NCBI GenBank assembly: GCA_963840455.1
Contig: CAWIYV010000014.1
Location: 256,001 to 320,000 of the forward strand
Length of the DNA: 64,000 nt
DNA from: Nitrospirota bacterium
Lineage (GTDB): Bacteria > Nitrospirota > UBA9217
Direction of reading: 5' to 3'
A program made the translations under genes and the position numbers. The notes below the pieces were generated by a model, which was given only the letters and a program-made list of their open reading frames with translations, did not search any database and was not told the origin of the DNA. Below are positions 1-64,000 of the stretch, piece by piece (position 1 is the first letter of the stretch; the number at the start of each line of letters is the position of its first letter).

Positions 1-1784
1 ATGACAGGCGTAGCCAAGCCTGCAAAGTGAATAGATCTGTCCGAGAGTTTTATGGTGTCATGACAAATATCGCAAGCGCGACCGTCTACGACGACATGTT
101 TATAATGCTTCCCGGAAAGATAGCTATTGTACTCCGTTGTTCCGTAAATATGGCATGATTTGCACTGGTTTTTATCACTTACGGTTATACTTCCTGTATA
201 CCAGTCCGGTGTCTGCGCAGGATCAGATTGCGGGGGGATCCGTTGACCTTGTGCGAGCGTCTGGGTCCTCGGCCCGCCGTGGCAGCTTATTTCAGAGCAT
301 GTTTTTGCAGTCGCATTGAAAGATCCCGTTCCTGTTTTCGCGTTATACACGGCGTCGAAAATGACGTCAACAGTCCCGTTCATATGCTGATCGCACGACC
401 TCGTGTGGCAGGCTGCGCACGTAACGCCGTAGAGCGCCATGTGCTTTGCATGTTTCCCTGCAATGTTCGGATCCGCGGTGCCGGCAGGTGGTATGCCATG
501 GCAGGTTCCGCAGCTTGGTGAAGTCGGGATCGTGGGATGGCACTTCGTGCAGGAGGGGCCGCTTTGCGGCACGCCCCCGAGGTTTGTCCCGTGGCAATAG
601 GCATTCGCGCAGCCCGATGTCCCGGAGGGGGACGTCAGCACAAACGTCCCATGGTTCGAGCACGCGTCTCCCAGCCATCCCGCCGGATGTATGTTCGTAA
701 CTCCTCCCATGTGGCAGCTGGTGCAGGACGGCCCACTGTCGGGAACGCCGGTAAGGAATGCTCCATGGCAATACTGGTTTGCGCATGCGGTGGTCCCGGT
801 CGGGCTCGTATTGACATAAGGGCCATGCGTGCTGTATATGGGGCTCCAATTCGACGGGTGTATGGTCGTGGGGCCGCCCAAATGGCAAAGTGTACAGGAC
901 GGACCGCTGTTGGGAACTCCGGTAAGTGCCGCGCCGTGGCAGGACTGGTTCGCACATTCCGTGGTACCGGTCGGGCTCGTATTGACATAAGGCCCGTGAG
1001 TGCTGTATACGGGGACCCAGCTTGACGGGTGTCCGGAAGTGATACCACCTATATGACAGCTGGTGCAGGATGGGCCGCTGTTGGCGACGCCGGTAAGCGT
1101 TACCCCGTGGCAGTACTGGTTTGCGCAGGGGCTCGTAGTGTTGGCCTTCACATAGGGGCCATGCGTGCTTAATATGGGATTCCAGCCTGCCGGATGTACT
1201 GCAGTGGGGCTTCCCAGATGGCACGCGGTGCAGGACGGTCCGCTGTCTGGGACGCCGGTAAGTGAGGTTCCATGGCAATACTGATTAGAACAGGGGCTTG
1301 TCCCGTTTGAAGTCACATAGGATCCGTGCGTGCTGTATACCGGGGTCCAGTTTGCCGGATGTACGGAAGTGGGGCTTCCCAGATGGCACGCGGTGCAGGA
1401 CGGCCCGCTGTCTGGGACGCCGGTAAGTGAGGTTCCATGGCAATACTGATTAGAACAGGGACTTGTCCCGTTTGAAGACACATAGGATCCGTGCGTGCTG
1501 TATACAGGGGTCCAGTTTGCCGGATGTACGGAAGTGGGACTTCCCAAATGGCATGAGGTGCAGGAAACACCGGACACCCCTCCGCTATAATCAGCGCCGT
1601 GGCAATCGGCGCAGGTGGTGAGGTCCGTATTGGCCGCGGTCATATGTCCGGCCGGAAGCCAGTTGTCAACATGTTTTCCCATGTCGGAATTGAAGTGTGA
1701 TTGGTCGTTCGGATTGCTGCACCCGAGCAGCACCAGGGTCACGATCAGGGCGGTCAGCCAGTGCTTCAGGCTCACTTGTGACAT
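1..1784 (-). CDS. Large repetitive multiheme cytochrome c lipoprotein (CxxxxCH/CxxCH type), 3' end outside the window
   Basis: Hand translation: ATG at 1784 with GAGG RBS, MSQVSLKHWLTALIVTLVLLGC lipobox, frame open to the window edge. 12 CxxCH plus 7 CX4CH motifs (CSNQYCH, CANQYCH, CANQSCH, CANAYCH, CSEISCH). Not in the supplied ORF track. Confidence 0.93.
   Translation of the reverse strand, partial: MSQVSLKHWLTALIVTLVLLGCSNPNDQSHFNSDMGKHVDNWLPAGHMTAANTDLTTCADCHGADYSGGVSGVSCTSCHLGSPTSVHPANWTPVYSTHGSYVSSNGTSPCSNQYCHGTSLTGVPDSGPSCTACHLGSPTSVHPANWTPVYSTHGSYVTSNGTSPCSNQYCHGTSLTGVPDSGPSCTACHLGSPTAVHPAGWNPILSTHGPYVKANTTSPCANQYCHGVTLTGVANSGPSCTSCHIGGITSGHPSSWVPVYSTHGPYVNTSPTGTTECANQSCHGAALTGVPNSGPSCTLCHLGGPTTIHPSNWSPIYSTHGPYVNTSPTGTTACANQYCHGAFLTGVPDSGPSCTSCHMGGVTNIHPAGWLGDACSNHGTFVLTSPSGTSGCANAYCHGTNLGGVPQSGPSCTKCHPTIPTSPSCGTCHGIPPAGTADPNIAGKHAKHMALYGVTCAACHTRSCDQHMNGTVDVIFDAVYNAKTGTGSFNATAKTCSEISCHGGPRTQTLAQGQRIPPQSDPAQTPDWYTGSITVSDKNQCKSCHIYGTTEYNSYLSGKHYKHVVVDGRACDICHDTIKLSDRSIHFAGLATPV
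530..1570 (-). repeat. Intragenic tandem repeats of ~165-175 bp (~55-58 aa, two heme motifs each)
   Basis: gtggggcttcccagatggcacgcggtgcaggacgg occurs at 1204 and 1369 (165 bp apart); about six units, more diverged toward 530. Confidence 0.9.
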
Positions 1785-1819
1785 GTTTTTCACCTCTCAT
1801 TGTTCTGACGTCCGTGGCA
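1772..1819 (-). pseudogene. Relic 3' end of a pentaheme cytochrome gene
   Basis: Translates CHGRQNNER*KTCHK*, versus CHGYKNNERCRTCHR* at the end of 12190..12633. Confidence 0.75.
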
Positions 1820-1905
1820 GAGGATATACCGGCCATCATTAGTTTTTGCTTGCTCGACGCTAAACCATTGGCGCGAAGGAGGAATCCTGTAATGATTCGT
1901 GCAGG

Positions 1906-3357
1906 TCAGGCCTTGATCTTTTCCAGCATCTGATGGATTTCCTTCGGCATGACACCCTTCATGGTCTTGGCGAGGTAGGAACTTGTGGCTATGATGTGGA
2001 CCACCTTGATCATGAACTCTCTCTTCCTCGGGCTCATGGCATCGAGGGTGTTCATCTTGTGCATGTAGAAATCCCGTGCCGCCATGCCGAGCTCCTTCGC
2101 CACCTCTTCCAGGGTCATGTTCTTTGGTTTGATGACCGGCTCGACAAGGTTATACTTGCAGTAATCAAAGACCGCCACGTGCTCCCTGAGGCTGGGGTAG
2201 ATCTCGGAATAAGGCCAGGGTGCGATCGCCAGAAAGAACGCGAGGTCGGGATTATAGAACTTGGCCAGTTCCACGGTCTTACGCATTCCTTCCGCTGTAT
2301 CATCGGGCATGCCGAGCACAAAGGATGTTTCGGAAACGATATCCTGGGCATTGATCAGATCAATAGCACGCTTGGACTCCTCAACCTTGATGTTCTTGTT
2401 GAAAATGTCGAGCATCGCCTGATTCGTGGCCTCGACGCCCACGTAGATATGGTCGATATGCGCCTTTTTATACTTCTCCATGATATCCTCGTCACGGAGA
2501 ATATCGTCAACGCGGGTTTCCATAAGGATCCTGGTGCCCAAGTCCCGCTCGATCAACAGGTCGAGGATTGTTTCCCATCGCTTACGGTCAAGCGTCGGCG
2601 TCTCGTCGGCGAACATGACCACGTTCACGCCGTATAGGTCCCGCAGGTGTTCGAGCTCCGCAACGACGTTCTCGGGGCTCCGGCCCCGCCAGTTCCTCTG
2701 CCAGAACAGCTGCTGAGAGCAGAAGCTGCATCGTTGACTGCATCCGCGCGAGGTGCTGACAATGGCCAGCACCGAGTTCTCCATGGGCTTGTACGTATAG
2801 ATCGGCCAGTCCACGAGGTCCCATGCCATGGGCAGGCTGTCCAGGTCTTTGATGAAAGGCCGGGGAGGTGTGACGCTGACAGAGCCATTCCGGGCAAAAG
2901 CGATGGACCGCACCGAGGACGGATCGCCGTTGCTGGAAAGACAGTTGATGAGATCGACGACCGTTTCCTCGCCTTCACCCATGACGATGTAGTCAACGGG
3001 ATTGCCCGCCGTGGTCAGGATCTCGTCATAACAGTAGGTCGGGTGCACATTCCCGATGATGGTAATGATCCGGGGATCGATCTCTTTGGCCAGCGTGAGG
3101 ACCTTGAGGGCATCCACGATCTCGGCGGTAAACGCCGTGGTACCTACCACATCAGGCTTCTCTGCTTCGATCCGCTTGTGGATGTCATCGTAGGTGTGCC
3201 AGTGGCTCATGGCATCGTATATGACCGGCTCATACCCGGCAGACCGCAGGCTGCCCGCAAGATAGACAAAGGCGACATTCATCCATACGCCCGCCGACTC
3301 GACAACACCCGAATGGTAGGGCGGGGTGATCAAAAGTATTTTTTTAATCCTGCTCAT
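1906..3357 (-). CDS. B12-binding domain / radical SAM protein (class B methyltransferase or BchE-like)
   Basis: N-terminal cobalamin-binding-like domain (PDVVGTTAF...GNVHPT), TSRGCSQRCSFC CX3CX2C motif, YVGVEA. Confidence 0.9.
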   Translation of the reverse strand: MSRIKKILLITPPYHSGVVESAGVWMNVAFVYLAGSLRSAGYEPVIYDAMSHWHTYDDIHKRIEAEKPDVVGTTAFTAEIVDALKVLTLAKEIDPRIITIIGNVHPTYCYDEILTTAGNPVDYIVMGEGEETVVDLINCLSSNGDPSSVRSIAFARNGSVSVTPPRPFIKDLDSLPMAWDLVDWPIYTYKPMENSVLAIVSTSRGCSQRCSFCSQQLFWQRNWRGRSPENVVAELEHLRDLYGVNVVMFADETPTLDRKRWETILDLLIERDLGTRILMETRVDDILRDEDIMEKYKKAHIDHIYVGVEATNQAMLDIFNKNIKVEESKRAIDLINAQDIVSETSFVLGMPDDTAEGMRKTVELAKFYNPDLAFFLAIAPWPYSEIYPSLREHVAVFDYCKYNLVEPVIKPKNMTLEEVAKELGMAARDFYMHKMNTLDAMSPRKREFMIKVVHIIATSSYLAKTMKGVMPKEIHQMLEKIKA

Positions 3358-3521
3358 AGGTTCTCATAATATGCAAATTAATGCTGTAAATCAACTGAAA
3401 CATCAGAGAAACGCACTGTCTTGGGTCTGGAACAAGATCCGCCTCACCACGGGGACTTTATTCCGTCACGGACCGTGGTGAGGGCATATGCCCTAAATTG
3501 CCACCCAGGGTTGAGAGAGCG

Positions 3522-3866
3522 CTAATGATGAAACGTCATCGTGTACTGCCAGAACGTACCCAGCCCGAACACGACCAAAAGTATTGCATGTTTCATGATC
3601 AACATCTTCCTTCGTGATGCTTCAGCATCTTTTCCATACACATCAGGGATATACGTAAAAGTTCTCCCCGCACCAGCTCCAAAAACGATGAATACACATA
3701 CAATGCCGATATAAAAGAACTCCTTTTGCAACGAACGAATGGCATCCTGAGATCCAGGCCCGAGAATGACCTTCTCCAGACGGTATACGGCAAGCACAGT
3801 CGCTACCCAGCAACCTGCGGCAAAATCATGAATAAACCCGATCATTATGGTAAATATTTTTTTCAT
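3522..3866 (-). CDS. Small membrane protein with about 3 TM helices and His residues (CopD/DUF4149-like)
   Basis: 114 aa, hydrophobic segments, HDFAAGCW and KHAILL; co-oriented in the operon. Confidence 0.75.
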   Translation of the reverse strand: MKKIFTIMIGFIHDFAAGCWVATVLAVYRLEKVILGPGSQDAIRSLQKEFFYIGIVCVFIVFGAGAGRTFTYIPDVYGKDAEASRRKMLIMKHAILLVVFGLGTFWQYTMTFHH

Positions 3867-4063
3867 TCAATACGCCTTTTCGGCTACCTACAATTATCAG
3901 TCCAGCGCGGCTTCGGTATGCAAGTCCATCAGATCAAGCATGGTGGTAAAGATTGTGCTGAGCAACCCGGGCATGCTGTTTAAATTATTACACATGCACT
4001 TGCTGCCCGCAGGGATGCCTGCAGGGTAAAATGTCCTCGTGGCCCGGCGGAAATGTCCCGGAC

Positions 4064-5602
4064 CTACCGGGATGGAGGGGCATCCTTCCCCATCTTCCCC
4101 TTGTCCCGCTTCTTCAGTCTCTGTTGCTCCGACTTGAGGCCGGCCGGATGATCGGCCAGCGCCTGCTCCTCTGCCTTGGTTTTGTACCATCCTAGTGGAC
4201 GCTCGGCCTGGTCTTTAAAAGTGGACAAAGCATCATCCCGAAGCTTGGCAGCCTCGGCATCGGCCTGCGCAACGAGGATCTCATCCACCACCTGCGGGCA
4301 GGAGGCGACCGAACCCGGCCTGGCCTCGATTTCCTCGCGTACGCTTGGCTCGATCTTCGGGTCCTTGGCGGTCAGCATTTTGAGCTCGATCGAGAAATTG
4401 ACGTATCTCTCCAGCATGCGAAAGATAGCGGAATCTCCCATCGCGCCTGCGGACCGCTCCTCATCAGGCAGGGGCGAGACCTTGCCGTTCTCGATCTTGG
4501 CCCGGCCCACCATCTCGCAACCGGTCCCGCTATCGGTCGTGTAGCCGAGGTTATCGGTGATGACCGCAAGGACCGTCGGCACGTTCGCCAGGTCCCAGTG
4601 CGCCAGGAGCCCCACCTCCCCGTCCGGCAAGGGTTTGAGATCGTCAATGCTCATGGCCAGCACGCGCGACCACGGGGGAACCGGCCTTGTGCGCTTTTTT
4701 GGAGGCAGGCCTGTTACGCAACGCCGCAGGGAATCATCGAACAGGTTGGTGGCAGTCTCGGCCTCGCCCAGGACATTGACGCAATGTGAGCCGGGGATCC
4801 CGATGATCTCCTGCACCATGGCATAATAGTCATCGCGGGTCACGACACCGAACCGGCCGCGATAGCCGCCTCCATCGCAGATACGGCTTCCGGGAGGCAG
4901 CCGGAAGGACATCTTCTTCCGGCGGCATGCCTGGAAGAAATAGACATATGCCGATGTCGCGCCGATGAGCGCAACCGGTAGGCCGCTTGCCTCGGACTCG
5001 CGCAGGGCCTTGATCAGGGCGTTGACATCGATCCCCGACTTCCCGAGCAAAAATTGGCTGTCCGGTGTGCCGAAATGCTGCCGGGTCTGCTCCATGCCGA
5101 TCGCCATACCCATCGAAGGCGCCATTTCAGGGCTCGGCGCCAGAATGAGGATACGGCAGCGCTTGCCGTCCCTGAAGTCCGGGAAAAGGTACGATCCTGT
5201 CATCATCCGGTTCGCCGCGAACACAAGGCGTTTGCCGTCCTCATCCCGGAAAATGCGGCCGCGCTGAGTAAGGCTGGTGGTCCCGCCGGTGAGGCAGGCC
5301 ATCACTGACTTTTCCAGCGGAAAGGACGCTACGAGGTGCGTCTTGAACACATCGTTGTACACCATGGGGATGTCCTGCCAACGATCGATATCACCGGGCC
5401 TCACGTTCTTTGTATCGCAGAACTCCCGAAAGATGGCATTCACCGTGTAATGAAGCGTGAACATCCTGAGACAATACTCATTGAAATTTGGAACCACACC
5501 ATCAACGCCCGCCTCAATGAACGTGAGGACGTCTTCGGTCAAGCGGTGACGCTCAGCTTCCGCATCAGAAGGGGTCAATCGGGTCGAGGGCAACGCGTTC
5601 AT
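4064..5602 (-). CDS. LuxE/PaaK-like acyl-protein synthetase with a C-terminal extension
   Basis: LTGGTT loop, DGGGYRGR, GEAET, DLANVPTVLAVITDNLG and GRA match LuxE-family motifs; ~140 aa charged tail. Confidence 0.8.
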   Translation of the reverse strand: MNALPSTRLTPSDAEAERHRLTEDVLTFIEAGVDGVVPNFNEYCLRMFTLHYTVNAIFREFCDTKNVRPGDIDRWQDIPMVYNDVFKTHLVASFPLEKSVMACLTGGTTSLTQRGRIFRDEDGKRLVFAANRMMTGSYLFPDFRDGKRCRILILAPSPEMAPSMGMAIGMEQTRQHFGTPDSQFLLGKSGIDVNALIKALRESEASGLPVALIGATSAYVYFFQACRRKKMSFRLPPGSRICDGGGYRGRFGVVTRDDYYAMVQEIIGIPGSHCVNVLGEAETATNLFDDSLRRCVTGLPPKKRTRPVPPWSRVLAMSIDDLKPLPDGEVGLLAHWDLANVPTVLAVITDNLGYTTDSGTGCEMVGRAKIENGKVSPLPDEERSAGAMGDSAIFRMLERYVNFSIELKMLTAKDPKIEPSVREEIEARPGSVASCPQVVDEILVAQADAEAAKLRDDALSTFKDQAERPLGWYKTKAEEQALADHPAGLKSEQQRLKKRDKGKMGKDAPPSR

Positions 5603-5636
5603 ACTCCATGTCTCCCTTGAAAATTCAAACTCACCA

Positions 5637-5714
5637 TGAATCCAGGAGCGATTAGAATAACGATACTTCCTTAAAGATCGAAGATTCCCTGCAGCTTGCT
5701 GCAGGGAGCTTCAA
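5637..5714 (+). repeat. Double-hairpin element, copy lacking the left hairpin
   Basis: tgaatccaggagcga joined directly to ttagaataa...ccctgcagcttgctgcagggagcttcaa. Confidence 0.85.
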
Positions 5715-5762
5715 TAAGCCACTCTCTTTTACTTTGATCTAATCTTATTCTTCCTGCACGCC

Positions 5763-7106
5763 CTACAAAAGGCGCCTTTTGCCACGCACAATATCTCGTG
5801 ATGCCTTCCATTTTTCATAGGCTAGTTTATATCCATGCCGTACCGGGATTTGGTTCATGAGCGACAAAATGTGCGCTTCGGGGAAGCCGGCCCTCGGGAT
5901 CTTGAACATATGACGCAATACCCTCCCCAGGCGCAGCACCTCAAGCGAAGTCTCGTAGAATTGCTCTTCCCGCACCTCCGGGGTCATGGCCGGATCCGGA
6001 TGGTCGAACAACGCGTAAGCGCCGGTATAATATTCCCAGCCCATATCCTTAAAGAGATAGGGTTCATACTGCTCGCGAAGTTTGGTTCCCGGGTAAGGCA
6101 CGACCAGGGACGGGTGCATGCTCACGCCCAGCCGGTCGGCAAGTTCTACGGATCGCTTGAAATCATCCAGTGAATCCACACGGCTGCCGAGCATATAGAA
6201 GAGCGATACGTCGATTCCGTGGTCCCTGATCGTGCGCACTGCCCGCTCCCGGTCAAGGCCGATCTTCCCGTCGGCCCCGTATGCCTTCAAACTATCATCG
6301 GATATAGCGTCCCATCCGACCCAGACGGTCCGCATACCGCTCTCTCGGGCCGCGTTCAGCATCCTCTCCCCGGCGGGCGACAGCACCGGGCGGAGGCTGC
6401 CGAAGCCCATCCACGTTTTTTTACTTCCCTTGAGCGCCGTGAACAGATCGATGGCGCGCTGCTCCGTGCCTGTCCACCAGATGTTTTCGTCGCCGTTAAT
6501 ATACATCTTTTCCGGTATCGCGGCCACATCGCGCACCACATGACCAATAGGCCGAAACCGCACTTTCCCACCGTAGAACGGTTTGACCGAACAGAACGAG
6601 CAATTGTACGGGCATCCCCGCGAAGTGTTCACGACGCGGAACTGGTGCTTGCGTTTGCCTTGCAGTAATCCGTAGAGCGGCGTCGGAAGGTCATCCAGTT
6701 CGATCTGCTCACCCCGGTAAAATGGCTTAAGTTGGCCGGCCCGAAAGTCCTTCATGACCTGAGGCCAGACCGATTCCGCCTCGCCGATGACCACGGCATC
6801 TCCGTGCTGTTTCGCTTCCTCCGGCATGGCGGAAGCATGCATGTTGCCGAACACGACCTTGGCCCCCCGTGCCCGCAGCTTCTCGGCGATCCGATACCCC
6901 GGCACCGCGGTCGGCGTCAGGATGCTGATGGCCACCAGATCGCACTGCACCCGCTCGATAGCTTCGGGGTCGGCACTGGCGCTGATCAGCTCGATCTCGA
7001 TGCTTGGGTCCGCACGACGCGTGAGCGCTGCGAGATACTCAAGGCTCGGAGGCGCCACCGGTGTCCAGCCGAACGGCAATGGAGGGAAGATAATACAGAG
7101 TTTCAT
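5763..7106 (-). CDS. Second B12-binding domain / radical SAM protein
   Basis: DLVAIS...GNMHAS B12-like domain, TSRGCPYNCSFC; ATG at 7106 preferred to the upstream GTG. Confidence 0.9.
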   Translation of the reverse strand: MKLCIIFPPLPFGWTPVAPPSLEYLAALTRRADPSIEIELISASADPEAIERVQCDLVAISILTPTAVPGYRIAEKLRARGAKVVFGNMHASAMPEEAKQHGDAVVIGEAESVWPQVMKDFRAGQLKPFYRGEQIELDDLPTPLYGLLQGKRKHQFRVVNTSRGCPYNCSFCSVKPFYGGKVRFRPIGHVVRDVAAIPEKMYINGDENIWWTGTEQRAIDLFTALKGSKKTWMGFGSLRPVLSPAGERMLNAARESGMRTVWVGWDAISDDSLKAYGADGKIGLDRERAVRTIRDHGIDVSLFYMLGSRVDSLDDFKRSVELADRLGVSMHPSLVVPYPGTKLREQYEPYLFKDMGWEYYTGAYALFDHPDPAMTPEVREEQFYETSLEVLRLGRVLRHMFKIPRAGFPEAHILSLMNQIPVRHGYKLAYEKWKASRDIVRGKRRLL

Positions 7107-7128
7107 TGTCAACACTCGGTTTTCAGCA

Positions 7129-7269
7129 TTGAAGCTCCCTGCAGCAAGACTTCGGCGAGTTCAGTCGAGTCGCTGGAGGGAATCTTCGATCCTCAAGGTA
7201 GTACTATTTATTCTAATTGCTCGCTAACCCCGCAGCAAGCAACGGGGAATGCGCTCGCTCCTGGATTCA
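7129..7269 (-). repeat. Double-hairpin element, full copy with a 24-nt insertion
   Basis: Reverse complement of the consensus, with extra acttcggcgagttcagtcgagtcg at 7149-7172. Confidence 0.9.
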
Positions 7270-7297
7270 GCAGTTGATGGCTTCCAGCCCCTTCTCC

Positions 7298-8122
7298 TCA
7301 GTGTTCGATGCGGAATCCGCTGTGGAACGTTTCCACAGTGAACGGAATACCCCAATAACTGACGATCATTGCCATCAATGCTATCAGCGCATACCACGCA
7401 AGCTTCTTGCCGCGCCAGCCGAAGGTTATCCGCAAATGGAGATAGATACCGTAAATAAGCCAGGATATAAGAGACCAGACCTCCACGGGGTCCCAGTTCC
7501 AGTAAGTGCCCTTCACTTGATTCGCCCAGAATGCACCAGATACGATCATAAGCCCATACAGGATGAACCCGCCTGCGACAAACCGGTATCCAAGATTATC
7601 GAGGACCTGCAGCTCAGGCAGCTTGTCATAGATGCCCCCGGAGTTCCGTTCTTTGAGCAGGTACATCAGACCCATACCTGCCGCGGTCAAGACCGCACCG
7701 AACCCGGCTGCCGCGCCGATGATATGAGCCCAGATCCATCCGCTCTGCAGCGCGGGGGACAACTGGGTTGCCGCATCCTTCACGAGCGTTCCCGCCCATC
7801 CCATGAGCACAAAGGCCACCGGCATGACGAGTACGCCGAGCGGCCGGACCTTTTTATTCATGAACTCGAACGTGAGGAATATCAGCACCGCGCAGAAGAT
7901 TCCGAATGTGATGGATTCCGAGATCGTAATGAACGGGCTAATGCCGGTCCTCATCCAGCGGAGAGCAATGACAAGGACATGGGGGACGAACCCGGCGAGG
8001 GTGCTGTACAGGCCGAAAGCAAAGAGTTTATCATGCTTCGAGATAATGCCGAAAATATAACTGCACGCACTCAATCCGTAAAGTCCCACGGCGATCCAAA
8101 ACAACATGTGTTCAGTCTTCAT
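7298..8122 (-). CDS. ccsA: System II cytochrome c synthase, CcsA/ResC subunit
   Basis: WWD-type motif WANQVKGTYWNWDPVEVW, conserved His (WAH, YLH), 8 TM segments. Confidence 0.93.
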   Translation of the reverse strand: MKTEHMLFWIAVGLYGLSACSYIFGIISKHDKLFAFGLYSTLAGFVPHVLVIALRWMRTGISPFITISESITFGIFCAVLIFLTFEFMNKKVRPLGVLVMPVAFVLMGWAGTLVKDAATQLSPALQSGWIWAHIIGAAAGFGAVLTAAGMGLMYLLKERNSGGIYDKLPELQVLDNLGYRFVAGGFILYGLMIVSGAFWANQVKGTYWNWDPVEVWSLISWLIYGIYLHLRITFGWRGKKLAWYALIALMAMIVSYWGIPFTVETFHSGFRIEH

Positions 8123-8241
8123 ATGCGCTCCTTATCGTTCCTCGTGAAAAGCCGTGAAATACCTGCAGTGCATTACCTCCGGCCGTCATAGTCCTTTTCA
8201 GTAATTCCGTGTCTGTGCAAGAGGATCACGATTTTTTACGT

Positions 8242-9366
8242 TCACGCGATCTTCTCTTCGAACCTGCTCCTTCTCATCCGCCCGATGAACGTCAAGATCA
8301 TGCCGCCCAAACCGACCCAAAGACTGGTCAGTACGATCGGTTTTCCCGGCTCATAGCGCACATTCATTCCAACCCAATAGCGAACTTCTTTTGCTTCAAG
8401 GTAATAATTGCCAACGTTCACCCTATTGCCGATGGCCGCTTTGCCTTCTGCAACAGCATATCCGCCCGGTCCCGGATCCTCTCCTTGAATCGGCCATACC
8501 TGGTAAAACGCTTCTCCAGCCCTCTCCCTTCCCTTGAGCAACGACGGACGATAGGCAACCTGGATACCGAACAGGGGCTTCAACGGGTCCTGCGGAAAGG
8601 GGAATGGTCCCGGACCCTCCCTTGTGCCGGTCGTGTAGAGATAGGATTCGTCCTTCTGTTTAAGGCTTTGAAGCGGAACATGTGCACCATAGAGTGCCTT
8701 TCCTGACTTATTATAAAGCATGATCAGGAGAGAATAGCCTTCTTTGTCACGGAAGTAGTCGAAACCATTATTGTCAAGCTTGTGCGTAACATAAATTATC
8801 CCCTGTTTTCTTGAGCGGCCTTCGCCTACAGCAACCTCATACGCCACTTGTTTATCTGCGCCATCTACGCTGTAATCTCTGTGCATTTGTATGAGGGTGG
8901 TTTCGCCTTTCAGCTTTGAAAAGGCGAAGAAACGTCCATGGTCGAACGCGTCATAGCTCTGTGGGTCGCCACTCGGGAGGGTCTCCCCTTCGGTCAGCCT
9001 GATCGTGCCTCGGAAGTAAAACAGGCTGTTATAGATGACTCCGCCCAGCATGGCAACAAAGCTTACGTGGAACAGGATCATGCCGAGCGAGATCAACGTC
9101 ACTTTCCTGCCCCATATCCTGCCGAAAAAGCAGAACGCCACATTCAGTACGAGAAGAACGAGAAGACCGTTGAACCAGAGCGTATTGAATATTAATGACC
9201 AGGCCTGTTCTCCACGAAGGACCGTGACTCCTGCCACACAGCACAGGAGAAGGGTGATCAGCAATACCAGGGCAAGCCTGGCCGATGCCATGAAATTGTA
9301 TGTCTTCCGCACGACAAGGGGGAACAGCTTATGGGGAGGATCAGGTGATGCGTTATTATATGGCAT
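8242..9366 (-). CDS. resB: ResB/CcsB-like cytochrome c biogenesis protein
   Basis: Three N-terminal TMs with FH, large periplasmic domain, C-terminal EPG plus TM; adjacent to ccsA. Confidence 0.85.
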   Translation of the reverse strand: MPYNNASPDPPHKLFPLVVRKTYNFMASARLALVLLITLLLCCVAGVTVLRGEQAWSLIFNTLWFNGLLVLLVLNVAFCFFGRIWGRKVTLISLGMILFHVSFVAMLGGVIYNSLFYFRGTIRLTEGETLPSGDPQSYDAFDHGRFFAFSKLKGETTLIQMHRDYSVDGADKQVAYEVAVGEGRSRKQGIIYVTHKLDNNGFDYFRDKEGYSLLIMLYNKSGKALYGAHVPLQSLKQKDESYLYTTGTREGPGPFPFPQDPLKPLFGIQVAYRPSLLKGRERAGEAFYQVWPIQGEDPGPGGYAVAEGKAAIGNRVNVGNYYLEAKEVRYWVGMNVRYEPGKPIVLTSLWVGLGGMILTFIGRMRRSRFEEKIA

Positions 9367-9623
9367 CGTATTTAATATTACTATAGCAGTTCACTGAATT
9401 GAATTGCGCCAGGCCCTTCGATCCGACGAGACTAAGCACAGGACCCATGCGGCAACTCTATAATAGAAAGTGAACCATCTCTATACCCAAAACAGCATGA
9501 TATTTCATTGCAGCGGAGAAGATCAGCGGTTTTGACGTAAAAAATAACGGGACAAACCCTGCATGCCGAAACGGGTAGTACTACTATCACCGTCATATGG
9601 GCATTCATGACTGTGATAAGAAC

Positions 9624-9652
9624 AAAAAGCCCCGCCTTTTCGGGCAGGGCTT
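9624..9652 (-). terminator. Intrinsic terminator after the large cytochrome gene
   Basis: Minus strand reads aagccctgcccgaaaaggcggggcttttt. Confidence 0.75.
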
Positions 9653-9676
9653 GATGTATGATACTACGATCAAACG

Positions 9677-12202
9677 TTAATACGTTCCGCCAACTGAATA
9701 ATTTTGTGATCCCTGACTGCAGGGACTTACATTTCCACCCATACAGGTCGGATTGGTGTACGTAGTTGCGCCAATTCTCTTCGGCTGATGCTGCGGCAAC
9801 ACCTGTCTATTCCGAATGAACGCAACTGGAGTCGGATCCGTAGACCATCTGCTCGTCGCCGTAAGAAGTGTACCGACTGTGCCCAGTGCGTTGCTGCCGT
9901 GAGTATCCTGAGCACGAATAGGTCGAGGAACAACGGTTGTATAACCACTGCTATGACAAATATTGCAGCCGTACTGTGCGTACACTGTCATACCGCTATT
10001 ATTACCAGTCTGCCATGCAGAGCCTGTCCCATGAGGGGACACTGTATAACCGGCATGGCAAACCTGACATAACGTCACCGAATTAGCAGCTGAAGGTGTC
10101 CCGCTCACAGTCGCAATACCCCTGATAGTTTGAGCGTTACCATGGGCCGCAACCGTACGCGTGGTGAGTGGAGATGCTCCTGATACGTTATGACAGTCAA
10201 AGCAGTTTATAACCACACCTTGGCTGAGCGTACCAGCAGTTCCTCTTGTTCCTGTCGGCTTATAGGGATCATTCATTCTAGCAGCAGTTGGGAAGTCCCT
10301 GTTCTTTGGTCCTAGCACAGGATGCCAGGAGCTATTCGATGTCGCCAATTGTGTTTTAACATCAACAACACCGCCGAGAGCAGCAGCGCCATTAGCCACC
10401 GTATAATTTGCGCCCAGATTGACACCGCCAAAAGGCATGAAGGCAGTACCCCCCGGAGTGCGAACTGTCGGATTGGTTGCACCGTTGCTGTCATGGCAGG
10501 CCAGGCAGAACTTCTGGGTCAAGACGTTATCAACATTATTAGATGTGTTTCCGGTTGATGTTCTTGATCCTGCAGCATATGAGGTAGCAAACTTTGTGAA
10601 CGTAAAGGCTCCGCCAGTCATATTCGTGATGGGGGTCTCGCCGGCGCCGTCCGGGTCGCGCAGGTCAATGTTACCGTCACCATGCAAGGCCGATCGCGCT
10701 TGCGTCGCATAGTTACCCTCAAGATGGCAGACGATGCAATCTGCATCGGTAACTGCTCCGCGGCCTGATTTTTTATGGCCCCAAGCCAGACTGAATTCGC
10801 CCACAACGGCATCGCGTGGTGTTCCGTGCGTTCCTGTTTGAGCTGAGGCATGGCAATCAACGCACCTCGCTACCGCGCCGTGACAGAGCGTGTTGTCGAA
10901 GCAGTTCGGCGTTCCGGGCACGGGCGTACTGTAGGTCGGCGGCTGTATATTGTTCCAGTGACAGAGCCCGCAGACGGCGGCATTCGCCATATTAGTCGTC
11001 GAGTGCTTCCTTGTCGACGTCGACTGCCACGGGAAGGCGTGGGGCGAATTCACTCCAGCGCCATGACAGCCGGCCGTGTTCAGACAAGTGGTCGCGGCAG
11101 CGCCGGCGAAATTGGCGCCATGGCAGGTCTGACAGGTACTGAAACCCTGCATGGCCGTGGCACTCGGCGCTGACTTTGCTGCAGCACCGTGGGTGTCAGG
11201 GTTGGCCCACCCCGCGGCATGGCCCACCTGGCCGTGGCAGAGCGTATTGTCAAAACAGCCCACCGGCACCGTCAGGACAACGTAGGACGGAGGTTGCCTG
11301 TTCGCCAGGTGACAAAGCCCGCAAGCAGAAGCATTGGCCACATTAGTCGTCGAGTGCTTCCTTGTCGACGTCGACTGCCACGGGAAGGCGTGGGGCGAAT
11401 TCACTCCAGCGCCATGACAGCCGGCCGTGTTCAGACAAGTGGTCGCGGCAGCGCCGGCGAAATTGGCGCCATGGCAGGTCTGACAGGTACTGAAACCCTG
11501 CATGGCCGTGGCACTCGGCGCTGACTTTGCTGCTGCGCCGTGCTGGTCAGGGTTGGCCCATCCCACGGCATGGCCGACCTGGCCGTGGCACAGGGTATTG
11601 TCAAAGCACCCGACCGGTGTGCCGGACGGCAGGGCGACATAGGTTGGCGGCGTCCTGCCGCTCAGGTGACAGAGTCCGCAAACAGCGGCATTACCCGGAT
11701 CGGTCGTCGAGTGTTTCCTTGTCGACGTCGACTGCCACGGGAAGGCGTGGGGAGAATCCACTCCAGCGCCATGACAGCCGGCCGTGTTCAGACAAGTGGT
11801 CGCGAAGCCACCGGAAAAATCGGCTCCATGGCAGAGCTCACAGTGGGCAAATCCCGTGCTTGAGGAGGGAGCTGCTTTCGCTGCAGCTCCATGCTGTGTC
11901 GGATCGTTCCAGCCTGCCGGATGTCCGGAAGGTCCGTTTGCATGGCATGACATGCCATTAAAGGAAGCGGAATAACAGCTTACCCCGGAAATGCCGCCTT
12001 TCAGGTCTGAGCCGTGGCATTGTGTGCACTGACTCGAGTCAGAGAGAAAGGCCGCCGGGTGGTCCGCGACCCAGTTGTCAGGGTGCTTCCCTGTTTTGGA
12101 ATCAAATATTGTGCCGCCCTTGCGTGCATCGGTGCAAGCGGCAGCCAGCAGCATCAGCCCGATGCTCAGCGTGACGCCAATTCTCATGCTTATCGATGAC
12201 AT
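9677..12202 (-). CDS. Large multiheme cytochrome c lipoprotein with CX5CH and CX9CH motifs (ExtG-like position)
   Basis: Lipobox LAAAC; 13 CxxCH, 6 CX5CH (CLNTAGCH x3, CFDNTLCH x3) and 1 CX9CH. ATG 12202 chosen because its context matches the start at 1784. Confidence 0.93.
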   Translation of the reverse strand: MSSISMRIGVTLSIGLMLLAAACTDARKGGTIFDSKTGKHPDNWVADHPAAFLSDSSQCTQCHGSDLKGGISGVSCYSASFNGMSCHANGPSGHPAGWNDPTQHGAAAKAAPSSSTGFAHCELCHGADFSGGFATTCLNTAGCHGAGVDSPHAFPWQSTSTRKHSTTDPGNAAVCGLCHLSGRTPPTYVALPSGTPVGCFDNTLCHGQVGHAVGWANPDQHGAAAKSAPSATAMQGFSTCQTCHGANFAGAAATTCLNTAGCHGAGVNSPHAFPWQSTSTRKHSTTNVANASACGLCHLANRQPPSYVVLTVPVGCFDNTLCHGQVGHAAGWANPDTHGAAAKSAPSATAMQGFSTCQTCHGANFAGAAATTCLNTAGCHGAGVNSPHAFPWQSTSTRKHSTTNMANAAVCGLCHWNNIQPPTYSTPVPGTPNCFDNTLCHGAVARCVDCHASAQTGTHGTPRDAVVGEFSLAWGHKKSGRGAVTDADCIVCHLEGNYATQARSALHGDGNIDLRDPDGAGETPITNMTGGAFTFTKFATSYAAGSRTSTGNTSNNVDNVLTQKFCLACHDSNGATNPTVRTPGGTAFMPFGGVNLGANYTVANGAAALGGVVDVKTQLATSNSSWHPVLGPKNRDFPTAARMNDPYKPTGTRGTAGTLSQGVVINCFDCHNVSGASPLTTRTVAAHGNAQTIRGIATVSGTPSAANSVTLCQVCHAGYTVSPHGTGSAWQTGNNSGMTVYAQYGCNICHSSGYTTVVPRPIRAQDTHGSNALGTVGTLLTATSRWSTDPTPVAFIRNRQVLPQHQPKRIGATTYTNPTCMGGNVSPCSQGSQNYSVGGTY
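10880..11930 (-). repeat. Three intragenic tandem repeats of ~351-357 bp (four heme motifs each)
   Basis: About 190 bp identical at 10991-11183 and 11342-11534; third partial match from 11703. Confidence 0.92.
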
Positions 12203-12633
12203 GTTCTGCACCTCTCATTGTTCTTATAGCCGTGGCAGGGGAAGCAGGACGCGGGGTCCAGCTTGCCGTCGATCTTGTGCTGGTTCAGGTAATCCCCGCG
12301 GTGCGGCATCGTTCTCTGCGGGGCATCCTTGTACTTATCGCTGGGCTTCAGCTCTTCCTTGTTCGCATGGCAGTCCGCGCAGAAGGCCTGCGTGTGGCAG
12401 AGCTCGCAGGTCCGCTTCTGCTGGGCAGCCGGGAACTGGTGCCGGCTGGCCCAGTCCTCCCGGTGGTCCATGGCGGTGCGCCAGTCGGTGTGGCAGTTGC
12501 TGCAGACCGGCATGCCCTGCACCTCCATGGGGTGCTTCGCCGGGAGGCTCTGTGTGGTCGCGCAGGCGAACAGAATGCCGGCGATCATCATTGCCATACT
12601 GCCGAGGATCAGGGTCTTTGCTGTTCCGCTCAT
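12190..12633 (-). CDS. Pentaheme cytochrome c lipoprotein (ExtF/ExtC-like)
   Basis: Lipobox LFAC; CSNCH, CELCH, CADCH, CFPCH, CRTCH. Confidence 0.92.
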   Translation of the reverse strand: MSGTAKTLILGSMAMMIAGILFACATTQSLPAKHPMEVQGMPVCSNCHTDWRTAMDHREDWASRHQFPAAQQKRTCELCHTQAFCADCHANKEELKPSDKYKDAPQRTMPHRGDYLNQHKIDGKLDPASCFPCHGYKNNERCRTCHR

Positions 12634-12660
12634 GGCCTCTCCTGAATAGATGGTGTTGAC

Positions 12661-13974
12661 CTAAGGCTTCTTCCCGCCGGGCTTTGCGGCGCCAGCGGAC
12701 GGCGCAGTCTTGGCCGCTCCGCCGAGCTTTGCATCGAAGTTATAGACGAAGTTCAGCATGCCGCGTACCTCCCGGATGACGTCGGGATTCGTGACGTACT
12801 CCACGTCGGCGACGATGCGAGCCTTGGGTGAGAAAGTGTAACCTGCAGCAGCGGTCCCCGTGTAGGCATCTGAAATGCCGTTGATCGACTGCTCGTAGGA
12901 CACATGGACGAAATCGAGGGTCATATCCGCTTTGGCGAACTTCTTGAACACGTACACGCGCTGCTCGTCGTAGCGGAGGTCGTCTGCCGGCCCGTTCATG
13001 CGGTGCAGGGCGGCCCCGGCGCCGAAGCCGGCGCCCGTGTACACGATGCTGCCTCCCGCATAGGTCGCCGAATCGTTCAGGACCTGGTAATCGTAGTTCC
13101 GATAATCAGCAATGACCGTGATCGGCCCGCCGATGGTTATGGCGATGCTCCCGCCGGTCATGGTGACGATCTCGCTCGGATCGATGTTCGTGAACGAGAA
13201 GGCGCTCATCAGCATGCTCTGCGTATTATTGACCGCCGAGAAGTATTCTTTATACCAGGTCTTTGAGGCGTCGAGGTTCAGGCGGAACCATGCGAAGGGG
13301 CCGATTGCTGCGTGATACTGGTGCTGCATCCAGTTCTTGGACGAACCGTTATAGGACGATGTGCCCATGAGCTCCAGTTTGCTCAGCGGCCTGATCCACA
13401 GGTCGAGGCCCTCTTCCTTGCGGAAGTCTTTTCCGTCGTTCTTTTCCTTCAGGTAGGACATGCCGATGGTGTAGATGCCGGGCAATCCCTGGGAGACCCT
13501 GCCGCCGTACACTGAATCCCCTGAACGCGTATCGCCGGCGGTCTCGACGGGGTTGCCACCATATGCCGCGATGGTGAAGCCGCCCTTGAGGTCCGTGCGG
13601 GCATAGGCACCGTCGATCTGCGCCGAGGCGACCCCCTCATTTACCCAGAGCCTCCCGAAGCTCAGCGCCGAGTTGCCTGTATTCTTTTTCAGGGTCACAT
13701 AGGCGTATTGGAGGTCACCGGTGGATCTTGTGCCAAATTCTTCGTTCTGCAGATCATACCGGTACCATCCCCCGAAATGGAATGTAACGGCATCCGATCC
13801 CGCATTGCCGGCTTTGAAGTTGAGATATTCATACAGCGGAAGGTACCGCGTGCCGTCCGCGGCCTGCCCGGACTGAAGATAGGTGCGTGACTGCCCCGAA
13901 AGGTCGAGGGCTGAAGCGGTGAAGGGGAGCGAAAAAAGGAGGGACAATGATGCGGCGATGCGAAGTGATCTCAT
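12661..13974 (-). CDS. Outer-membrane beta-barrel porin of a porin-cytochrome conduit (ExtE/ExtB-like)
   Basis: Signal peptide MRSLRIAASLSLLFSLPFTASA, alternating Tyr/Gly-rich beta strands, YNF near the C-terminus; directly upstream of the cytochromes. Confidence 0.82.
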   Translation of the reverse strand: MRSLRIAASLSLLFSLPFTASALDLSGQSRTYLQSGQAADGTRYLPLYEYLNFKAGNAGSDAVTFHFGGWYRYDLQNEEFGTRSTGDLQYAYVTLKKNTGNSALSFGRLWVNEGVASAQIDGAYARTDLKGGFTIAAYGGNPVETAGDTRSGDSVYGGRVSQGLPGIYTIGMSYLKEKNDGKDFRKEEGLDLWIRPLSKLELMGTSSYNGSSKNWMQHQYHAAIGPFAWFRLNLDASKTWYKEYFSAVNNTQSMLMSAFSFTNIDPSEIVTMTGGSIAITIGGPITVIADYRNYDYQVLNDSATYAGGSIVYTGAGFGAGAALHRMNGPADDLRYDEQRVYVFKKFAKADMTLDFVHVSYEQSINGISDAYTGTAAAGYTFSPKARIVADVEYVTNPDVIREVRGMLNFVYNFDAKLGGAAKTAPSAGAAKPGGKKP

Positions 13975-14031
13975 GCGTTCATGCTCCTCGGAAGGTGAGT
14001 TTTCACCACAGATACCGCATATATTGCAGCC

Positions 14032-14060
14032 ATTGTATAGGTTCTTCTTGGCCGTGTCAA
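14032..14060 (-). promoter_or_regulatory. Sigma70 promoter of the porin-cytochrome operon
   Basis: TTGACA-17-TACAAT on the minus strand. Confidence 0.7.
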
Positions 14061-14070
14061 TAGTGCTCAC

Positions 14071-14086
14071 GGTGATCCTGATCACA
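14071..14086. promoter_or_regulatory. CRP/FNR-family-like binding site
   Basis: GGTGA-N6-TCACA, one mismatch from TGTGA-N6-TCACA. Confidence 0.5.
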
Positions 14087-14275
14087 AAAATAATCCCACC
14101 CGGGCCCGGGTTTTCACGGACGAATTACCTCGGGAAATGCCTGAGCCCACTGGCTAATCCGGCGATGTGGAAGTCGTCCCTTGATTTCTCCCTGCGGCTA
14201 GTGTACCTTTTACCTATATCTTTCCATCGTGGCCTTGCTGATCGCAGAGGACATGTGAGGGATGAGGAGTTCTGC

Positions 14276-15433
14276 ATGAAGCACACAACGCGAAGATCGT
14301 TCGTTGCTGCAGCCATCGTGCTGGCCGTTGGCGCTCTGGCCTCCTGCGCCACGGTCCATGTCAATCACATTCCGGAGCCGCGGCCGACGGCAAAGCTCCG
14401 GATCTATGTCGAAGCGTTCACCCTGGGGCCGAGCCATTGGTCGTGGTCGGTACCCCATGAACAGCATGCGAAGAACCAGATCATACGGACAGGCAAGTTC
14501 CTGGAGAAGAAGGGGATCTATGAGGTCGTGAGCACCGACGATGTAAAGGCCGTTATCGGGGACCAGGTGCTCTCCTACGATCTCATGAAGAACAACGGGT
14601 GGGCGAATGCCCGCGTGATCGGGAAAGCGCTGCACGCAGACTTTGTGCTGGTCACTGCCCGGAACAAGAGCAATGTGGGGACCGGCGAGTGGACGTTCAT
14701 ATTTACGACCGAGCTCGTGAACGTCGAGACCGGCGCAGCTTTCAGGTCGCAGATAAGCGTCAATAATATCATCGCTTCTGACCAAGAGTTCGCGACCAAG
14801 CTCATGCGGGAGAGCTATCGCGACCTGTTCACGCAGGCCAAACATGACATGATGGCTGTCGCAGTCCGGAAGGGGAGGGCATATGCCCCGCAGGCAGCGC
14901 CAGCCCCTGCGAAGGTCCAGCAGGCGCCGGTGATCGCAAGGCCGGCCGGGCCTTCAGCACCGGCGGCCCCGCCGATCCCTGATATCCCGGGAGCCGGCCT
15001 GTTCGAAGAGCCTAAGCGGGACCCGGGAGCGAAGAAGCTGGTGGTGTACGATCTCGATTCGATTGAACAGTACCGGACCGTTGCGCTGATCCTGGCCGAG
15101 GCCCTGCGTGAAGAGGTGTTCAAGCTAAAGCAGTTCGTGCTGGTGAACCGCGAGGATCTGCAAAAGGTGCTGGAAGAGATGGCACTACAGCAGACCGGCC
15201 TGATCGACGAGAAGCAGGCGGTCAAAACGGGCAAGGGGCTTGCGGCGAACCAGGTGGTGACAGGCCGGCTGGGGCTCCTGGGAAAGACCTTTGTATTGCA
15301 GGCGAAGCGGGTGGACGTGGAGACCTTCAGGACACTGAGTCTTGTCTCAACGAAGTTCACCGAGGGGCAGGAGGACGAAGTGCTGAACACGCTGCCCGAT
15401 TTCGTCCGGACGTTGGCAGGGCAGCAGCAGTAG
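14276..15433 (+). CDS. Lipoprotein with CsgG/LpoB-like domain(s)
   Basis: TRRSF...LASC; C-terminal LVNREDLQKVLEEMALQQTGL...GKGLAA..VVTG; Pro/Ala linker. Confidence 0.78.
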   Translation: MKHTTRRSFVAAAIVLAVGALASCATVHVNHIPEPRPTAKLRIYVEAFTLGPSHWSWSVPHEQHAKNQIIRTGKFLEKKGIYEVVSTDDVKAVIGDQVLSYDLMKNNGWANARVIGKALHADFVLVTARNKSNVGTGEWTFIFTTELVNVETGAAFRSQISVNNIIASDQEFATKLMRESYRDLFTQAKHDMMAVAVRKGRAYAPQAAPAPAKVQQAPVIARPAGPSAPAAPPIPDIPGAGLFEEPKRDPGAKKLVVYDLDSIEQYRTVALILAEALREEVFKLKQFVLVNREDLQKVLEEMALQQTGLIDEKQAVKTGKGLAANQVVTGRLGLLGKTFVLQAKRVDVETFRTLSLVSTKFTEGQEDEVLNTLPDFVRTLAGQQQ

Positions 15434-15473
15434 AACGGCTGTTCAATGAACGCGCGTTCCCAAGGAGGAGCCT

Positions 15474-16037
15474 ATGGACCTGTTCGAAGCGATCAAGACC
15501 CGGAGGAGTGTCAGGAAGTATGCCGACAAGCCCGTGGAGGACGAGAAGCTGGAAGCGGTGCTCGAGGCAGTGCGGCTGGCGCCGTCGTGGGCGAACATGC
15601 AGTGCTGGCGCATGGTGGTGGTCAGGGACGCGAAGGTGAAGGAGACGCTGAGTGACCTGTCCTATGTCGAGTCCTACTTCTCCCCGAAAGGGTACAAGGC
15701 GAACCCGTCCAAGAAGGCCCTTGCCGAGGCGCCAATGGTCATCGTCCTCTGCGCCGAGCCGCAGCAGTCGGGGGCGATCTGGGGCCAGAACTACTACCTC
15801 GTGGATGCCGGGATCGCGTCGGAGAACCTCATGCTCGCCGCCCGGGCCCAGGGGCTCGGCACGGTGTTCGTGGGCGTCTATGACGAGGTGAAGGTGAAGG
15901 GCATCCTGAACATCCCGGTGAACGTCAGGGTCGTGGGGCTTTTCCCCCTCGGCTATCCGGCAGCGGAGCAGACGGCCGGGCCTCCCCGCAAGCCGATGCA
16001 GGAGATCTGCTTCCACGGCATGTGGGGAGAACAATAG
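15474..16037 (+). CDS. Nitroreductase family protein
   Basis: [28 protein letters not shown]. Confidence 0.93.
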
Positions 16038-16124
16038 GGGAGACGGCCGGGACAGTTCCTGATGTTTCAGGTACGAGGGGCGGGCCCGGCCCGACCCTGA
16101 TTTGAGAACGGAGGCCATACAAGA

Positions 16125-16964
16125 ATGAAGATCACGTGCTGGGGGGCCAGGGGGTCCATCGCGGTGTCCGGGAAGGACTACGTGAAGTACGGTGGCGACA
16201 CGACGTGCGTTGAGGTCCGGAGCAAGAACAACGACATCATCATCCTTGACGCGGGCACCGGCATGCGGCGTCTCGGAAACAAGCTCCTCGCCTCCAATGA
16301 GCGCGACCTCAGCATCCTCTTCACGCACGCCCACTGGGATCACCTCATGGGATTTCCCTTCTTCAAGCCGATCTATATGAAAGGGACGTCGATCTCGATG
16401 TATGGCTGTCCGTACGCGCAGAAATCCGTCAAGGCCATGATCGGCAACACCATGGCAGCGCCTTATTTCCCCGTGGACTACGGCCTGTTGCAGGCAGAGA
16501 TCTCCTCCCACAGCGTGTGCAAGGAATCGTTCCAGATCGGGCCGGTTACCATCACGCCCATAGCCCTGAGCCATCCGAACATGGGGATCGGGTACAGGTT
16601 CGCCGAGGACGGCAAGAGCTTTGTTTTCCTGACGGACAACGAGCTGGCGCACAAGCACCATGGCGGCCTCGGCTATGATGATTACCTCCGGTTCTCCGAA
16701 GGCGCCGACCTGCTGGTCCACGACGCGGAATATACACCGGACCAGTATGCGATGACCAAGGGGTGGGGGCATTCCCTCTATACCGATGCCCTGCGCCTGG
16801 CCATGGAGGCAAAGGTAAGGCGATTCGGCTTGTTCCATCACAACCAGGACCGTACGGACGCGCAGCAGGACAAGATCGTTGACGACTGCAGAAGCATCGC
16901 CAAAGAGAAGAAGGTGCAGCTCTCCTGCTTTGCCCTCGAGCCGCAAATGGAGATTTCGCTGTAG
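16125..16964 (+). CDS. MBL-fold metallohydrolase (phosphodiesterase-like)
   Basis: WGARGS, LDAGTG, THAHWDH, WGHS, FHH. Confidence 0.9.
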   Translation: MKITCWGARGSIAVSGKDYVKYGGDTTCVEVRSKNNDIIILDAGTGMRRLGNKLLASNERDLSILFTHAHWDHLMGFPFFKPIYMKGTSISMYGCPYAQKSVKAMIGNTMAAPYFPVDYGLLQAEISSHSVCKESFQIGPVTITPIALSHPNMGIGYRFAEDGKSFVFLTDNELAHKHHGGLGYDDYLRFSEGADLLVHDAEYTPDQYAMTKGWGHSLYTDALRLAMEAKVRRFGLFHHNQDRTDAQQDKIVDDCRSIAKEKKVQLSCFALEPQMEISL

Positions 16965-17024
16965 CCCGGCCCTTCAATTCCCACGGTCCTTTCTCCCGTC
17001 TCTTTTTTCTGGACCTTGCAACGC

Positions 17025-17246
17025 ATGAACATCGGCATACAGACCTGGGGATCCGAAGGCGATGTGCGGCCGTTCCTTGCCCTCGCGGCGGGACTGCGGG
17101 CGGCGGGGCACGACGTGACCCTAGCGGTCACCCGCGTTATGATTGATGTGGATGTGCATAACGCCCGTTTGCTCGATATCAAAGAGTTTGAGTCATGGCA
17201 GCGGCTGGGGCACCGTGCCGACGCCGGTGTTCTGATAGTACAATGA
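17025..17246 (+). pseudogene. Truncated GT1/GT28-N glycosyltransferase fragment
   Basis: GSEGDVRPFLALAAGLRAAGHDV N-terminal motif; similarity ends near 17132, whereas the family is about 400 aa. Confidence 0.75.
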
Positions 17247-17277
17247 AAGAAAAATACTATTCGACGGGGAGGCTACT

Positions 17278-18051
17278 ATGAAGCGAAGAACAGCAGTAAT
17301 AGGCATGGCCGTGGCGATTGCGCTCGGATCGATGATCACTGCATATGCCGCGATCGTCGGGGCAAGGAAGGAGGGACTGGTCGAGTATGTCGGCGCACAG
17401 AAGGATATTTTTGTGAGCGGCAAGGCGTCCAGCGTCGTCTCTTTGGAAGACTTGGCCGGACGCAAGGGGCTCTATGCCATGGGACCCATTGACGGCCTTG
17501 ATGGCGAGATCACCATCTTCGACTCAAAGCCCTATATCACTCAAGTGCGGGGCAACGACTACACTCTCGATAAGACCTTTAAACACGGGGCGTTCTTCCT
17601 GGTCTGGACCGAGCAGGCGAACTGGATCGATGTGCCGCTGCCTGCAACGGTAAAGGGTTATGTGGATCTACAGAAGTTCGTGAAGGAGCAGGCTCAGAAG
17701 ACGGGGATCGACGTGACCAAGCCCTTCCCGTTCCTGATGACCGGAACGCCGGTTGAGATCAAGTGGCATATCAACGTGGACCGGACCGAGGGAAAACCCA
17801 TCACGAAAGAGCTGTTCGTCAAATCAAAGGCGCCGTTCGTGACGAAGAATGAACCCGTCGATATCATCGGATTCTATTCCGACCACCATGTCGGTGTGTT
17901 CCTCGCAGAGTACGCTCCCGCAATCAAAGAAGGCTCGGGCATGAAGAACGCGATCCACATCCATCTGGTGTCGCGAACGAGCAAGGCATCGGGCCACATC
18001 GACGATATCACCTTCGGTGATGGGATGGTACTGCGTCTGCCGAAATCGTAA
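17278..18051 (+). CDS. Alpha-acetolactate decarboxylase-like protein with a signal peptide
   Basis: GLDGEI, GFYS, HIH...GH Zn ligands; MKRR followed by a hydrophobic leader. Confidence 0.8.
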   Translation: MKRRTAVIGMAVAIALGSMITAYAAIVGARKEGLVEYVGAQKDIFVSGKASSVVSLEDLAGRKGLYAMGPIDGLDGEITIFDSKPYITQVRGNDYTLDKTFKHGAFFLVWTEQANWIDVPLPATVKGYVDLQKFVKEQAQKTGIDVTKPFPFLMTGTPVEIKWHINVDRTEGKPITKELFVKSKAPFVTKNEPVDIIGFYSDHHVGVFLAEYAPAIKEGSGMKNAIHIHLVSRTSKASGHIDDITFGDGMVLRLPKS

Positions 18052-18065
18052 TTGTCCGCCAGTTG

Positions 18066-18094
18066 TTGACTTCGCTGGTATGCAGGAATATAAT
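18066..18094 (+). promoter_or_regulatory. Sigma70 promoter
   Basis: TTGACT-17-TATAAT. Confidence 0.65.
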
Positions 18095-18097
18095 CAT

Positions 18098-18128
18098 GCC
18101 CGACCCGTTGTGATGGGTCGGGCTTTTC
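18098..18128 (+). terminator. Terminator-like hairpin
   Basis: gcccgaccc-loop-gggtcgggc followed by tttt. Confidence 0.6.
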
Positions 18129-18161
18129 TCTGTTCTCTGTCGAGGCGTGCCTGTGGACATC

Positions 18162-19124
18162 ATGCATATGACCTTCTCCATTTCAGGGGTGACGACCAAT
18201 CTCCTGTTCCCCCCACTCGTTGCAATGGTGATCTCGTTCTTTACCTCCATGGGTGGCATCTCCGGCGCCTTCCTGCTCCTGCCCTTCCAGATGAGCGTCC
18301 TTAACTACACTGCGCCATCGGTAAGCGGCACGAACCACGTGTTCAACATCGTCGCGATCCCCAGCGGCGTGTACCGTTATATCAAAGAAGGCCGCATGGC
18401 GTGGCCGCTCACCTGGGTTGTCATTGCCGGCACGCTCCCGGGTGTGTTCATCGGATACTATCTTCGCGTGCTGTACCTTCCGGACCCCAAAACGTTCAAA
18501 CTGTTCGTCGGGTGCGTCCTATTATATATCGGGATCAGGCTGTTCAAAGACCTGTTCGGCGGCAATAAGGACCGGTCAGCAGGAGCAAAGGTCCTTGAGG
18601 AAAAGTTCAAGGCACGGGCATTTGAGATGAGGAAAGAACATCATGCGAAGATTGCAGCGGGCCTTCCCGCGGACGCCGTGGTGAGAACGATAAGTGTGTC
18701 GCTCCAGAAGGTCGAGTACGAGTTTTGGGGTGAGAGATTCTCGTTCAACACGCTGGGTATGTTCGCTCTCGCCTTTGCGGTCGGCATTATCGGAGGTGCG
18801 TATGGGATCGGCGGCGGCGCCATTATCGCGCCCTTCTGCGTGGCCTTCTTCCAGTTGCCGGTCTATACCATTGCCGGAGCGACGCTGACGGGAACGCTCA
18901 TCACCTCGGTCGCGGGAGCGCTCTTCTTCAGCGTGCTGCCGGCGACGCACGGCGTATCACCCATGCCTGACTGGCCGCTGGGGGTCCTCTTCGGTGTCGG
19001 CGGATTCGCGGGGATGTATCTCGGCGCGAAGACACAGAAATATATGCCGCAGAAGTTCATTAAGATATTCGTGGGCACTGCCATCCTATTCCTTGCAATA
19101 AAATACATTACGCAATATTTATAA
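18162..19124 (+). CDS. TauE/SafE-family sulfur-compound transporter
   Basis: Two homologous halves, GGISGAFLLLP and GIGGGAIIAP; multiple TMs. Confidence 0.9.
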   Translation: MHMTFSISGVTTNLLFPPLVAMVISFFTSMGGISGAFLLLPFQMSVLNYTAPSVSGTNHVFNIVAIPSGVYRYIKEGRMAWPLTWVVIAGTLPGVFIGYYLRVLYLPDPKTFKLFVGCVLLYIGIRLFKDLFGGNKDRSAGAKVLEEKFKARAFEMRKEHHAKIAAGLPADAVVRTISVSLQKVEYEFWGERFSFNTLGMFALAFAVGIIGGAYGIGGGAIIAPFCVAFFQLPVYTIAGATLTGTLITSVAGALFFSVLPATHGVSPMPDWPLGVLFGVGGFAGMYLGAKTQKYMPQKFIKIFVGTAILFLAIKYITQYL

Positions 19125-19334
19125 TCGACTTCATGCCCCGGCCTTTAAAGAGCGCTCAGCACATCGTCCTTTTGGTCGTGCCGGCACAAGAAGATACGAC
19201 ATACGGCCGGACCCCTCCCACTTCGCTCCACGCTGCTTCTCTGTATCACAGAGACCATGTACGTGTTTCAGAATAGAACGCTATTCTATTTCGGCGGTAT
19301 CCGCTGAAAAGATCAACTGGTGAATGAATACCAC

Positions 19335-19379
19335 TTGACAAGAACAACCGGGCCCACTATAGTTATGTGCATATGCACA
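19335..19379 (+). promoter_or_regulatory. Sigma70 promoter with a palindromic operator at the start site
   Basis: TTGACA-17-TATAGT, then perfect palindrome TGTGCATATGCACA at 19366-19379. Confidence 0.75.
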
Positions 19380-19394
19380 ATATTGGAGGTGGGC

Positions 19395-19670
19395 ATGTCG
19401 CCACGATGCAAGAAACCGCGGAACTGCAGATGCACATTCAAAGGCAAAGCCTTTAAACCCACAGGCGTTCCGATGGCAGAGGTCGAGCACATTCCCCTCT
19501 TGCGGGAAGAGCTTGAGGCCTTGAAGCTCTGCGATCTGGATGACCTTACGCAGGCGGAGGCCGGCACAAAGATGAGGGTATCGCGAGGGACCGTTCAAAG
19601 AATACTTACTGCCGCACGGAAGAAGGTTGCGAAAGCACTGAGCAAAGGCCAGGCCATCGTATTTGAATAG
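19395..19670 (+). CDS. DUF134 HTH protein
   Basis: MSPRCKKPR, FKPTG, EELEALKLCD, QAEAG..M.VSRGT..RIL..ARKKVA. Confidence 0.9.
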   Translation: MSPRCKKPRNCRCTFKGKAFKPTGVPMAEVEHIPLLREELEALKLCDLDDLTQAEAGTKMRVSRGTVQRILTAARKKVAKALSKGQAIVFE

Positions 19671-19704
19671 ACGTCGGAGAAACCATCCTAAGGAGGAACT
19701 GCAC

Positions 19705-20085
19705 ATGAAGATCTGTTTTCCCGTCCAGAATGATAATGGAATCGAGAGCGCGGTATACAATCACTTTGGCTCAGCGCCGGTATTTGTCGTTGTCGATACG
19801 GACACGAACGGGGTTGCGTCGATCAACAATCGGGACCAGCACCATACCCATGGTGCATGCAGCCCGATGAAGGCGCTTGATAATCAAAAAGTAGATGCGA
19901 TCGTCGTTGGCGGCATCGGAGCGGGCGCGCTCACGAGGCTGAACCAGATGGGCATCACGGTGCATCGCGCAAAGGGAGAGACCATACGAGAAAATCTCTC
20001 GATGTTCCAGGCGAACAGCCTTCCGGTGTTGACGGTCCAGGGGTGCTGCGGCGGCCATAGCAAGGACGGGGGCTGCGCTCATTAG
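19705..20085 (+). CDS. NifB/NifX-family (dinitrogenase FeMo-cofactor domain) protein
   Basis: HFGSAPVF, GGIGAGA, Cys/His-rich tail. Confidence 0.9.
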   Translation: MKICFPVQNDNGIESAVYNHFGSAPVFVVVDTDTNGVASINNRDQHHTHGACSPMKALDNQKVDAIVVGGIGAGALTRLNQMGITVHRAKGETIRENLSMFQANSLPVLTVQGCCGGHSKDGGCAH

Positions 20086-20120
20086 GCGTCACCAACAACA
20101 GTAAAAGGAGAATAGACAAG

Positions 20121-20489
20121 ATGGAAAACAAGGAATTCGTCTTCGTGCTCACGCATTCGTATGATGCCATTGAACGCGCAGCAGCCGCGCTGCAGCTTGC
20201 CACCAACATGGCGGCGTTCGATGCCAAAATAGATTTTTTCCTCATGAACGAAGGCGTGCATCTGGCGAGAAAGGGATTTGCCGAGTCTGTTACGTGGCAG
20301 AAGGGATTTTCACCCGTTGCGGAGCTCATGAAAAGCCTCGTGGAAGACTTCGATTGCAGGTTCTATATCTGCGCATCCTGCGTTAAACCATACGGTCTTG
20401 AGGGAGCGGAGTGGATAAAGAACGCAGAGGTCAAACCGGGCTCCTACCTTGGGGAACTCCTCATGGCACGGCAAAATGTGACCTTTTGA
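20121..20489 (+). CDS. DsrE-family sulfur relay protein
   Basis: FLMNEGV.LA, ICASC. Confidence 0.85.
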   Translation: MENKEFVFVLTHSYDAIERAAAALQLATNMAAFDAKIDFFLMNEGVHLARKGFAESVTWQKGFSPVAELMKSLVEDFDCRFYICASCVKPYGLEGAEWIKNAEVKPGSYLGELLMARQNVTF

Positions 20490-20626
20490 TCCGCGCAAGG
20501 GCCACGAAGGCGGGTAAACTTTTACGGGTCAGTCCCAGGCGTGCGGAGACACGAACAGTGGCCCGTAGATGCTGAGAGGCCCGATCGATCATGCGCGCAT
20601 TCTTGAATCTACCAGCAACGCTATTT

Positions 20627-20742
20627 TGAATCCAGGAACGAGCGCATTCCCCGTAGCTTTCCGCGGGGCTAGCGAGCGATGAGAATAAAGGGAACAACCC
20701 TGAGGATCGAAGCTCCCTGCAGCCTGTTGCAGGGAGCTTTGA
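20627..20742 (+). repeat. Double-hairpin element, diverged full copy
   Basis: tgaatccaggaacgagcgcattccccgtag...ctccctgcagcctgttgcagggagc. Confidence 0.88.
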
Positions 20743-20835
20743 TAAATTTGAAACTAGCTCAGCACGCCCTGCCCACCGATAAACAACATATTGCTTTATC
20801 CCGCCTCATGATTTATAATCTGCCGCGATAAAACA

Positions 20836-20875
20836 GACAAGGGGACAGGGAGACACGGTGACACGGAGACACAAG
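20836..20875 (+). repeat. Five degenerate tandem octamers (GACA-initiated)
   Basis: gacaaggg gacaggga gacacggt gacacgga gacacaag. Confidence 0.8.
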
Positions 20876-20954
20876 GATTCACTTCCTGAGCCGGTTCCTG
20901 CCCGAGATTGCCGCGAAAGTCGATGGTTCGCTGAAAAATGTCAGGGGGGCTGAT

Positions 20955-22850
20955 TTGGCAGCTACGTATACCGCAAAGGACATCACGGTTCTCGAAGGGC
21001 TGGAGCCGGTCAGGAAACGGCCGGCCATGTACATCGGCTCGACGGACTCGCGAGGGCTGCATCACCTCGTGTGGGAGGTGCTGGACAACGCCGTTGACGA
21101 GGCATTGAACGGCTACTGTACCGCCATCACCTTGCGGATCGAAAAGGACGGTGGCGTGACCGTGACGGACAACGGCCGCGGCATTCCGGTGGACATCCAC
21201 CCGAAGACGAAGCGGCCGGCCATCGAGACCATCCTCTGCACGCTGCACGCGGGAGGCAAGTTCGACCACACGGCATACCGGTCGTCCGGCGGTCTCCACG
21301 GCGTGGGCGCATCGGTCGTGAACGCCCTTGCCGAGGTCTTCTTCGCACGGGTCTGGCGCGACGGCTACGAGTGGACCCAGGAATTCTCGCGCGGCAAGCC
21401 CAAGGGCAACCTGAAAAAGGGCAAGCCGACCAAGGCCCATGGCACGGAGATCTACTTCAAGCCGGACACCGATATCTTCTCCAAGACCACCTTCAACGCC
21501 AAGACCATCCTCGATGTCACCGAGAGCAAGGCCTTCCTGAACAAGGGCCTCAAGATCACGATCGAGAACGTGCGCGATGGCGAGAAGCCGGTCACCTTCA
21601 AGTACGACAACGGGATCCAGGACTATATCAAGCGGATCGTTGCGGGCACGACGGTGGTGAACGCCGAGCCCTTCTACCTTGAGAAGGAGGATGACTTCAA
21701 GATCGAGTGCGCGGTCCACTGGACGCTTGCCACGGACATGGAGATCCACTCCTACGCCAACTCCATCAACACCACCGACGGCGGCACCCACGAGCTGGCG
21801 GTGCGGTCCGGCCTCACCAAAGCTGTGCGCGCCTACGCGGAGCGCAAGAACCTCATTCCCAAGAACATCAAGGTCCTGGCGCCCGAGGACGTGTACGAGG
21901 GCCTCTACGGCATCGTGAGCGTGCTGGTCAAGAACCCCCAGTTCCAGGGCCAGACCAAGGAGAAGCTGAACAATCCCGAGATCTCCACGCCCATCGAGAA
22001 CTCGGTCAAGAATGCTTGCGAGGCATACCTCCTCGCGAACCCGACCATGGCCGACGCAGTGGTGAAGCGCGTGCTGCTCGCGGCCGAAGCGCGCATGGCG
22101 TCGCGGGCGGCCAAGGACAGCGTCACCCGCAAGCTCTCGACGCTCAAGCTGAACCTGCCGGGAAAGCTGGCGGACTGCTCGTCGAGCAAGGTGGAGGATT
22201 CGGAGCTCTTCATCGTGGAAGGCGAATCGGCAGGCGGCTCCGCCAAGATGGCGCGGGACCGGAAGACCCAGGCCGTGCTGTCGCTCCGCGGCAAGATCCT
22301 GAACGTGGAGCAGGTGGCGTCGCTGGAACGCATCCAGTCGAACAACGAGATCAAGAACCTCCTGGCCACGCTCGGTTGCGGCTTGGGCAGCCACTTCGAT
22401 CTTGCCAAGCTCCGGTACAACCGCGTGATCCTGATGACCGACGCGGACGTTGACGGTGCGCACATCAGCGTGCTGCTCCTGACCTTCATCTACCGGTACA
22501 TGCCTGAGCTGATCAACAAGGGCCACGTGTTCCTCGCCATGCCGCCGCTCTACCGCATCGAGGCCGGCAAGGAAGTGTTCTACGCCATGGACGAGATGGA
22601 GAAGGACAAGATCCTGGCGAAAATGAACAACAGAAAGTACGAGGTGGGCCGCTTTAAGGGATTAGGCGAGATGAACCCGGAGACGCTCAAGGAGACCACC
22701 ATGAACCCCAGGACCCGGTCGCTCATGAAGGTCCAGGTCCTGGACCACAAGGCCACGGGCGACACCTTCGAGCGGCTCATGGGCAAAGACCCCAAAGCGC
22801 GGTTCGCGTTCATCCAGGAGCGGGCGGAGTACGCCGAACTGGATATATAG
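20955..22850 (+). CDS. parE: Type IIA topoisomerase B subunit (probably topo IV ParE; GyrB not excluded)
   Basis: LEGLEPVRKRPAMYIG, EGESAGG, LRGKILN, DADVDG, RFKGLGEMN; TTG start. Confidence 0.8.
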   Translation: MAATYTAKDITVLEGLEPVRKRPAMYIGSTDSRGLHHLVWEVLDNAVDEALNGYCTAITLRIEKDGGVTVTDNGRGIPVDIHPKTKRPAIETILCTLHAGGKFDHTAYRSSGGLHGVGASVVNALAEVFFARVWRDGYEWTQEFSRGKPKGNLKKGKPTKAHGTEIYFKPDTDIFSKTTFNAKTILDVTESKAFLNKGLKITIENVRDGEKPVTFKYDNGIQDYIKRIVAGTTVVNAEPFYLEKEDDFKIECAVHWTLATDMEIHSYANSINTTDGGTHELAVRSGLTKAVRAYAERKNLIPKNIKVLAPEDVYEGLYGIVSVLVKNPQFQGQTKEKLNNPEISTPIENSVKNACEAYLLANPTMADAVVKRVLLAAEARMASRAAKDSVTRKLSTLKLNLPGKLADCSSSKVEDSELFIVEGESAGGSAKMARDRKTQAVLSLRGKILNVEQVASLERIQSNNEIKNLLATLGCGLGSHFDLAKLRYNRVILMTDADVDGAHISVLLLTFIYRYMPELINKGHVFLAMPPLYRIEAGKEVFYAMDEMEKDKILAKMNNRKYEVGRFKGLGEMNPETLKETTMNPRTRSLMKVQVLDHKATGDTFERLMGKDPKARFAFIQERAEYAELDI

Positions 22851-22893
22851 ACTCAGCATCCGCGGTCAGGGTACTGGGCGGATCTCTTGCTAG

Positions 22894-22923
22894 GGCAGGC
22901 CATTGGGCCTGCCTTTTCTTTTT
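22894..22923 (+). terminator. Intrinsic terminator
   Basis: GGCAGGCC-attg-GGCCTGCC followed by a T run. Confidence 0.8.
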
Positions 22924-22990
22924 CAGAAGAAGAGGGGGGCGCCGCCTGCCTTGAGCTCGCCTGGTCGGGTCTTCGCAGTATTATTTCCGA

Positions 22991-23020
22991 TTGACACTAC
23001 TTTCTCCTATCTGGTATAGT
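22991..23020 (+). promoter_or_regulatory. trp operon promoter
   Basis: TTGACA-18-TATAGT with an extended TG. Confidence 0.7.
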
Positions 23021-23048
23021 AAAAACTCTTTTATTTGCAAGGGTTTTT

Positions 23049-24533
<1,485 letters not shown>

Positions 24534-24556
24534 CAGCAAAAAGACGATAAAGAAAG

Positions 24557-24663
24557 TTTTACCGCAGAGCATGCAGAGGTCGCTGAGAAAAGATCAGCCT
24601 GATATTTCTGATTCAGGAGTAAAGACCCAAAACTTTGCGTTCTCCGCGATCTCTGCGGTGAAA
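24557..24663. repeat. Intergenic hairpin with inverted ~9-mer repeat arms
   Basis: ttttaccgcagagcatgcagaggtcgctgag ... ctttgcgttctccgcgatctctgcggtgaaa. Confidence 0.8.
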
Positions 24664-24684
24664 ATGTGCCGGGAAGGTTGAATT

Positions 24685-25248
24685 ATGCTGTTAATGCTCG
24701 ATAACTACGATTCCTTCACCTACAACCTGGTCCAGTACCTGGGCGAACTGGGGCAGGACCTGAAGGTGTACCGGAACGACAAGATCACCATCGCAGAGAT
24801 CGAGGCGCTCAAACCGGAGCGCATCGTGATCTCGCCGGGGCCCTGCACGCCGAAAGAGGCGGGCATCTCCATTGACGTGATCAAGCACTTCTCGGGCAAG
24901 GTCCCTATCCTCGGCGTCTGCCTGGGCCATCAATCCATGGGCGAGGCCTTCGGCGGCGACGTCATCCGCGCGCCCTACCTGATGCACGGCAAGACCTCAC
25001 TGATCCATCACGACGGCAGGACCATCTTTGCGGGCCTCCCGAACCCTTTTGAGGCCACGCGGTACCATTCGCTCATCATCAGGAAAGAGACGCTGCCCCC
25101 GGTGCTCGAGATCTCGGCCTGGACCGATGACGGCATCATCATGGGGGTTCGGCATAAAAAGTTCAAGGTGGAGGGTGTTCAGTTCCATCCCGAGTCGATC
25201 CTGACGGGCGCGGGCAAAGATCTCTTGAGGAACTTCTTAAATCTCTGA
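24685..25248 (+). CDS. trpG: Anthranilate synthase component II (glutamine amidotransferase)
   Basis: [27 protein letters not shown]. Confidence 0.95.
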
Positions 25249-25280
25249 CAGGTTGACGCGGGGAAGCGGATAAAGCGACG

Positions 25281-26294
25281 ATGATCAAGGAAGCCATAGC
25301 AAAGGTCGTGGCCGGCACGAGCCTCACCGAAGCAGAGGCCGAGGGCGTGATGCGCGAGATCATGCAGGGCGAAGCAACGGACGCCCAGATCGCCGCGTAC
25401 ATCACTGCACTCCGCATGAAAGGCGAGACCGTAGAGGAGATCACCGGCTCGGCGCGGGTGATGCGCGAGAAGGCGGTTCATGTCAAGCTCGACGCGCCCT
25501 TCCAGGTGGACACCTGCGGCACCGGCGGCGACATGTCGCATACGTTCAATATCTCGACCACGGTCGCCTTCGTGGTCGCCGGGGCAGGCGTGGCCGTGGC
25601 CAAGCATGGCAACCGGTCCGTGTCGAGCAAGAGCGGGAGCGCCGACGTGCTTCAGGCCCTGGGCATCAACATCGAGATGCCTGCCCAGCGCATCGAAGAA
25701 TGCCTGAACGAGGTCGGCATTGCCTTCCTCTTCGCACCCATGATGCACCAGGCGATGAAGTACGCCATCGGGCCGCGCCGCGAGATCGGCATCAGGACCA
25801 TCTTCAACCTCCTGGGGCCGCTCACGAACCCGGCCGGGGTGAAGGCCCAGATCATGGGCGTTTACTCCGCCAACCTCACCGGGCTGCTTGCAAAGGCATT
25901 GGGCAACCTGGGCCTCACGCGCGCCTATGTGGTGCACGGCATGGACGGTCTGGACGAGATCACCGTCGCCGACCGGACCAAGGTCTCCGAGTACAAGGAC
26001 GGGACCGTGACCGACTATTTCATCCATCCATCGGACTTCGATCTGTCCATGGGCAAGCAGGATGACCTGAAGGGCGGCGACGCCAGGGAGAACGCCGCCA
26101 TCACGCTCCAGGTCCTGAAAGGACAGCTGGGTCCCCGCCGTGATATTGTGCTCTTGAACGCTGCCGCCGGGCTCACCGCAGCAGGCAAAGCGAAGGATTT
26201 CCGCGACGGCATCCTTCTCGCCGGCGAGGCCATCGATTCAGGCGCGGCGCTGCAGAAGCTGGAGCAGCTCAGGAAGTTCACGAACAAACCATAG
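25281..26294 (+). CDS. trpD: Anthranilate phosphoribosyltransferase
   Basis: DTCGTGGD, KHGNRSVSSKSGSAD. Confidence 0.97.
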   Translation: MIKEAIAKVVAGTSLTEAEAEGVMREIMQGEATDAQIAAYITALRMKGETVEEITGSARVMREKAVHVKLDAPFQVDTCGTGGDMSHTFNISTTVAFVVAGAGVAVAKHGNRSVSSKSGSADVLQALGINIEMPAQRIEECLNEVGIAFLFAPMMHQAMKYAIGPRREIGIRTIFNLLGPLTNPAGVKAQIMGVYSANLTGLLAKALGNLGLTRAYVVHGMDGLDEITVADRTKVSEYKDGTVTDYFIHPSDFDLSMGKQDDLKGGDARENAAITLQVLKGQLGPRRDIVLLNAAAGLTAAGKAKDFRDGILLAGEAIDSGAALQKLEQLRKFTNKP

Positions 26295-26333
26295 GGGCAA
26301 GGGTCCAGGTGCCAGTTCCGGAAATCAGACAGA

Positions 26334-27113
26334 ATGATTTTAGATGAGATCGTTGCATATAAAAAAGAAGAGCTGGCTGAGACGAAGCGCGGCGCTTCGC
26401 TGGCTGATCAGAAAAAGCGGGCCGCTGACGCCGGCCCCCTGCGGGGGTTCGGGGCAGCGCTGACGACGACAGGCGGCATCAAGCTCATAGCCGAGGTGAA
26501 GAAGGCGTCGCCCTCAAAGGGCGTGATCCGAGAGGACTTCGATCCGGTCAGGATCGCCGCGACGTACCAGGAGGCCGGGGCAACATGCCTGTCGGTCCTG
26601 ACGGAGAAGAAGTATTTCCAGGGCAGCCTTGAATCCCTGGGGGCCATCAGGAGGGCCGTCGGGCTCCCGCTCTTGCGGAAGGACTTCATCGTCGACGAAT
26701 ACCAGATCTTCGAGGCCCGGGCGGCAGGGGCGGACGCCATCCTGCTTATCGCTGCCTGTCTGGACAGGCGCCAGTTGGAGGATTACCTGGGGATCGCGGG
26801 AAACCTCGGGCTCGATGTCCTGGTGGAATCGCATACGGTGAAAGAACTGGACAAGACGCTCCATGCGGGCGCCCGGATCGTAGGGATCAACAACCGGGAC
26901 CTCATGCGCTTTACGGTCAGCCTGCAGACGACGTTCGATCTCTTACGGGATATCCCGGACGATCGCGTCGTGGTGAGCGAAAGCGGCATACAGAGCAGGG
27001 ACGATGTGGTGAGGCTCGAGAAGGCCGGCGTGGACGCGGTCCTCGTGGGCGAGAGCCTGATGCGGGAGAAGGATATGGGGAAAAAGGTCAAGGAACTGTT
27101 AGGCAAGGATTAA
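26334..27113 (+). CDS. trpC: Indole-3-glycerol phosphate synthase
   Basis: IAEVKKASPSKG, LRKDF, GINNRDL, SESGI. Confidence 0.97.
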   Translation: MILDEIVAYKKEELAETKRGASLADQKKRAADAGPLRGFGAALTTTGGIKLIAEVKKASPSKGVIREDFDPVRIAATYQEAGATCLSVLTEKKYFQGSLESLGAIRRAVGLPLLRKDFIVDEYQIFEARAAGADAILLIAACLDRRQLEDYLGIAGNLGLDVLVESHTVKELDKTLHAGARIVGINNRDLMRFTVSLQTTFDLLRDIPDDRVVVSESGIQSRDDVVRLEKAGVDAVLVGESLMREKDMGKKVKELLGKD

Positions 27114-27118
27114 AATCT

Positions 27119-27235
27119 GCCACGGAGGCACGGAGGCCACAGAGGAAAGATAGAAAAAGAGGCAGAGCAAGCGGGAAGATTACGATTTCGTAGTATTTGC
27201 CCCGATCTTCTCCGTGTTCTCTGCATCTCTGTGGC
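27119..27235. repeat. Intergenic hairpin with inverted 8-9-mer repeat arms
   Basis: gccacggaggcacggaggccacagag ... ctccgtgttctctgcatctctgtggc. Confidence 0.8.
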
Positions 27236-27246
27236 GAAATAAAACT

Positions 27247-27867
27247 ATGGTAAAGATCAAGATCTGCGGCATCACCAACATCGACGATGCAATGGCTTCC
27301 GTGGAGCTCGGAGCCGATGCGCTGGGGTTCAACTTCTACAAGAAGAGCCCCCGTTTCATCGAGCCTGAGAAAGCGGCGGAGATCATCGCCCAGCTCCCGC
27401 CTTTCATCGTGCCGATCGCCATTTTTGTGAACGAGCGGGAGGAAAAGATCCTGGAGATGCTGAAAGCGTCCTGCATCCACGGCGTCCAGTTCCACGGTGA
27501 CGAGACGCCGGAGTTCTGCCAGCGGTTCGGCAATCATGTCATCAAGGCGTTCCAGGTGAAGGACAAGGAGAGCCTGAAGCACATGTCCCACTACCGGGTG
27601 AGCGCTTACCTCCTGGACAGCTACCGGGAGGGGCTCCGGGGCGGCACGGGCGAGACCTTCGACTGGCACCTCGCCGTTGTGGCCAAGACCTTCGGCAGGA
27701 TCATTCTGGCCGGCGGCCTGAACCCGGACAACGTCGCCGAGGCCGTGAAGCTCGTCCAGCCCTACGGCGTGGATGTGGCGGGCGGCGTTGAACGGGACAA
27801 AGGGATCAAGGACCATGCGAAGCTCAGGAAGTTCATCACCGAGGTCCGGAAGGCGTCGCGTCCATGA
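27247..27867 (+). CDS. trpF: Phosphoribosylanthranilate isomerase
   Basis: [30 protein letters not shown]. Confidence 0.96.
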
Positions 27868-29054
27868 ACATGCCCGATAAGAAAGGCCACTTCGGCGTCT
27901 ACGGCGGGAAATTCGCGCCTGAGACGCTGATGCCCGCGCTCGCGGAGCTTGAGAACGCGTATCTTGCGGCAAGGAAGGACAAGGAATTCCAGGCCGAGCT
28001 CGACTACTATTTCAAGGAATTCATCGGCAGGCCCACGCCGCTCTACTACGCGGCGCGGCTGACCAGGCATCTGGGGGGCGCGAAGATCTATCTGAAGCGC
28101 GAGGACCTCTGCCACACGGGCGCGCACAAGATCAACAACTCCCTGGCGCAGGTGCTGCTTGCCAAGCGCATGGGAAAGAAGCGTGTCATCGCCGAGACCG
28201 GCGCGGGTCAGCACGGCGTGGCGACCGCCACGGCCGCGGCCATGTTCGGCCTCGACTGCGAGGTCTATATGGGGACCAACGATGTGGCGCGCCAGTCCCT
28301 GAACGTGTTCCGCATGAAGCTCCTCGGGACGACGGTGCGGCCCGTGGACAGCGGCAGCAGGACGCTGAAGGACGCGATCAACGAGGCCATGCGCGACTGG
28401 ATCACGAACGTGGGGAGCACGCACTATGTGCTCGGCACGGTATACGGGCCTCATCCGTTCCCCGTGATGGTGAGGGATTTCCAGTCCGTCATCGGCCGTG
28501 AGGCGAAGAAGCAGATCATGAAGATGGAAGGCAGGGTCCCGGATGCGCTCGTGGCCTGTGTGGGCGGCGGCTCGAACGCCATGGGCCTGTTCTATGAGTT
28601 CCTCGACGACAGGGCCGTAAAGATGTATGGCGTCGAGGCGGGAGGCCTCGGCATCGAACGGGGCAAGCACGCGGCACGGTTCGCCGGAGGCTCCCTCGGC
28701 GTGCTGCAGGGCTGCAAGACCTTCGTGCTCCAGGACGACGACGGCCAGATCGAGATGACCCATTCCGTGTCCGCTGGACTCGACTACGCGGCTGTGGGGC
28801 CGGAGCACGCAATGTACCACGACACCGGCCGCATCGAATACACGTACGCCATAGACGAAGAGGCCATGGAGGCCTTTGACCTCCTGTCGCGTCTTGAGGG
28901 CATCATTCCGGCGCTCGAGAGCGCCCATGCGGTTGCCTACTGCCTCAAGCTCGCGCCCACGCTCGGGAAGGACAATGTGATCATCTGCAACCTCTCGGGC
29001 CGCGGCGACAAGGACGTGATGCAGGTGGCGAAGATCAAGGGCGTGGAGCTGTAA
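27864..29054 (+). CDS. trpB: Tryptophan synthase beta chain
   Basis: [29 protein letters not shown]. Confidence 0.98.
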
Positions 29055-29060
29055 GAAGCG

Positions 29061-29095
29061 AATTAAAATTCAATATTCAATATTCAAGATTCAAG
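29061..29095 (+). repeat. Tandem heptamers (ATTCAAK)
   Basis: aattaaa attcaat attcaat attcaag attcaag. Confidence 0.75.
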
Positions 29096-29112
29096 GAGAG
29101 GATCACGTCCGT

Positions 29113-29925
29113 ATGTCACGTATCAAGAACACCTTTAACCGGCTGAAGAAGAGGAGCGAGAAAGCGCTGATCCCGTACCTCATGGCGGGGGACCCGGACC
29201 TCGCGACGACGAAGCAGCTCATCCTGGCGATGGAAAAGGCGGGCTGTGATATCGTCGAGCTGGGCGCGCCGTTCTCCGATCCGCTGGCCGACGGCCCAAC
29301 GATCCAGAAGGCCGCTCTCCGGTCGTTGCAGCACCACACCAGCATCAAGGACGTGCTCGGTCTGGTCGCCGATGTCAGGAAAGAGAGCAAAATACCGCTC
29401 ATCATCATGACCTATTACAACCTCGTCTTCCGCTACGGAGAAGATCGGTTCGTGAAGGACGCGGTGGCCGCCGGCCTGGACGGCATCATCCTTCCTGACC
29501 TGCCTCCCGAGGAGGCGGGCACGCTCATCCCGCTGGCGAAGGATGCGGGTCTGGATACGATCTTCCTTTTGGCACCCACGAGCACCGACGACCGCATCAA
29601 GCTCGTCAGCAGGCTTTCTCACGGATTCATCTACTATGTTTCTCTCACCGGTGTGACCGGTTCGCACCTCGGGCTGCAGCAAGCGGCCATCAAATCCTCC
29701 CTTGCCCGGATCAAGGCGCAGACGGACAAGCCCGTCGCCGTAGGGTTCGGCATTGCGACGCCGGACCAGGCTGCCGAGGTGGCGATGGCGGGCGCCGATG
29801 GCGTGATCGTGGGGAGCGCCCTGGTGAAAGTGATCGAGGAGAACGGCAACTCGCCCGACCTCGCGGCCAGGGCGGCGGCGTTCGTGAAGGCCCTGAAACA
29901 GGGCGTGCTTACCGCTGCGCAGTAA
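29113..29925 (+). CDS. trpA: Tryptophan synthase alpha chain
   Basis: PFSDPLADGPTIQ, GVTG, VGFGI, VGSA. Confidence 0.98.
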   Translation: MSRIKNTFNRLKKRSEKALIPYLMAGDPDLATTKQLILAMEKAGCDIVELGAPFSDPLADGPTIQKAALRSLQHHTSIKDVLGLVADVRKESKIPLIIMTYYNLVFRYGEDRFVKDAVAAGLDGIILPDLPPEEAGTLIPLAKDAGLDTIFLLAPTSTDDRIKLVSRLSHGFIYYVSLTGVTGSHLGLQQAAIKSSLARIKAQTDKPVAVGFGIATPDQAAEVAMAGADGVIVGSALVKVIEENGNSPDLAARAAAFVKALKQGVLTAAQ

Positions 29926-30004
29926 GTCCTGCCGGAGTGAGGTTGTTTCTCGTGAAAAAAGCCGTGAAGAGAACGCCTTGCCTGCGAGTTCGGGGCCGTC
30001 GCGC

Positions 30005-30165
30005 TGAATCCAGGAGCGAGCGCGTTCCCCGTTGCTTGCTGCGGGATTAGCGAGCGATTAGAATGAACAATCACCCTGGGGATCGAAGATTCCCTGCAGC
30101 TTGCTGCAGGGATCTTCGATCCAGGATCGGGCGCATTCCGCGAAGCTTGCCGCAGGGAGCTTCAA
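30005..30165 (+). repeat. Double-hairpin element, full copy plus a tandem fused mini-copy
   Basis: Full unit to ~30119, then ccaggatcgggcgcattccgcgaagcttgccgcagggagcttcaa. Confidence 0.9.
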
Positions 30166-30267
30166 CAGGGAAAAAACCCGAACCGGGAGGCGTAAGCTGC
30201 CCATTGCGGGAGCAGGCTCCGGACAGGAAACAGGATCAGAAATCCGACGAATGACGAGGGGGTAGGT

Positions 30268-30912
30268 ATGGCTGAAGGGCAGTCACCAATGTTTGCGAAG
30301 TTCGGGAAACGGTTTGCCGCGGGCACGGTCCTCTTCCGCGAAGGCGACAAGGGCGAGGAGATGTTCATCCTCCAGTCCGGCAAGGTCAAGATCAGCAAGA
30401 AGATCCGGGGGGTGGAAAAGACCCTGGCCACGCTCGAGAAGGGCGAGTTCTTCGGGGAGATGGCGATCCTGAACGACAAGCCCCGTTCCGCAACGGCCGA
30501 GACGGTCGAGGACTGCGACATGCTGGTCATCGACCGGAAGACCTTCGAGACGCTTATCCGCAGCAACGTGGAGATCGCCATCCGCTTCATCAAGCGGCTG
30601 GCGGACCGGCTCCGGGAGACGAACGACCAGATGGAAGCGCTGATGATCCGGGACAACACCAGCCGCCTGGTCAACATCCTGGCCAAGCAGGTGAAGGACG
30701 CAAAGGGCGGTTCGTTCTCGCTCTCCATCGACGAGCTCGCGGGGCTGGCAGGCATCGAGAGCGGGCAGGCCAAGCTGATCCTGGAAAAGCTGGCAAGCGC
30801 GCGGATCCTGACGCTCTCCGCCGGCGATCATGTGACGATCGCGAACCAGGAACAGGTCGACCGGCTGCTCCGGTATCTCGAGATGCGGGAGATCTTCGGG
30901 GAGATGGTGTAA
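30268..30912 (+). CDS. Crp/Fnr-family cyclic-nucleotide-binding protein
   Basis: FFGEMAIL...PRSATA phosphate-binding cassette; C-terminal HTH-like region. Confidence 0.9.
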   Translation: MAEGQSPMFAKFGKRFAAGTVLFREGDKGEEMFILQSGKVKISKKIRGVEKTLATLEKGEFFGEMAILNDKPRSATAETVEDCDMLVIDRKTFETLIRSNVEIAIRFIKRLADRLRETNDQMEALMIRDNTSRLVNILAKQVKDAKGGSFSLSIDELAGLAGIESGQAKLILEKLASARILTLSAGDHVTIANQEQVDRLLRYLEMREIFGEMV

Positions 30913-30965
30913 GAACAGAAATAAGGAGCCAGGAGTCGGCTACGGCCAGGTAAAGGGAGATCATC

Positions 30966-32867
30966 ATGCGCTTGCCGAATATCAAGAGGACCGGTATCAC
31001 GATCGCCCTGATCGTGGCGGTCACGCTTTCCCTGCTGCACTCGATGAATGTCAAGTTCTTCGAGATCCTGGAATCGAAGACCCTGGACCTCCAGTTCGCG
31101 CTGCGGGGGCCCGTCCAGCCCGGACCGGAGACGGTGATTGCCACCATCGACGAGAAGAGCATCAAGAACCTCGGACGGTTCCCCTGGCCCCGCTCCACCT
31201 GGGGCCGCGTGGTCGACCGGCTGACCGAGGAGGGCGCGAAGGTCATCGTGTTCGACGTATTCTTCACGGAGCCCGAGACGGTAGCCTCAGACGACCTCTT
31301 CCAGCGCGCAATCATGCGGAGCGGCCGGGTGGTCCTGCCCGTGGTCTTCGATTTCACGGAGGGCGGGTACAAGGAGTCGGGCTTCACCGACCAGAAGATC
31401 GATTTTCTTATCCCCTCGGCGTACATGGCCATGAAGAACACCGACGTGCCCTTCGGCGCGCCGAAGGCCAAGATGGCCCTGCCGACGCTCCTGCGGTTCT
31501 CCGCGTACGCAAAGGCCTTGGCCCATATCAATATGAACCCGGACATTGACGGTACGCTCCGCTGGGAGATGCTTGCCGTCGAGTACCAGGACGACTACTA
31601 CGCGCCCATCGGCCTGCAGGCCGCACGGCTCTACCGCGACGTGCCGCTCGAGAAGATGGCCCTCGACTTCGCCGGATCGGTGCAGTTGGGGGAAACGACG
31701 ATCCCCACCGACGAGTTCGGCAGGATGCTGATCAACTACCGGGGACCGAACAGGACGTTCCCGATGTATTCGATCTCCGATCTCCTTGATCGGAACCTCC
31801 CGGCGGGCACGTTCAAGGACAAGATCGTCCTCATCGGCGCCACAGCCATCGGCATCTACGACCTGCGGGTGACGCCCTACTCGCCGAACATGGCGGGGAT
31901 CGAGAAGCATGCGAGCGTGGTGGACAACATCCTGAAGGGTGATTTCCTGCGTCGTGCGCCGGACCTCGATATCCCGCTGATCTTCATCTTCACGCTCCTC
32001 CTGGGCATCCTCATTCCAAGGCTCGGTGCCCGGTCCGGGGCGGCGGTGTTCATCGTCCTCTTTGCAGTCTTCTCGGGGTTCGTCTATTATCTGTTCATCG
32101 CCAAGGGCATCTGGTTCAGCTGGATCTATCCCGCGTCTGCGCTCTTCTTCGGCTATACGAGCCAGACGGCCTACCGGTTCTTCACCGAGGAGCGGCGCGC
32201 CCGGGACATCCGGAAGATGTTCTCCAGCTACGTGTCCAAGCGCATCGTCGATGAGCTGATCCGGGACCCGAACAAGGCCAAGCTCGGCGGTGACCGCAAG
32301 GAGATCACGGTGCTCTTCTCGGACATCCGGGGGTTCACCAATTTCTCCGAAAAGCACGAGCCCGAGGACGTGGTCTCCCTGTTGAACGAATACCTGGGGG
32401 CCATGACGAACATCGTCTTCGAGCATGACGGCACGCTGGACAAGTTCGTAGGCGACGCGATCATGGCGCTCTGGGGAGCGCCGGTCGGCCAGCCGGACCA
32501 TGCCGAGCGGGCATGCAGGTGTTCGCTGGTCATGATCAAGAAGCTCAAGGAGCTGCAGGCCAAGTGGACCGCCGAGGGCAAGTACGCCATCGACATCGGC
32601 ATCGGCATCAACACCGGCGACATGGTGGTGGGGAACATGGGGGCCGAGGGCAAGAAGATGGACTACACCGTCATCGGCGACAATGTGAACCTCGGGGCGC
32701 GCTTAGAGGGCTTGACAAGAAAGTACAATAATCATATTATCATATCGGAATTTACCTACGAAAAGGTCAAGAATATCGTGAAGGTGAACGAGCTCGGCTC
32801 CGTTACCGTCAAGGGCAAGGAGAAACCCGTAGTGATCTATGACCTGGTCGGGCTCCAGGGAGAGTAA
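30966..32867 (+). CDS. CHASE2-domain class III adenylate cyclase
   Basis: GRFPWPR CHASE2, 3 TMs, FSDIRGFT, DKFVGD, DYTVIGDNVN...R (Lys/Asp consistent with ATP specificity). Confidence 0.93.
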   Translation: MRLPNIKRTGITIALIVAVTLSLLHSMNVKFFEILESKTLDLQFALRGPVQPGPETVIATIDEKSIKNLGRFPWPRSTWGRVVDRLTEEGAKVIVFDVFFTEPETVASDDLFQRAIMRSGRVVLPVVFDFTEGGYKESGFTDQKIDFLIPSAYMAMKNTDVPFGAPKAKMALPTLLRFSAYAKALAHINMNPDIDGTLRWEMLAVEYQDDYYAPIGLQAARLYRDVPLEKMALDFAGSVQLGETTIPTDEFGRMLINYRGPNRTFPMYSISDLLDRNLPAGTFKDKIVLIGATAIGIYDLRVTPYSPNMAGIEKHASVVDNILKGDFLRRAPDLDIPLIFIFTLLLGILIPRLGARSGAAVFIVLFAVFSGFVYYLFIAKGIWFSWIYPASALFFGYTSQTAYRFFTEERRARDIRKMFSSYVSKRIVDELIRDPNKAKLGGDRKEITVLFSDIRGFTNFSEKHEPEDVVSLLNEYLGAMTNIVFEHDGTLDKFVGDAIMALWGAPVGQPDHAERACRCSLVMIKKLKELQAKWTAEGKYAIDIGIGINTGDMVVGNMGAEGKKMDYTVIGDNVNLGARLEGLTRKYNNHIIISEFTYEKVKNIVKVNELGSVTVKGKEKPVVIYDLVGLQGE

Positions 32868-32917
32868 GACGCGGCTTTTCGGAAGCGCGTCGTGAACACC
32901 GTATCCAGGGAGGGTGC

Positions 32918-33685
32918 ATGAAGGTCAAGGTACTGGGGTGCTCGGGGTCTGAGACGATCGGGCATATGCCGCCCGGCTTTCTCGTGAACGACCGGGTGAT
33001 GCTGGACGCGGGCACCATCAGCGCGGCCCTCAGCATCAAAGGGCAGAGCAAGATCACCGATATCTTCATCAGCCACGCCCATCTGGACCACATCAAGGGC
33101 ATCCTGTTCCTGGCGGACAACATCATCGGCCGCGTCAAGCGGCCCATCAACATCCGGGCACTCCCCAAGGTCATCGATGCCATCAAGAAGCATCTGATGA
33201 ACGGGCTGATCTGGCCGGACTTCACGAAGATCCCGACGCCGAAGAACCCCGTGCTGGCCTACAAGCCCTTCCCGGCCGGGAAAACCATCGACCTGGACGG
33301 CCTCAAGGTCATGGCGATCCCCATGAACCACCCGGTCCCGGCCGTGGGCTTCCTCGTGAGCGACGGGAGGTCGTCATTCATCTACAGCGCGGACACGGGG
33401 CCGAACGAGGACCTGTGGGCCGAGGCGAAGAAGGTGAAGAACCTGAAAGGGATCATCGTGGACACGTCATTTCCGAACAGCATGGATTTCGTCGCGGGAC
33501 TCAGCGGTCATTTCACCCCGGCGCAGCTCCACGCGGACCTCACCAAGGCAAAGGTGCGGAACAGCGTTCCCATCTACATTTACCACATCAAGCCTGTCCA
33601 CAAGAAGCGGGTGATCAAAGAGCTGAACGCCCTCGGGAGAAAGAACGTCAAGGTCCTGCAGGAAGGGAAAATCTATACGTTTTAA
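32918..33685 (+). CDS. Class II (MBL-fold) 3',5'-cyclic nucleotide phosphodiesterase
   Basis: LGCSG, SHAHLDH, IWPDF, SFPN, YHIKP. Confidence 0.88.
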   Translation: MKVKVLGCSGSETIGHMPPGFLVNDRVMLDAGTISAALSIKGQSKITDIFISHAHLDHIKGILFLADNIIGRVKRPINIRALPKVIDAIKKHLMNGLIWPDFTKIPTPKNPVLAYKPFPAGKTIDLDGLKVMAIPMNHPVPAVGFLVSDGRSSFIYSADTGPNEDLWAEAKKVKNLKGIIVDTSFPNSMDFVAGLSGHFTPAQLHADLTKAKVRNSVPIYIYHIKPVHKKRVIKELNALGRKNVKVLQEGKIYTF

Positions 33686-33695
33686 GATACTCACG

Positions 33696-33762
33696 AGATC
33701 CCAATTTCGAAATCCTGTTGTTGGTTCTGCTGAAGCTCCCGAGGATTTGGTCATTGGGATTT
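33696..33762. repeat. Intergenic hairpin with heptamer-like arms
   Basis: agatcccaatttcgaaatcct ... aggatttggtcattgggattt. Confidence 0.6.
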
Positions 33763-33780
33763 AATATTTGCAGGAGCGAT

Positions 33781-34626
33781 ATGGCCTGGTTCAAGAAAGA
33801 ACGACCCGAAAAGCTGACCTCCGAGACGCCGGCGAAGAAGGTGAAGATCCCGGAAGGCCTGTGGGTCAAGTGCGACAACTGCAAGGAAATCATCTACCGC
33901 AAAGAGGTCGAGAAGAACTACAAGGTCTGTCCGAAGTGCGACTACCACTTCCGCATCACAGCGTCGGAGCGGCTTCCCTTTCTGGTCGACGAGAACACCT
34001 TCCTGGAGGTGGAGGACGGCCTCTCCCCGAAGGACGCCCTGGGCTTCAAGGACTACAAGGAGAAGCTGAAGAGCAGCCGCAAGAAGACCGGCCTCAAGGA
34101 CGCCATCATCTCCGGCGAGGCCAAGATCGGCGGCCGTCCCGTCCAGCTCGTGGTGATGGACTTCAATTTCATGGGCGGCAGCATGGGCTCCGTGGTGGGC
34201 GAGAAGATCGCCCGGGCCGTGGAACGGGCCATCGAGAAGAGAACGCCGTTCATCTCCGTGGCATCCTCGGGCGGCGCCCGCATGCAGGAGGGCATCCTGT
34301 CGCTCATGCAGATGGCCAAGACCTCGGCGGCCACGGCGCGGCTCGCTTCAGCGGGCCTGCCGTTCATCTCCATCCTGACGGACCCCACCTTCGGCGGCGT
34401 GACCGCAAGCTTCGCCATGCTGGGTGATCTCATCATCGCCGAGCCCAAGAGCCTCATCGGCTTTGCCGGCCCCCGCGTCATCGAGCAGACCATCAAGCAG
34501 CAGCTTCCCGCCGGGTTCCAGCGGGCGGAGTTCCTGCAGGAGCACGGCATGATCGACATGATCGTGAACAGAAAGGACATGCACGCCACGTTGGCAAAGA
34601 TCCTGGAATTCTTCGCCAATGAATGA
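33781..34626 (+). CDS. accD: Acetyl-CoA carboxylase carboxyltransferase beta subunit
   Basis: Starts MAWFKK; GLWVKC..C zinc finger, FMGGSMG, GGARMQEG, GFAGPRVIEQT. Confidence 0.97.
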   Translation: MAWFKKERPEKLTSETPAKKVKIPEGLWVKCDNCKEIIYRKEVEKNYKVCPKCDYHFRITASERLPFLVDENTFLEVEDGLSPKDALGFKDYKEKLKSSRKKTGLKDAIISGEAKIGGRPVQLVVMDFNFMGGSMGSVVGEKIARAVERAIEKRTPFISVASSGGARMQEGILSLMQMAKTSAATARLASAGLPFISILTDPTFGGVTASFAMLGDLIIAEPKSLIGFAGPRVIEQTIKQQLPAGFQRAEFLQEHGMIDMIVNRKDMHATLAKILEFFANE

Positions 34627-34837
34627 ACTGGCAAAAGGCCTTATCCTGCTCGGGGCCGTGCTCATCGCGGTAGGCCTCATCCTCCTGTTTTTCCAGAAGG
34701 TCCCGTTCCTCGGCAAGCTCCCCGGCGATATCCTTATCAAGCGCGAGAATTTTACGTTCTCTTTCCCCCTGGCCACGAGCATCGTCGTGAGCCTCCTTAT
34801 CAGCCTTATCCTCTATCTCATCGGAAAGTTCCGCTGA
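34619..34837 (+). CDS. DUF2905 small membrane protein
   Basis: GKLPGDI, FPLATSI..S. Confidence 0.88.
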   Translation: MNELAKGLILLGAVLIAVGLILLFFQKVPFLGKLPGDILIKRENFTFSFPLATSIVVSLLISLILYLIGKFR

Positions 34838-34845
34838 CGGAACGC

Positions 34846-36243
34846 ATGACCATGCATGATGCTGAAACGAAACGAACCGCCTTGCTCGTCGCCGTCCTGG
34901 CGTCGTTCCTCACCCCCTTCATGGTCTCGTCCGTGAACGTCGCGCTCCCGGTCATGGGAAGGGAGTTCGGCATGAACGCCGTGCTCCTGAGCTGGGTCCC
35001 CACCTCGTACCTCCTGGCTGCGGCCATGTTCCTTGTGCCCTTCGGAAGGATCGCGGACATTTACGGCCGGAAGCGGATATTCTCCGCGGGCATCATCATC
35101 TACACCATCGCATCGAGCCTCATCGTCCTGTCCAGCACCGTGTCCGCCCTCCTTGCACTGAGGGTGCTGCAGGGATTCGGGAGCGCCATGATCTTCGGTA
35201 CCGGCATCGCCATCGTCACGTCGGTCTTCCCGCCGGCGGAGCGGGGCAGGGTGCTGGGGATCAATGTCTCGGCCGTGTACATCGGACTGTCCCTCGGTCC
35301 CTTCCTCGGTGGATTCCTGACCCAGCAGTTCGGCTGGCGGAGCATCTTCCTGGCGAGCGTGCCTGCCGGGCTCGTGGCCATGTACTTCATCGTGCGGCGG
35401 CTCAAGGGCGAATGGGCCGAGGCGCAAGGCGAACGGTTCGACCTCGGTGGCGCCCTCATCTACGCGGTCAGCCTCGTCGCTGTCATGTACGGGCTGACGG
35501 TCCTGCCCGGCCGGTCGGGCGTCCTGCTGGTCCTGTTCGGGCTGCTCTGGGTCGGCGCGTTCATTGTCTGGGAGCTCAGGGTACCGAGCCCGCTTCTCGA
35601 CATGCGGCTCCTGACGACGAATGTCACGTTCTCGATGTCCAATATCGCGGCGCTGATCAACTACAGCGCCACCTTCGCCGTGACCTTTCTCGTCAGCCTC
35701 TACCTCCAGTACATCAAGGGCTTCACGCCGCGCGAGGCAGGCATGGTCCTGATCGCCCAGCCGATCGTCATGGCGGCCTTTTCGCCGCTCGCGGGCAGGC
35801 TGTCCGATAAAATAGAACCGCGTATCGTGGCGTCCATCGGCATGGCGTTCACGGCCCTGGGCCTGGCCCTCTTCGCCCTCCTGGACGAGCAATCCACCTT
35901 GTGGTTCATCATCACGAACCTGGTCATCATCGGGTTCGGGTTCGCCCTGTTCTCGTCGCCCAATACCAACGCGGTCATGAGCTCCATCGACCGGCGGCAC
36001 TACGGCGTGGGGTCTGCCATGCTCGGGACCATGCGGCTGACCGGCCAGATGCTCAGCATGGGGCTGGTCATGGTGATCTTTGCGCTGTACATCGGCCGGG
36101 TGCAGATCACGCCTGAGTACTACCTGCTCTTCTTGAAGAGCGCGAAGACCACGTTCCTCCTCTCCGCCTTCCTGTGCGGCGCGGGCATCTTTGCATCGCT
36201 CACGCGCGGGAAGGTCCACCATGACGCCGCCGGCCGTTCTTGA
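34846..36243 (+). CDS. MFS transporter (DHA2-like, 14 TM)
   Basis: GRIADIYGRK motif A, ERGRVLG, WRSIF. Confidence 0.92.
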   Translation: MTMHDAETKRTALLVAVLASFLTPFMVSSVNVALPVMGREFGMNAVLLSWVPTSYLLAAAMFLVPFGRIADIYGRKRIFSAGIIIYTIASSLIVLSSTVSALLALRVLQGFGSAMIFGTGIAIVTSVFPPAERGRVLGINVSAVYIGLSLGPFLGGFLTQQFGWRSIFLASVPAGLVAMYFIVRRLKGEWAEAQGERFDLGGALIYAVSLVAVMYGLTVLPGRSGVLLVLFGLLWVGAFIVWELRVPSPLLDMRLLTTNVTFSMSNIAALINYSATFAVTFLVSLYLQYIKGFTPREAGMVLIAQPIVMAAFSPLAGRLSDKIEPRIVASIGMAFTALGLALFALLDEQSTLWFIITNLVIIGFGFALFSSPNTNAVMSSIDRRHYGVGSAMLGTMRLTGQMLSMGLVMVIFALYIGRVQITPEYYLLFLKSAKTTFLLSAFLCGAGIFASLTRGKVHHDAAGRS

Positions 36244-36329
36244 CAGCCCCGATCCGCTCGGATATAGTTAAGCAATCGATCGCTCCCCTTCGCTCAGAGC
36301 GCCAAAAACACTTTCCCCGAGGTGATGCC

Positions 36330-37232
36330 ATGGACCGGAGAACATTCCTGAAGACCGCAGCGATCAGCAGCATCGGACTCACCCTTCCCATTGCCGTCGA
36401 TCCGCTGAGCAGCATCGCCGGTGCGGCGATCCATCCCGACCTTGCCGTTGTCCACGGCGCGTCCCCCGAAGCCATCACGAGGGCTGCAATCGATGCTCTT
36501 GGCGGCATCAAGCGGTTCGTCAGCCGCGGCGACGTTGTCGTGGTGAAACCCAACATCGGATGGGACCGTGTGCCCGAGCAGGCCGGTGACACGAACCCCG
36601 AAGTGGTCGCCGCGGTCGTGAAGCTCTGCTACGAAGCAGGAGCGAAGAAGGTCAAGGTTTTCGACCGGCCGGTGAACGACCCCCGCAGGTGCTATGTCCA
36701 AAGCGGCATCGAGCCGGCGGCACGCGCCGTCGACGCCGACGTGACCCACATGGACGAGCGGAAGTTCAAAGAGATGGCCATCAACGGCCTGGCGCTCAAG
36801 ACCTGGCCGCTGTACTCCGAGATCTTCGAGGCCGACAAGGTGATCAACGTCCCCATCGCCAAGCACCACGGTCTTGCCAAGCTCACCCTGTCCATGAAGA
36901 ACTGGATGGGCATGATGGGTGGCTCCCGCAGGATGATCCACCAGAAGCTGGACGAAAGCCTGGTGGACCTGGCCATGAAGGCCAAACCATGCCTCACCAT
37001 CCTCGATGCTGTCCGTATCCTGACCGACAACGGTCCCCAGGGCGGCGACCTGAAGGACGTGAAAAAGCTCGACACGGTCATCGCCGGCGTGGACCAGGTG
37101 GCCATCGACGCTTATGGGGCAACGCTCTTCGGCATGAAGGGCAGCGATCTCGGCTACGTGCGGATCGCTGCGGAACACAAGTTCGGCGTCATGGATCTGA
37201 ACAAGCTGAAGATCACGAAGCTCCAGGTCTGA
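36330..37232 (+). CDS. Tat-exported DUF362 protein
   Basis: MDRRTFLK, VKPNI, INVPIAKHH, KNWMG. Confidence 0.88.
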   Translation: MDRRTFLKTAAISSIGLTLPIAVDPLSSIAGAAIHPDLAVVHGASPEAITRAAIDALGGIKRFVSRGDVVVVKPNIGWDRVPEQAGDTNPEVVAAVVKLCYEAGAKKVKVFDRPVNDPRRCYVQSGIEPAARAVDADVTHMDERKFKEMAINGLALKTWPLYSEIFEADKVINVPIAKHHGLAKLTLSMKNWMGMMGGSRRMIHQKLDESLVDLAMKAKPCLTILDAVRILTDNGPQGGDLKDVKKLDTVIAGVDQVAIDAYGATLFGMKGSDLGYVRIAAEHKFGVMDLNKLKITKLQV

Positions 37233-37259
37233 TCAGCGGCCGGAAGAGGAATACCTGAC

Positions 37260-38153
37260 TTGCCCATTGTCCGCACGCCCGACGAACGGTTTGCAAAGCT
37301 GCCCGGGTTTCCCTTTCCCCCCCGCTATGTCGAGATCGACGGCATGCGGGTCCACTATGTGGACGAAGGAAACGGGGAGATCGTCCTTTGCCTCCACGGC
37401 GTTCCGGCCTGGTCGTTCCTGTACCGCAAGGTGGTCCCGCTGCTGGCAACGCGGTACCGCGTCATCGCCATGGACTTCATCGGCTTCGGCCGGTCGGACA
37501 AGTTCACCGATGCCAAGGACTACTCCTTTCAGCTCCACCACGACACCCTGGTGAAGTTCATCCATACCCTCGGGCTTGACCGGATCACCCTCGTCGGCCT
37601 CGATGGGGGAGCGGACTACGGGTTGTGGGCGGCGATGGACATGCCCGAGCGGTTCTCTCGGCTCGTGATCATGAACACCGACCTGCCGACCGGGGACCGC
37701 CCCCTCAACCCGATGTTCTCCGTATTCAAGCAGTTCGTTGAGATCGAGCCCGATCTGCTGGTCGGGCATATCATCCGCTCCGGGCTTGCGTATGGCAACA
37801 GGCTTTCCGACGAGATCATCGCAGCGTACGAGGCGCCGTTCCCCGACGCCCCCTCCAAGGCGGGCGCCGCGGTATGGGTGCTGCGCTACCCGGCCGCTCC
37901 CGACGCCCCCGGGGCCGAAGCCATGGCCCGAACACGGGAGGCGCTCGCGCAATGGGAGAAACCGGCGCTGGTGCTCTTCTCCGAGGAGGACCCGCTCTAT
38001 GGCAGCCGCCACGGGTTCTTCCGTGCGCTGATCCCGTCGGCCAGGCGGGAACCGGAGATCATCATCCAGAAGGCCGGACATTTTCTTCCAGAAGAGAAGG
38101 GAGAAGAGGTCGCGCGGCACATCCTGGACTTCATGGCCAGGACATCGGGATAA
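37260..38153 (+). CDS. Haloalkane dehalogenase-like alpha/beta hydrolase
   Basis: [32 protein letters not shown]; TTG start. Confidence 0.85.
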
Positions 38154-38207
38154 GGTCCGGTCGGGTACCCATGCTGTCCGCGCGCAGAACAATCGGGAGG
38201 CTGCACC

Positions 38208-39800
38208 ATGAAATTAGTATCGACCCGGAATATCCGCTGGATCGTACAAGGATCGTTCCTTCTGCTTTTCCTGTTCCTCTTCATCCAGACAGAGTCCAAG
38301 GGGAACGATGAACTGGGCTATCCTGTCCGGCTCTTTCTCGATTTCGACCCCCTCATCCTGGTCACCACGCTCCTGTCCGCCCATGCCGTGGCGAAGGCAT
38401 TCCTGCTCTCCCTCGTCGTGATCGTCCTTTCGATGGTCCTTGGCCGGGTGTTCTGCGGATGGGTCTGCCCGCTCGGGACACTGCACAACATGATCGGCTC
38501 GCTCAGCAAGCGGCGCCCGGCCCGGGACCTCAAGAACTGGCACAGGGTGAAGTATTATATCCTTATCGGCGTCATTGCGTCGGCAGTGTTCACGCTCCAG
38601 CCCGTCGGCATCATGGACCCCATCTCGCTGCTCATCCGGTCATTCTCGCTGAGCGTGTATCCGCTCTTCAATTATGCAGTACGGTCAACGTTCGATACGA
38701 TCTATTCCGTCAACCCTCTCGGCATGGCGGCGGTCTCGGAGCCGGTCTACACCCTTCTGAAGAAGAGCGTGCTGTCCTTCAACCAGGCCATCTACAACCA
38801 GAGCGTATTCGTCGGCATACTGTTCCTCGCGGTCCTCAGCTTGAACCTGGTAGAGAAGCGGTTCTGGTGCCGGTACCTCTGCCCGCTCGGCGCGCTCCTT
38901 GGGCTGATGTCGCGATTCTCGCTCCTCAAGCGGTCGGTGAGCGAGGGTTGCACTGAGTGCGGCGCCTGCGCCACGGTCTGCCAGGGGAATGCCGTGCCGG
39001 ACCAAAAGGGCAAGTGGAAGGACGCGGAATGCTACTATTGCTGGAACTGCGACGACATCTGCCCGAACAATGCCGTCCTGTTCGGGTTCTCCGGGAAGAA
39101 ACAGACTCCGGCCATGGACCTCGGCAGGAGGCGGGTGGTCGTTTCAGCGCTGTCCGGCATCGCAGCGGTGCCGCTCCTGCGGATAACGCCGCTCGGCACG
39201 GCCAATGCCAAGAATCCCAACCTGCTCAGGCCGCCGGGCTCGCTGGAGGAGAAGGAGTTCCTCCGCCGGTGCGTGAAGTGCGGGGAGTGCATGAAGGTCT
39301 GCATCACGAACGGCCTCCAGCCGACGCTCATGGAAGCGGGACTCGAAGGCATCTGGTCGCCCACGCTCGTGCCGCGCATCGGCTACTGCGAATACCGCTG
39401 CACGCTCTGCGGCCAGGTCTGTCCCACGGGCGCGATCAAGAAGCTCTCGCTCCCGGAGAAGGCCAAGATCAAGATCGGGCTTGCGATGATCGATAAAGGC
39501 CGCTGTCTGCCCTGGGCGCACGCGACGCCCTGCATCATGTGCGAGGAGGTCTGCCCCACGCCGAAGAAGGCTGTCTGGTTCGAAAAGGCCGAGGTGCGCG
39601 ACCGCAAGGGGAGGGTCCAGACCCTCCAGCAGCCGCGCGTGGACCTGGAGCTCTGTATCGGCTGCGGCATCTGCGAGGCCAAGTGCCCGGTGCTCGGAAG
39701 GCCCGCGATCACTGTCTCGAGCGTGGGGGAGAGCAGGTCGAAGGAGAACCAGCTGCTGCTATCAGAAAGGCATGACGATGAGCGACGCCATAACTCCTGA
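38208..39800 (+). CDS. Membrane polyferredoxin (NapH/MauN plus NapG/MauM-like fusion)
   Basis: FCGWVCPLG, WCRYLCPLG, LRPPG, multiple CX2CX2CX3CP motifs. Confidence 0.9.
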   Translation: MKLVSTRNIRWIVQGSFLLLFLFLFIQTESKGNDELGYPVRLFLDFDPLILVTTLLSAHAVAKAFLLSLVVIVLSMVLGRVFCGWVCPLGTLHNMIGSLSKRRPARDLKNWHRVKYYILIGVIASAVFTLQPVGIMDPISLLIRSFSLSVYPLFNYAVRSTFDTIYSVNPLGMAAVSEPVYTLLKKSVLSFNQAIYNQSVFVGILFLAVLSLNLVEKRFWCRYLCPLGALLGLMSRFSLLKRSVSEGCTECGACATVCQGNAVPDQKGKWKDAECYYCWNCDDICPNNAVLFGFSGKKQTPAMDLGRRRVVVSALSGIAAVPLLRITPLGTANAKNPNLLRPPGSLEEKEFLRRCVKCGECMKVCITNGLQPTLMEAGLEGIWSPTLVPRIGYCEYRCTLCGQVCPTGAIKKLSLPEKAKIKIGLAMIDKGRCLPWAHATPCIMCEEVCPTPKKAVWFEKAEVRDRKGRVQTLQQPRVDLELCIGCGICEAKCPVLGRPAITVSSVGESRSKENQLLLSERHDDERRHNS

Positions 39801-40098
39801 CGAGTTGGAGAGCATCCTGAAGGACAAGAACCCGCCGCAGGTAGTGGATGTCCGACGGCCCTCCGACCGGCAGAGCGATCCGTCTTCCGTTCCCGGCGCG
39901 ATATGGATGGACCCCGAGAAGGCGGGAGAGTGGGGGAAGGACCTTCGAAACCGCGAGGTCGTGATCTATTGCGTTCGCGGAGGTTCGGTGAGCAGGTCGG
40001 TGCAGGAGACGCTTCGCGAGAAGAACATCAGTGTCCGGTTCATCGAAGGCGGGCTTGAGGCCTGGAAGAAGTCCGGCAAGCCGGTGAATAACCCCTGA
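39778..40098 (+). CDS. Rhodanese-domain protein
   Basis: VDVR, VPGA, YCVRG, EGGLEAW. Confidence 0.88.
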   Translation: MSDAITPDELESILKDKNPPQVVDVRRPSDRQSDPSSVPGAIWMDPEKAGEWGKDLRNREVVIYCVRGGSVSRSVQETLREKNISVRFIEGGLEAWKKSGKPVNNP

Positions 40099-40300
40099 TC
40101 TGCAGCTCGAGAATCTGTCCGCCAAGGTTGAGACATGCAGGGGACTGCTGTAGTGCGCACCAGCTGCATATTTCGGAAATTCCAGAGTGCCTAATTGTGA
40201 GCCCGCCGCTGGCCCGTCGATCCGGCTCACGGTAACGTCTCAGGAGCGGGGAATAGTGGTCTCGTAGCAGGGTAATGAATTATTGTGAAGGCGCGGCCTG

Positions 40301-43300
40301 TTGTTCCAAAACGCAGGCATGAACGAAGGACGTACCGTAATCTTTCCCAGCCCTCTCCTCTCCGGGAAGACCGGCACAGGCAGCAAAACAGGAGCGTATT
40401 CATTGAATTTGAGCACCAAGACCATTTTCGGGAACCTGCCTGATGTGCTAGCGCGCTTGCAGGGAAGAGACCTGGAGGCAAAGTGCGCCGTGTACGAGCC
40501 GCCGCTGCGATCGGAATTGTTCAGCAGCGACCAGATGGAGCAGCATGGCAAGACCCTGGCGGGTCTGCACACGCTCCTTCCGGGCCACGCTCCTGACCGG
40601 CTTCTGATGCGGTTGGCCGAGAATGAAGCCATCCTGACCGGGACCCGCAGCCTCTTGGTAGAAGCGGTCAAGACGGACCGCAGCATTGCGCCGGCGGCTG
40701 AGTGGCTGCTCGATAACTTCTATCTGATCGAAGAACAGATCCACACGGCAAGACGACACTTGCCGAAGGGTTATAGCCGGGAGTTGCCCCGCTTGCTGGA
40801 TGGACCATCTGCCGGGCTGCCGCGCGTGTATGACATCGCTCTGGAGACGATCTCGCACGGCGACGGACGGGTGGACCCGGAAAGTCTCAGCAGTTTTCTT
40901 GCGGCCTACCAGACAGTCGCCGTCCTGAAGCTGGGAGAATTGTGGGCAATCCCCATCATGCTGCGACTGGCATTGATCGAGAATCTCCGGCGCGTCGGGG
41001 CCCGGATCGCTGCCGACAGGATGGACCGAAATCTCGCCATCTATTGGGCGGACCGGATTACCGAGATTGCCGCGAAGGACCCGAAGAGCCTGATCCTGGT
41101 CATTGCGGACATGGCACGCTCAAACCCGCCGCTCAATAGCGCGTTTGTTGCAGAATTTGCACGCCGGCTTCAGGGACAGGGCCCTGCCCTGGCAATGCCG
41201 CTCACCTGGATCGAGCAGCACCTCTCCGAGTGCAACCTGACGATCGATCAGTTGGTACGGTCGGAGAGCCAGCAGCAGGCCGCTGACCAGGTTTCCATCA
41301 GCAACAGCATCGGCAGCCTCCGATTTCTGGGGGCGATGGACTGGCGTGAGTTCGTAGAGAGGATGAGCATTGTCGAGCAGACCCTGCGTGAGGATCCCCG
41401 CGGAACATACAGCAAAATGGATTTTGCTACTCGTGACCGGTACCGTCACGTGGTGGAGAAAATAGCGAAGAGCGGCCGGCTTTCTGAAAGAGAGGTGGCA
41501 ATCAAAGCAATCAGGCTCGCGCGCGAGAGCGCGGCCCATGAAGACGAGTCTCAAGACGGATTCGATCGCGCGGCTCATGTCGGCTTTTACCTGATCGACA
41601 AGGGACTGGCGCAGCTTGAACACCTGGCAGGGGTCCGGTTATCTGTCACCGAGTTCCTTCGAAAGGCGGGTAGCCGTTTTCCCTTGTTCTTCTATCTGGG
41701 CACGATCATGCTGATCACGGTGATTTTCACCGGCGTCTTGCTGGCGAAGGCGAACGCGAACGCTGATGGTTTGCAACCCTGGCTCCTTCTGTTAACGGGC
41801 ATCCTCTCATTGCTGAGTGCGAGTCAGTTGGCAATCGGCGTGGTGAACTGGCTGGCCTCATTGCTGGTGACGCCGCATCCGCTGCCGCGCATGGACTTCT
41901 CCGAAGGAATTCCGGAGGAATCGCGCACCCTCGTGGTGGTCCCAACGTTCCTCACGAACGCTCCCGACATCGAGGATCTGGTCGAGGCGCTGGAGGTCAG
42001 GTTCCTGGCAAATCGTGACAATAACCTGCACTTCGGCCTGCTGACTGATTTTCAGGATGCAACAGAGGAGACACTGGCGGAGGACGAACCTCTGTTACTG
42101 CTTGCCCGCCAGAGGATCGACGAGCTGAATGAAAAGTACAGGAATGCCAACAGCGATACGTTTTTCCTTTTTCACCGCCCGCGCCGATGGAATCCCCGGG
42201 AGCGCCTCTGGATGGGTCACGAGCGCAAGCGGGGAAAACTTGCGGAATTGAATTCCCTTCTGCGCCGCGGCAGCGTCGACGTCTCAGGGGACTCCTTCTC
42301 CCTCGTCGTCGGCAATACCGCGGCGTTGTCGAACGTAAAGTACGTGATCACCCTTGACACGGATACGCAGCTCCCGCGCGACTCGGCGCGGCAGTTCGTG
42401 GGAACCATGGCGCACCCGTTGAATCGTGCGCGGTACGACAAAGAGAGGCAGCGTGTCTCCGAGGGATATGGAATTCTTCAGCCCCGCGTGGCCGTGAGTC
42501 TGCCGGGCACGAACCGGTCGAGGTACGCGCGGCTGTTCGGGAGTGAGCCGGGCATCGATCCGTATACGCGCGCCGTCTCCGACGTCTACCAGGACGTGTT
42601 CGGCGAAGGCTCCTTCATCGGCAAGGGGATCTATGACGTGGATGTGTTCGAACGGGCGCTGAACGAACGCTTTCCCGAGAACCGGATCCTGAGCCACGAT
42701 CTTATCGAAGGGTGTTACGCCCGGGCCGGACTGCTGAGCGATGTAATGGTGTACGAGGAATATCCTTCCCGCTACAGCGCGGACGTGAGCCGCCAGCACC
42801 GCTGGATTCGCGGTGATTGGCAGATTGCGTCGTGGTTGGCGTCGCGCGTTCCCGGACCCGGCACGTTCCGCCAGAGGAATCCGCTCTCCGTACTGTCCCA
42901 ATGGAAGATCTTCGACAATCTTCGTCGCAGTCTCGTGCCTTCAGCGTTGACGCTGATGTTGCTGCTGGGCTGGATGGTCATGCCGCCGCTCTGGTTGTGG
43001 ACCCTGGCGGTGATCGGAATCCTCCTGATTCCACCGTTGGTTGCATCGGTTCTGGAACTGTTCCGGAAGCCGGACGAGGTGCTGCTGAGGCAGCACCTCG
43101 CCGCCTCGGTACGCTCTGCGCGCAGGCGCTTCGCCCAGGCCGTATTTACGCTCGCCTGTCTCCCCTACGAAGCTTTTTTCAGTCTGGATGCTATTTTGCG
43201 CACCGCGTGGCGGATGCTGATCACGCACAAACGACTTCTGGAATGGAGCCCGTCGGGCGATACGGACCTCAATCGCCGCGCGGACCTCATCGCCTCTTGC

Positions 43301-46300
43301 CGGTCGATGTGGATCGCTCCGGTAATCGCCGCTGCAGCGGCGGTCTCCCTGGCGCTTTCGAGGCCTGTCGCGCTGGCCGTGGCCGCGCCCATACTGGCCC
43401 TCTGGTTTGCCTCCCCCGCGGTCGCCTGGTGGATCAGCCGGCCGCTCGCCCTCCCATCGCCCCGGCTTTCGGCCGACCAGACCCTCTTTCTCCGGAAGCT
43501 TTCCCGAAAGACCTGGGCGTTCTTCGAGACCTTCGTCGGCCCGGAAGATCATTGGCTGCCGCCTGATAACTATCAGGAGTATCGCGGTGCTACCGTTGCA
43601 CATCGGACGTCGCCGACCAACATGGGACTTGCGCTACTCGCAAATTTGTCCGCATATGATTTCGGTTACAGTTCAGCCGGACAACTCATAGAGCGCACGG
43701 AGAATGCGCTGCGCACGATGCAAGCCATGGAACGGCACCGGGGCCACTTCTACAACTGGTATGATACGCTGTCTCTGAAACCGCTGCTCCCTCTGTACGT
43801 TTCGTCAGTGGACAGCGGGAACCTCGTTACTCACCTGCTGACATTGCGGCCCGGTCTGCTCGCACTTCCCGACCAAAAGATCCTGAATCCGAGGTTATTT
43901 GACGGCCTCACCGATACCGTAATGATTCTCCTGGACGTTGCGGACGCAATGGCTTCAGAAGGAGTCACCCTTGTCCGACTGGCTCAACTTCGAAAGGACC
44001 TCGATCCCTTACATAATTTCCTTCCAACTACGCTCGCCGCTGCGCGCCTCCGTCTTGGCCAACTGGCTGCATCCGCCGCTGAAGTGGTCGTTAGTCTCGA
44101 TGCCCTCGGTGCGGCTCAGGATAATGACGCTGCGTGGTGGGCACGCGCGTTTGCCGGTCAATGCCGGGCCGCTCTCGATGACCTGATGTTTTTCGATGCG
44201 TCGACAGCAGGCGACAGCGATAAGATCCCGACGCTGCGCGAACTGGCGGGAATTGGCAACCAGCGCGCCCTATCGAGAATTGCGGGCATCGAACGTCTTG
44301 CGCAGCAATTAAGTGAACTCAGCCGTATAGAATATGATTTCCTGTATGACAGGTCACGCCATTTACTGGCTATCGGGTACAATGTCAGTGAGCGCCGGAG
44401 GGACTCAAGTTATTACGATCTGCTGGCTTCGGAAGCGAGGCTCTGCTGTTTCGTAGGAATTGCGCAGGGACAACTGCCGCAAGAGAGCTGGTTCAGCCTG
44501 GGACGTCTGCTCACCACCTCAGGTGGCGAGGCGGTTCTCCTTTCATGGAGCGGCTCGATGTTCGAATACCTTATGCCGCTTTTGGTGATGCCGACGTACG
44601 AACACACGTTGCTCGACCAGACCTATGCGGCGGCGGTGAAGAGACAGATAGAGTACGGGAGGCAGCGCGGCGTACCGTGGGGCATGTCGGAATCAGGCTA
44701 CAACACGGTCGACGTTCATCTCAACTACCAATACCGCGCATTTGGCGTGCCCGGCCTGGGGCTCAAACGCGGTCTTGCCGATGACCTGGTCATTGCGCCC
44801 TACGCCTCTGCGCTTGCGTTGATGGTGGCGCCTGAGGAGGCGTGTCTGAACCTGCAGCGACTCAGCGCTGAAGGCGTTGAGGCCCGGTATGGTTTTTATG
44901 AAGCAGTCGACTATACTCCTTCACGTCAACGACGCGGTCAAGAGAGAGCAGTGGTCCGGTCCTTCATGACCCACCACCAGGGCATGAGCCTCCTCTCGCT
45001 GGCCCACCTGCTTTTGGACCGTCCGATGCAGAAAAGATTCGAGTCGGACCCCTTGTTCCAGGCTACCATGCTCCTTCTCCAGGAGAGGATCCCAAGGGCG
45101 ACGGCCTTCTATCTGGAGACCCCCGAGCTCGCTGGCGTTCGCGCGACTTCCAGCGGGGCAGAAATGCCGGTGCGCGTTTTCAACAGCCCCGACACACCGA
45201 TACCGGAGGTGCAGCTTCTGTCGAACGGCAGATACCACGTAATGGTCACGAACGCGGGCGGCGGCTACAGCCGCTGGAAGGATGTCGCGGTGACACGCTG
45301 GCGCGAGGACAGCACCTGCGACAATTGGGGAACGTTCTGCTACATTCGCGACGCGGCGAGCGGGAAGTTTTGGTCGTCCGCCTATCAGCCGACGCTCAAA
45401 CGGCCGGACACCTACCAAGCGATCTTCTCGGGCGCGCGAGCGGAGTTCCGCCGCCGCGACCATGACATCGATACCCATACCGAGATCGCTGTCTCTCCCG
45501 AGGATGATATTGAGCTGCGCAGGATCACGATCACCAACCGCGGCAGAACACGCAGAGAAATTGAGGTCACAAGCTACGCGGAAGTCGTTCTTGCACCATC
45601 TGCCGCAGACGCGTTGCATCCGGCGTTCGGCAACCTCTTCGTCCAGACGGAGATCCTCCCCCAACGCCAGGCGATCCTCTGCACCCGCCGGCCCCGCTCC
45701 CGCAATGAGCCGGTGCCCTGGATGTTTCACCTGATGGCCGTGCGCGGGGCGAACACCGGGGAAGTTTCCTGCGAGACGGACCGGATGCGGTTCATCGGCC
45801 GCGGAAACACGGTCGCTGATCCGCAAGCGATGAGAAGACCCGCGGCGCTCTCGGACAGCCAGGGCTCCGTGCTCGATCCGATCGTCGCGATCCGGCATCG
45901 GATCACGCTCGATCCGGAAGAATCGGCGGCGATCGATATCGTCTCCGGCGCCTGCGAAACCCGCGACGCCGCTTTAAGCCTTGTCGGAAAATACCAGGAT
46001 CGGCGCCTCGCGGATCGCGCCTTCGACCTGGCGTGGACACACGGACAGGTGGTACTGCAACAGCTCAATGCCACGGAGGCCGATGCGCAACTCTACGGAC
46101 ACCTTGCCGGCAACGTCATCTATGCAAATTCCTCTCTGCGCGCCGACGCGAGCGTTCTCATCAAGAACCGCCGCGGGCAATCCGGCCTGTGGGGCTATTC
46201 CATTTCCGGCGATGTGCCGATCGTGCTGGTGCAGATCGCAGATCCGGCAAACATCGACCTGGTGCGCCAACTCGTGCAGGCCCACGCGTACTGGCACTTG

Positions 46301-49036
46301 AAAGGGCTGGCGGTGGACCTGGTGATCTGGAACGAAGATCACGCAGGTTACCGGCAACTGCTCCAAGAACAAATCATGGGGTTGATTGTCGCAGGCATCG
46401 AAGCCAACGTGACCGATCGGCCGGGCGGCATCTTTTTGAGGCTCGCGGATCAGATATCGGAAGAGGACCGCATTCTGCTGCAAACGGTCGCCCGCGCCGT
46501 CCTCACCGACAGCCGGGGGACGCTGTGGGACCAGATCCACCGTCGCAGACTGGCGGAAGTGCCGGTCCCGCGCTTCACGCCGACCCGAACCCATCGCGCC
46601 GAAGAACCCGCGGCTGCCGAACTGGCCCGCCGTGACCTGATCTTCTTCAACGGACTCGGAGGATTCACGCCTGACGGCCGCGAGTACATCATTACGACCT
46701 CGGCCGGGCAGAAGACTCCGGCGCCATGGGTGAATGTGATGGCAAACCCGCTTTTCGGGACAATTATTTCGGAGAGCGGAGCTGCTTACACCTGGAGCGA
46801 GAACGCCCACGAGTTCCGTCTCACTCCCTGGAACAACGATCCAATAAGCGATTCCGGCGGAGAAGCTTTTTACCTCCGCGATGAAGAAAGCGGCCGTTTC
46901 TGGTCCCCCACACCGCTGCCGGGCAGCGGGACGATGCATTACGTCAGCCGCCACGGGTTCGGTTACAGCGTCTTTGAACATGCGGAGGACGGCATCAGCT
47001 CGGAGGTATGGGTTTACGTTGCATTGGATGCATCTATCAAATTTACGGTATTGAAGGTGAAAAACAGATCCGGCCGTTCGCGCCGGCTCTCGGCCACCGG
47101 TTACGTGGAATGGGTGCTGGGAGATCTGCGGCCGAAAACGGCTATGCAGGTGATCACCGAAATCGACCCTAAAACCGGTGCGATCTTTGCGAGGAACCCG
47201 TATAACTCGGAGTTCGTTGACCGGACCGCGTTCTTTGATGCGGGTGAATCAACCCGGACCGTGACCGGCGACCGGACCGAGTTCCTCGGCCGCAACGGCA
47301 CGCTGCAAAGACCGGCTGCGATGACGCGTGCGCGGCTTTCCGGCAGGATAGGGGCCGGCCTGGACCCGTGCGCCGCTATCCAGGTCCCCTTCGATCTCGC
47401 TGACGGGCAGGAGCGGGAGATTATCTTCAGGCTCGGCGCAGGGAAAAGCTCCGATGACGCACGCAACCTGGTGCGCCGCTTCCGGGAATCCGTTGCCGCG
47501 CGCAGAGCGCTTGAAAAGGTGTGGGCGTACTGGAACCGGACCCTCGGCGCAGTGCAGGTGGAAACGCCCGACCAATCCGTCAACATGCTGGTCAACGGCT
47601 GGCTCCTCTACCAGACCCTGGCATGCCGGCTTTGGGCGCGAAGCGGATACTACCAGTCCGGGGGCGCATTCGGTTTCCGCGACCAGTTGCAGGACGTGAT
47701 GGCGCTCATCTTCTCCGAGCCACGACTCGTGCGCGAGCACCTCCTCCTCTGCGCAGCCCATCAGTTCAGGGAGGGCGATGTCCAGCATTGGTGGCATCCG
47801 CCGACAGGGCGCGGCGTTCGCACACACTGTTCGGACGATTTTCTCTGGCTGCCCCTGGCGACGTGTCGCTACGTTCTGACTACCGGAGACACGGGAGTGC
47901 TGGATGAGACCATCCGCTTCATCGAGGGCCGCCCGATAAACCCGGACGAGGACTCGTATTACGATCTTCACCACGCGTCTGAAGAAACGGCAAGCCTGTA
48001 CGATCACTGTGTGCGGGCCATTCTGAGGGGCCTCAGCCGCGGCGAACACGGCCTGCCGCTCATGGGCTCGGGAGATTGGAACGACGGTATGAACCTGGTG
48101 GGCCAGCACGGCAAGGGTGAAAGCGTCTGGCTCGGCTTTTTCCAGTATGAAGTGCTTGTGCGGTTTTCGGAGATCGCGCGGCTGCACGGCGACCCGTCAT
48201 TCGCCGAACGGTGCCGTGCTGAAGCCAATCTTGTGCGCGGGAATATAGAGGAGCATGGCTGGGATGGCGAGTGGTACCGGCGCGCTTTTTTTGACGACGG
48301 TTCTCCGCTGGGTTCGGCGAGCAATCCCGAATGCCGGATCGATTCCCTTGCGCAAAGCTGGTCTGTTCTCTCCGGCGCCGGCGATGCTGAACGCTCCCGC
48401 ACGGCAATGGAGGCAGTGGATAAGCTTCTTGTCCGACGGGAGCATCGCCTGATCCAGCTTCTCGACCCGCCGTTCGACAAATCGGATTTGAATCCCGGCT
48501 ATATCAAAGGATACGTTCCCGGTGTACGGGAGAACGGCGGGCAGTATACCCATGCGGCGGTCTGGACTGCGATGGCCTTTGCCGCATTGGGCGACAGCGT
48601 CCGCGCGTGGGACCTGCTGGCCATGATCAACCCGATAAATCATGCACGATCGCCCGAAGAAACTGCGATCTACAAAGGAGAACCCTACGTTGTCGCCGCC
48701 GACGTCTATGCGGTCTCTCCGCACATCGGGCGGGGGGGGTGGACCTGGTACACGGGATCGGCCGGGTGGATGTACCGGCTTATCGTGGAATCACTACTGG
48801 GGCTGCGGCTTGATATAGACAAGCTGCGCTTCGAGCCCTGTCTGCCTGCGGAGTGGGATTCGTTCACGGTGCATTATCGGTATCGGGAAACTATCTACCA
48901 TATCATTGTCCGGCAAACGAGCGACAAAGGCGAGGCGAGCATGATTGTCGACGGCGTTGAGCAGAGTGGCAAGAATCTATCGCTTCTTGATGACCGCCGG
49001 GAGCACGCAGTCGTGGTGAGAATTTCAGCGAGGTAG
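40301..49036 (+). CDS. cgs: Cyclic beta-1,2-glucan synthase (GT84 plus GH94 phosphorylase); true start probably further downstream
   Basis: EWLLDNFY, TLDTDT, SHDLIEG, RWIRGDW, WSGSMFEY, QSGGAFGFRDQLQD, GDWNDG, RENGGQYTH; about 2.9 kaa. Confidence 0.95.
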   Translation: MFQNAGMNEGRTVIFPSPLLSGKTGTGSKTGAYSLNLSTKTIFGNLPDVLARLQGRDLEAKCAVYEPPLRSELFSSDQMEQHGKTLAGLHTLLPGHAPDRLLMRLAENEAILTGTRSLLVEAVKTDRSIAPAAEWLLDNFYLIEEQIHTARRHLPKGYSRELPRLLDGPSAGLPRVYDIALETISHGDGRVDPESLSSFLAAYQTVAVLKLGELWAIPIMLRLALIENLRRVGARIAADRMDRNLAIYWADRITEIAAKDPKSLILVIADMARSNPPLNSAFVAEFARRLQGQGPALAMPLTWIEQHLSECNLTIDQLVRSESQQQAADQVSISNSIGSLRFLGAMDWREFVERMSIVEQTLREDPRGTYSKMDFATRDRYRHVVEKIAKSGRLSEREVAIKAIRLARESAAHEDESQDGFDRAAHVGFYLIDKGLAQLEHLAGVRLSVTEFLRKAGSRFPLFFYLGTIMLITVIFTGVLLAKANANADGLQPWLLLLTGILSLLSASQLAIGVVNWLASLLVTPHPLPRMDFSEGIPEESRTLVVVPTFLTNAPDIEDLVEALEVRFLANRDNNLHFGLLTDFQDATEETLAEDEPLLLLARQRIDELNEKYRNANSDTFFLFHRPRRWNPRERLWMGHERKRGKLAELNSLLRRGSVDVSGDSFSLVVGNTAALSNVKYVITLDTDTQLPRDSARQFVGTMAHPLNRARYDKERQRVSEGYGILQPRVAVSLPGTNRSRYARLFGSEPGIDPYTRAVSDVYQDVFGEGSFIGKGIYDVDVFERALNERFPENRILSHDLIEGCYARAGLLSDVMVYEEYPSRYSADVSRQHRWIRGDWQIASWLASRVPGPGTFRQRNPLSVLSQWKIFDNLRRSLVPSALTLMLLLGWMVMPPLWLWTLAVIGILLIPPLVASVLELFRKPDEVLLRQHLAASVRSARRRFAQAVFTLACLPYEAFFSLDAILRTAWRMLITHKRLLEWSPSGDTDLNRRADLIASCRSMWIAPVIAAAAAVSLALSRPVALAVAAPILALWFASPAVAWWISRPLALPSPRLSADQTLFLRKLSRKTWAFFETFVGPEDHWLPPDNYQEYRGATVAHRTSPTNMGLALLANLSAYDFGYSSAGQLIERTENALRTMQAMERHRGHFYNWYDTLSLKPLLPLYVSSVDSGNLVTHLLTLRPGLLALPDQKILNPRLFDGLTDTVMILLDVADAMASEGVTLVRLAQLRKDLDPLHNFLPTTLAAARLRLGQLAASAAEVVVSLDALGAAQDNDAAWWARAFAGQCRAALDDLMFFDASTAGDSDKIPTLRELAGIGNQRALSRIAGIERLAQQLSELSRIEYDFLYDRSRHLLAIGYNVSERRRDSSYYDLLASEARLCCFVGIAQGQLPQESWFSLGRLLTTSGGEAVLLSWSGSMFEYLMPLLVMPTYEHTLLDQTYAAAVKRQIEYGRQRGVPWGMSESGYNTVDVHLNYQYRAFGVPGLGLKRGLADDLVIAPYASALALMVAPEEACLNLQRLSAEGVEARYGFYEAVDYTPSRQRRGQERAVVRSFMTHHQGMSLLSLAHLLLDRPMQKRFESDPLFQATMLLLQERIPRATAFYLETPELAGVRATSSGAEMPVRVFNSPDTPIPEVQLLSNGRYHVMVTNAGGGYSRWKDVAVTRWREDSTCDNWGTFCYIRDAASGKFWSSAYQPTLKRPDTYQAIFSGARAEFRRRDHDIDTHTEIAVSPEDDIELRRITITNRGRTRREIEVTSYAEVVLAPSAADALHPAFGNLFVQTEILPQRQAILCTRRPRSRNEPVPWMFHLMAVRGANTGEVSCETDRMRFIGRGNTVADPQAMRRPAALSDSQGSVLDPIVAIRHRITLDPEESAAIDIVSGACETRDAALSLVGKYQDRRLADRAFDLAWTHGQVVLQQLNATEADAQLYGHLAGNVIYANSSLRADASVLIKNRRGQSGLWGYSISGDVPIVLVQIADPANIDLVRQLVQAHAYWHLKGLAVDLVIWNEDHAGYRQLLQEQIMGLIVAGIEANVTDRPGGIFLRLADQISEEDRILLQTVARAVLTDSRGTLWDQIHRRRLAEVPVPRFTPTRTHRAEEPAAAELARRDLIFFNGLGGFTPDGREYIITTSAGQKTPAPWVNVMANPLFGTIISESGAAYTWSENAHEFRLTPWNNDPISDSGGEAFYLRDEESGRFWSPTPLPGSGTMHYVSRHGFGYSVFEHAEDGISSEVWVYVALDASIKFTVLKVKNRSGRSRRLSATGYVEWVLGDLRPKTAMQVITEIDPKTGAIFARNPYNSEFVDRTAFFDAGESTRTVTGDRTEFLGRNGTLQRPAAMTRARLSGRIGAGLDPCAAIQVPFDLADGQEREIIFRLGAGKSSDDARNLVRRFRESVAARRALEKVWAYWNRTLGAVQVETPDQSVNMLVNGWLLYQTLACRLWARSGYYQSGGAFGFRDQLQDVMALIFSEPRLVREHLLLCAAHQFREGDVQHWWHPPTGRGVRTHCSDDFLWLPLATCRYVLTTGDTGVLDETIRFIEGRPINPDEDSYYDLHHASEETASLYDHCVRAILRGLSRGEHGLPLMGSGDWNDGMNLVGQHGKGESVWLGFFQYEVLVRFSEIARLHGDPSFAERCRAEANLVRGNIEEHGWDGEWYRRAFFDDGSPLGSASNPECRIDSLAQSWSVLSGAGDAERSRTAMEAVDKLLVRREHRLIQLLDPPFDKSDLNPGYIKGYVPGVRENGGQYTHAAVWTAMAFAALGDSVRAWDLLAMINPINHARSPEETAIYKGEPYVVAADVYAVSPHIGRGGWTWYTGSAGWMYRLIVESLLGLRLDIDKLRFEPCLPAEWDSFTVHYRYRETIYHIIVRQTSDKGEASMIVDGVEQSGKNLSLLDDRREHAVVVRISAR

Positions 49037-49132
49037 GTTCTTGCTTTGCGGATTTACCGTTACATAACACCAGAACTGACAGGCCGATCATGTGCATGCA
49101 GACTGCAAGTAACGATTCGCGCTATGTGCAAA

Positions 49133-49213
49133 TTGAAGTTCCCTGCAGCAAGCTGCAGGGAATCCTAGGTCCTCAAGGACAATCATTATCCTAAGCGCTC
49201 GCTAACCCCCTGC
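49133..49213 (-). repeat. Double-hairpin element, partial copy overlapping the ald stop
   Basis: Minus strand ggggttagcgagcgcttaggataa...ccctgcagcttgctgcagggaacttcaa. Confidence 0.85.
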
Positions 49214-50295
49214 ACTCGCTGTCCCGTCGCCTTTTTCAGCGCCTCGTTCGTGATCTTGCCCCGGTAGGTGTTCAAGCTGCTCCGTATCTCCGCGTTCTCC
49301 CCGATCGCCTTCTCTATCCCCTTGTTCGCGAGGAGCTTCACATAGGGCAGCGTGGCGTTCGTGAGCGCGAGCGTGGACGTGCGCGGGTAGGCGCCGGGCA
49401 TGTTCGCTACGCAGTAGTGGATGATGCCGTCCACCTCGAACACGGGGTCGTCGTGCGTCGTCGGGTGCGATGTCTCGACGCATCCGCCCTGGTCCACGGA
49501 CACGTCCACGATCACGGAGCCGCGCTTCATCGTCTTCAGCATGTTCCGGGATACGAGGATGGGAGTCCTGCCGCCGGGCACGAGGATCGCGCCGATGACG
49601 ATATCGGCGTCCCTGATCTCTTCCTCGACCGCGTGGGCGGAGAGGGGGAGGGTCCGCACGCGGCCCTTGAACTGCTCGTCGATCCGCTGCAGCCCGGCGG
49701 GGTTCCGGTTGATCACCACGGTCTCCATGCCCAGCCCCATGGCCACGCGAGCGGCATTGGTCCCCACAACGCCGGCGCCGAGAACGACGATCTTTCCGGG
49801 CAGGACGCCCGAGACCCCGGTCGGCAGGATGCCTGAGCCGCCCTTGAAACGCTGAAGATAAAAGGCAGCCATGAGCGGCGCCATGCGGCCGGCGACCTCG
49901 CTCATGGGAGCGAGCAGGGGGAGCCGCCGGTCCTTCTCCAGGGTCTCGTATGCCAGGCCGGTGATCTTCTTGGTGAGCAGGACCTTTGTCAGCTCTGGGT
50001 TCGGCGCGAGGTGGAGATAGGTGAAGAGTGCGACATCCTCACGGAGCATTGCATACTCCGATGGAAGCGGCTCCTTCACTTTGACGATCAGTTCGGCCCT
50101 GTTGAAGACGGCCTCCCGCGCTGCCGTCTGGCCGCCGGCACGCTGGTATTCGTCGTCTAGAAAACCGCTCCCGAGGCCGGCCCCGGCCTCCAGGAGCACC
50201 TGATGACCGTCCCGCGCGAGTTCACGCGCTCCCGTGGGCGTGAGGCCTACACGGAACTCCTCGGTCTTGATCTCTTTCGGAACGCCGATGATCAT
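49186..50295 (-). CDS. ald: Alanine dehydrogenase
   Basis: GVPKEIK, KVKEP, YLHLA, MSEVAGR, VDQGGC, VANMPGA. Confidence 0.97.
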   Translation of the reverse strand: MIIGVPKEIKTEEFRVGLTPTGARELARDGHQVLLEAGAGLGSGFLDDEYQRAGGQTAAREAVFNRAELIVKVKEPLPSEYAMLREDVALFTYLHLAPNPELTKVLLTKKITGLAYETLEKDRRLPLLAPMSEVAGRMAPLMAAFYLQRFKGGSGILPTGVSGVLPGKIVVLGAGVVGTNAARVAMGLGMETVVINRNPAGLQRIDEQFKGRVRTLPLSAHAVEEEIRDADIVIGAILVPGGRTPILVSRNMLKTMKRGSVIVDVSVDQGGCVETSHPTTHDDPVFEVDGIIHYCVANMPGAYPRTSTLALTNATLPYVKLLANKGIEKAIGENAEIRSSLNTYRGKITNEALKKATGQRVQGVSERLG

Positions 50296-50402
50296 GGTCC
50301 TTCCTCCTGCCTTAAGTATAGCATTTGCCGATACCGGACCGTTCTCGGGAATACCACGATAAGGTCTTGACTCCCCATTTGATTTTCGGTATTATTTGCC
50401 GC

Positions 50403-50519
50403 TGAATCCAGGAGCGAGCGCATTCCCCGTAGCTTGCTGCGGGGTTAGCGAGCGATTAGAATAAAGATTATTACCTTGAGGATCGAAGATTCCCTGCAGC
50501 TTGCCGCAGGGAGCTTCAA
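50403..50519 (+). repeat. Double-hairpin element, consensus-like 117-bp copy
   Basis: tgaatccaggagcgagcgcattccccgtagcttgctgcggggttagcgagcg...ccctgcagcttgccgcagggagcttcaa. Confidence 0.92.
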
Positions 50520-50548
50520 CAACAATCCATCCATTCAACGGAGGACGT

Positions 50549-51085
50549 ATGGCGGAAGAAAAGAAGGAACCGTGGCTCAACTATCTCGCATTGACAACCG
50601 TGATCTTCGCGGTGTGCGCTACGCTCTCGACCCTGAAGGGCGGCGGGTTCTCGACCCGGGCGGTGATGTCCCAGTCCCAGGCATCGGACCAGTGGGCCTA
50701 TTACCAGGCGAAGAGCATCAAGGGATACGTCTATGAACTTCAGAAGGAGAAGTTCGAGCTGGACCTGATGGCAAACAAAGGCCTGTCCCGGACGCTTGCC
50801 GCGGACTATGAAAAACGGATAGGGGCCTATACGGAGAAAATCGAGCGGTATGAGAAGGAGAAGGAGGAGATCAAGAAAAAGGCCGAGGACCTCGAGACGC
50901 GGCGCGATGATTCGCAGCAGCATTCCGGGGCCTTCGGCTTGGCGGCCATGTTCCTGCAGATCGCGATCCTGCTCTCCTCGATCGCGGCCCTCATGAAGAA
51001 GAAACTGTTCTGGTTCATCGGCATGGGCGCGGGCTGCTTCGGCCTGCTGTACTTCTTCAACGGGTTCTTCCTGTTCATGAAATAA
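50549..51085 (+). CDS. DUF4337-like membrane protein
   Basis: ASDQWAYYQAKSIK, coiled coil, LQIAI.LSSI. Confidence 0.85.
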   Translation: MAEEKKEPWLNYLALTTVIFAVCATLSTLKGGGFSTRAVMSQSQASDQWAYYQAKSIKGYVYELQKEKFELDLMANKGLSRTLAADYEKRIGAYTEKIERYEKEKEEIKKKAEDLETRRDDSQQHSGAFGLAAMFLQIAILLSSIAALMKKKLFWFIGMGAGCFGLLYFFNGFFLFMK

Positions 51086-51105
51086 TGTCTCGTCTCACCG
51101 GGACT

Positions 51106-51140
51106 CAGGAGCGAGCGCAGTCCCCGCAGTCTGCTGCGGG
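51106..51140 (+). repeat. Left-hairpin remnant of the double-hairpin element
   Basis: caggagcgagcgcagtccccgcagtctgctgcggg. Confidence 0.7.
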
Positions 51141-51151
51141 AGCATCAGCAC

Positions 51152-51189
51152 GGAAAAGGCGGTCCAATGACCGCCTTTTCCATTTTTTT
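51152..51189 (+). terminator. Intrinsic terminator
   Basis: ggaaaaggcggtc-caat-gaccgccttttcc followed by a T run. Confidence 0.8.
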
Positions 51190-51308
51190 AGCCCGGGCAC
51201 GGTCTGTTTCGTTCCATCCGATTCTGGTATATAATATATCCATATATTTGTGCTATGGCCTTCTCCGGCGGGGCTGTGAGTTTCGATGATGGATGAGGGG
51301 GAGTTTGC

Positions 51309-52049
51309 ATGAAGCAGAGCCCATGGCAGGTCATCCTGGCAATCACGCTCATGGCGGCCGCGTCGCTGCTCTATTACCTCCAGATCGCCATCTTCCATGC
51401 AGAGCGGGATACGTTCTTCTACCTCTTCCAGGACCTTGCCTTTGTCCCCATCCAGGTCCTGCTCGTGACCTTCATCGTCGACCGGTTTCTGCGCATCCGC
51501 GAGCGTAGGGCGTTGCTGAAGAAGCTGAACATGGTCATCGGAGCGTTCTTCAGCGAGGTGGGCACGAAGCTGCTGAAACACTTTGTCGTCTACGATACCG
51601 ATGCCGGATCGCTCGGCGCAAAGCTCATCGTGACCGGGGCGTGGACGGATGAACAGTTCGACAGCGCGGTCCAGGACCTGAAGGCACACCGGGTCGCCAT
51701 GGACTGCACGCGGGGCGACCTGGCCGAGCTCAAACACTTCGTGACCGCACGCCGGGGCTTTCTGCTCCGTCTTCTCGAGAACCAGAACCTCCTCGAACAC
51801 GAGACCTTCACCGAGCTCCTGTGGGCAGTGTTCCACCTCATGGAGGAACTGGATTCGCGCGAGGACGTCCGGGCGCTGCCGCGGCTCGACTGCGACCATA
51901 TCGCCGGTGACATCAAGCGCGCCTATGTGATCCTGCTGATCGAATGGCTGTCCTATATGCGGCATCTTAAGAACGAGTACCCCTATCTGTTCTCGCTGGC
52001 GGTCAGGACCAATCCCTTCGATCCGAGGGCCTCGGTCGAGGTGAAGTAG
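51309..52049 (+). CDS. Hypothetical membrane protein
   Basis: Two TMs followed by a helical domain; typical codon usage; RBS present. Confidence 0.85.
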   Translation: MKQSPWQVILAITLMAAASLLYYLQIAIFHAERDTFFYLFQDLAFVPIQVLLVTFIVDRFLRIRERRALLKKLNMVIGAFFSEVGTKLLKHFVVYDTDAGSLGAKLIVTGAWTDEQFDSAVQDLKAHRVAMDCTRGDLAELKHFVTARRGFLLRLLENQNLLEHETFTELLWAVFHLMEELDSREDVRALPRLDCDHIAGDIKRAYVILLIEWLSYMRHLKNEYPYLFSLAVRTNPFDPRASVEVK

Positions 52050-52072
52050 TTCAGGGGAAGGAGCGTGCCACG

Positions 52073-52927
52073 ATGCAGGTGATCGAGTTCCTCCAGCGTC
52101 AGTCCAAGCGATGCATCGTGTCGGCGGGGGTCGTCCAGGTCCTTGTCCTCTGGATCATCGACTATGTTACCGGCCCTGATTTTTCCTTCGTGGTGTTCTA
52201 CCTTTTCCCCGTTTTTCTCGTCACCTGGTTCGCGGGCAAACAAGCGGGCATCGCTATATCACTGATGAGCGGCATCGCCTGGTTCGTGGCCGACGTGCTC
52301 ACCGCGCCGGCCGACGTCACTGTCGCGATCCCTTACCTCAATCTCGTGACCAAACTCGGTTTCTTCCTCGTCGTGAACTTTACGATCTCGTCACTGAAGG
52401 TCTCATTGGAGCGGGAGCGGGAGATGGCGAGGACGGACTACCTGACCCGGGTGGCAAACTCCCGCTATTTTGCCGAGATCGCGTCCAACGAAATCAAGCG
52501 GGCGGGCAGGTACCTCCATCCCTTCACGGTCGCCTATCTCGATATCGACGATTTTAAATCGGTGAACGACCGGTGGGGGCACAGCACGGGCGATCAACTT
52601 CTCGCGCTGGTCGCGGACACGATCAGGAACAATATTCGCGCCACTGACTCGATCGCCAGGCTCGGAGGGGACGAATTCGTGTTCTTGCTGCCGGAGACCG
52701 GCTATGACGCGGCCTCCGTGGTCATACAGAAGGTCCACCAGAGCCTGCTGGCCGCCATGGGCAGGAAGGGATGGCCGGTGACGTTCAGCATCGGCGTCGT
52801 GACCTTCCGCACACCGCCGGACTCTGTGGACGGCATGATCAGGGTCGCGGACGCGTTCATGTATTCCGTGAAGCACTCGGGGAAGAACAGGATCCAGCAC
52901 CAGGAGATCGAGTACCAGGCAGCGTGA
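52073..52927 (+). CDS. Membrane diguanylate cyclase
   Basis: 4 TMs, intact GGDEF, RxxD I-site (RATD). Confidence 0.92.
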   Translation: MQVIEFLQRQSKRCIVSAGVVQVLVLWIIDYVTGPDFSFVVFYLFPVFLVTWFAGKQAGIAISLMSGIAWFVADVLTAPADVTVAIPYLNLVTKLGFFLVVNFTISSLKVSLEREREMARTDYLTRVANSRYFAEIASNEIKRAGRYLHPFTVAYLDIDDFKSVNDRWGHSTGDQLLALVADTIRNNIRATDSIARLGGDEFVFLLPETGYDAASVVIQKVHQSLLAAMGRKGWPVTFSIGVVTFRTPPDSVDGMIRVADAFMYSVKHSGKNRIQHQEIEYQAA

Positions 52928-53005
52928 TCATGCCGCCTGGTACCCGATGTTCGTTCGGCGGGGAGCTACGCGGACCGGTCAGGTCGAACAACCGGCCCCG
53001 TAATG

Positions 53006-54199
53006 CTAGTTCTTGAAGATTACCGGATAGCCCTTCGACAAGGTGTCCATGCTTTTTTGTACGAACGCTGTTGCTGTACGCGCTTTCACGATAATGACCA
53101 GTACCTCGCCGACCGGGTGTCTGACGCCTGTAGACGGGTTCGGTTGGCTCATCACGATGAACCGGTCTCCGGGGTCAACGCCGTCCTCTTTTCCTTTATC
53201 CAGATAGACAATGTCCGATTGTCCGCTGATGGACTTCCGATCCGGCACCTCGAGGATGTAGCCGGTGAGGTTCTTTGCCTGTGTTTTCTGCTTGGACGGG
53301 TAGATCAGCGTCGGCTCCTGGTAGGGGGCAAGCATGTTCCCTCTCATGGCGGCATCGAAGGATTGCGTGATACGGGCTGTATAGACGCCCCGTTCCTTTG
53401 TCCCCGTGACCTTCGCGACCCCGTTGATCTTGTATAGCTTTCCGTAGTCGCGGTGGGTGATCGGGTGTTTTACCTTGCGGACCTCCTCGAAGATCAGGAA
53501 CCGGTCCCCAATGTTGACCGCTTCACGGGAGCGGACAACGATGTAAACTTCATAGTCAGCCCCGATGATGTTGCCTACCTCGTTCTTGCGGGCAGGGTCT
53601 ACCACGGAGTCCTGCAGGTAGTCCTGGCTGGACTCCTCGCTGACGAATCCCGCGCTGAGCATGGCATATTTGTCAATGACCGGTCTGTCGGCCTCTTCGG
53701 GCAGAATGAGCTTGCCGCCCCGATCCGGTTCTGCAGACTCGGCCGGTTTTTGCCGGAAGAAAGACGGGATTCCCGTCTCTACCGGCGGAGCGGCAGCCGC
53801 CGGCTTCTCTATGGCCTTTTCCTGGACAGGTGTCGCTTCCTCCGGTGCGTTCATTGCCCGTTCTACCGGCGCGAGGCTCGGGATGACCAGGGCATTGCCG
53901 GGATAGATAAGGTCGGGGTCGTTGATGGATGGATTCGATTTCCAGATGAGCGGCCAGAGGAAGGGATCGCGGTAGAAGGCATTCGCGATGTCCCAGAGCG
54001 TATCGCCCTGCCGGATCTCGTATCGTCCCGTTTGCTCAGACGCTGGCGACTGCGTACCTGCGGCGGCCGGCTGCTGGGGAGGCGCCGGCGTGACCGCTGC
54101 CGGCTCCTGGAGCCACGCTGTTGCGGGGAACATCGCGATGACAAGAAGGATAAGAGCGCTCCGTATTGCTCGGACTGACGGGTTCGACCTGCTGGTCAT
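53006..54199 (-). CDS. Exported LysM peptidoglycan-binding protein
   Basis: YEIRQGDTLWDIA...WPLIW..N..I.DPDLIYPG; signal peptide. Confidence 0.9.
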   Translation of the reverse strand: MTSRSNPSVRAIRSALILLVIAMFPATAWLQEPAAVTPAPPQQPAAAGTQSPASEQTGRYEIRQGDTLWDIANAFYRDPFLWPLIWKSNPSINDPDLIYPGNALVIPSLAPVERAMNAPEEATPVQEKAIEKPAAAAPPVETGIPSFFRQKPAESAEPDRGGKLILPEEADRPVIDKYAMLSAGFVSEESSQDYLQDSVVDPARKNEVGNIIGADYEVYIVVRSREAVNIGDRFLIFEEVRKVKHPITHRDYGKLYKINGVAKVTGTKERGVYTARITQSFDAAMRGNMLAPYQEPTLIYPSKQKTQAKNLTGYILEVPDRKSISGQSDIVYLDKGKEDGVDPGDRFIVMSQPNPSTGVRHPVGEVLVIIVKARTATAFVQKSMDTLSKGYPVIFKN

Positions 54200-54212
54200 G
54201 GTACCTGCCTCC

Positions 54213-54581
54213 TTACGGCTGGCTTTTTACTACGGGCTTTTTTTCTTTTTCTTCGCCTTTTATTTTTCCGGTTTCTTCTCCGGCGCGACCTGCTGTGCGG
54301 ATGCGGGTTTTGAGATGATCAGGGGCGCCGGCGGGGGAGCGGTGCATTGTTCTTCCAGCGTCTTGACCTTGGTGGAGAGCGCTTGAACGATGGTAGATTG
54401 ATCGTCCACTTTTCTCCGGGTATCGTTCTGGTCCTTCTGAAGTTCGAGCAATTGTTTCTGCAGGATCGAGATCTATTCTTTGACGGGATCGACCGGCGGG
54501 GCGTGTCGCCGGAGCGCACGCGGCAAACATGAACACGGTAGGCGCCAGCAAGTTCGCTGAGACGCGCTGGGTATCTGTCAT
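54213..54581 (-). pseudogene. Disrupted coiled-coil lipoprotein gene (YbgF/CpoB-N-like)
   Basis: Lipobox FAAC in one frame; coiled coil (ISILQKQLLELQK...) in another frame, with in-frame TAG and TAA. Confidence 0.6.
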
Positions 54582-54725
54582 CCTTCTCCCTTGCCGACCG
54601 TCGATCTCGGCATATCTGCATATCATATATTTCGTTAAAGATAGCCGAGAAACCTCTTGTTTGTCAAGAGAAATTCAAAAGCAAGCCTTGCTTTTGAAAG
54701 ACCTTTTTGGTATCCTGCACCTGCC

Positions 54726-56894
54726 ATGAACACCACCGAACGAGCGGGGAACACGGGCCTCAAGGGCATCATCACTGTGACCGTTCTCCTGCTGCTTTCC
54801 GCGGCTGCCATCCTTCTCCAGATCAAGTACCGCGGGTTCGAGGGGCCGCTCTCGGACAACCTTCTCATCCTCATCCTCATCAACGCGAATTTTCTGCTGC
54901 TTGCCGCGGTCATCTTCCTGATCGGACGGAGCCTCTGGAAGCTTTCCGTGGAGCGAAGGAGCAAGGTCCTCGGCGCAAAATTCCGCACCAAACTGGTCAC
55001 TGCATTCGTCAGTCTCTCGTTCATCCCCACCATCCTGCTTTTCATCATTGGAAGCGGCATGTATACCCGGGGTATCGAGCGGCTTTTCAGCCTCCGGCTC
55101 GAGTCCGCGCTCCAGGGCTCGGTCTCGGTCTCCCAGTCCTATTACGACCGCTTGAAAAGCCAGGCCCTCGCCTTCGGGCGGCAGATCAGCCGGCAGATCG
55201 CCGATGAGCGGATGGCATCCCGCTTTGACGTGCCGGTGCTCAGAGAATATCTCGGGAAAAAGGCGGCAGAATACGGGATCGGTGCCGTCGAGCTCTTCGG
55301 CGAAGGACGGACGTCTATTGCCCGTGCCGTTACCGATCAGTTCCCCGGCAGGACCTTCATCGCGACGCCGGCAGAAGTCATCGCCCGCGCCTTTGCTTCC
55401 GAGGAAATGACGATGGTAAGCGACCTGGGCAAGAAAGGGGAGATCATCCGGGCCGTGGTGCCGCTGTATCCGGAGGACACGAACGGTCGCATCGCCGGGG
55501 CCGTGGCAGTAAGCTACTTTATCCCTTCGAGCCTCGCTCATAAAGTGGATGAGATCCAGGCGGGCTATGCCGAATATCGTTCCTCCTTCAAGAGCAAGCA
55601 GCTCCTGAAGATGTCCTACCGGTTGGGTTTTCTCGCCGTCATGCTGACACTGCTGCTCGCGGCCATCTGGGTCGCCCTCCGTGTTGCGGCGGGCATCACG
55701 GTGCCGATCCGCAAGCTGGCGGAGGGGACCGAGGAAGTGGCTCGGGGCAATCTGGAATACCGGATCGAGGACCAGTCCGGTGACGAGGTCGGGATGCTCG
55801 TGGCGTCGTTCAACCGGATGACCGCTGACCTCAAGGACTCCCGTGAGCGGCTCCAGCAGGAGGCCACCAACCGGGAGATCATCCTGACCAATATCGATGC
55901 CGGCGTCGTATCCATGGACCGCGCCGGAAGGATCACGACCATCAATCCGGCGGCGTCGCATATTCTGGGCATCCAGGCCGGGGACGTGATCGGTAAACGG
56001 TACGACGAGGCCTTCGGGTTCATCGACCTGGGGCCCATCCGGAACCTCTTCCGGAAATTGGAAGAGGGGCACGGGAGCGCCGAGGAGGAGCTTTCGCTCA
56101 TCGTACGGGGGCGGACGCTGATCCTTCGGATGCGTGTTTCGACGATCGGAGACGCTTCGGGAGCGTTCCTGGGGTCCGTCATCACCTTCGACGACCTGAC
56201 GGAGCTCCTCCGGGCCAAGCAGGCCGAGACCTGGCAGGATGTGGCGCGGAAGATCGCCCATGAGGTGAAGAATCCCCTGACCCCCATCAAGCTTTCCGCC
56301 GAGCGGCTCCGGAAAAAATATCTCGAGAAGGCGCCGGACTTCGACCGGATATTCGACGAGTCGAGCCAGACGATCATCCAGCAGGTGGACGGGCTGAAGG
56401 GCCTTCTGGACGAGTTCGCCGAGTTCGCCCGCATGCCCCGACCCAATCCCGTTCCCCAGCGGCTCGAACCCGTGATCGACAGCGTGATCCAGCTTTACGC
56501 CGCCGCTCACAAGGAGGTGCGGTTCACGAAGGATATCCCGGCGGACCTTCCCGACCTTCCCCTTGATCAGGAGCAGATGAAACGGGTCTTCATCAATCTC
56601 TTCAAGAACGCCATCGAGGTCCTGGAGGGAGGCGGGGATATCCGGGTTACCGCGCGGTCCGCGGTCAACGACGGCATGGTGCGGATCGAGGTTGCCGACA
56701 GCGGCCCGGGGATATCGGTGGAGGATGTGTCGCGGCTCTTCGAACCCTATTTTTCACGGAAAAAGAAGGGCGGAGGGCTCGGTCTCGCCATCGTCGAGCG
56801 GATCATCGCTGACCACAACGGCTCGATCCACGCCGAGCAGAATCAGCCCCACGGCGCCCGGTTCATCATGGAGCTGCCATTGAAAAGATCGTAG
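54726..56894 (+). CDS. NtrY-like HAMP-PAS sensor histidine kinase
   Basis: WQDVARKIAHEVKNPLTPI H-box, NLFKNA, DSGPG, GLGL. Confidence 0.92.
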   Translation: MNTTERAGNTGLKGIITVTVLLLLSAAAILLQIKYRGFEGPLSDNLLILILINANFLLLAAVIFLIGRSLWKLSVERRSKVLGAKFRTKLVTAFVSLSFIPTILLFIIGSGMYTRGIERLFSLRLESALQGSVSVSQSYYDRLKSQALAFGRQISRQIADERMASRFDVPVLREYLGKKAAEYGIGAVELFGEGRTSIARAVTDQFPGRTFIATPAEVIARAFASEEMTMVSDLGKKGEIIRAVVPLYPEDTNGRIAGAVAVSYFIPSSLAHKVDEIQAGYAEYRSSFKSKQLLKMSYRLGFLAVMLTLLLAAIWVALRVAAGITVPIRKLAEGTEEVARGNLEYRIEDQSGDEVGMLVASFNRMTADLKDSRERLQQEATNREIILTNIDAGVVSMDRAGRITTINPAASHILGIQAGDVIGKRYDEAFGFIDLGPIRNLFRKLEEGHGSAEEELSLIVRGRTLILRMRVSTIGDASGAFLGSVITFDDLTELLRAKQAETWQDVARKIAHEVKNPLTPIKLSAERLRKKYLEKAPDFDRIFDESSQTIIQQVDGLKGLLDEFAEFARMPRPNPVPQRLEPVIDSVIQLYAAAHKEVRFTKDIPADLPDLPLDQEQMKRVFINLFKNAIEVLEGGGDIRVTARSAVNDGMVRIEVADSGPGISVEDVSRLFEPYFSRKKKGGGLGLAIVERIIADHNGSIHAEQNQPHGARFIMELPLKRS

Positions 56895-56978
56895 CACCAA
56901 TGCGGAGCGCGGAGTATCCGGTCCTGCCGCTTTCGTTCCTGTTCCACACGTCACACTTATCGTGAAGGAGGTTTTCGC

Positions 56979-57350
56979 TTGGATACTGCATCGATCGTTC
57001 TCCTGAGCCTGTTCGGGCTGTTCCTGCTGGTCAGGCTCTTCGGCTACCTCGGCCGTCTCGGGATCAAACAGATCACGGCACGGGAACTGGACCAGATGAA
57101 GGGCATGACCATGCTCGATACCCGTACGGACAAGGAGTACAAACAGGGGCATATTCCCGGCGCCATCCATATCGAACTGAGCGACGTGGGGAACAAAGCG
57201 AAGAAGCTCCGAAAGGACAAGGACCTGGTTGTTTACTGTCAGAACGGGAACCGGAGCATCTGGGCCATCAAGCGTCTCATGGGCATGGGATTCACCAGCC
57301 TCTACAATCTCAAGGGCGGCTATAGTGCCTGGAAGAGAATACATCGCTGA
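56979..57350 (+). CDS. Membrane-anchored rhodanese
   Basis: GHIPGA, YCQNGNRS, LKGG..AW; TTG start after AGGAGG. Confidence 0.88.
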   Translation: MDTASIVLLSLFGLFLLVRLFGYLGRLGIKQITARELDQMKGMTMLDTRTDKEYKQGHIPGAIHIELSDVGNKAKKLRKDKDLVVYCQNGNRSIWAIKRLMGMGFTSLYNLKGGYSAWKRIHR

Positions 57351-57978
57351 TCTCAAGAGGGATTACCGGGCCAAGAAGCGCGCCATCGAAAAACGGCTCT
57401 CCGAGTTCCGTGCCGTCTACGACCGGGGTGACGAAGCGATCTTCGAGGAGCTTTGCTTCTGCATCCTGACCGCGGGCAGCAGCGCCCGCATGGGCATGCT
57501 CACCATCGCTGCGCTCCGCGATATCCTCCTGACGGGAAGCGAAAAGGAACTGCAGCAGCGGGCAGGGAAACACCGGGTGCGGTTCTGGCGCCTGCGGCCG
57601 TCGTACATCCATTGTACCCGCGAGCACCTGAAGGAGACCTGCAGCCTGCGGCTCAGGGACCTGCTGGAGTCCTTTGATGACCCGATCGCGCGCAGGGATT
57701 TCCTGGCGAAGAACAAGGCGATCAAGGGCCTGGGTTATAAAGAGTCGAGCCACTTCCTGCGGAACATCGGCTTCCGGGGCTACGCGATCCTGGACAAGCA
57801 CATCGTGAACAGCCTCCGGGAGATGGGCGTGATCGGCAAACGGCTCAAGCCGACCAGCCGGAAAGGCTACCTGGCCATCGAGAAGAAACTTGCCCGTTTC
57901 GCCGAAGATATTGGCATCGACATGGACCACCTGGACCTCCTGCTGTGGTCGAGGAAGACGGGTGAGATATTGAAGTAG
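57325..57978 (+). CDS. ogg: 8-oxoguanine N-glycosylase/DNA lyase (Ogg2 type)
   Basis: ELCFCILTA, KGLGYKESSHFLRNIG, AILDKH, DLLLW..KTGEILK; GTG start inferred. Confidence 0.9.
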   Translation: MPGREYIADLKRDYRAKKRAIEKRLSEFRAVYDRGDEAIFEELCFCILTAGSSARMGMLTIAALRDILLTGSEKELQQRAGKHRVRFWRLRPSYIHCTREHLKETCSLRLRDLLESFDDPIARRDFLAKNKAIKGLGYKESSHFLRNIGFRGYAILDKHIVNSLREMGVIGKRLKPTSRKGYLAIEKKLARFAEDIGIDMDHLDLLLWSRKTGEILK

Positions 57979-58439
57979 AACAGTAGAGGGTAGGTAGTAG
58001 GTAGTATATGGTAGGTAGGGAAGAGCAAAAGGGGATCAAACATGCGGCAAAAGGCCGAGAAATTTGAAGACCTGGAAGTGTGGCAGAAGGCGCACGGGTT
58101 GGTCCTCGAAACGTATAAAATTACCAAGATGTTTCCGAACGATGAAAAGTTCGGTTTAGTGTCGCAGATGCGGAGAGCTGCCGTGTCGGTCGCAGCGAAT
58201 ATAGCGGAAGGCTTCAAGAAGCGGGGAGTCAGGGATAAAGCGAATTTCTACAACATCGCCCAGGGGTCCTCGGAAGAGTTGCGATACTATTTTACATTGG
58301 CGAAGGACCTCGGGTATATAAGCACAAATGATCATTTCATGCAGGAGATCGAGGCCGTCGGCAAGATGCTCAGTAGCTTGATGAGCGCGATATTAGCACG
58401 ATAATTTCCCCCTATGCTGCCTACCACCTACTGTCTACT
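57974..58439. mobile_element. Putative cassette: inverted heptamer-repeat arms enclosing a four-helix-bundle gene
   Basis: Left arm (RGTAGRY)n at 57974-58019; reverse-complement arm at 58411-58439. Mobility is inferred. Confidence 0.55.
58042..58404 (+). CDS. Four helix bundle protein (23S rRNA IVS / bAvd-like fold)
   Basis: FEDLEVWQKA, FP.DEKFGL.SQMRRAAVSV.ANIAEG, IAQGS..E. Confidence 0.95.
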   Translation: MRQKAEKFEDLEVWQKAHGLVLETYKITKMFPNDEKFGLVSQMRRAAVSVAANIAEGFKKRGVRDKANFYNIAQGSSEELRYYFTLAKDLGYISTNDHFMQEIEAVGKMLSSLMSAILAR

Positions 58440-58462
58440 CCGGCTTTTCATGAGAAAAGCCA

Positions 58463-58759
58463 ATGTCTGACAAGGGCCTGAAAAAAGCCGTCATCATTGG
58501 CGCGGCGCTCGGCGCTGTCGTGACTCTCGGCGCTGCCATCTCGATGGATTATGTGCTGTCCAGCTCCCTGCAGGGTACGTGGCGGGACGCGGCGGTCAAG
58601 GACGTGACGAAGATGTTCGGCCCGTCCTGCGGCCAGAACTGGTTCGCCGTCACCTTGGTCCTTGTGGTGGTCATGGGATTCCTTGCCGGATTCGGCGCCA
58701 TGCTCGGCGCCATCGCCGGGACCATCATGAACCGTTTCTTCAAGCTCATCTTGAAATGA
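58463..58759 (+). CDS. Small two-TM hypothetical protein
   Basis: 98 aa, hydrophobic and Gly-rich, typical codon usage. Confidence 0.75.
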   Translation: MSDKGLKKAVIIGAALGAVVTLGAAISMDYVLSSSLQGTWRDAAVKDVTKMFGPSCGQNWFAVTLVLVVVMGFLAGFGAMLGAIAGTIMNRFFKLILK

Positions 58760-58873
58760 ATCCAGGAGTGAGCTCATTCCCCGTAGCTTGCTGCGGGGTT
58801 AGCGAACGATTAGAATAAATAGTTCTACCTTGAGGATCGAAGATTCCCTGCAGCTTGCTGCAGGGAGCTTCAA
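58757..58873 (+). repeat. Double-hairpin element, full 117-bp copy starting at the TGA stop of the upstream gene
   Basis: Matches the 50403 copy apart from a few substitutions. Confidence 0.92.
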
Positions 58874-58986
58874 TCCTGCCTGATTCAGGACTTTTTTCAT
58901 AACAGCAACCGTTACTTTTTCATTCCTACCACTGATTCCGTCAGATCTTCCACTTATATCTTCTCAAGTTCAGGTCCTGTCTGGAA

Positions 58987-59100
58987 GTGTATGCTTCAAC
59001 CAGTAGACTAGCATTGTAATGGATGGCAGATTTTCACCATCTACAAGGCTGCAATTTCAGTCAGACGCAACTATCATCGAATACTGGTTGAAACATGCAC
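58987..59100. repeat. 19-bp imperfect inverted repeat pair (MITE-like)
   Basis: gtgtatgcttcaaccagta versus tactggttgaaacatgcac (17/19). Confidence 0.65.
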
Positions 59101-59122
59101 AGGAAAGAGCACCTCCCTATTC

Positions 59123-59584
59123 TTACTTTGTAGACCAACTCAGCCCGTCTCCTAATTCCAACTTGAGAGCGAGGAGCGATTGATTGATGTCATGAATAAA
59201 TGCAATCAGAGACCCGATCAGCGCCGCCAGGCAGCCCATAAACAGGAGGAGAATCAACCAGCCCGCATCCCAACGCAATAACGCGGCAAAAAACAAGCTG
59301 ATGATCAGCAAGGCCGCCAACAACACGCTGAGCAAAGCCAGGATGATGGCCCGGCGAAGGAGATAAGCGCGTCTGTGTAAAATCTGCAGTTGCGCTTCCG
59401 TCCGGTTATGATCCGCCTGAGCCTCGGCGCGCAGTGCGAGCTGCAGCTCGCGGGCACGGTCGATCACGCGGCCGAAACGGTTGGTCATGCTCAGGAGTAG
59501 CAAACCTACCCCAGAGATCAAGATCACCGGGCCGATCGCAATTTGCAGCACCGGTATAAGTTCAGACACGGAGGGAATGGACAT
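59123..59584 (-). CDS. DUF2721-like membrane protein
   Basis: PVILISGVGLLLLSMTNRFGRVIDRAR, 3 TMs. Confidence 0.85.
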   Translation of the reverse strand: MSIPSVSELIPVLQIAIGPVILISGVGLLLLSMTNRFGRVIDRARELQLALRAEAQADHNRTEAQLQILHRRAYLLRRAIILALLSVLLAALLIISLFFAALLRWDAGWLILLLFMGCLAALIGSLIAFIHDINQSLLALKLELGDGLSWSTK

Positions 59585-60043
59585 ACCCGCCTCTTTTCAG
59601 TCAGTTCAGCAAACCAACAAGATATCGGTTCGAAATACCGTAGCATAGACCAAATGCAGGGTCAATGAATTTGAAAAAAAACATGACTTATCAAGCTGAA
59701 TTAATGAGACTTTGACCGAAAGACCAATATCCAATTTATGGAATAGTAAACAAAATAAATTAATATGCAGATATGGAATAGCTTATAAGAGGAGTTTCGA
59801 TGCAACCTATTCCGGATGACCTTCTGACGTAGTTTAATTCGGTTTTGAGCAGAAGGTGTCCCATCCTCATTGCGTGATGACTATCGGAATGGTCCGTTGA
59901 GAATCAGGCCTGGAAAGCTGGAATGTTGACCCCCTTCAGCCTGTAGCCTGCACTGTGTGGTGATCTGGCCCGACACTCGTCTTCAGGAAGTATATCGTGC
60001 TGCAAATTTCAATCCGTATTCTACACTAAATTCCATAAGGACT

Positions 60044-60457
60044 TTAAGTATCTAGGAGGGTGTCGTCAACTTCAGACCTGGTGTCGTTCTCGTCCGCCGT
60101 CTTCTCTCCTTCTAACCGCTCGTATTGTTCGCCGTTCAAAGCCGCGCCGCACTGAAGGCAGTACTCTATGCCCGTCCGGAGGGAGCGGACCTTACCCAAC
60201 TCGCTTCCGAAGTGCCGGCATCGATAGGTCATCGCTAACCTCGCGCCCCTTTGCTGGTTCAACAGTCGGATAGGGACCGACATGGTGGATCCACAGACGC
60301 AGCGCCGCATTTCCAGATCTTCGAAGAACTGAAGGCGCTTCCCCTCATGATACCCGGACTGAACACCATCATGAGTCAGTGCCGTCCAGGCGTCGCGGGA
60401 GTAGGATTTGCCGCAGGAGCAGGTTATCGGAAAGTCGAAGGGGCAATTCGGGTGCAT
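60044..60457 (-). CDS. Cys-rich hypothetical protein (zinc-ribbon-like)
   Basis: CSCG, CVCGS, CRH and CLQCG pairs. Confidence 0.6.
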   Translation of the reverse strand: MHPNCPFDFPITCSCGKSYSRDAWTALTHDGVQSGYHEGKRLQFFEDLEMRRCVCGSTMSVPIRLLNQQRGARLAMTYRCRHFGSELGKVRSLRTGIEYCLQCGAALNGEQYERLEGEKTADENDTRSEVDDTLLDT

Positions 60458-60626
60458 GGGCGCGTTTCCCTGACGGACAGGGCTTCCAGCAGCGTGTCCG
60501 GTGCAATAGCAGCTCGCTTATTATCCCTGATACAGATAAGTCGGTAGTGAGATGTATCCGACAGGAACAGCTTCAGTCTATGAGATTATTACAACACGAT
60601 GGAGGCTTCACTGTCAATACCCCGAA

Positions 60627-60646
60627 AATACCCGTATAGGGGTATT
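60627..60646. promoter_or_regulatory. CsoR/RcnR-type operator-like palindrome
   Basis: AATACCC-gtatag-GGGTATT. Confidence 0.5.
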
Positions 60647-60898
60647 CCGGAAGCATCCATAGGTAACGAGGCAGGTTACAACGGCTAACGAGGATCAGAC
60701 CTGGAATACTGGAATGTTCAAATATTCAGTTTGTAATATGTACCCTCTGTCTGCTTGGATAGCGTCACAGGTACAGGAAGTCCCTCTGTCCATAAGCACC
60801 TTCTGCAAACCCATTACAGCCTGGGAAACGGGGATCCGCAAGCAGCAATGCCAAACTACGCCCATGACAGAGTAAACATGCGTTGTGGTACAGCTGGC

Positions 60899-61963
60899 CT
60901 ATTGCTTGGCGCGCAGATATTGGACCGGCCAGGGAATATCGACCTTCAGGGCCTTCGCCGCTTCCAGGGGCCAGTAAGGATTGCGAAGCATCGCTCGCGC
61001 GAGAAAGACCACGTCAGCAAGACCGGTAGCCACAATCTGCTCAGCCTGTGCCGGGTCGGTGATGAATCCGACCGTGCCCGTTGCGATCCCCGCTTCCTTG
61101 CGAATAGCTGCGGCAAAAGGTGTCTGGAATCCGGGACCGGCAGGGATGACCGCATCCGGCACCAGTCCCCCTGATGAGCAGTCGATGAGGTCGATGCCCT
61201 GTTCCTTCAGCCGCCGGCAGAGCTCTACGGACTGCTCCAGGTCCCAGCCTCCTTCCGCCCAGTCCGTGGCCGATATGCGCACGAAGACCGGAAGGTCCTG
61301 AGGCCAGATGTCCCGAACTGCGCGGGTGATGCTCAGGGGAAAACGCATGCGGTTCTCAAGACCACCGCCATACTCATCCTTCCGAAGATTCGAGAGTGGC
61401 GAGAGGAACTCATGCAGCAGGTATCCATGCGCGAGATGGACCTCGATGACCTGGAATCCTGCGGCCCGTGCACGCCGGGCTGCAGCTTCGAACTGACTCC
61501 GGACGGCTTCCAGGTCTGCTGCTGTTGCTTCACGAGGCACAGGGTGGCCATGGGCAAAAGGCAGCGGGCTCGGCGCGATCGGCTGCCAGCCCCGCTGGTC
61601 CGGTCCCAGCGGTCCGCCGCCCTGCCAGGGCCGGTCCGTGGAGGCCTTGCGCCCGGCATGGGCGAGCTGGATGCCTGCTGCCGCGCCCTGCTCGCGGATG
61701 AAACGCGCGATCGGTGCGAACGCTTCGGCATGGGCGTCACTCCAGATGCCGCTGTCGTCGGGGCTGATCCGGCCCTCAGGGCTAACGGCCGTTGCTTCGA
61801 CCATCACCAGGCCCGCGCCTCCCACAGCACGGGATCCCAGGTGGACCAGATGCCAGTCACTGGGATAACCGTCGAGACTCGAATATTGACACATAGGGGA
61901 TACGAAGATACGGTTGCGAAACGTCAACGTGCGAAGCTGCAAAAGGGAAAACAAACGGCTCAT
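60899..61963 (-). CDS. NADH:flavin oxidoreductase (YqjM/NamA-type old yellow enzyme)
   Basis: SPMCQYS, QLAHAGRKAS, HLAHGYLLHEFLSPLSN.R.DEYGG. Confidence 0.95.
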   Translation of the reverse strand: MSRLFSLLQLRTLTFRNRIFVSPMCQYSSLDGYPSDWHLVHLGSRAVGGAGLVMVEATAVSPEGRISPDDSGIWSDAHAEAFAPIARFIREQGAAAGIQLAHAGRKASTDRPWQGGGPLGPDQRGWQPIAPSPLPFAHGHPVPREATAADLEAVRSQFEAAARRARAAGFQVIEVHLAHGYLLHEFLSPLSNLRKDEYGGGLENRMRFPLSITRAVRDIWPQDLPVFVRISATDWAEGGWDLEQSVELCRRLKEQGIDLIDCSSGGLVPDAVIPAGPGFQTPFAAAIRKEAGIATGTVGFITDPAQAEQIVATGLADVVFLARAMLRNPYWPLEAAKALKVDIPWPVQYLRAKQ

Positions 61964-62212
61964 AAACAGTTTCTCCAAGATGGGGTGTCAAATACAGAAT
62001 GAAACATTACGTGTTGCACCGAATAGAACCTATATAGCACAATTAAACGTAGGAGGAAGTAGCTATTTTCCAAAAACTATATCATAAAACGCACGCTACA
62101 AGATATTTGTGGGATTACCTAATTAGGCAATCTACCTTGGAAGGTTTCGCCGGATGGGGTGGAAGGTTTCCGTCGGATCAGTTTGTAGGATTTACGGGAT
62201 TGAGCACGAAAC

Positions 62213-62261
62213 TACCTTGAGGATCGAAGATTCCCCGTAGCTTGCTGCGGGAAGCTTCGAT
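62213..62261 (+). repeat. Right-half copy of the double-hairpin element
   Basis: taccttgaggatcgaagattccccgtagcttgctgcgggaagcttcg. Confidence 0.8.
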
Positions 62262-62361
62262 CAAATGAAAAGGAAGCCTTCACAGCCGGTCCTTTACGGT
62301 TCGATCCTGTCTATCTCATGCTTTTTTGTCCCCAAGCCCAGTCGCTCGGCCTCCCCTGATC

Positions 62362-63840
62362 TCAGGGCAGCCCTTTTTCGATCCGGTAGCGCCTGACGGT
62401 AACCTTGCGAACACGGTCCGCTTCGAGACCTTTCAGTTCCCCGACGCGATGGATCTTCATCATGTTCGTACTTCCGGCGACGCCGATGGGGACCCCCGCG
62501 GTGATCACGATCAGGTCGCGTTTTCGCGCCAGGTCCTTCTCGAGCATGATCGCCTCCACGCTCCTGATCATGTCATCGGTGGTCTTCTTTGTCTTCAGGA
62601 TGACCGGGATCACGCCCCAGTAGAGCGAGACCTTTCGCGCCACCCGCTCGAAGGGCGTAGGGGCGATGATGTCGGCGGCAGGCCGGTGCTTCGATACGAG
62701 GAGCGCGGTGCTGCCGGACTGGGTGAAGGTGACGATAGCGCGCACGTGCTGCTCGGCCGCGGCTCGGCAGGCCGCGTGGGCAACGCTCTCGTCAAGACCG
62801 CCGATGTGCTTGTCCGGCGGAATGGGGTCGAGGGAGGTCTCCGCCTGCACTGCGATGCGCGCCATGACCGATATGGCCTGGACAGGATGCTTCCCGACCG
62901 CCGTCTCGCCGGAGAGCATGACGCAGTCTGTCCCGTCCAGGATGGCGTTTGCCACGTCCGACGCCTCGGCCCGCGTGGGCTGGGGGTTCTCGATCATGCT
63001 TTCCAGCATCTGGGTGGCGGTGATGACCGGCTTTTCGGCGTCGTTGCAGGCGCGGATGATCAGTTTCTGGAGCAGCGGCACCTGCTCGGGCGACATCTCC
63101 ACGCCGAGGTCCCCCCGCGCGACCATGATGCCGTCGGCCGCCTGGATGATCTCATTGAGATTTCGAATGGCCTCGGGTTTCTCGATCTTTGCGATGATCG
63201 GGATATCCGCGCCGGCCTTCCGGATGAATGACCTCGTTGCCTCGATATCCGATGCGGAGCGGACAAAGGACAGTGCGATATAATCCACGCCCCGCCCGAT
63301 GCCGAACAGGATGTCCTGCCGGTCCTTCGGGGAGAGAGAAGGGAGGATTAGGTTCGCTCCCGGCAGGTTCACCCCTTTGTGGCTTTTCAGCGTGCCGCCG
63401 CGGATGACCTTGCACTGAAGTCCGCTGCCGCTCCTCCGAATGACCCTGAGCTCGAGCCTTCCATCGTCGAACAGCACGGTATCGCCTGGTCTCAGGTCCT
63501 TCGCAAGGCGGGGATAGGTAATGGAGATCAAGCTGCTCGTGCCAACGACCTTTTTTGCCGTGAGCGTCATGATAGCTCCCCGTTTCAGCGCCACGCCGTC
63601 ATTCTGCATGTTCCCGACCCGGAGCTTCGGTCCCTGGAGGTCCTGGATGATGGCGATGGGCTTGCCCGCCGATATCGACGCCTGCCGGATGAGCCGGATG
63701 CGGGTGATGTGGTCCTTCCGCTCGCCGTGGGAGAAATTTAGCCGCGCTGCATCCATGCCCGCATGGATGAGCTTCGCGATAACAGCTGGAGAACTGGACG
63801 CCGGGCCGATGGTGGCGATGATCTTGGTGCGTTTGGGCAT
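62362..63840 (-). CDS. pyk: Pyruvate kinase
   Basis: RTKIIATIGPAS, RLNFSHG, IIAKIEK, MVARGDLGVE, MLSGETA. Confidence 0.97.
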   Translation of the reverse strand: MPKRTKIIATIGPASSSPAVIAKLIHAGMDAARLNFSHGERKDHITRIRLIRQASISAGKPIAIIQDLQGPKLRVGNMQNDGVALKRGAIMTLTAKKVVGTSSLISITYPRLAKDLRPGDTVLFDDGRLELRVIRRSGSGLQCKVIRGGTLKSHKGVNLPGANLILPSLSPKDRQDILFGIGRGVDYIALSFVRSASDIEATRSFIRKAGADIPIIAKIEKPEAIRNLNEIIQAADGIMVARGDLGVEMSPEQVPLLQKLIIRACNDAEKPVITATQMLESMIENPQPTRAEASDVANAILDGTDCVMLSGETAVGKHPVQAISVMARIAVQAETSLDPIPPDKHIGGLDESVAHAACRAAAEQHVRAIVTFTQSGSTALLVSKHRPAADIIAPTPFERVARKVSLYWGVIPVILKTKKTTDDMIRSVEAIMLEKDLARKRDLIVITAGVPIGVAGSTNMMKIHRVGELKGLEADRVRKVTVRRYRIEKGLP

Positions 63841-63856
63841 GGTGTACCTCTTAGAT

Positions 63857-63981
63857 TCAGTAAACAGTATACGGTAGACAGTAAACGGGGGAAGCAAAGG
63901 AAGCCTTAGTCAGCACGCGGGAAACAAGTTTCCGCATTTGTTCCTCTCCCTGTCTACCGTTTACCGACTGCTGTTTACTGA
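63857..63981. repeat. Empty hairpin with inverted heptamer arms in the pyk leader
   Basis: cagtaaa cagtata cggtaga cagtaaa ... ctgtcta ccgttta ccgactg ctgtttactg. Confidence 0.85.
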
Positions 63982-64000
63982 TTTATGGTTCTATGGTGAT

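Follow-up and report, generated by a model that had tools for sequence, protein, structure and literature searches.

A conserved partnership between a BchE-related B12-binding radical SAM enzyme and System II cytochrome c maturation genes

The window, a 64,000-nucleotide stretch of a Nitrospirota contig, carries a cluster of ten genes in which a ResB/CcsA pair, two B12-binding radical SAM enzymes, a LuxE-like enzyme and a small membrane protein lie between two giant multiheme cytochromes. There is good support for a functional tie between the cluster and System II cytochrome c maturation. Our best reading of its role, which we put forward tentatively from sequence comparisons, is that heme is tailored before export. 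The conserved partnership hints at an undescribed step in the making of multiheme cytochromes, and a literature search found no paper describing such a system.

Gene content and layout of the locus

Genes were assigned to families by Pfam and NCBIfam profile matches. The gene set, the co-orientation and the order given in a preliminary description were confirmed by the open reading frames (ORFs) and family matches: all ten genes are present on the minus strand and are listed here, with two regulatory candidates, in minus-strand order.

14032..14060, minus strand: sigma-70-like promoter match (TTGACA, 17 nt spacer, TACAAT; 11/12; consensus match only)
12661..13974, minus strand: porin-like outer-membrane beta-barrel (predicted; signal peptide by eye, AF2, Foldseek)
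12190..12633, minus strand: small pentaheme cytochrome (147 aa, 5 CXXCH)
9677..12211, minus strand: cytA, lipoprotein-type multiheme cytochrome (844 aa; 13 CXXCH, 6 CX5CH, 1 CX9CH)
9627..9652, minus strand: terminator-like hairpin (10-bp stem, 7 GC pairs, T-rich tail; consensus match only)
8242..9366, minus strand: ResB/CcsB-like System II component (374 aa; PF05140, 43.3 bits vs cut-off 24.6, partial coverage)
7298..8122, minus strand: CcsA, System II cytochrome c synthase subunit (PF01578, 121 bits)
5763..7115, minus strand: rS1, B12-binding radical SAM enzyme (450 aa; B12-binding and Radical_SAM domains; CX3CX2C)
4064..5602, minus strand: LuxE-like adenylate-forming enzyme, acyl-protein synthetase family (512 aa; PF04443, 1.4e-19)
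3522..3866, minus strand: memb, three-helix membrane protein (114 aa; pLDDT 90.7)
1906..3357, minus strand: R2, BchE-sister B12-binding radical SAM enzyme (483 aa; B12-binding and Radical_SAM domains; C206/C210/C213)
1..1793, minus strand: cytB, lipoprotein-type multiheme cytochrome (632 aa in full; 12 CXXCH, 8 CX4CH)

The hairpin, rated strong, lies directly 3' of the cytA stop. Because of this hairpin and the promoter-like site at 14060–14032, both consensus matches only, two minus-strand transcription units are suggested, porin–pentaheme–cytA and resB to cytB. The porin-like ORF is open to 14085, with its likely start at M38 (13974). Its product has no Pfam match; the AF2 model contains 22 beta strands (pLDDT 62.5) and resembles outer-membrane porins of the MOMP/Occ type (Foldseek E ~1e-8). 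Together, the barrel, the pentaheme cytochrome and the large surface lipoprotein cytochrome look like an outer-membrane electron conduit. A second porin-cytochrome-type set is found on contig C9 of the same genome.

By motif count, cytA and cytB have 20 heme motifs each, and among the 60 ORFs of the genome with at least three CXXCH motifs they hold the most CX4–5CH motifs. cytA consists in part of three repeats of ~117 aa each and has the lipobox LLAAAC (by eye); its CX5CH units match no model. cytB, whose reading frame continues for 105 nt past position 1 of the window, contains six tandem CX4CH...CXXCH units (~residues 100–420), encoded by DNA tandem repeats of 165–171 nt.

CcsA retains the tryptophans and Asp of the WWD motif and His133, His229 and His267, and scores 181.7 bits against TIGR03144, below the cut-off of 187.6. 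It is one of four ccsA-like ORFs in the genome. In a quick tree, it belongs to a 'type 1' clade (SH-aLRT 97), which is separate from the clade that contains the C7 paralog of this genome and its relatives. rS1 reaches the cut-off of no NCBIfam model. The only PDB sequence match of the LuxE-like protein is LuxE (7xc6_E, 5.8e-14, residues 43–354). In 20 memb sequences, His13/Asp14 and Lys92/His93 are invariant; the family is weakly CopD-like, with CopD matched in 14 of the 20 members (best 3.8e-6).

R2 is a sister of BchE

By far the best match of R2 is the BchE model TIGR02026, at 399.7 bits (curated cut-off 481.35), and R2 is 41 and 39 per cent identical to two proteins that score above that cut-off (769.5 and 760.9 bits, respectively). 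A quick tree places the R2 family next to the clade that contains BchE, as its sister group (support 100, 95 and 99), and both the CX3CX2C motif and the B12-binding domain are invariant in 20/20 sequences. Because of this sister position a tetrapyrrole is favoured as the substrate of R2, as the earlier suggestion of a tetrapyrrole link for the radical SAM enzymes would have it, although a relative of BchE need not share its substrate.

That R2 is itself a bacteriochlorophyll-making BchE is extremely improbable, despite its best match and the name 'anaerobic magnesium-protoporphyrin IX monomethyl ester cyclase' that one source automatically assigns to its orthologs. This identity is refuted at the sequence level: the R2 score lies under the curated cut-off, R2 falls outside the clade of the proteins at 761–770 bits and no BchM over the cut-off was found in the genome (best 52.6 vs 158.9). 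Moreover, among 151 sampled genomes of the class of Geobacter argillaceus, none has a BchE match over the cut-off, whereas 41 have R2-like matches. Nor is R2 a missing core step of heme b synthesis, since AhbD over the cut-off in this genome (521.6 bits) and HemN in another R2-bearing genome (598.8 bits) supply it.

Conservation of the neighbourhood

We compared 80 species-level R2 loci (61–95 per cent identity, flanks up to 10 kb on each side) from Nitrospirota, Geobacteraceae, Desulfurivibrionaceae, Planctomycetota and Gammaproteobacteria records. A ccsA homolog is present in 52 of the 80 loci, and within 7 kb of R2 we found ccsA in 47, memb in 50 and a cytochrome with at least five hemes in 42; these and the other locus and genome counts include related species, so the samples are not independent. 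As background, stretches within 7 kb of a ccsA-like ORF make up 1.5 per cent of this genome, and those within 7 kb of a cytochrome with at least five hemes make up 9.6 per cent. None of the eight other radical SAM paralogs of the genome lies within 30 kb of either. Many of the 28 loci that lack ccsA are short contigs; where the upstream flank reaches 5 kb or more (58 loci), ccsA is present in 40. A few loci with long flanks have no cytochrome context (L059, L100, L105 and L047). Distant R2 relatives (41 per cent identity) also adjoin ccsA, memb and LuxE (L182, L186–L188), and the Geobacter neighbourhoods mentioned in the preliminary description were found (L083, L084, L091, L094, L095 and L102).

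LuxE-centred metagenome contigs give a similar picture: 69/80 carry at least one partner, as do all 14 contigs whose flanks reach 4 kb or more on each side (R2 in 12, rS1 in 13, ccsA in 11). Cytochrome structural genes are infrequent in these loci (14/80 overall, 4/14 of the long ones), so the neighbourhood is tighter for ccsA than for them. The genes stay next to ccsA across several phyla, in two architectures and through changes of strand. The radical SAM and LuxE genes are thus not chance neighbours of the synthase genes: R2- and LuxE-centred loci of many species keep ccsA/resB adjacent, and orthologs occurring mostly outside this context, which would have spoken against the preliminary description, were not what we found.

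The two architectures differ in their accessory genes. rS1 and LuxE occur together in 23/25 loci with type-1 ccsA vs 1/27 type-2-only loci, while R2 and memb accompany either CcsA type. Since the type-2 architecture does without rS1 and LuxE, they are accessory and not generally required. Window-type ccsA (at least 59 per cent identity) was found in 6/24 relatives, all six with R2; G001, G006, G007, G010 and G015 have neither. Other neighbours in related loci are PMT_2/TPR membrane proteins and a pseudopilin; none of the recurring neighbour families is devoted to lipid or quinone biosynthesis.

Link to long-spaced heme motifs

The cluster had been proposed to serve cytochromes with long-spaced heme motifs. 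Outside Nitrospirota, 21/30 cytochromes near R2 have at least two CX4–5CH motifs. In Nitrospirota-labelled loci the tie is weak (7/33 near R2 vs 2/32 elsewhere in this genome; P = 0.15), and many R2/ccsA loci contain CXXCH-only cytochromes (e.g. L046, L062–L064, L067 and L069). Overall, the tie is partial. No N-terminal motif unites the 63 cytochromes that neighbour R2 (2/63); what they have in common is heme.

Proposed role and alternatives

The unit from resB to cytB may be a module dedicated to System II cytochrome c maturation. ResB and CcsA would export heme and attach it via thioether bonds, with R2, memb, rS1 and the LuxE-like protein as co-inherited partners that work in the inner membrane or on its cytoplasmic face. 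R2, acting at the membrane or in the cytoplasm, would alter heme itself or the compound just before it in the pathway. In loci that have them, rS1 and LuxE could add further steps, such as propionate activation; the LuxE-like protein is a putative ATP-dependent carboxylate-activating enzyme. The dedicated CcsBA would then export the altered heme and attach it to the neighbouring giant multiheme cytochromes. BchE acts on a metalloporphyrin, at a side chain derived from propionate, and its paralogs BchQ and BchR are methyltransferases. To our knowledge, no modified covalently bound heme of such a kind has been described.

Proteins and lipids are also among the substrates of B12-radical SAM enzymes, and the radical SAM and LuxE-like enzymes could instead act on the apocytochrome polypeptide (by side-chain methylation or cross-linking) or on its lipid anchor before Sec export, with CcsBA maturing the product. 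The conserved neighbourhood fits this as well; rS1 weakly matches the MCR glutamine C-methyltransferase model (50 bits), LuxE family enzymes acylate proteins and both neighbouring cytochromes have lipoprotein-type signal peptides (by eye). We nevertheless regard it as unlikely, given the diversity of the 63 cytochromes and their lack of a common N-terminal motif, the tetrapyrrole substrate of the closest characterized relative of R2, and the Pfam domains of R2 and rS1 (B12-binding and Radical_SAM only), among which we found no peptide-recognition domain.

It is rather more doubtful that the enzymes belong to an unrelated pathway, for modifying a lipid, a quinone or another cofactor of use in extracellular electron transfer, that is merely co-located or co-regulated, with the extra CcsBA providing only capacity or CX4–5CH recognition. 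LuxE proper activates fatty acids, rS1 weakly matches a lipid-biosynthesis B12-radical SAM model (60 bits vs cut-off 360), and the PMT_2/TPR proteins and pseudopilin of related loci would agree with such a pathway, as would the odd-motif System II synthases NrfI and CcsA1, known without a radical SAM partner (PMC12285233), and the Geobacter ResB/ResC pairs proposed for nearby cytochromes (PMC2700814). Against it stand the breadth of ccsA adjacency, its tightness relative to cytochrome structural genes, the co-inheritance of rS1 and LuxE with one CcsA clade and the neighbour families without recurring lipid or quinone genes. We find it still less probable that R2, with memb, handles heme unchanged, either delivering it to CcsBA in the manner of HemW, a radical SAM protein and membrane heme chaperone (PMC10114771), or keeping it in the right state. 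The route of heme from the cytoplasm to CcsBA is an open question (PMC10470608), and the two invariant histidines of memb lie within transmembrane helices; yet the full CX3CX2C motif and B12-binding domain of R2 are those expected of a catalyst, and near the remaining CcsA paralogs of the genome no partner of this type is present.

Comparison with known systems

The porin-like barrel, small cytochrome and large lipoprotein cytochrome have the gene order of the Geobacter porin-cytochrome (Pcc) conduits (OmbB–OmaB–OmcB), and the likeness is one of gene order. The small periplasmic cytochrome has 5 hemes here vs 8 in Pcc, and the large one here has 20. Like CxxxxCH/CxxCH domain cytochromes (TIGR01904/PF09698), cytB scores above the NCBIfam domain cut-off (46.9 bits, cut-off 27), but the model spans residues 470–566 only and leaves the six tandem units outside. 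The LuxE-like protein is homologous to LuxE, the acyl-protein synthetase of bacterial luciferase systems (PF04443), over the residues of the PDB match and shares its glycine/threonine-rich nucleotide motif (by eye). It differs in an additional C-terminal region of ~150 aa and a score of 57 bits against the LuxE equivalog model (cut-off 550), and no LuxC-type reductase was found among the ten annotated cluster genes.

Dedicated System II synthases have precedents. In Wolinella succinogenes, NrfI (for CXXCK) and CcsA1 (for the CX15CH of MccA) are dedicated to particular motifs and, like the CcsA of the window, are extra CcsA/CcsB-type synthases beside the cytochromes they are thought to serve (PMC12285233). 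The available text of that paper describes for them no partner of the radical SAM, LuxE-like or small His-bearing membrane protein kind. Here, in contrast, ResB and CcsA are separate proteins, and the motifs are CX4CH and CX5CH, or CXXCH only in many related loci. In Geobacter, several ResB/ResC pairs are each co-transcribed with multiheme cytochrome genes, and the proposal has been made that each pair serves those cytochromes specifically (Aklujkar et al. 2009, PMC2700814); radical SAM genes do not occur in the main text of that study. Orthologous loci in Geobacter/Geomonas records carry R2.

BchE, the anaerobic Mg-protoporphyrin IX monomethyl ester oxidative cyclase, is membrane-associated and abstracts H-13^1 of the propionate methyl ester on its metalloporphyrin (PMC10114771). 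R2 shares with it the N-terminal B12-binding domain, the radical SAM core and CX3CX2C, and aligns to positions 1–432 of the 497 in the BchE model, the C-terminal ~65 positions being absent. The two differ in genomic company: R2 is accompanied by a cytochrome c synthase instead of bch genes.

Gene content of the cluster

Ten co-oriented genes on the minus strand occupy window positions 1 to 13974 (six-frame ORF lists). Their order, as given in the preliminary description and borne out by the ORF lists together with Pfam and NCBIfam searches, is a porin-like gene, a pentaheme cytochrome, the multiheme cytochrome cytA, resB and ccsA (encoding the System II cytochrome c synthase CcsBA), the B12-binding radical SAM enzyme rS1, a LuxE-like ligase, the membrane protein memb, the second B12-binding radical SAM enzyme R2, and the multiheme cytochrome cytB.

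Sequence features of the cluster
14060-14032, minus strand: promoter-like site (consensus scan), fitting the porin start at 13974
9652-9627, minus strand: strong terminator-like hairpin (consensus scan), directly 3' of cytA
5763-7115, minus strand: rS1, with B12-binding and Radical_SAM domains (Pfam/NCBIfam)
1906-3357, minus strand: R2, with B12-binding and Radical_SAM domains (Pfam/NCBIfam)
Pentaheme cytochrome, 147 aa: five CXXCH (motif count)
cytA, 844 aa: 13 CXXCH, 6 CX5CH, and 1 CX9CH (motif count)
cytB, 632 aa in full, read from the genome, with 105 nt outside the window: 12 CXXCH and 8 CX4CH

Because of the promoter-like site and the hairpin, both of which are consensus matches, the ten genes may be split into two transcription units, one running from the porin-like gene through the pentaheme gene to cytA and the other from resB to cytB. 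No Pfam family matches the first gene. AlphaFold modeling of its product from five homologs gave a signal helix and 22 beta strands at medium confidence (pLDDT 62.5), and the model matches outer-membrane porins (E about 1e-8, TM 0.4-0.5), so the label 'porin-like' is fair at the level of the fold. The medium-confidence barrel and the multiheme cytochromes, whose lipoboxes were read by eye, may represent a porin-cytochrome conduit.

The CX4CH...CXXCH units of cytB are tandem repeats of 165-171 nt. Residues 470-566 of cytB score over the cut-off of TIGR01904 (CxxxxCH/CxxCH domain; 46.9 vs. 27 bits), and the tandem units are not covered by this model. Genome-wide (4.03 Mb, 14 contigs), 60 ORFs have at least three CXXCH, and cytA and cytB have the highest numbers of CX4-5CH motifs among them. 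Downstream of cytB, past the window start, lies a 145-aa ORF without a signal peptide (fetched locus L003, 15272-15709, minus strand), which has one CX4CH, one CXXCH, and a degenerate 'CTSVH' in place of CXXCH; the ORF resembles the remains of a duplicated repeat of the cytB type. Beyond it are MarC-type and other unrelated genes (named by eye). Divergent from the cluster, window positions 13883-16964 (plus strand) encode a CsgG/LpoB-like lipoprotein, a nitroreductase family protein, and a metallo-beta-lactamase-fold protein; the nitroreductase and MarC neighbors are also kept in the closest relative (L026). A second porin-pentaheme-cytochrome set is located on contig C9 (169484-172081; L231 3484-6081), with 40% identity for the porin-like and 62% for the pentaheme protein and with a cytochrome that has 6 CXXCH. 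BLAST found no ccsA or radical SAM gene adjoining this set.

R2 is related to, but distinct from, BchE

By far the best NCBIfam model of R2 is that of BchE (TIGR02026; 399.7 bits, runner-up 134), although the score is under the curated cut-off of 481.35 bits. The protein has PF02310 (94.8 bits) and PF04055 (94 bits) domains, and C206, C210, and C213 (CX3CX2C) are invariant in 20 sequences. When 1.84 billion representatives were scanned with R2, full-length R2-family clusters came out on top (44-62% identity), followed directly by two proteins with 41% and 39% identity to R2, for which the BchE model gives 769.5 and 760.9 bits. In a quick maximum-likelihood tree (37 rows, LG+G4, SH-aLRT only), a clade with a support of 100 splits into sister groups, one with both BchE proteins and three unnamed proteins (support 95), the other with 16 R2-family rows and three unnamed proteins (support 99). 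No BchM in the genome scores over the cut-off (best TIGR02021 match, 52.6 vs. 158.9 bits), and among 151 sampled genomes of the class of Geobacter argillaceus, 41 have BchE-model matches of 370-435 bits and none has a match over the cut-off. Given the sub-cut-off score, the absence of BchM, and a sister position outside the group of 761-770-bit proteins, we reject the identification of R2 as a true BchE. On sequence grounds, BchE is nevertheless its nearest characterized relative. BchE is described as a membrane-associated B12-radical SAM enzyme that first abstracts H-13^1, acting on a propionate methyl ester of Mg-porphyrin (PMC10114771).

Many genomes of the Geobacter argillaceus class have 2-3 R2-like copies, often in tandem. 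A genome titled 'Dongiaceae bacterium' (L080 / G041), which has three R2-like genes, is in the same class sample, and its title may be a mislabel.

The neighborhood of R2 is conserved

With an alignment of seven R2 orthologs as a query, 511 relatives were found in a species-genome collection. The loci of the best 80 of the 511 (61-95% identity, one per species, at most 10 kb of flank on each side) were scored by BLASTP with the window proteins and by motif counts. R2 orthologs at 70-95% identity are in records titled Nitrospirae, Nitrospiraceae, or Thermodesulfovibrionales. Near-identical DNA is present in wetland and freshwater habitats.

Genes accompanying R2 in the best 80 R2 loci
ccsA homolog anywhere in the locus: 52/80
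memb within 7 kb of R2: 50/80
ccsA within 7 kb of R2: 47/80
Cytochrome with at least five CXXCH within 7 kb of R2: 42/80
LuxE-like gene within 7 kb of R2: 35/80
rS1 within 7 kb of R2: 29/80

Loci without ccsA are mostly short contigs, and ccsA is present in 40 of the 58 loci whose upstream sequence reaches 5 kb or more; four loci with long flanks (L047, L059, L100, and L105) have ordinary neighbors around R2. For comparison, the 7-kb surroundings of the four ccsA-like ORFs of this genome make up 1.5% of its sequence and those of cytochromes with at least five hemes 9.6%, and none of the eight other radical SAM paralogs of the genome is within 30 kb of either kind of gene. In a separate search of metagenome contigs centered on the LuxE-like gene, at least one partner gene is on 69 of the best 80 of 206 relatives. 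Each of the 14 contigs that extend 4 kb or more to either side has a partner (R2 on 12, rS1 on 13, ccsA on 11). Six of the 11 partner-free contigs are at most 4.1 kb long. Cytochrome structural genes are less constant (14/80 LuxE-centered loci, 4/14 long ones). The genes for CcsA, memb, and the LuxE-like protein still adjoin R2 relatives of only 41% identity (L182, L186-L188).

An ABC-transporter ATPase (family f12) recurs within 7 kb of R2 (L029, L038, L059, L069, L089, and L098); by eye it looks like a cobalt/ECF type, which would fit a cobalamin-dependent enzyme.

Two locus architectures with different CcsA

The R2 loci fall into two architectures, named after their CcsA kind. Type 1 has the layout of the window: resB, ccsA (55-88% identical to that of the window), rS1, luxE, memb, and R2, with PMT_2/TPR membrane proteins, a T2SS pseudopilin, a small lipoprotein, or an upstream PD40 propeller gene as extras in some loci. 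Specifically, PMT_2 and TPR membrane proteins (protein O-mannosyltransferase-like) are found in or beside luxE...memb-R2 in seven loci (L032, L034, L041, L049, L098, L228, and L229), and a T2SS pseudopilin G gene is likewise inserted in 8 loci; these insertions may represent further modification or export steps for the cytochromes. Type 2 consists of cytochromes, a ResB-like gene (PF05140, 1.4e-21), a ccsA with only 26-37% identity to that of the window, R2, and memb; rS1 and luxE are missing. This architecture is common among Geobacteraceae records and is also found in L026, where R2 is 95% identical. Both rS1 and the LuxE-like gene are present in 23 of 25 type-1 loci vs. one of 27 loci with type-2 ccsA only. 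The LuxE-like protein is therefore dispensable for whatever R2 does.

CcsA of the window scores over the gathering score of PF01578 (Cytochrome C assembly domain; 121.1 vs. 29.9 bits) and just under the equivalog cut-off of TIGR03144 (181.7 vs. 187.6 bits). ResB (374 aa) is over the gathering score of PF05140 (43.3 vs. 24.6 bits) in two stretches with partial coverage. Residues W199, W208, W210, D211, W216, W221, H133, H229, and H267 are kept in 20/20 type-1 and 26-30/30 type-2 CcsA. The three histidines, which we take by their position to be the published heme ligands, are also in all 3 other CcsA paralogs of this genome. Since the WWD residues and the three histidines are kept in every CcsA group, all groups appear by sequence to be working synthases.

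In a quick ccsA tree (SH-aLRT), from which we disregarded five rows on a very long branch that are probably wrong ORFs picked by the longest-ORF rule (L196, L197, L198, L201, and L210), type-1 ccsA forms one clade that mixes Nitrospirota and Geobacteraceae rows (support 97). The paralog on contig C7 of this genome and its relatives form a separate clade (support 99), and type-2 sequences are spread over several clades. Among 24 relatives, all six genomes with window-type ccsA (at least 59% identity; G002, G004, G005, G009, G012, and G014) have R2, and five others (G001, G006, G007, G010, and G015) have neither gene.

Between Geobacteraceae records (loci including L094, L096, L099, and L102) and the window, identities are 78-81% for luxE and 75-78% for rS1 vs. 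61-64% for R2 and 35-42% for memb, and R2 precedes memb in the former, whereas memb precedes R2 in the window. These differences suggest two sub-modules with different histories, although unequal rates of change could also explain the identity gap. Type-1 ccsA of these Geobacteraceae loci nests among Nitrospirota rows, and together with the identities this hints that the resB-ccsA-rS1-luxE block was exchanged laterally between phyla. A one-strand supercluster of about 50 kb in a Geobacteraceae-type genome (L226-L228; G117 C1 3780001-3832000) has R2, two R2-like paralogs (39-44%), three rS1-type genes, two ccsA, and six multiheme cytochromes.

LuxE-like ligase and memb

The LuxE-like protein is over the Pfam LuxE gathering score (PF04443; 70.7 vs. 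24.9 bits; 1.4e-19) and far under the NF052244 equivalog cut-off (57.1 vs. 550 bits). By analogy with the methyl esterification ahead of BchE, this adenylating enzyme could activate a propionate.

An alignment of 20 memb orthologs has invariant F11, H13, D14, G18, F51, G65, R68, G78, L89, K92, and H93, and the predicted structure is a membrane bundle of three helices with high confidence (pLDDT 90.7). The window protein is under the CopD gathering score (PF05425; 16.6 vs. 32.1 bits), weak CopD matches occur in 14/20 family members (best E 3.8e-6), and an Atlas search gave, as a lead, its own unnamed cluster first and then CopD, DUF2214, and DUF4149 clusters at 0.76-0.78. A Foldseek search of this plain three-helix bundle against PDB gave nothing at E <=0.001. 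We infer that the two invariant histidines in membrane helices would fit a heme or metal site. A complex prediction for R2 and memb scored 0.00, which is no verdict either way.

Long-spaced heme motifs

At least two CX4-5CH are found in 7 of the 33 cytochromes near R2 in Nitrospirota-labelled loci, in 21 of the 30 near R2 in other taxa, and in 2 of 32 cytochromes elsewhere in this genome. Fisher's test gave p=1.2e-4 with all loci pooled and p=0.15 when restricted to Nitrospirota, with related species as non-independent samples and the cytochromes of this genome, not those of other taxa, as the background. In many R2 loci, all heme motifs of the cytochromes are CXXCH. The connection with long-spaced motifs is thus partial at best, and weaker than put forward in the preliminary description. 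CX4CH is itself counted among known heme c motifs (PMC11492766).

A possible substrate and mechanism

AhbD of this genome is over the cut-off (521.6 bits), and a profile search did not find HemN; another R2 carrier has HemN (598.8 bits), and in two carriers of the Geobacteraceae type the AhbD-like matches stay below the cut-off. Genome G001, from the same genus, lacks an R2 ortholog (its best match is 30% identical). Given the presence of AhbD and the lack of R2 in G001, we reject R2 as a missing step of heme b synthesis. On contig C11 (48043-54490), the ahbD gene lies about 1 kb from a gene for a 1472-aa cytochrome with 27 CXXCH, 3 CX4CH, and 1 CX5CH.

A common N-terminal motif was found in only 2 of 63 R2-adjacent cytochromes; what unites the 63 is heme c. 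The accepted role of CcsBA is to export heme out of the cytoplasm (PMC12285233). Heme would be the most economical substrate of the module enzymes because of the kinship with BchE, heme export by CcsBA, the lack of a common N-terminal motif, and a separate heme b synthesis.

We tentatively propose, as a possibility we would not bet on, that heme is tailored in the cytoplasm before export and that the new heme is attached by a co-evolved CcsBA to giant extracellular multiheme cytochromes. R2, helped by the two-histidine memb, would alter a heme side chain; in one lineage, rS1 and a propionate-activating LuxE-like ligase would supply extra steps; and the co-evolved CcsBA would export the altered heme and attach it covalently. 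Thermodesulfovibrionia-type Nitrospirota, Geobacteraceae, and others would carry the tailored heme.

One rival is an unrelated pathway merely co-located with cytochrome genes. As evidence against its proposal, the preliminary description had named radical SAM/LuxE orthologs that mostly occur without such cytochromes. For the synthase, the counts do not show this: ccsA is kept in both the R2- and the LuxE-centered loci. The cytochrome structural genes are less constant. Comparative genomics gives good support to a functional tie of the BchE-sister radical SAM module with cytochrome c maturation by System II. Such a conserved partnership of a synthase with relatives of the ring-E cyclase implies an undescribed step in the making of multiheme cytochromes, for which a modified heme, a modified apoprotein, and heme delivery to System II are the candidates. 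The module could modify the apoprotein or its lipid anchor, a reading that the scarcity of a common N-terminal motif speaks against. Alternatively, it could be a delivery route to System II without any heme modification, and the cytoplasmic supply of heme to this system is still unexplained. Among these mechanisms, heme tailoring is the best but unproven one.

Significance and comparison with known systems

Multiheme cytochromes bring electrons to minerals, electrodes, and partner cells, and are assumed to carry ordinary heme c. If true, heme tailoring would add a new kind of covalently bound heme, and tetrapyrrole biosynthesis would gain a new branch. Cultured carriers with an orthologous locus (Geomonas spp., loci L084, L091, L094, L095, and L102; Geobacter argillaceus, L083) make the question open to direct test. 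Additionally, our analysis corrects 'anaerobic Mg-protoporphyrin IX monomethyl ester cyclase', an automatic annotation that is widespread in non-phototrophs.

A full-text literature search with partial coverage turned up no description of the module and no report of a radical SAM enzyme linked to CcsBA. A paper on Geobacter, whose main text does not contain 'Radical SAM' (PMC2700814), describes four ResB/ResC pairs that are each co-transcribed with multiheme cytochrome genes, to which the pairs are possibly dedicated (Aklujkar et al. 2009).
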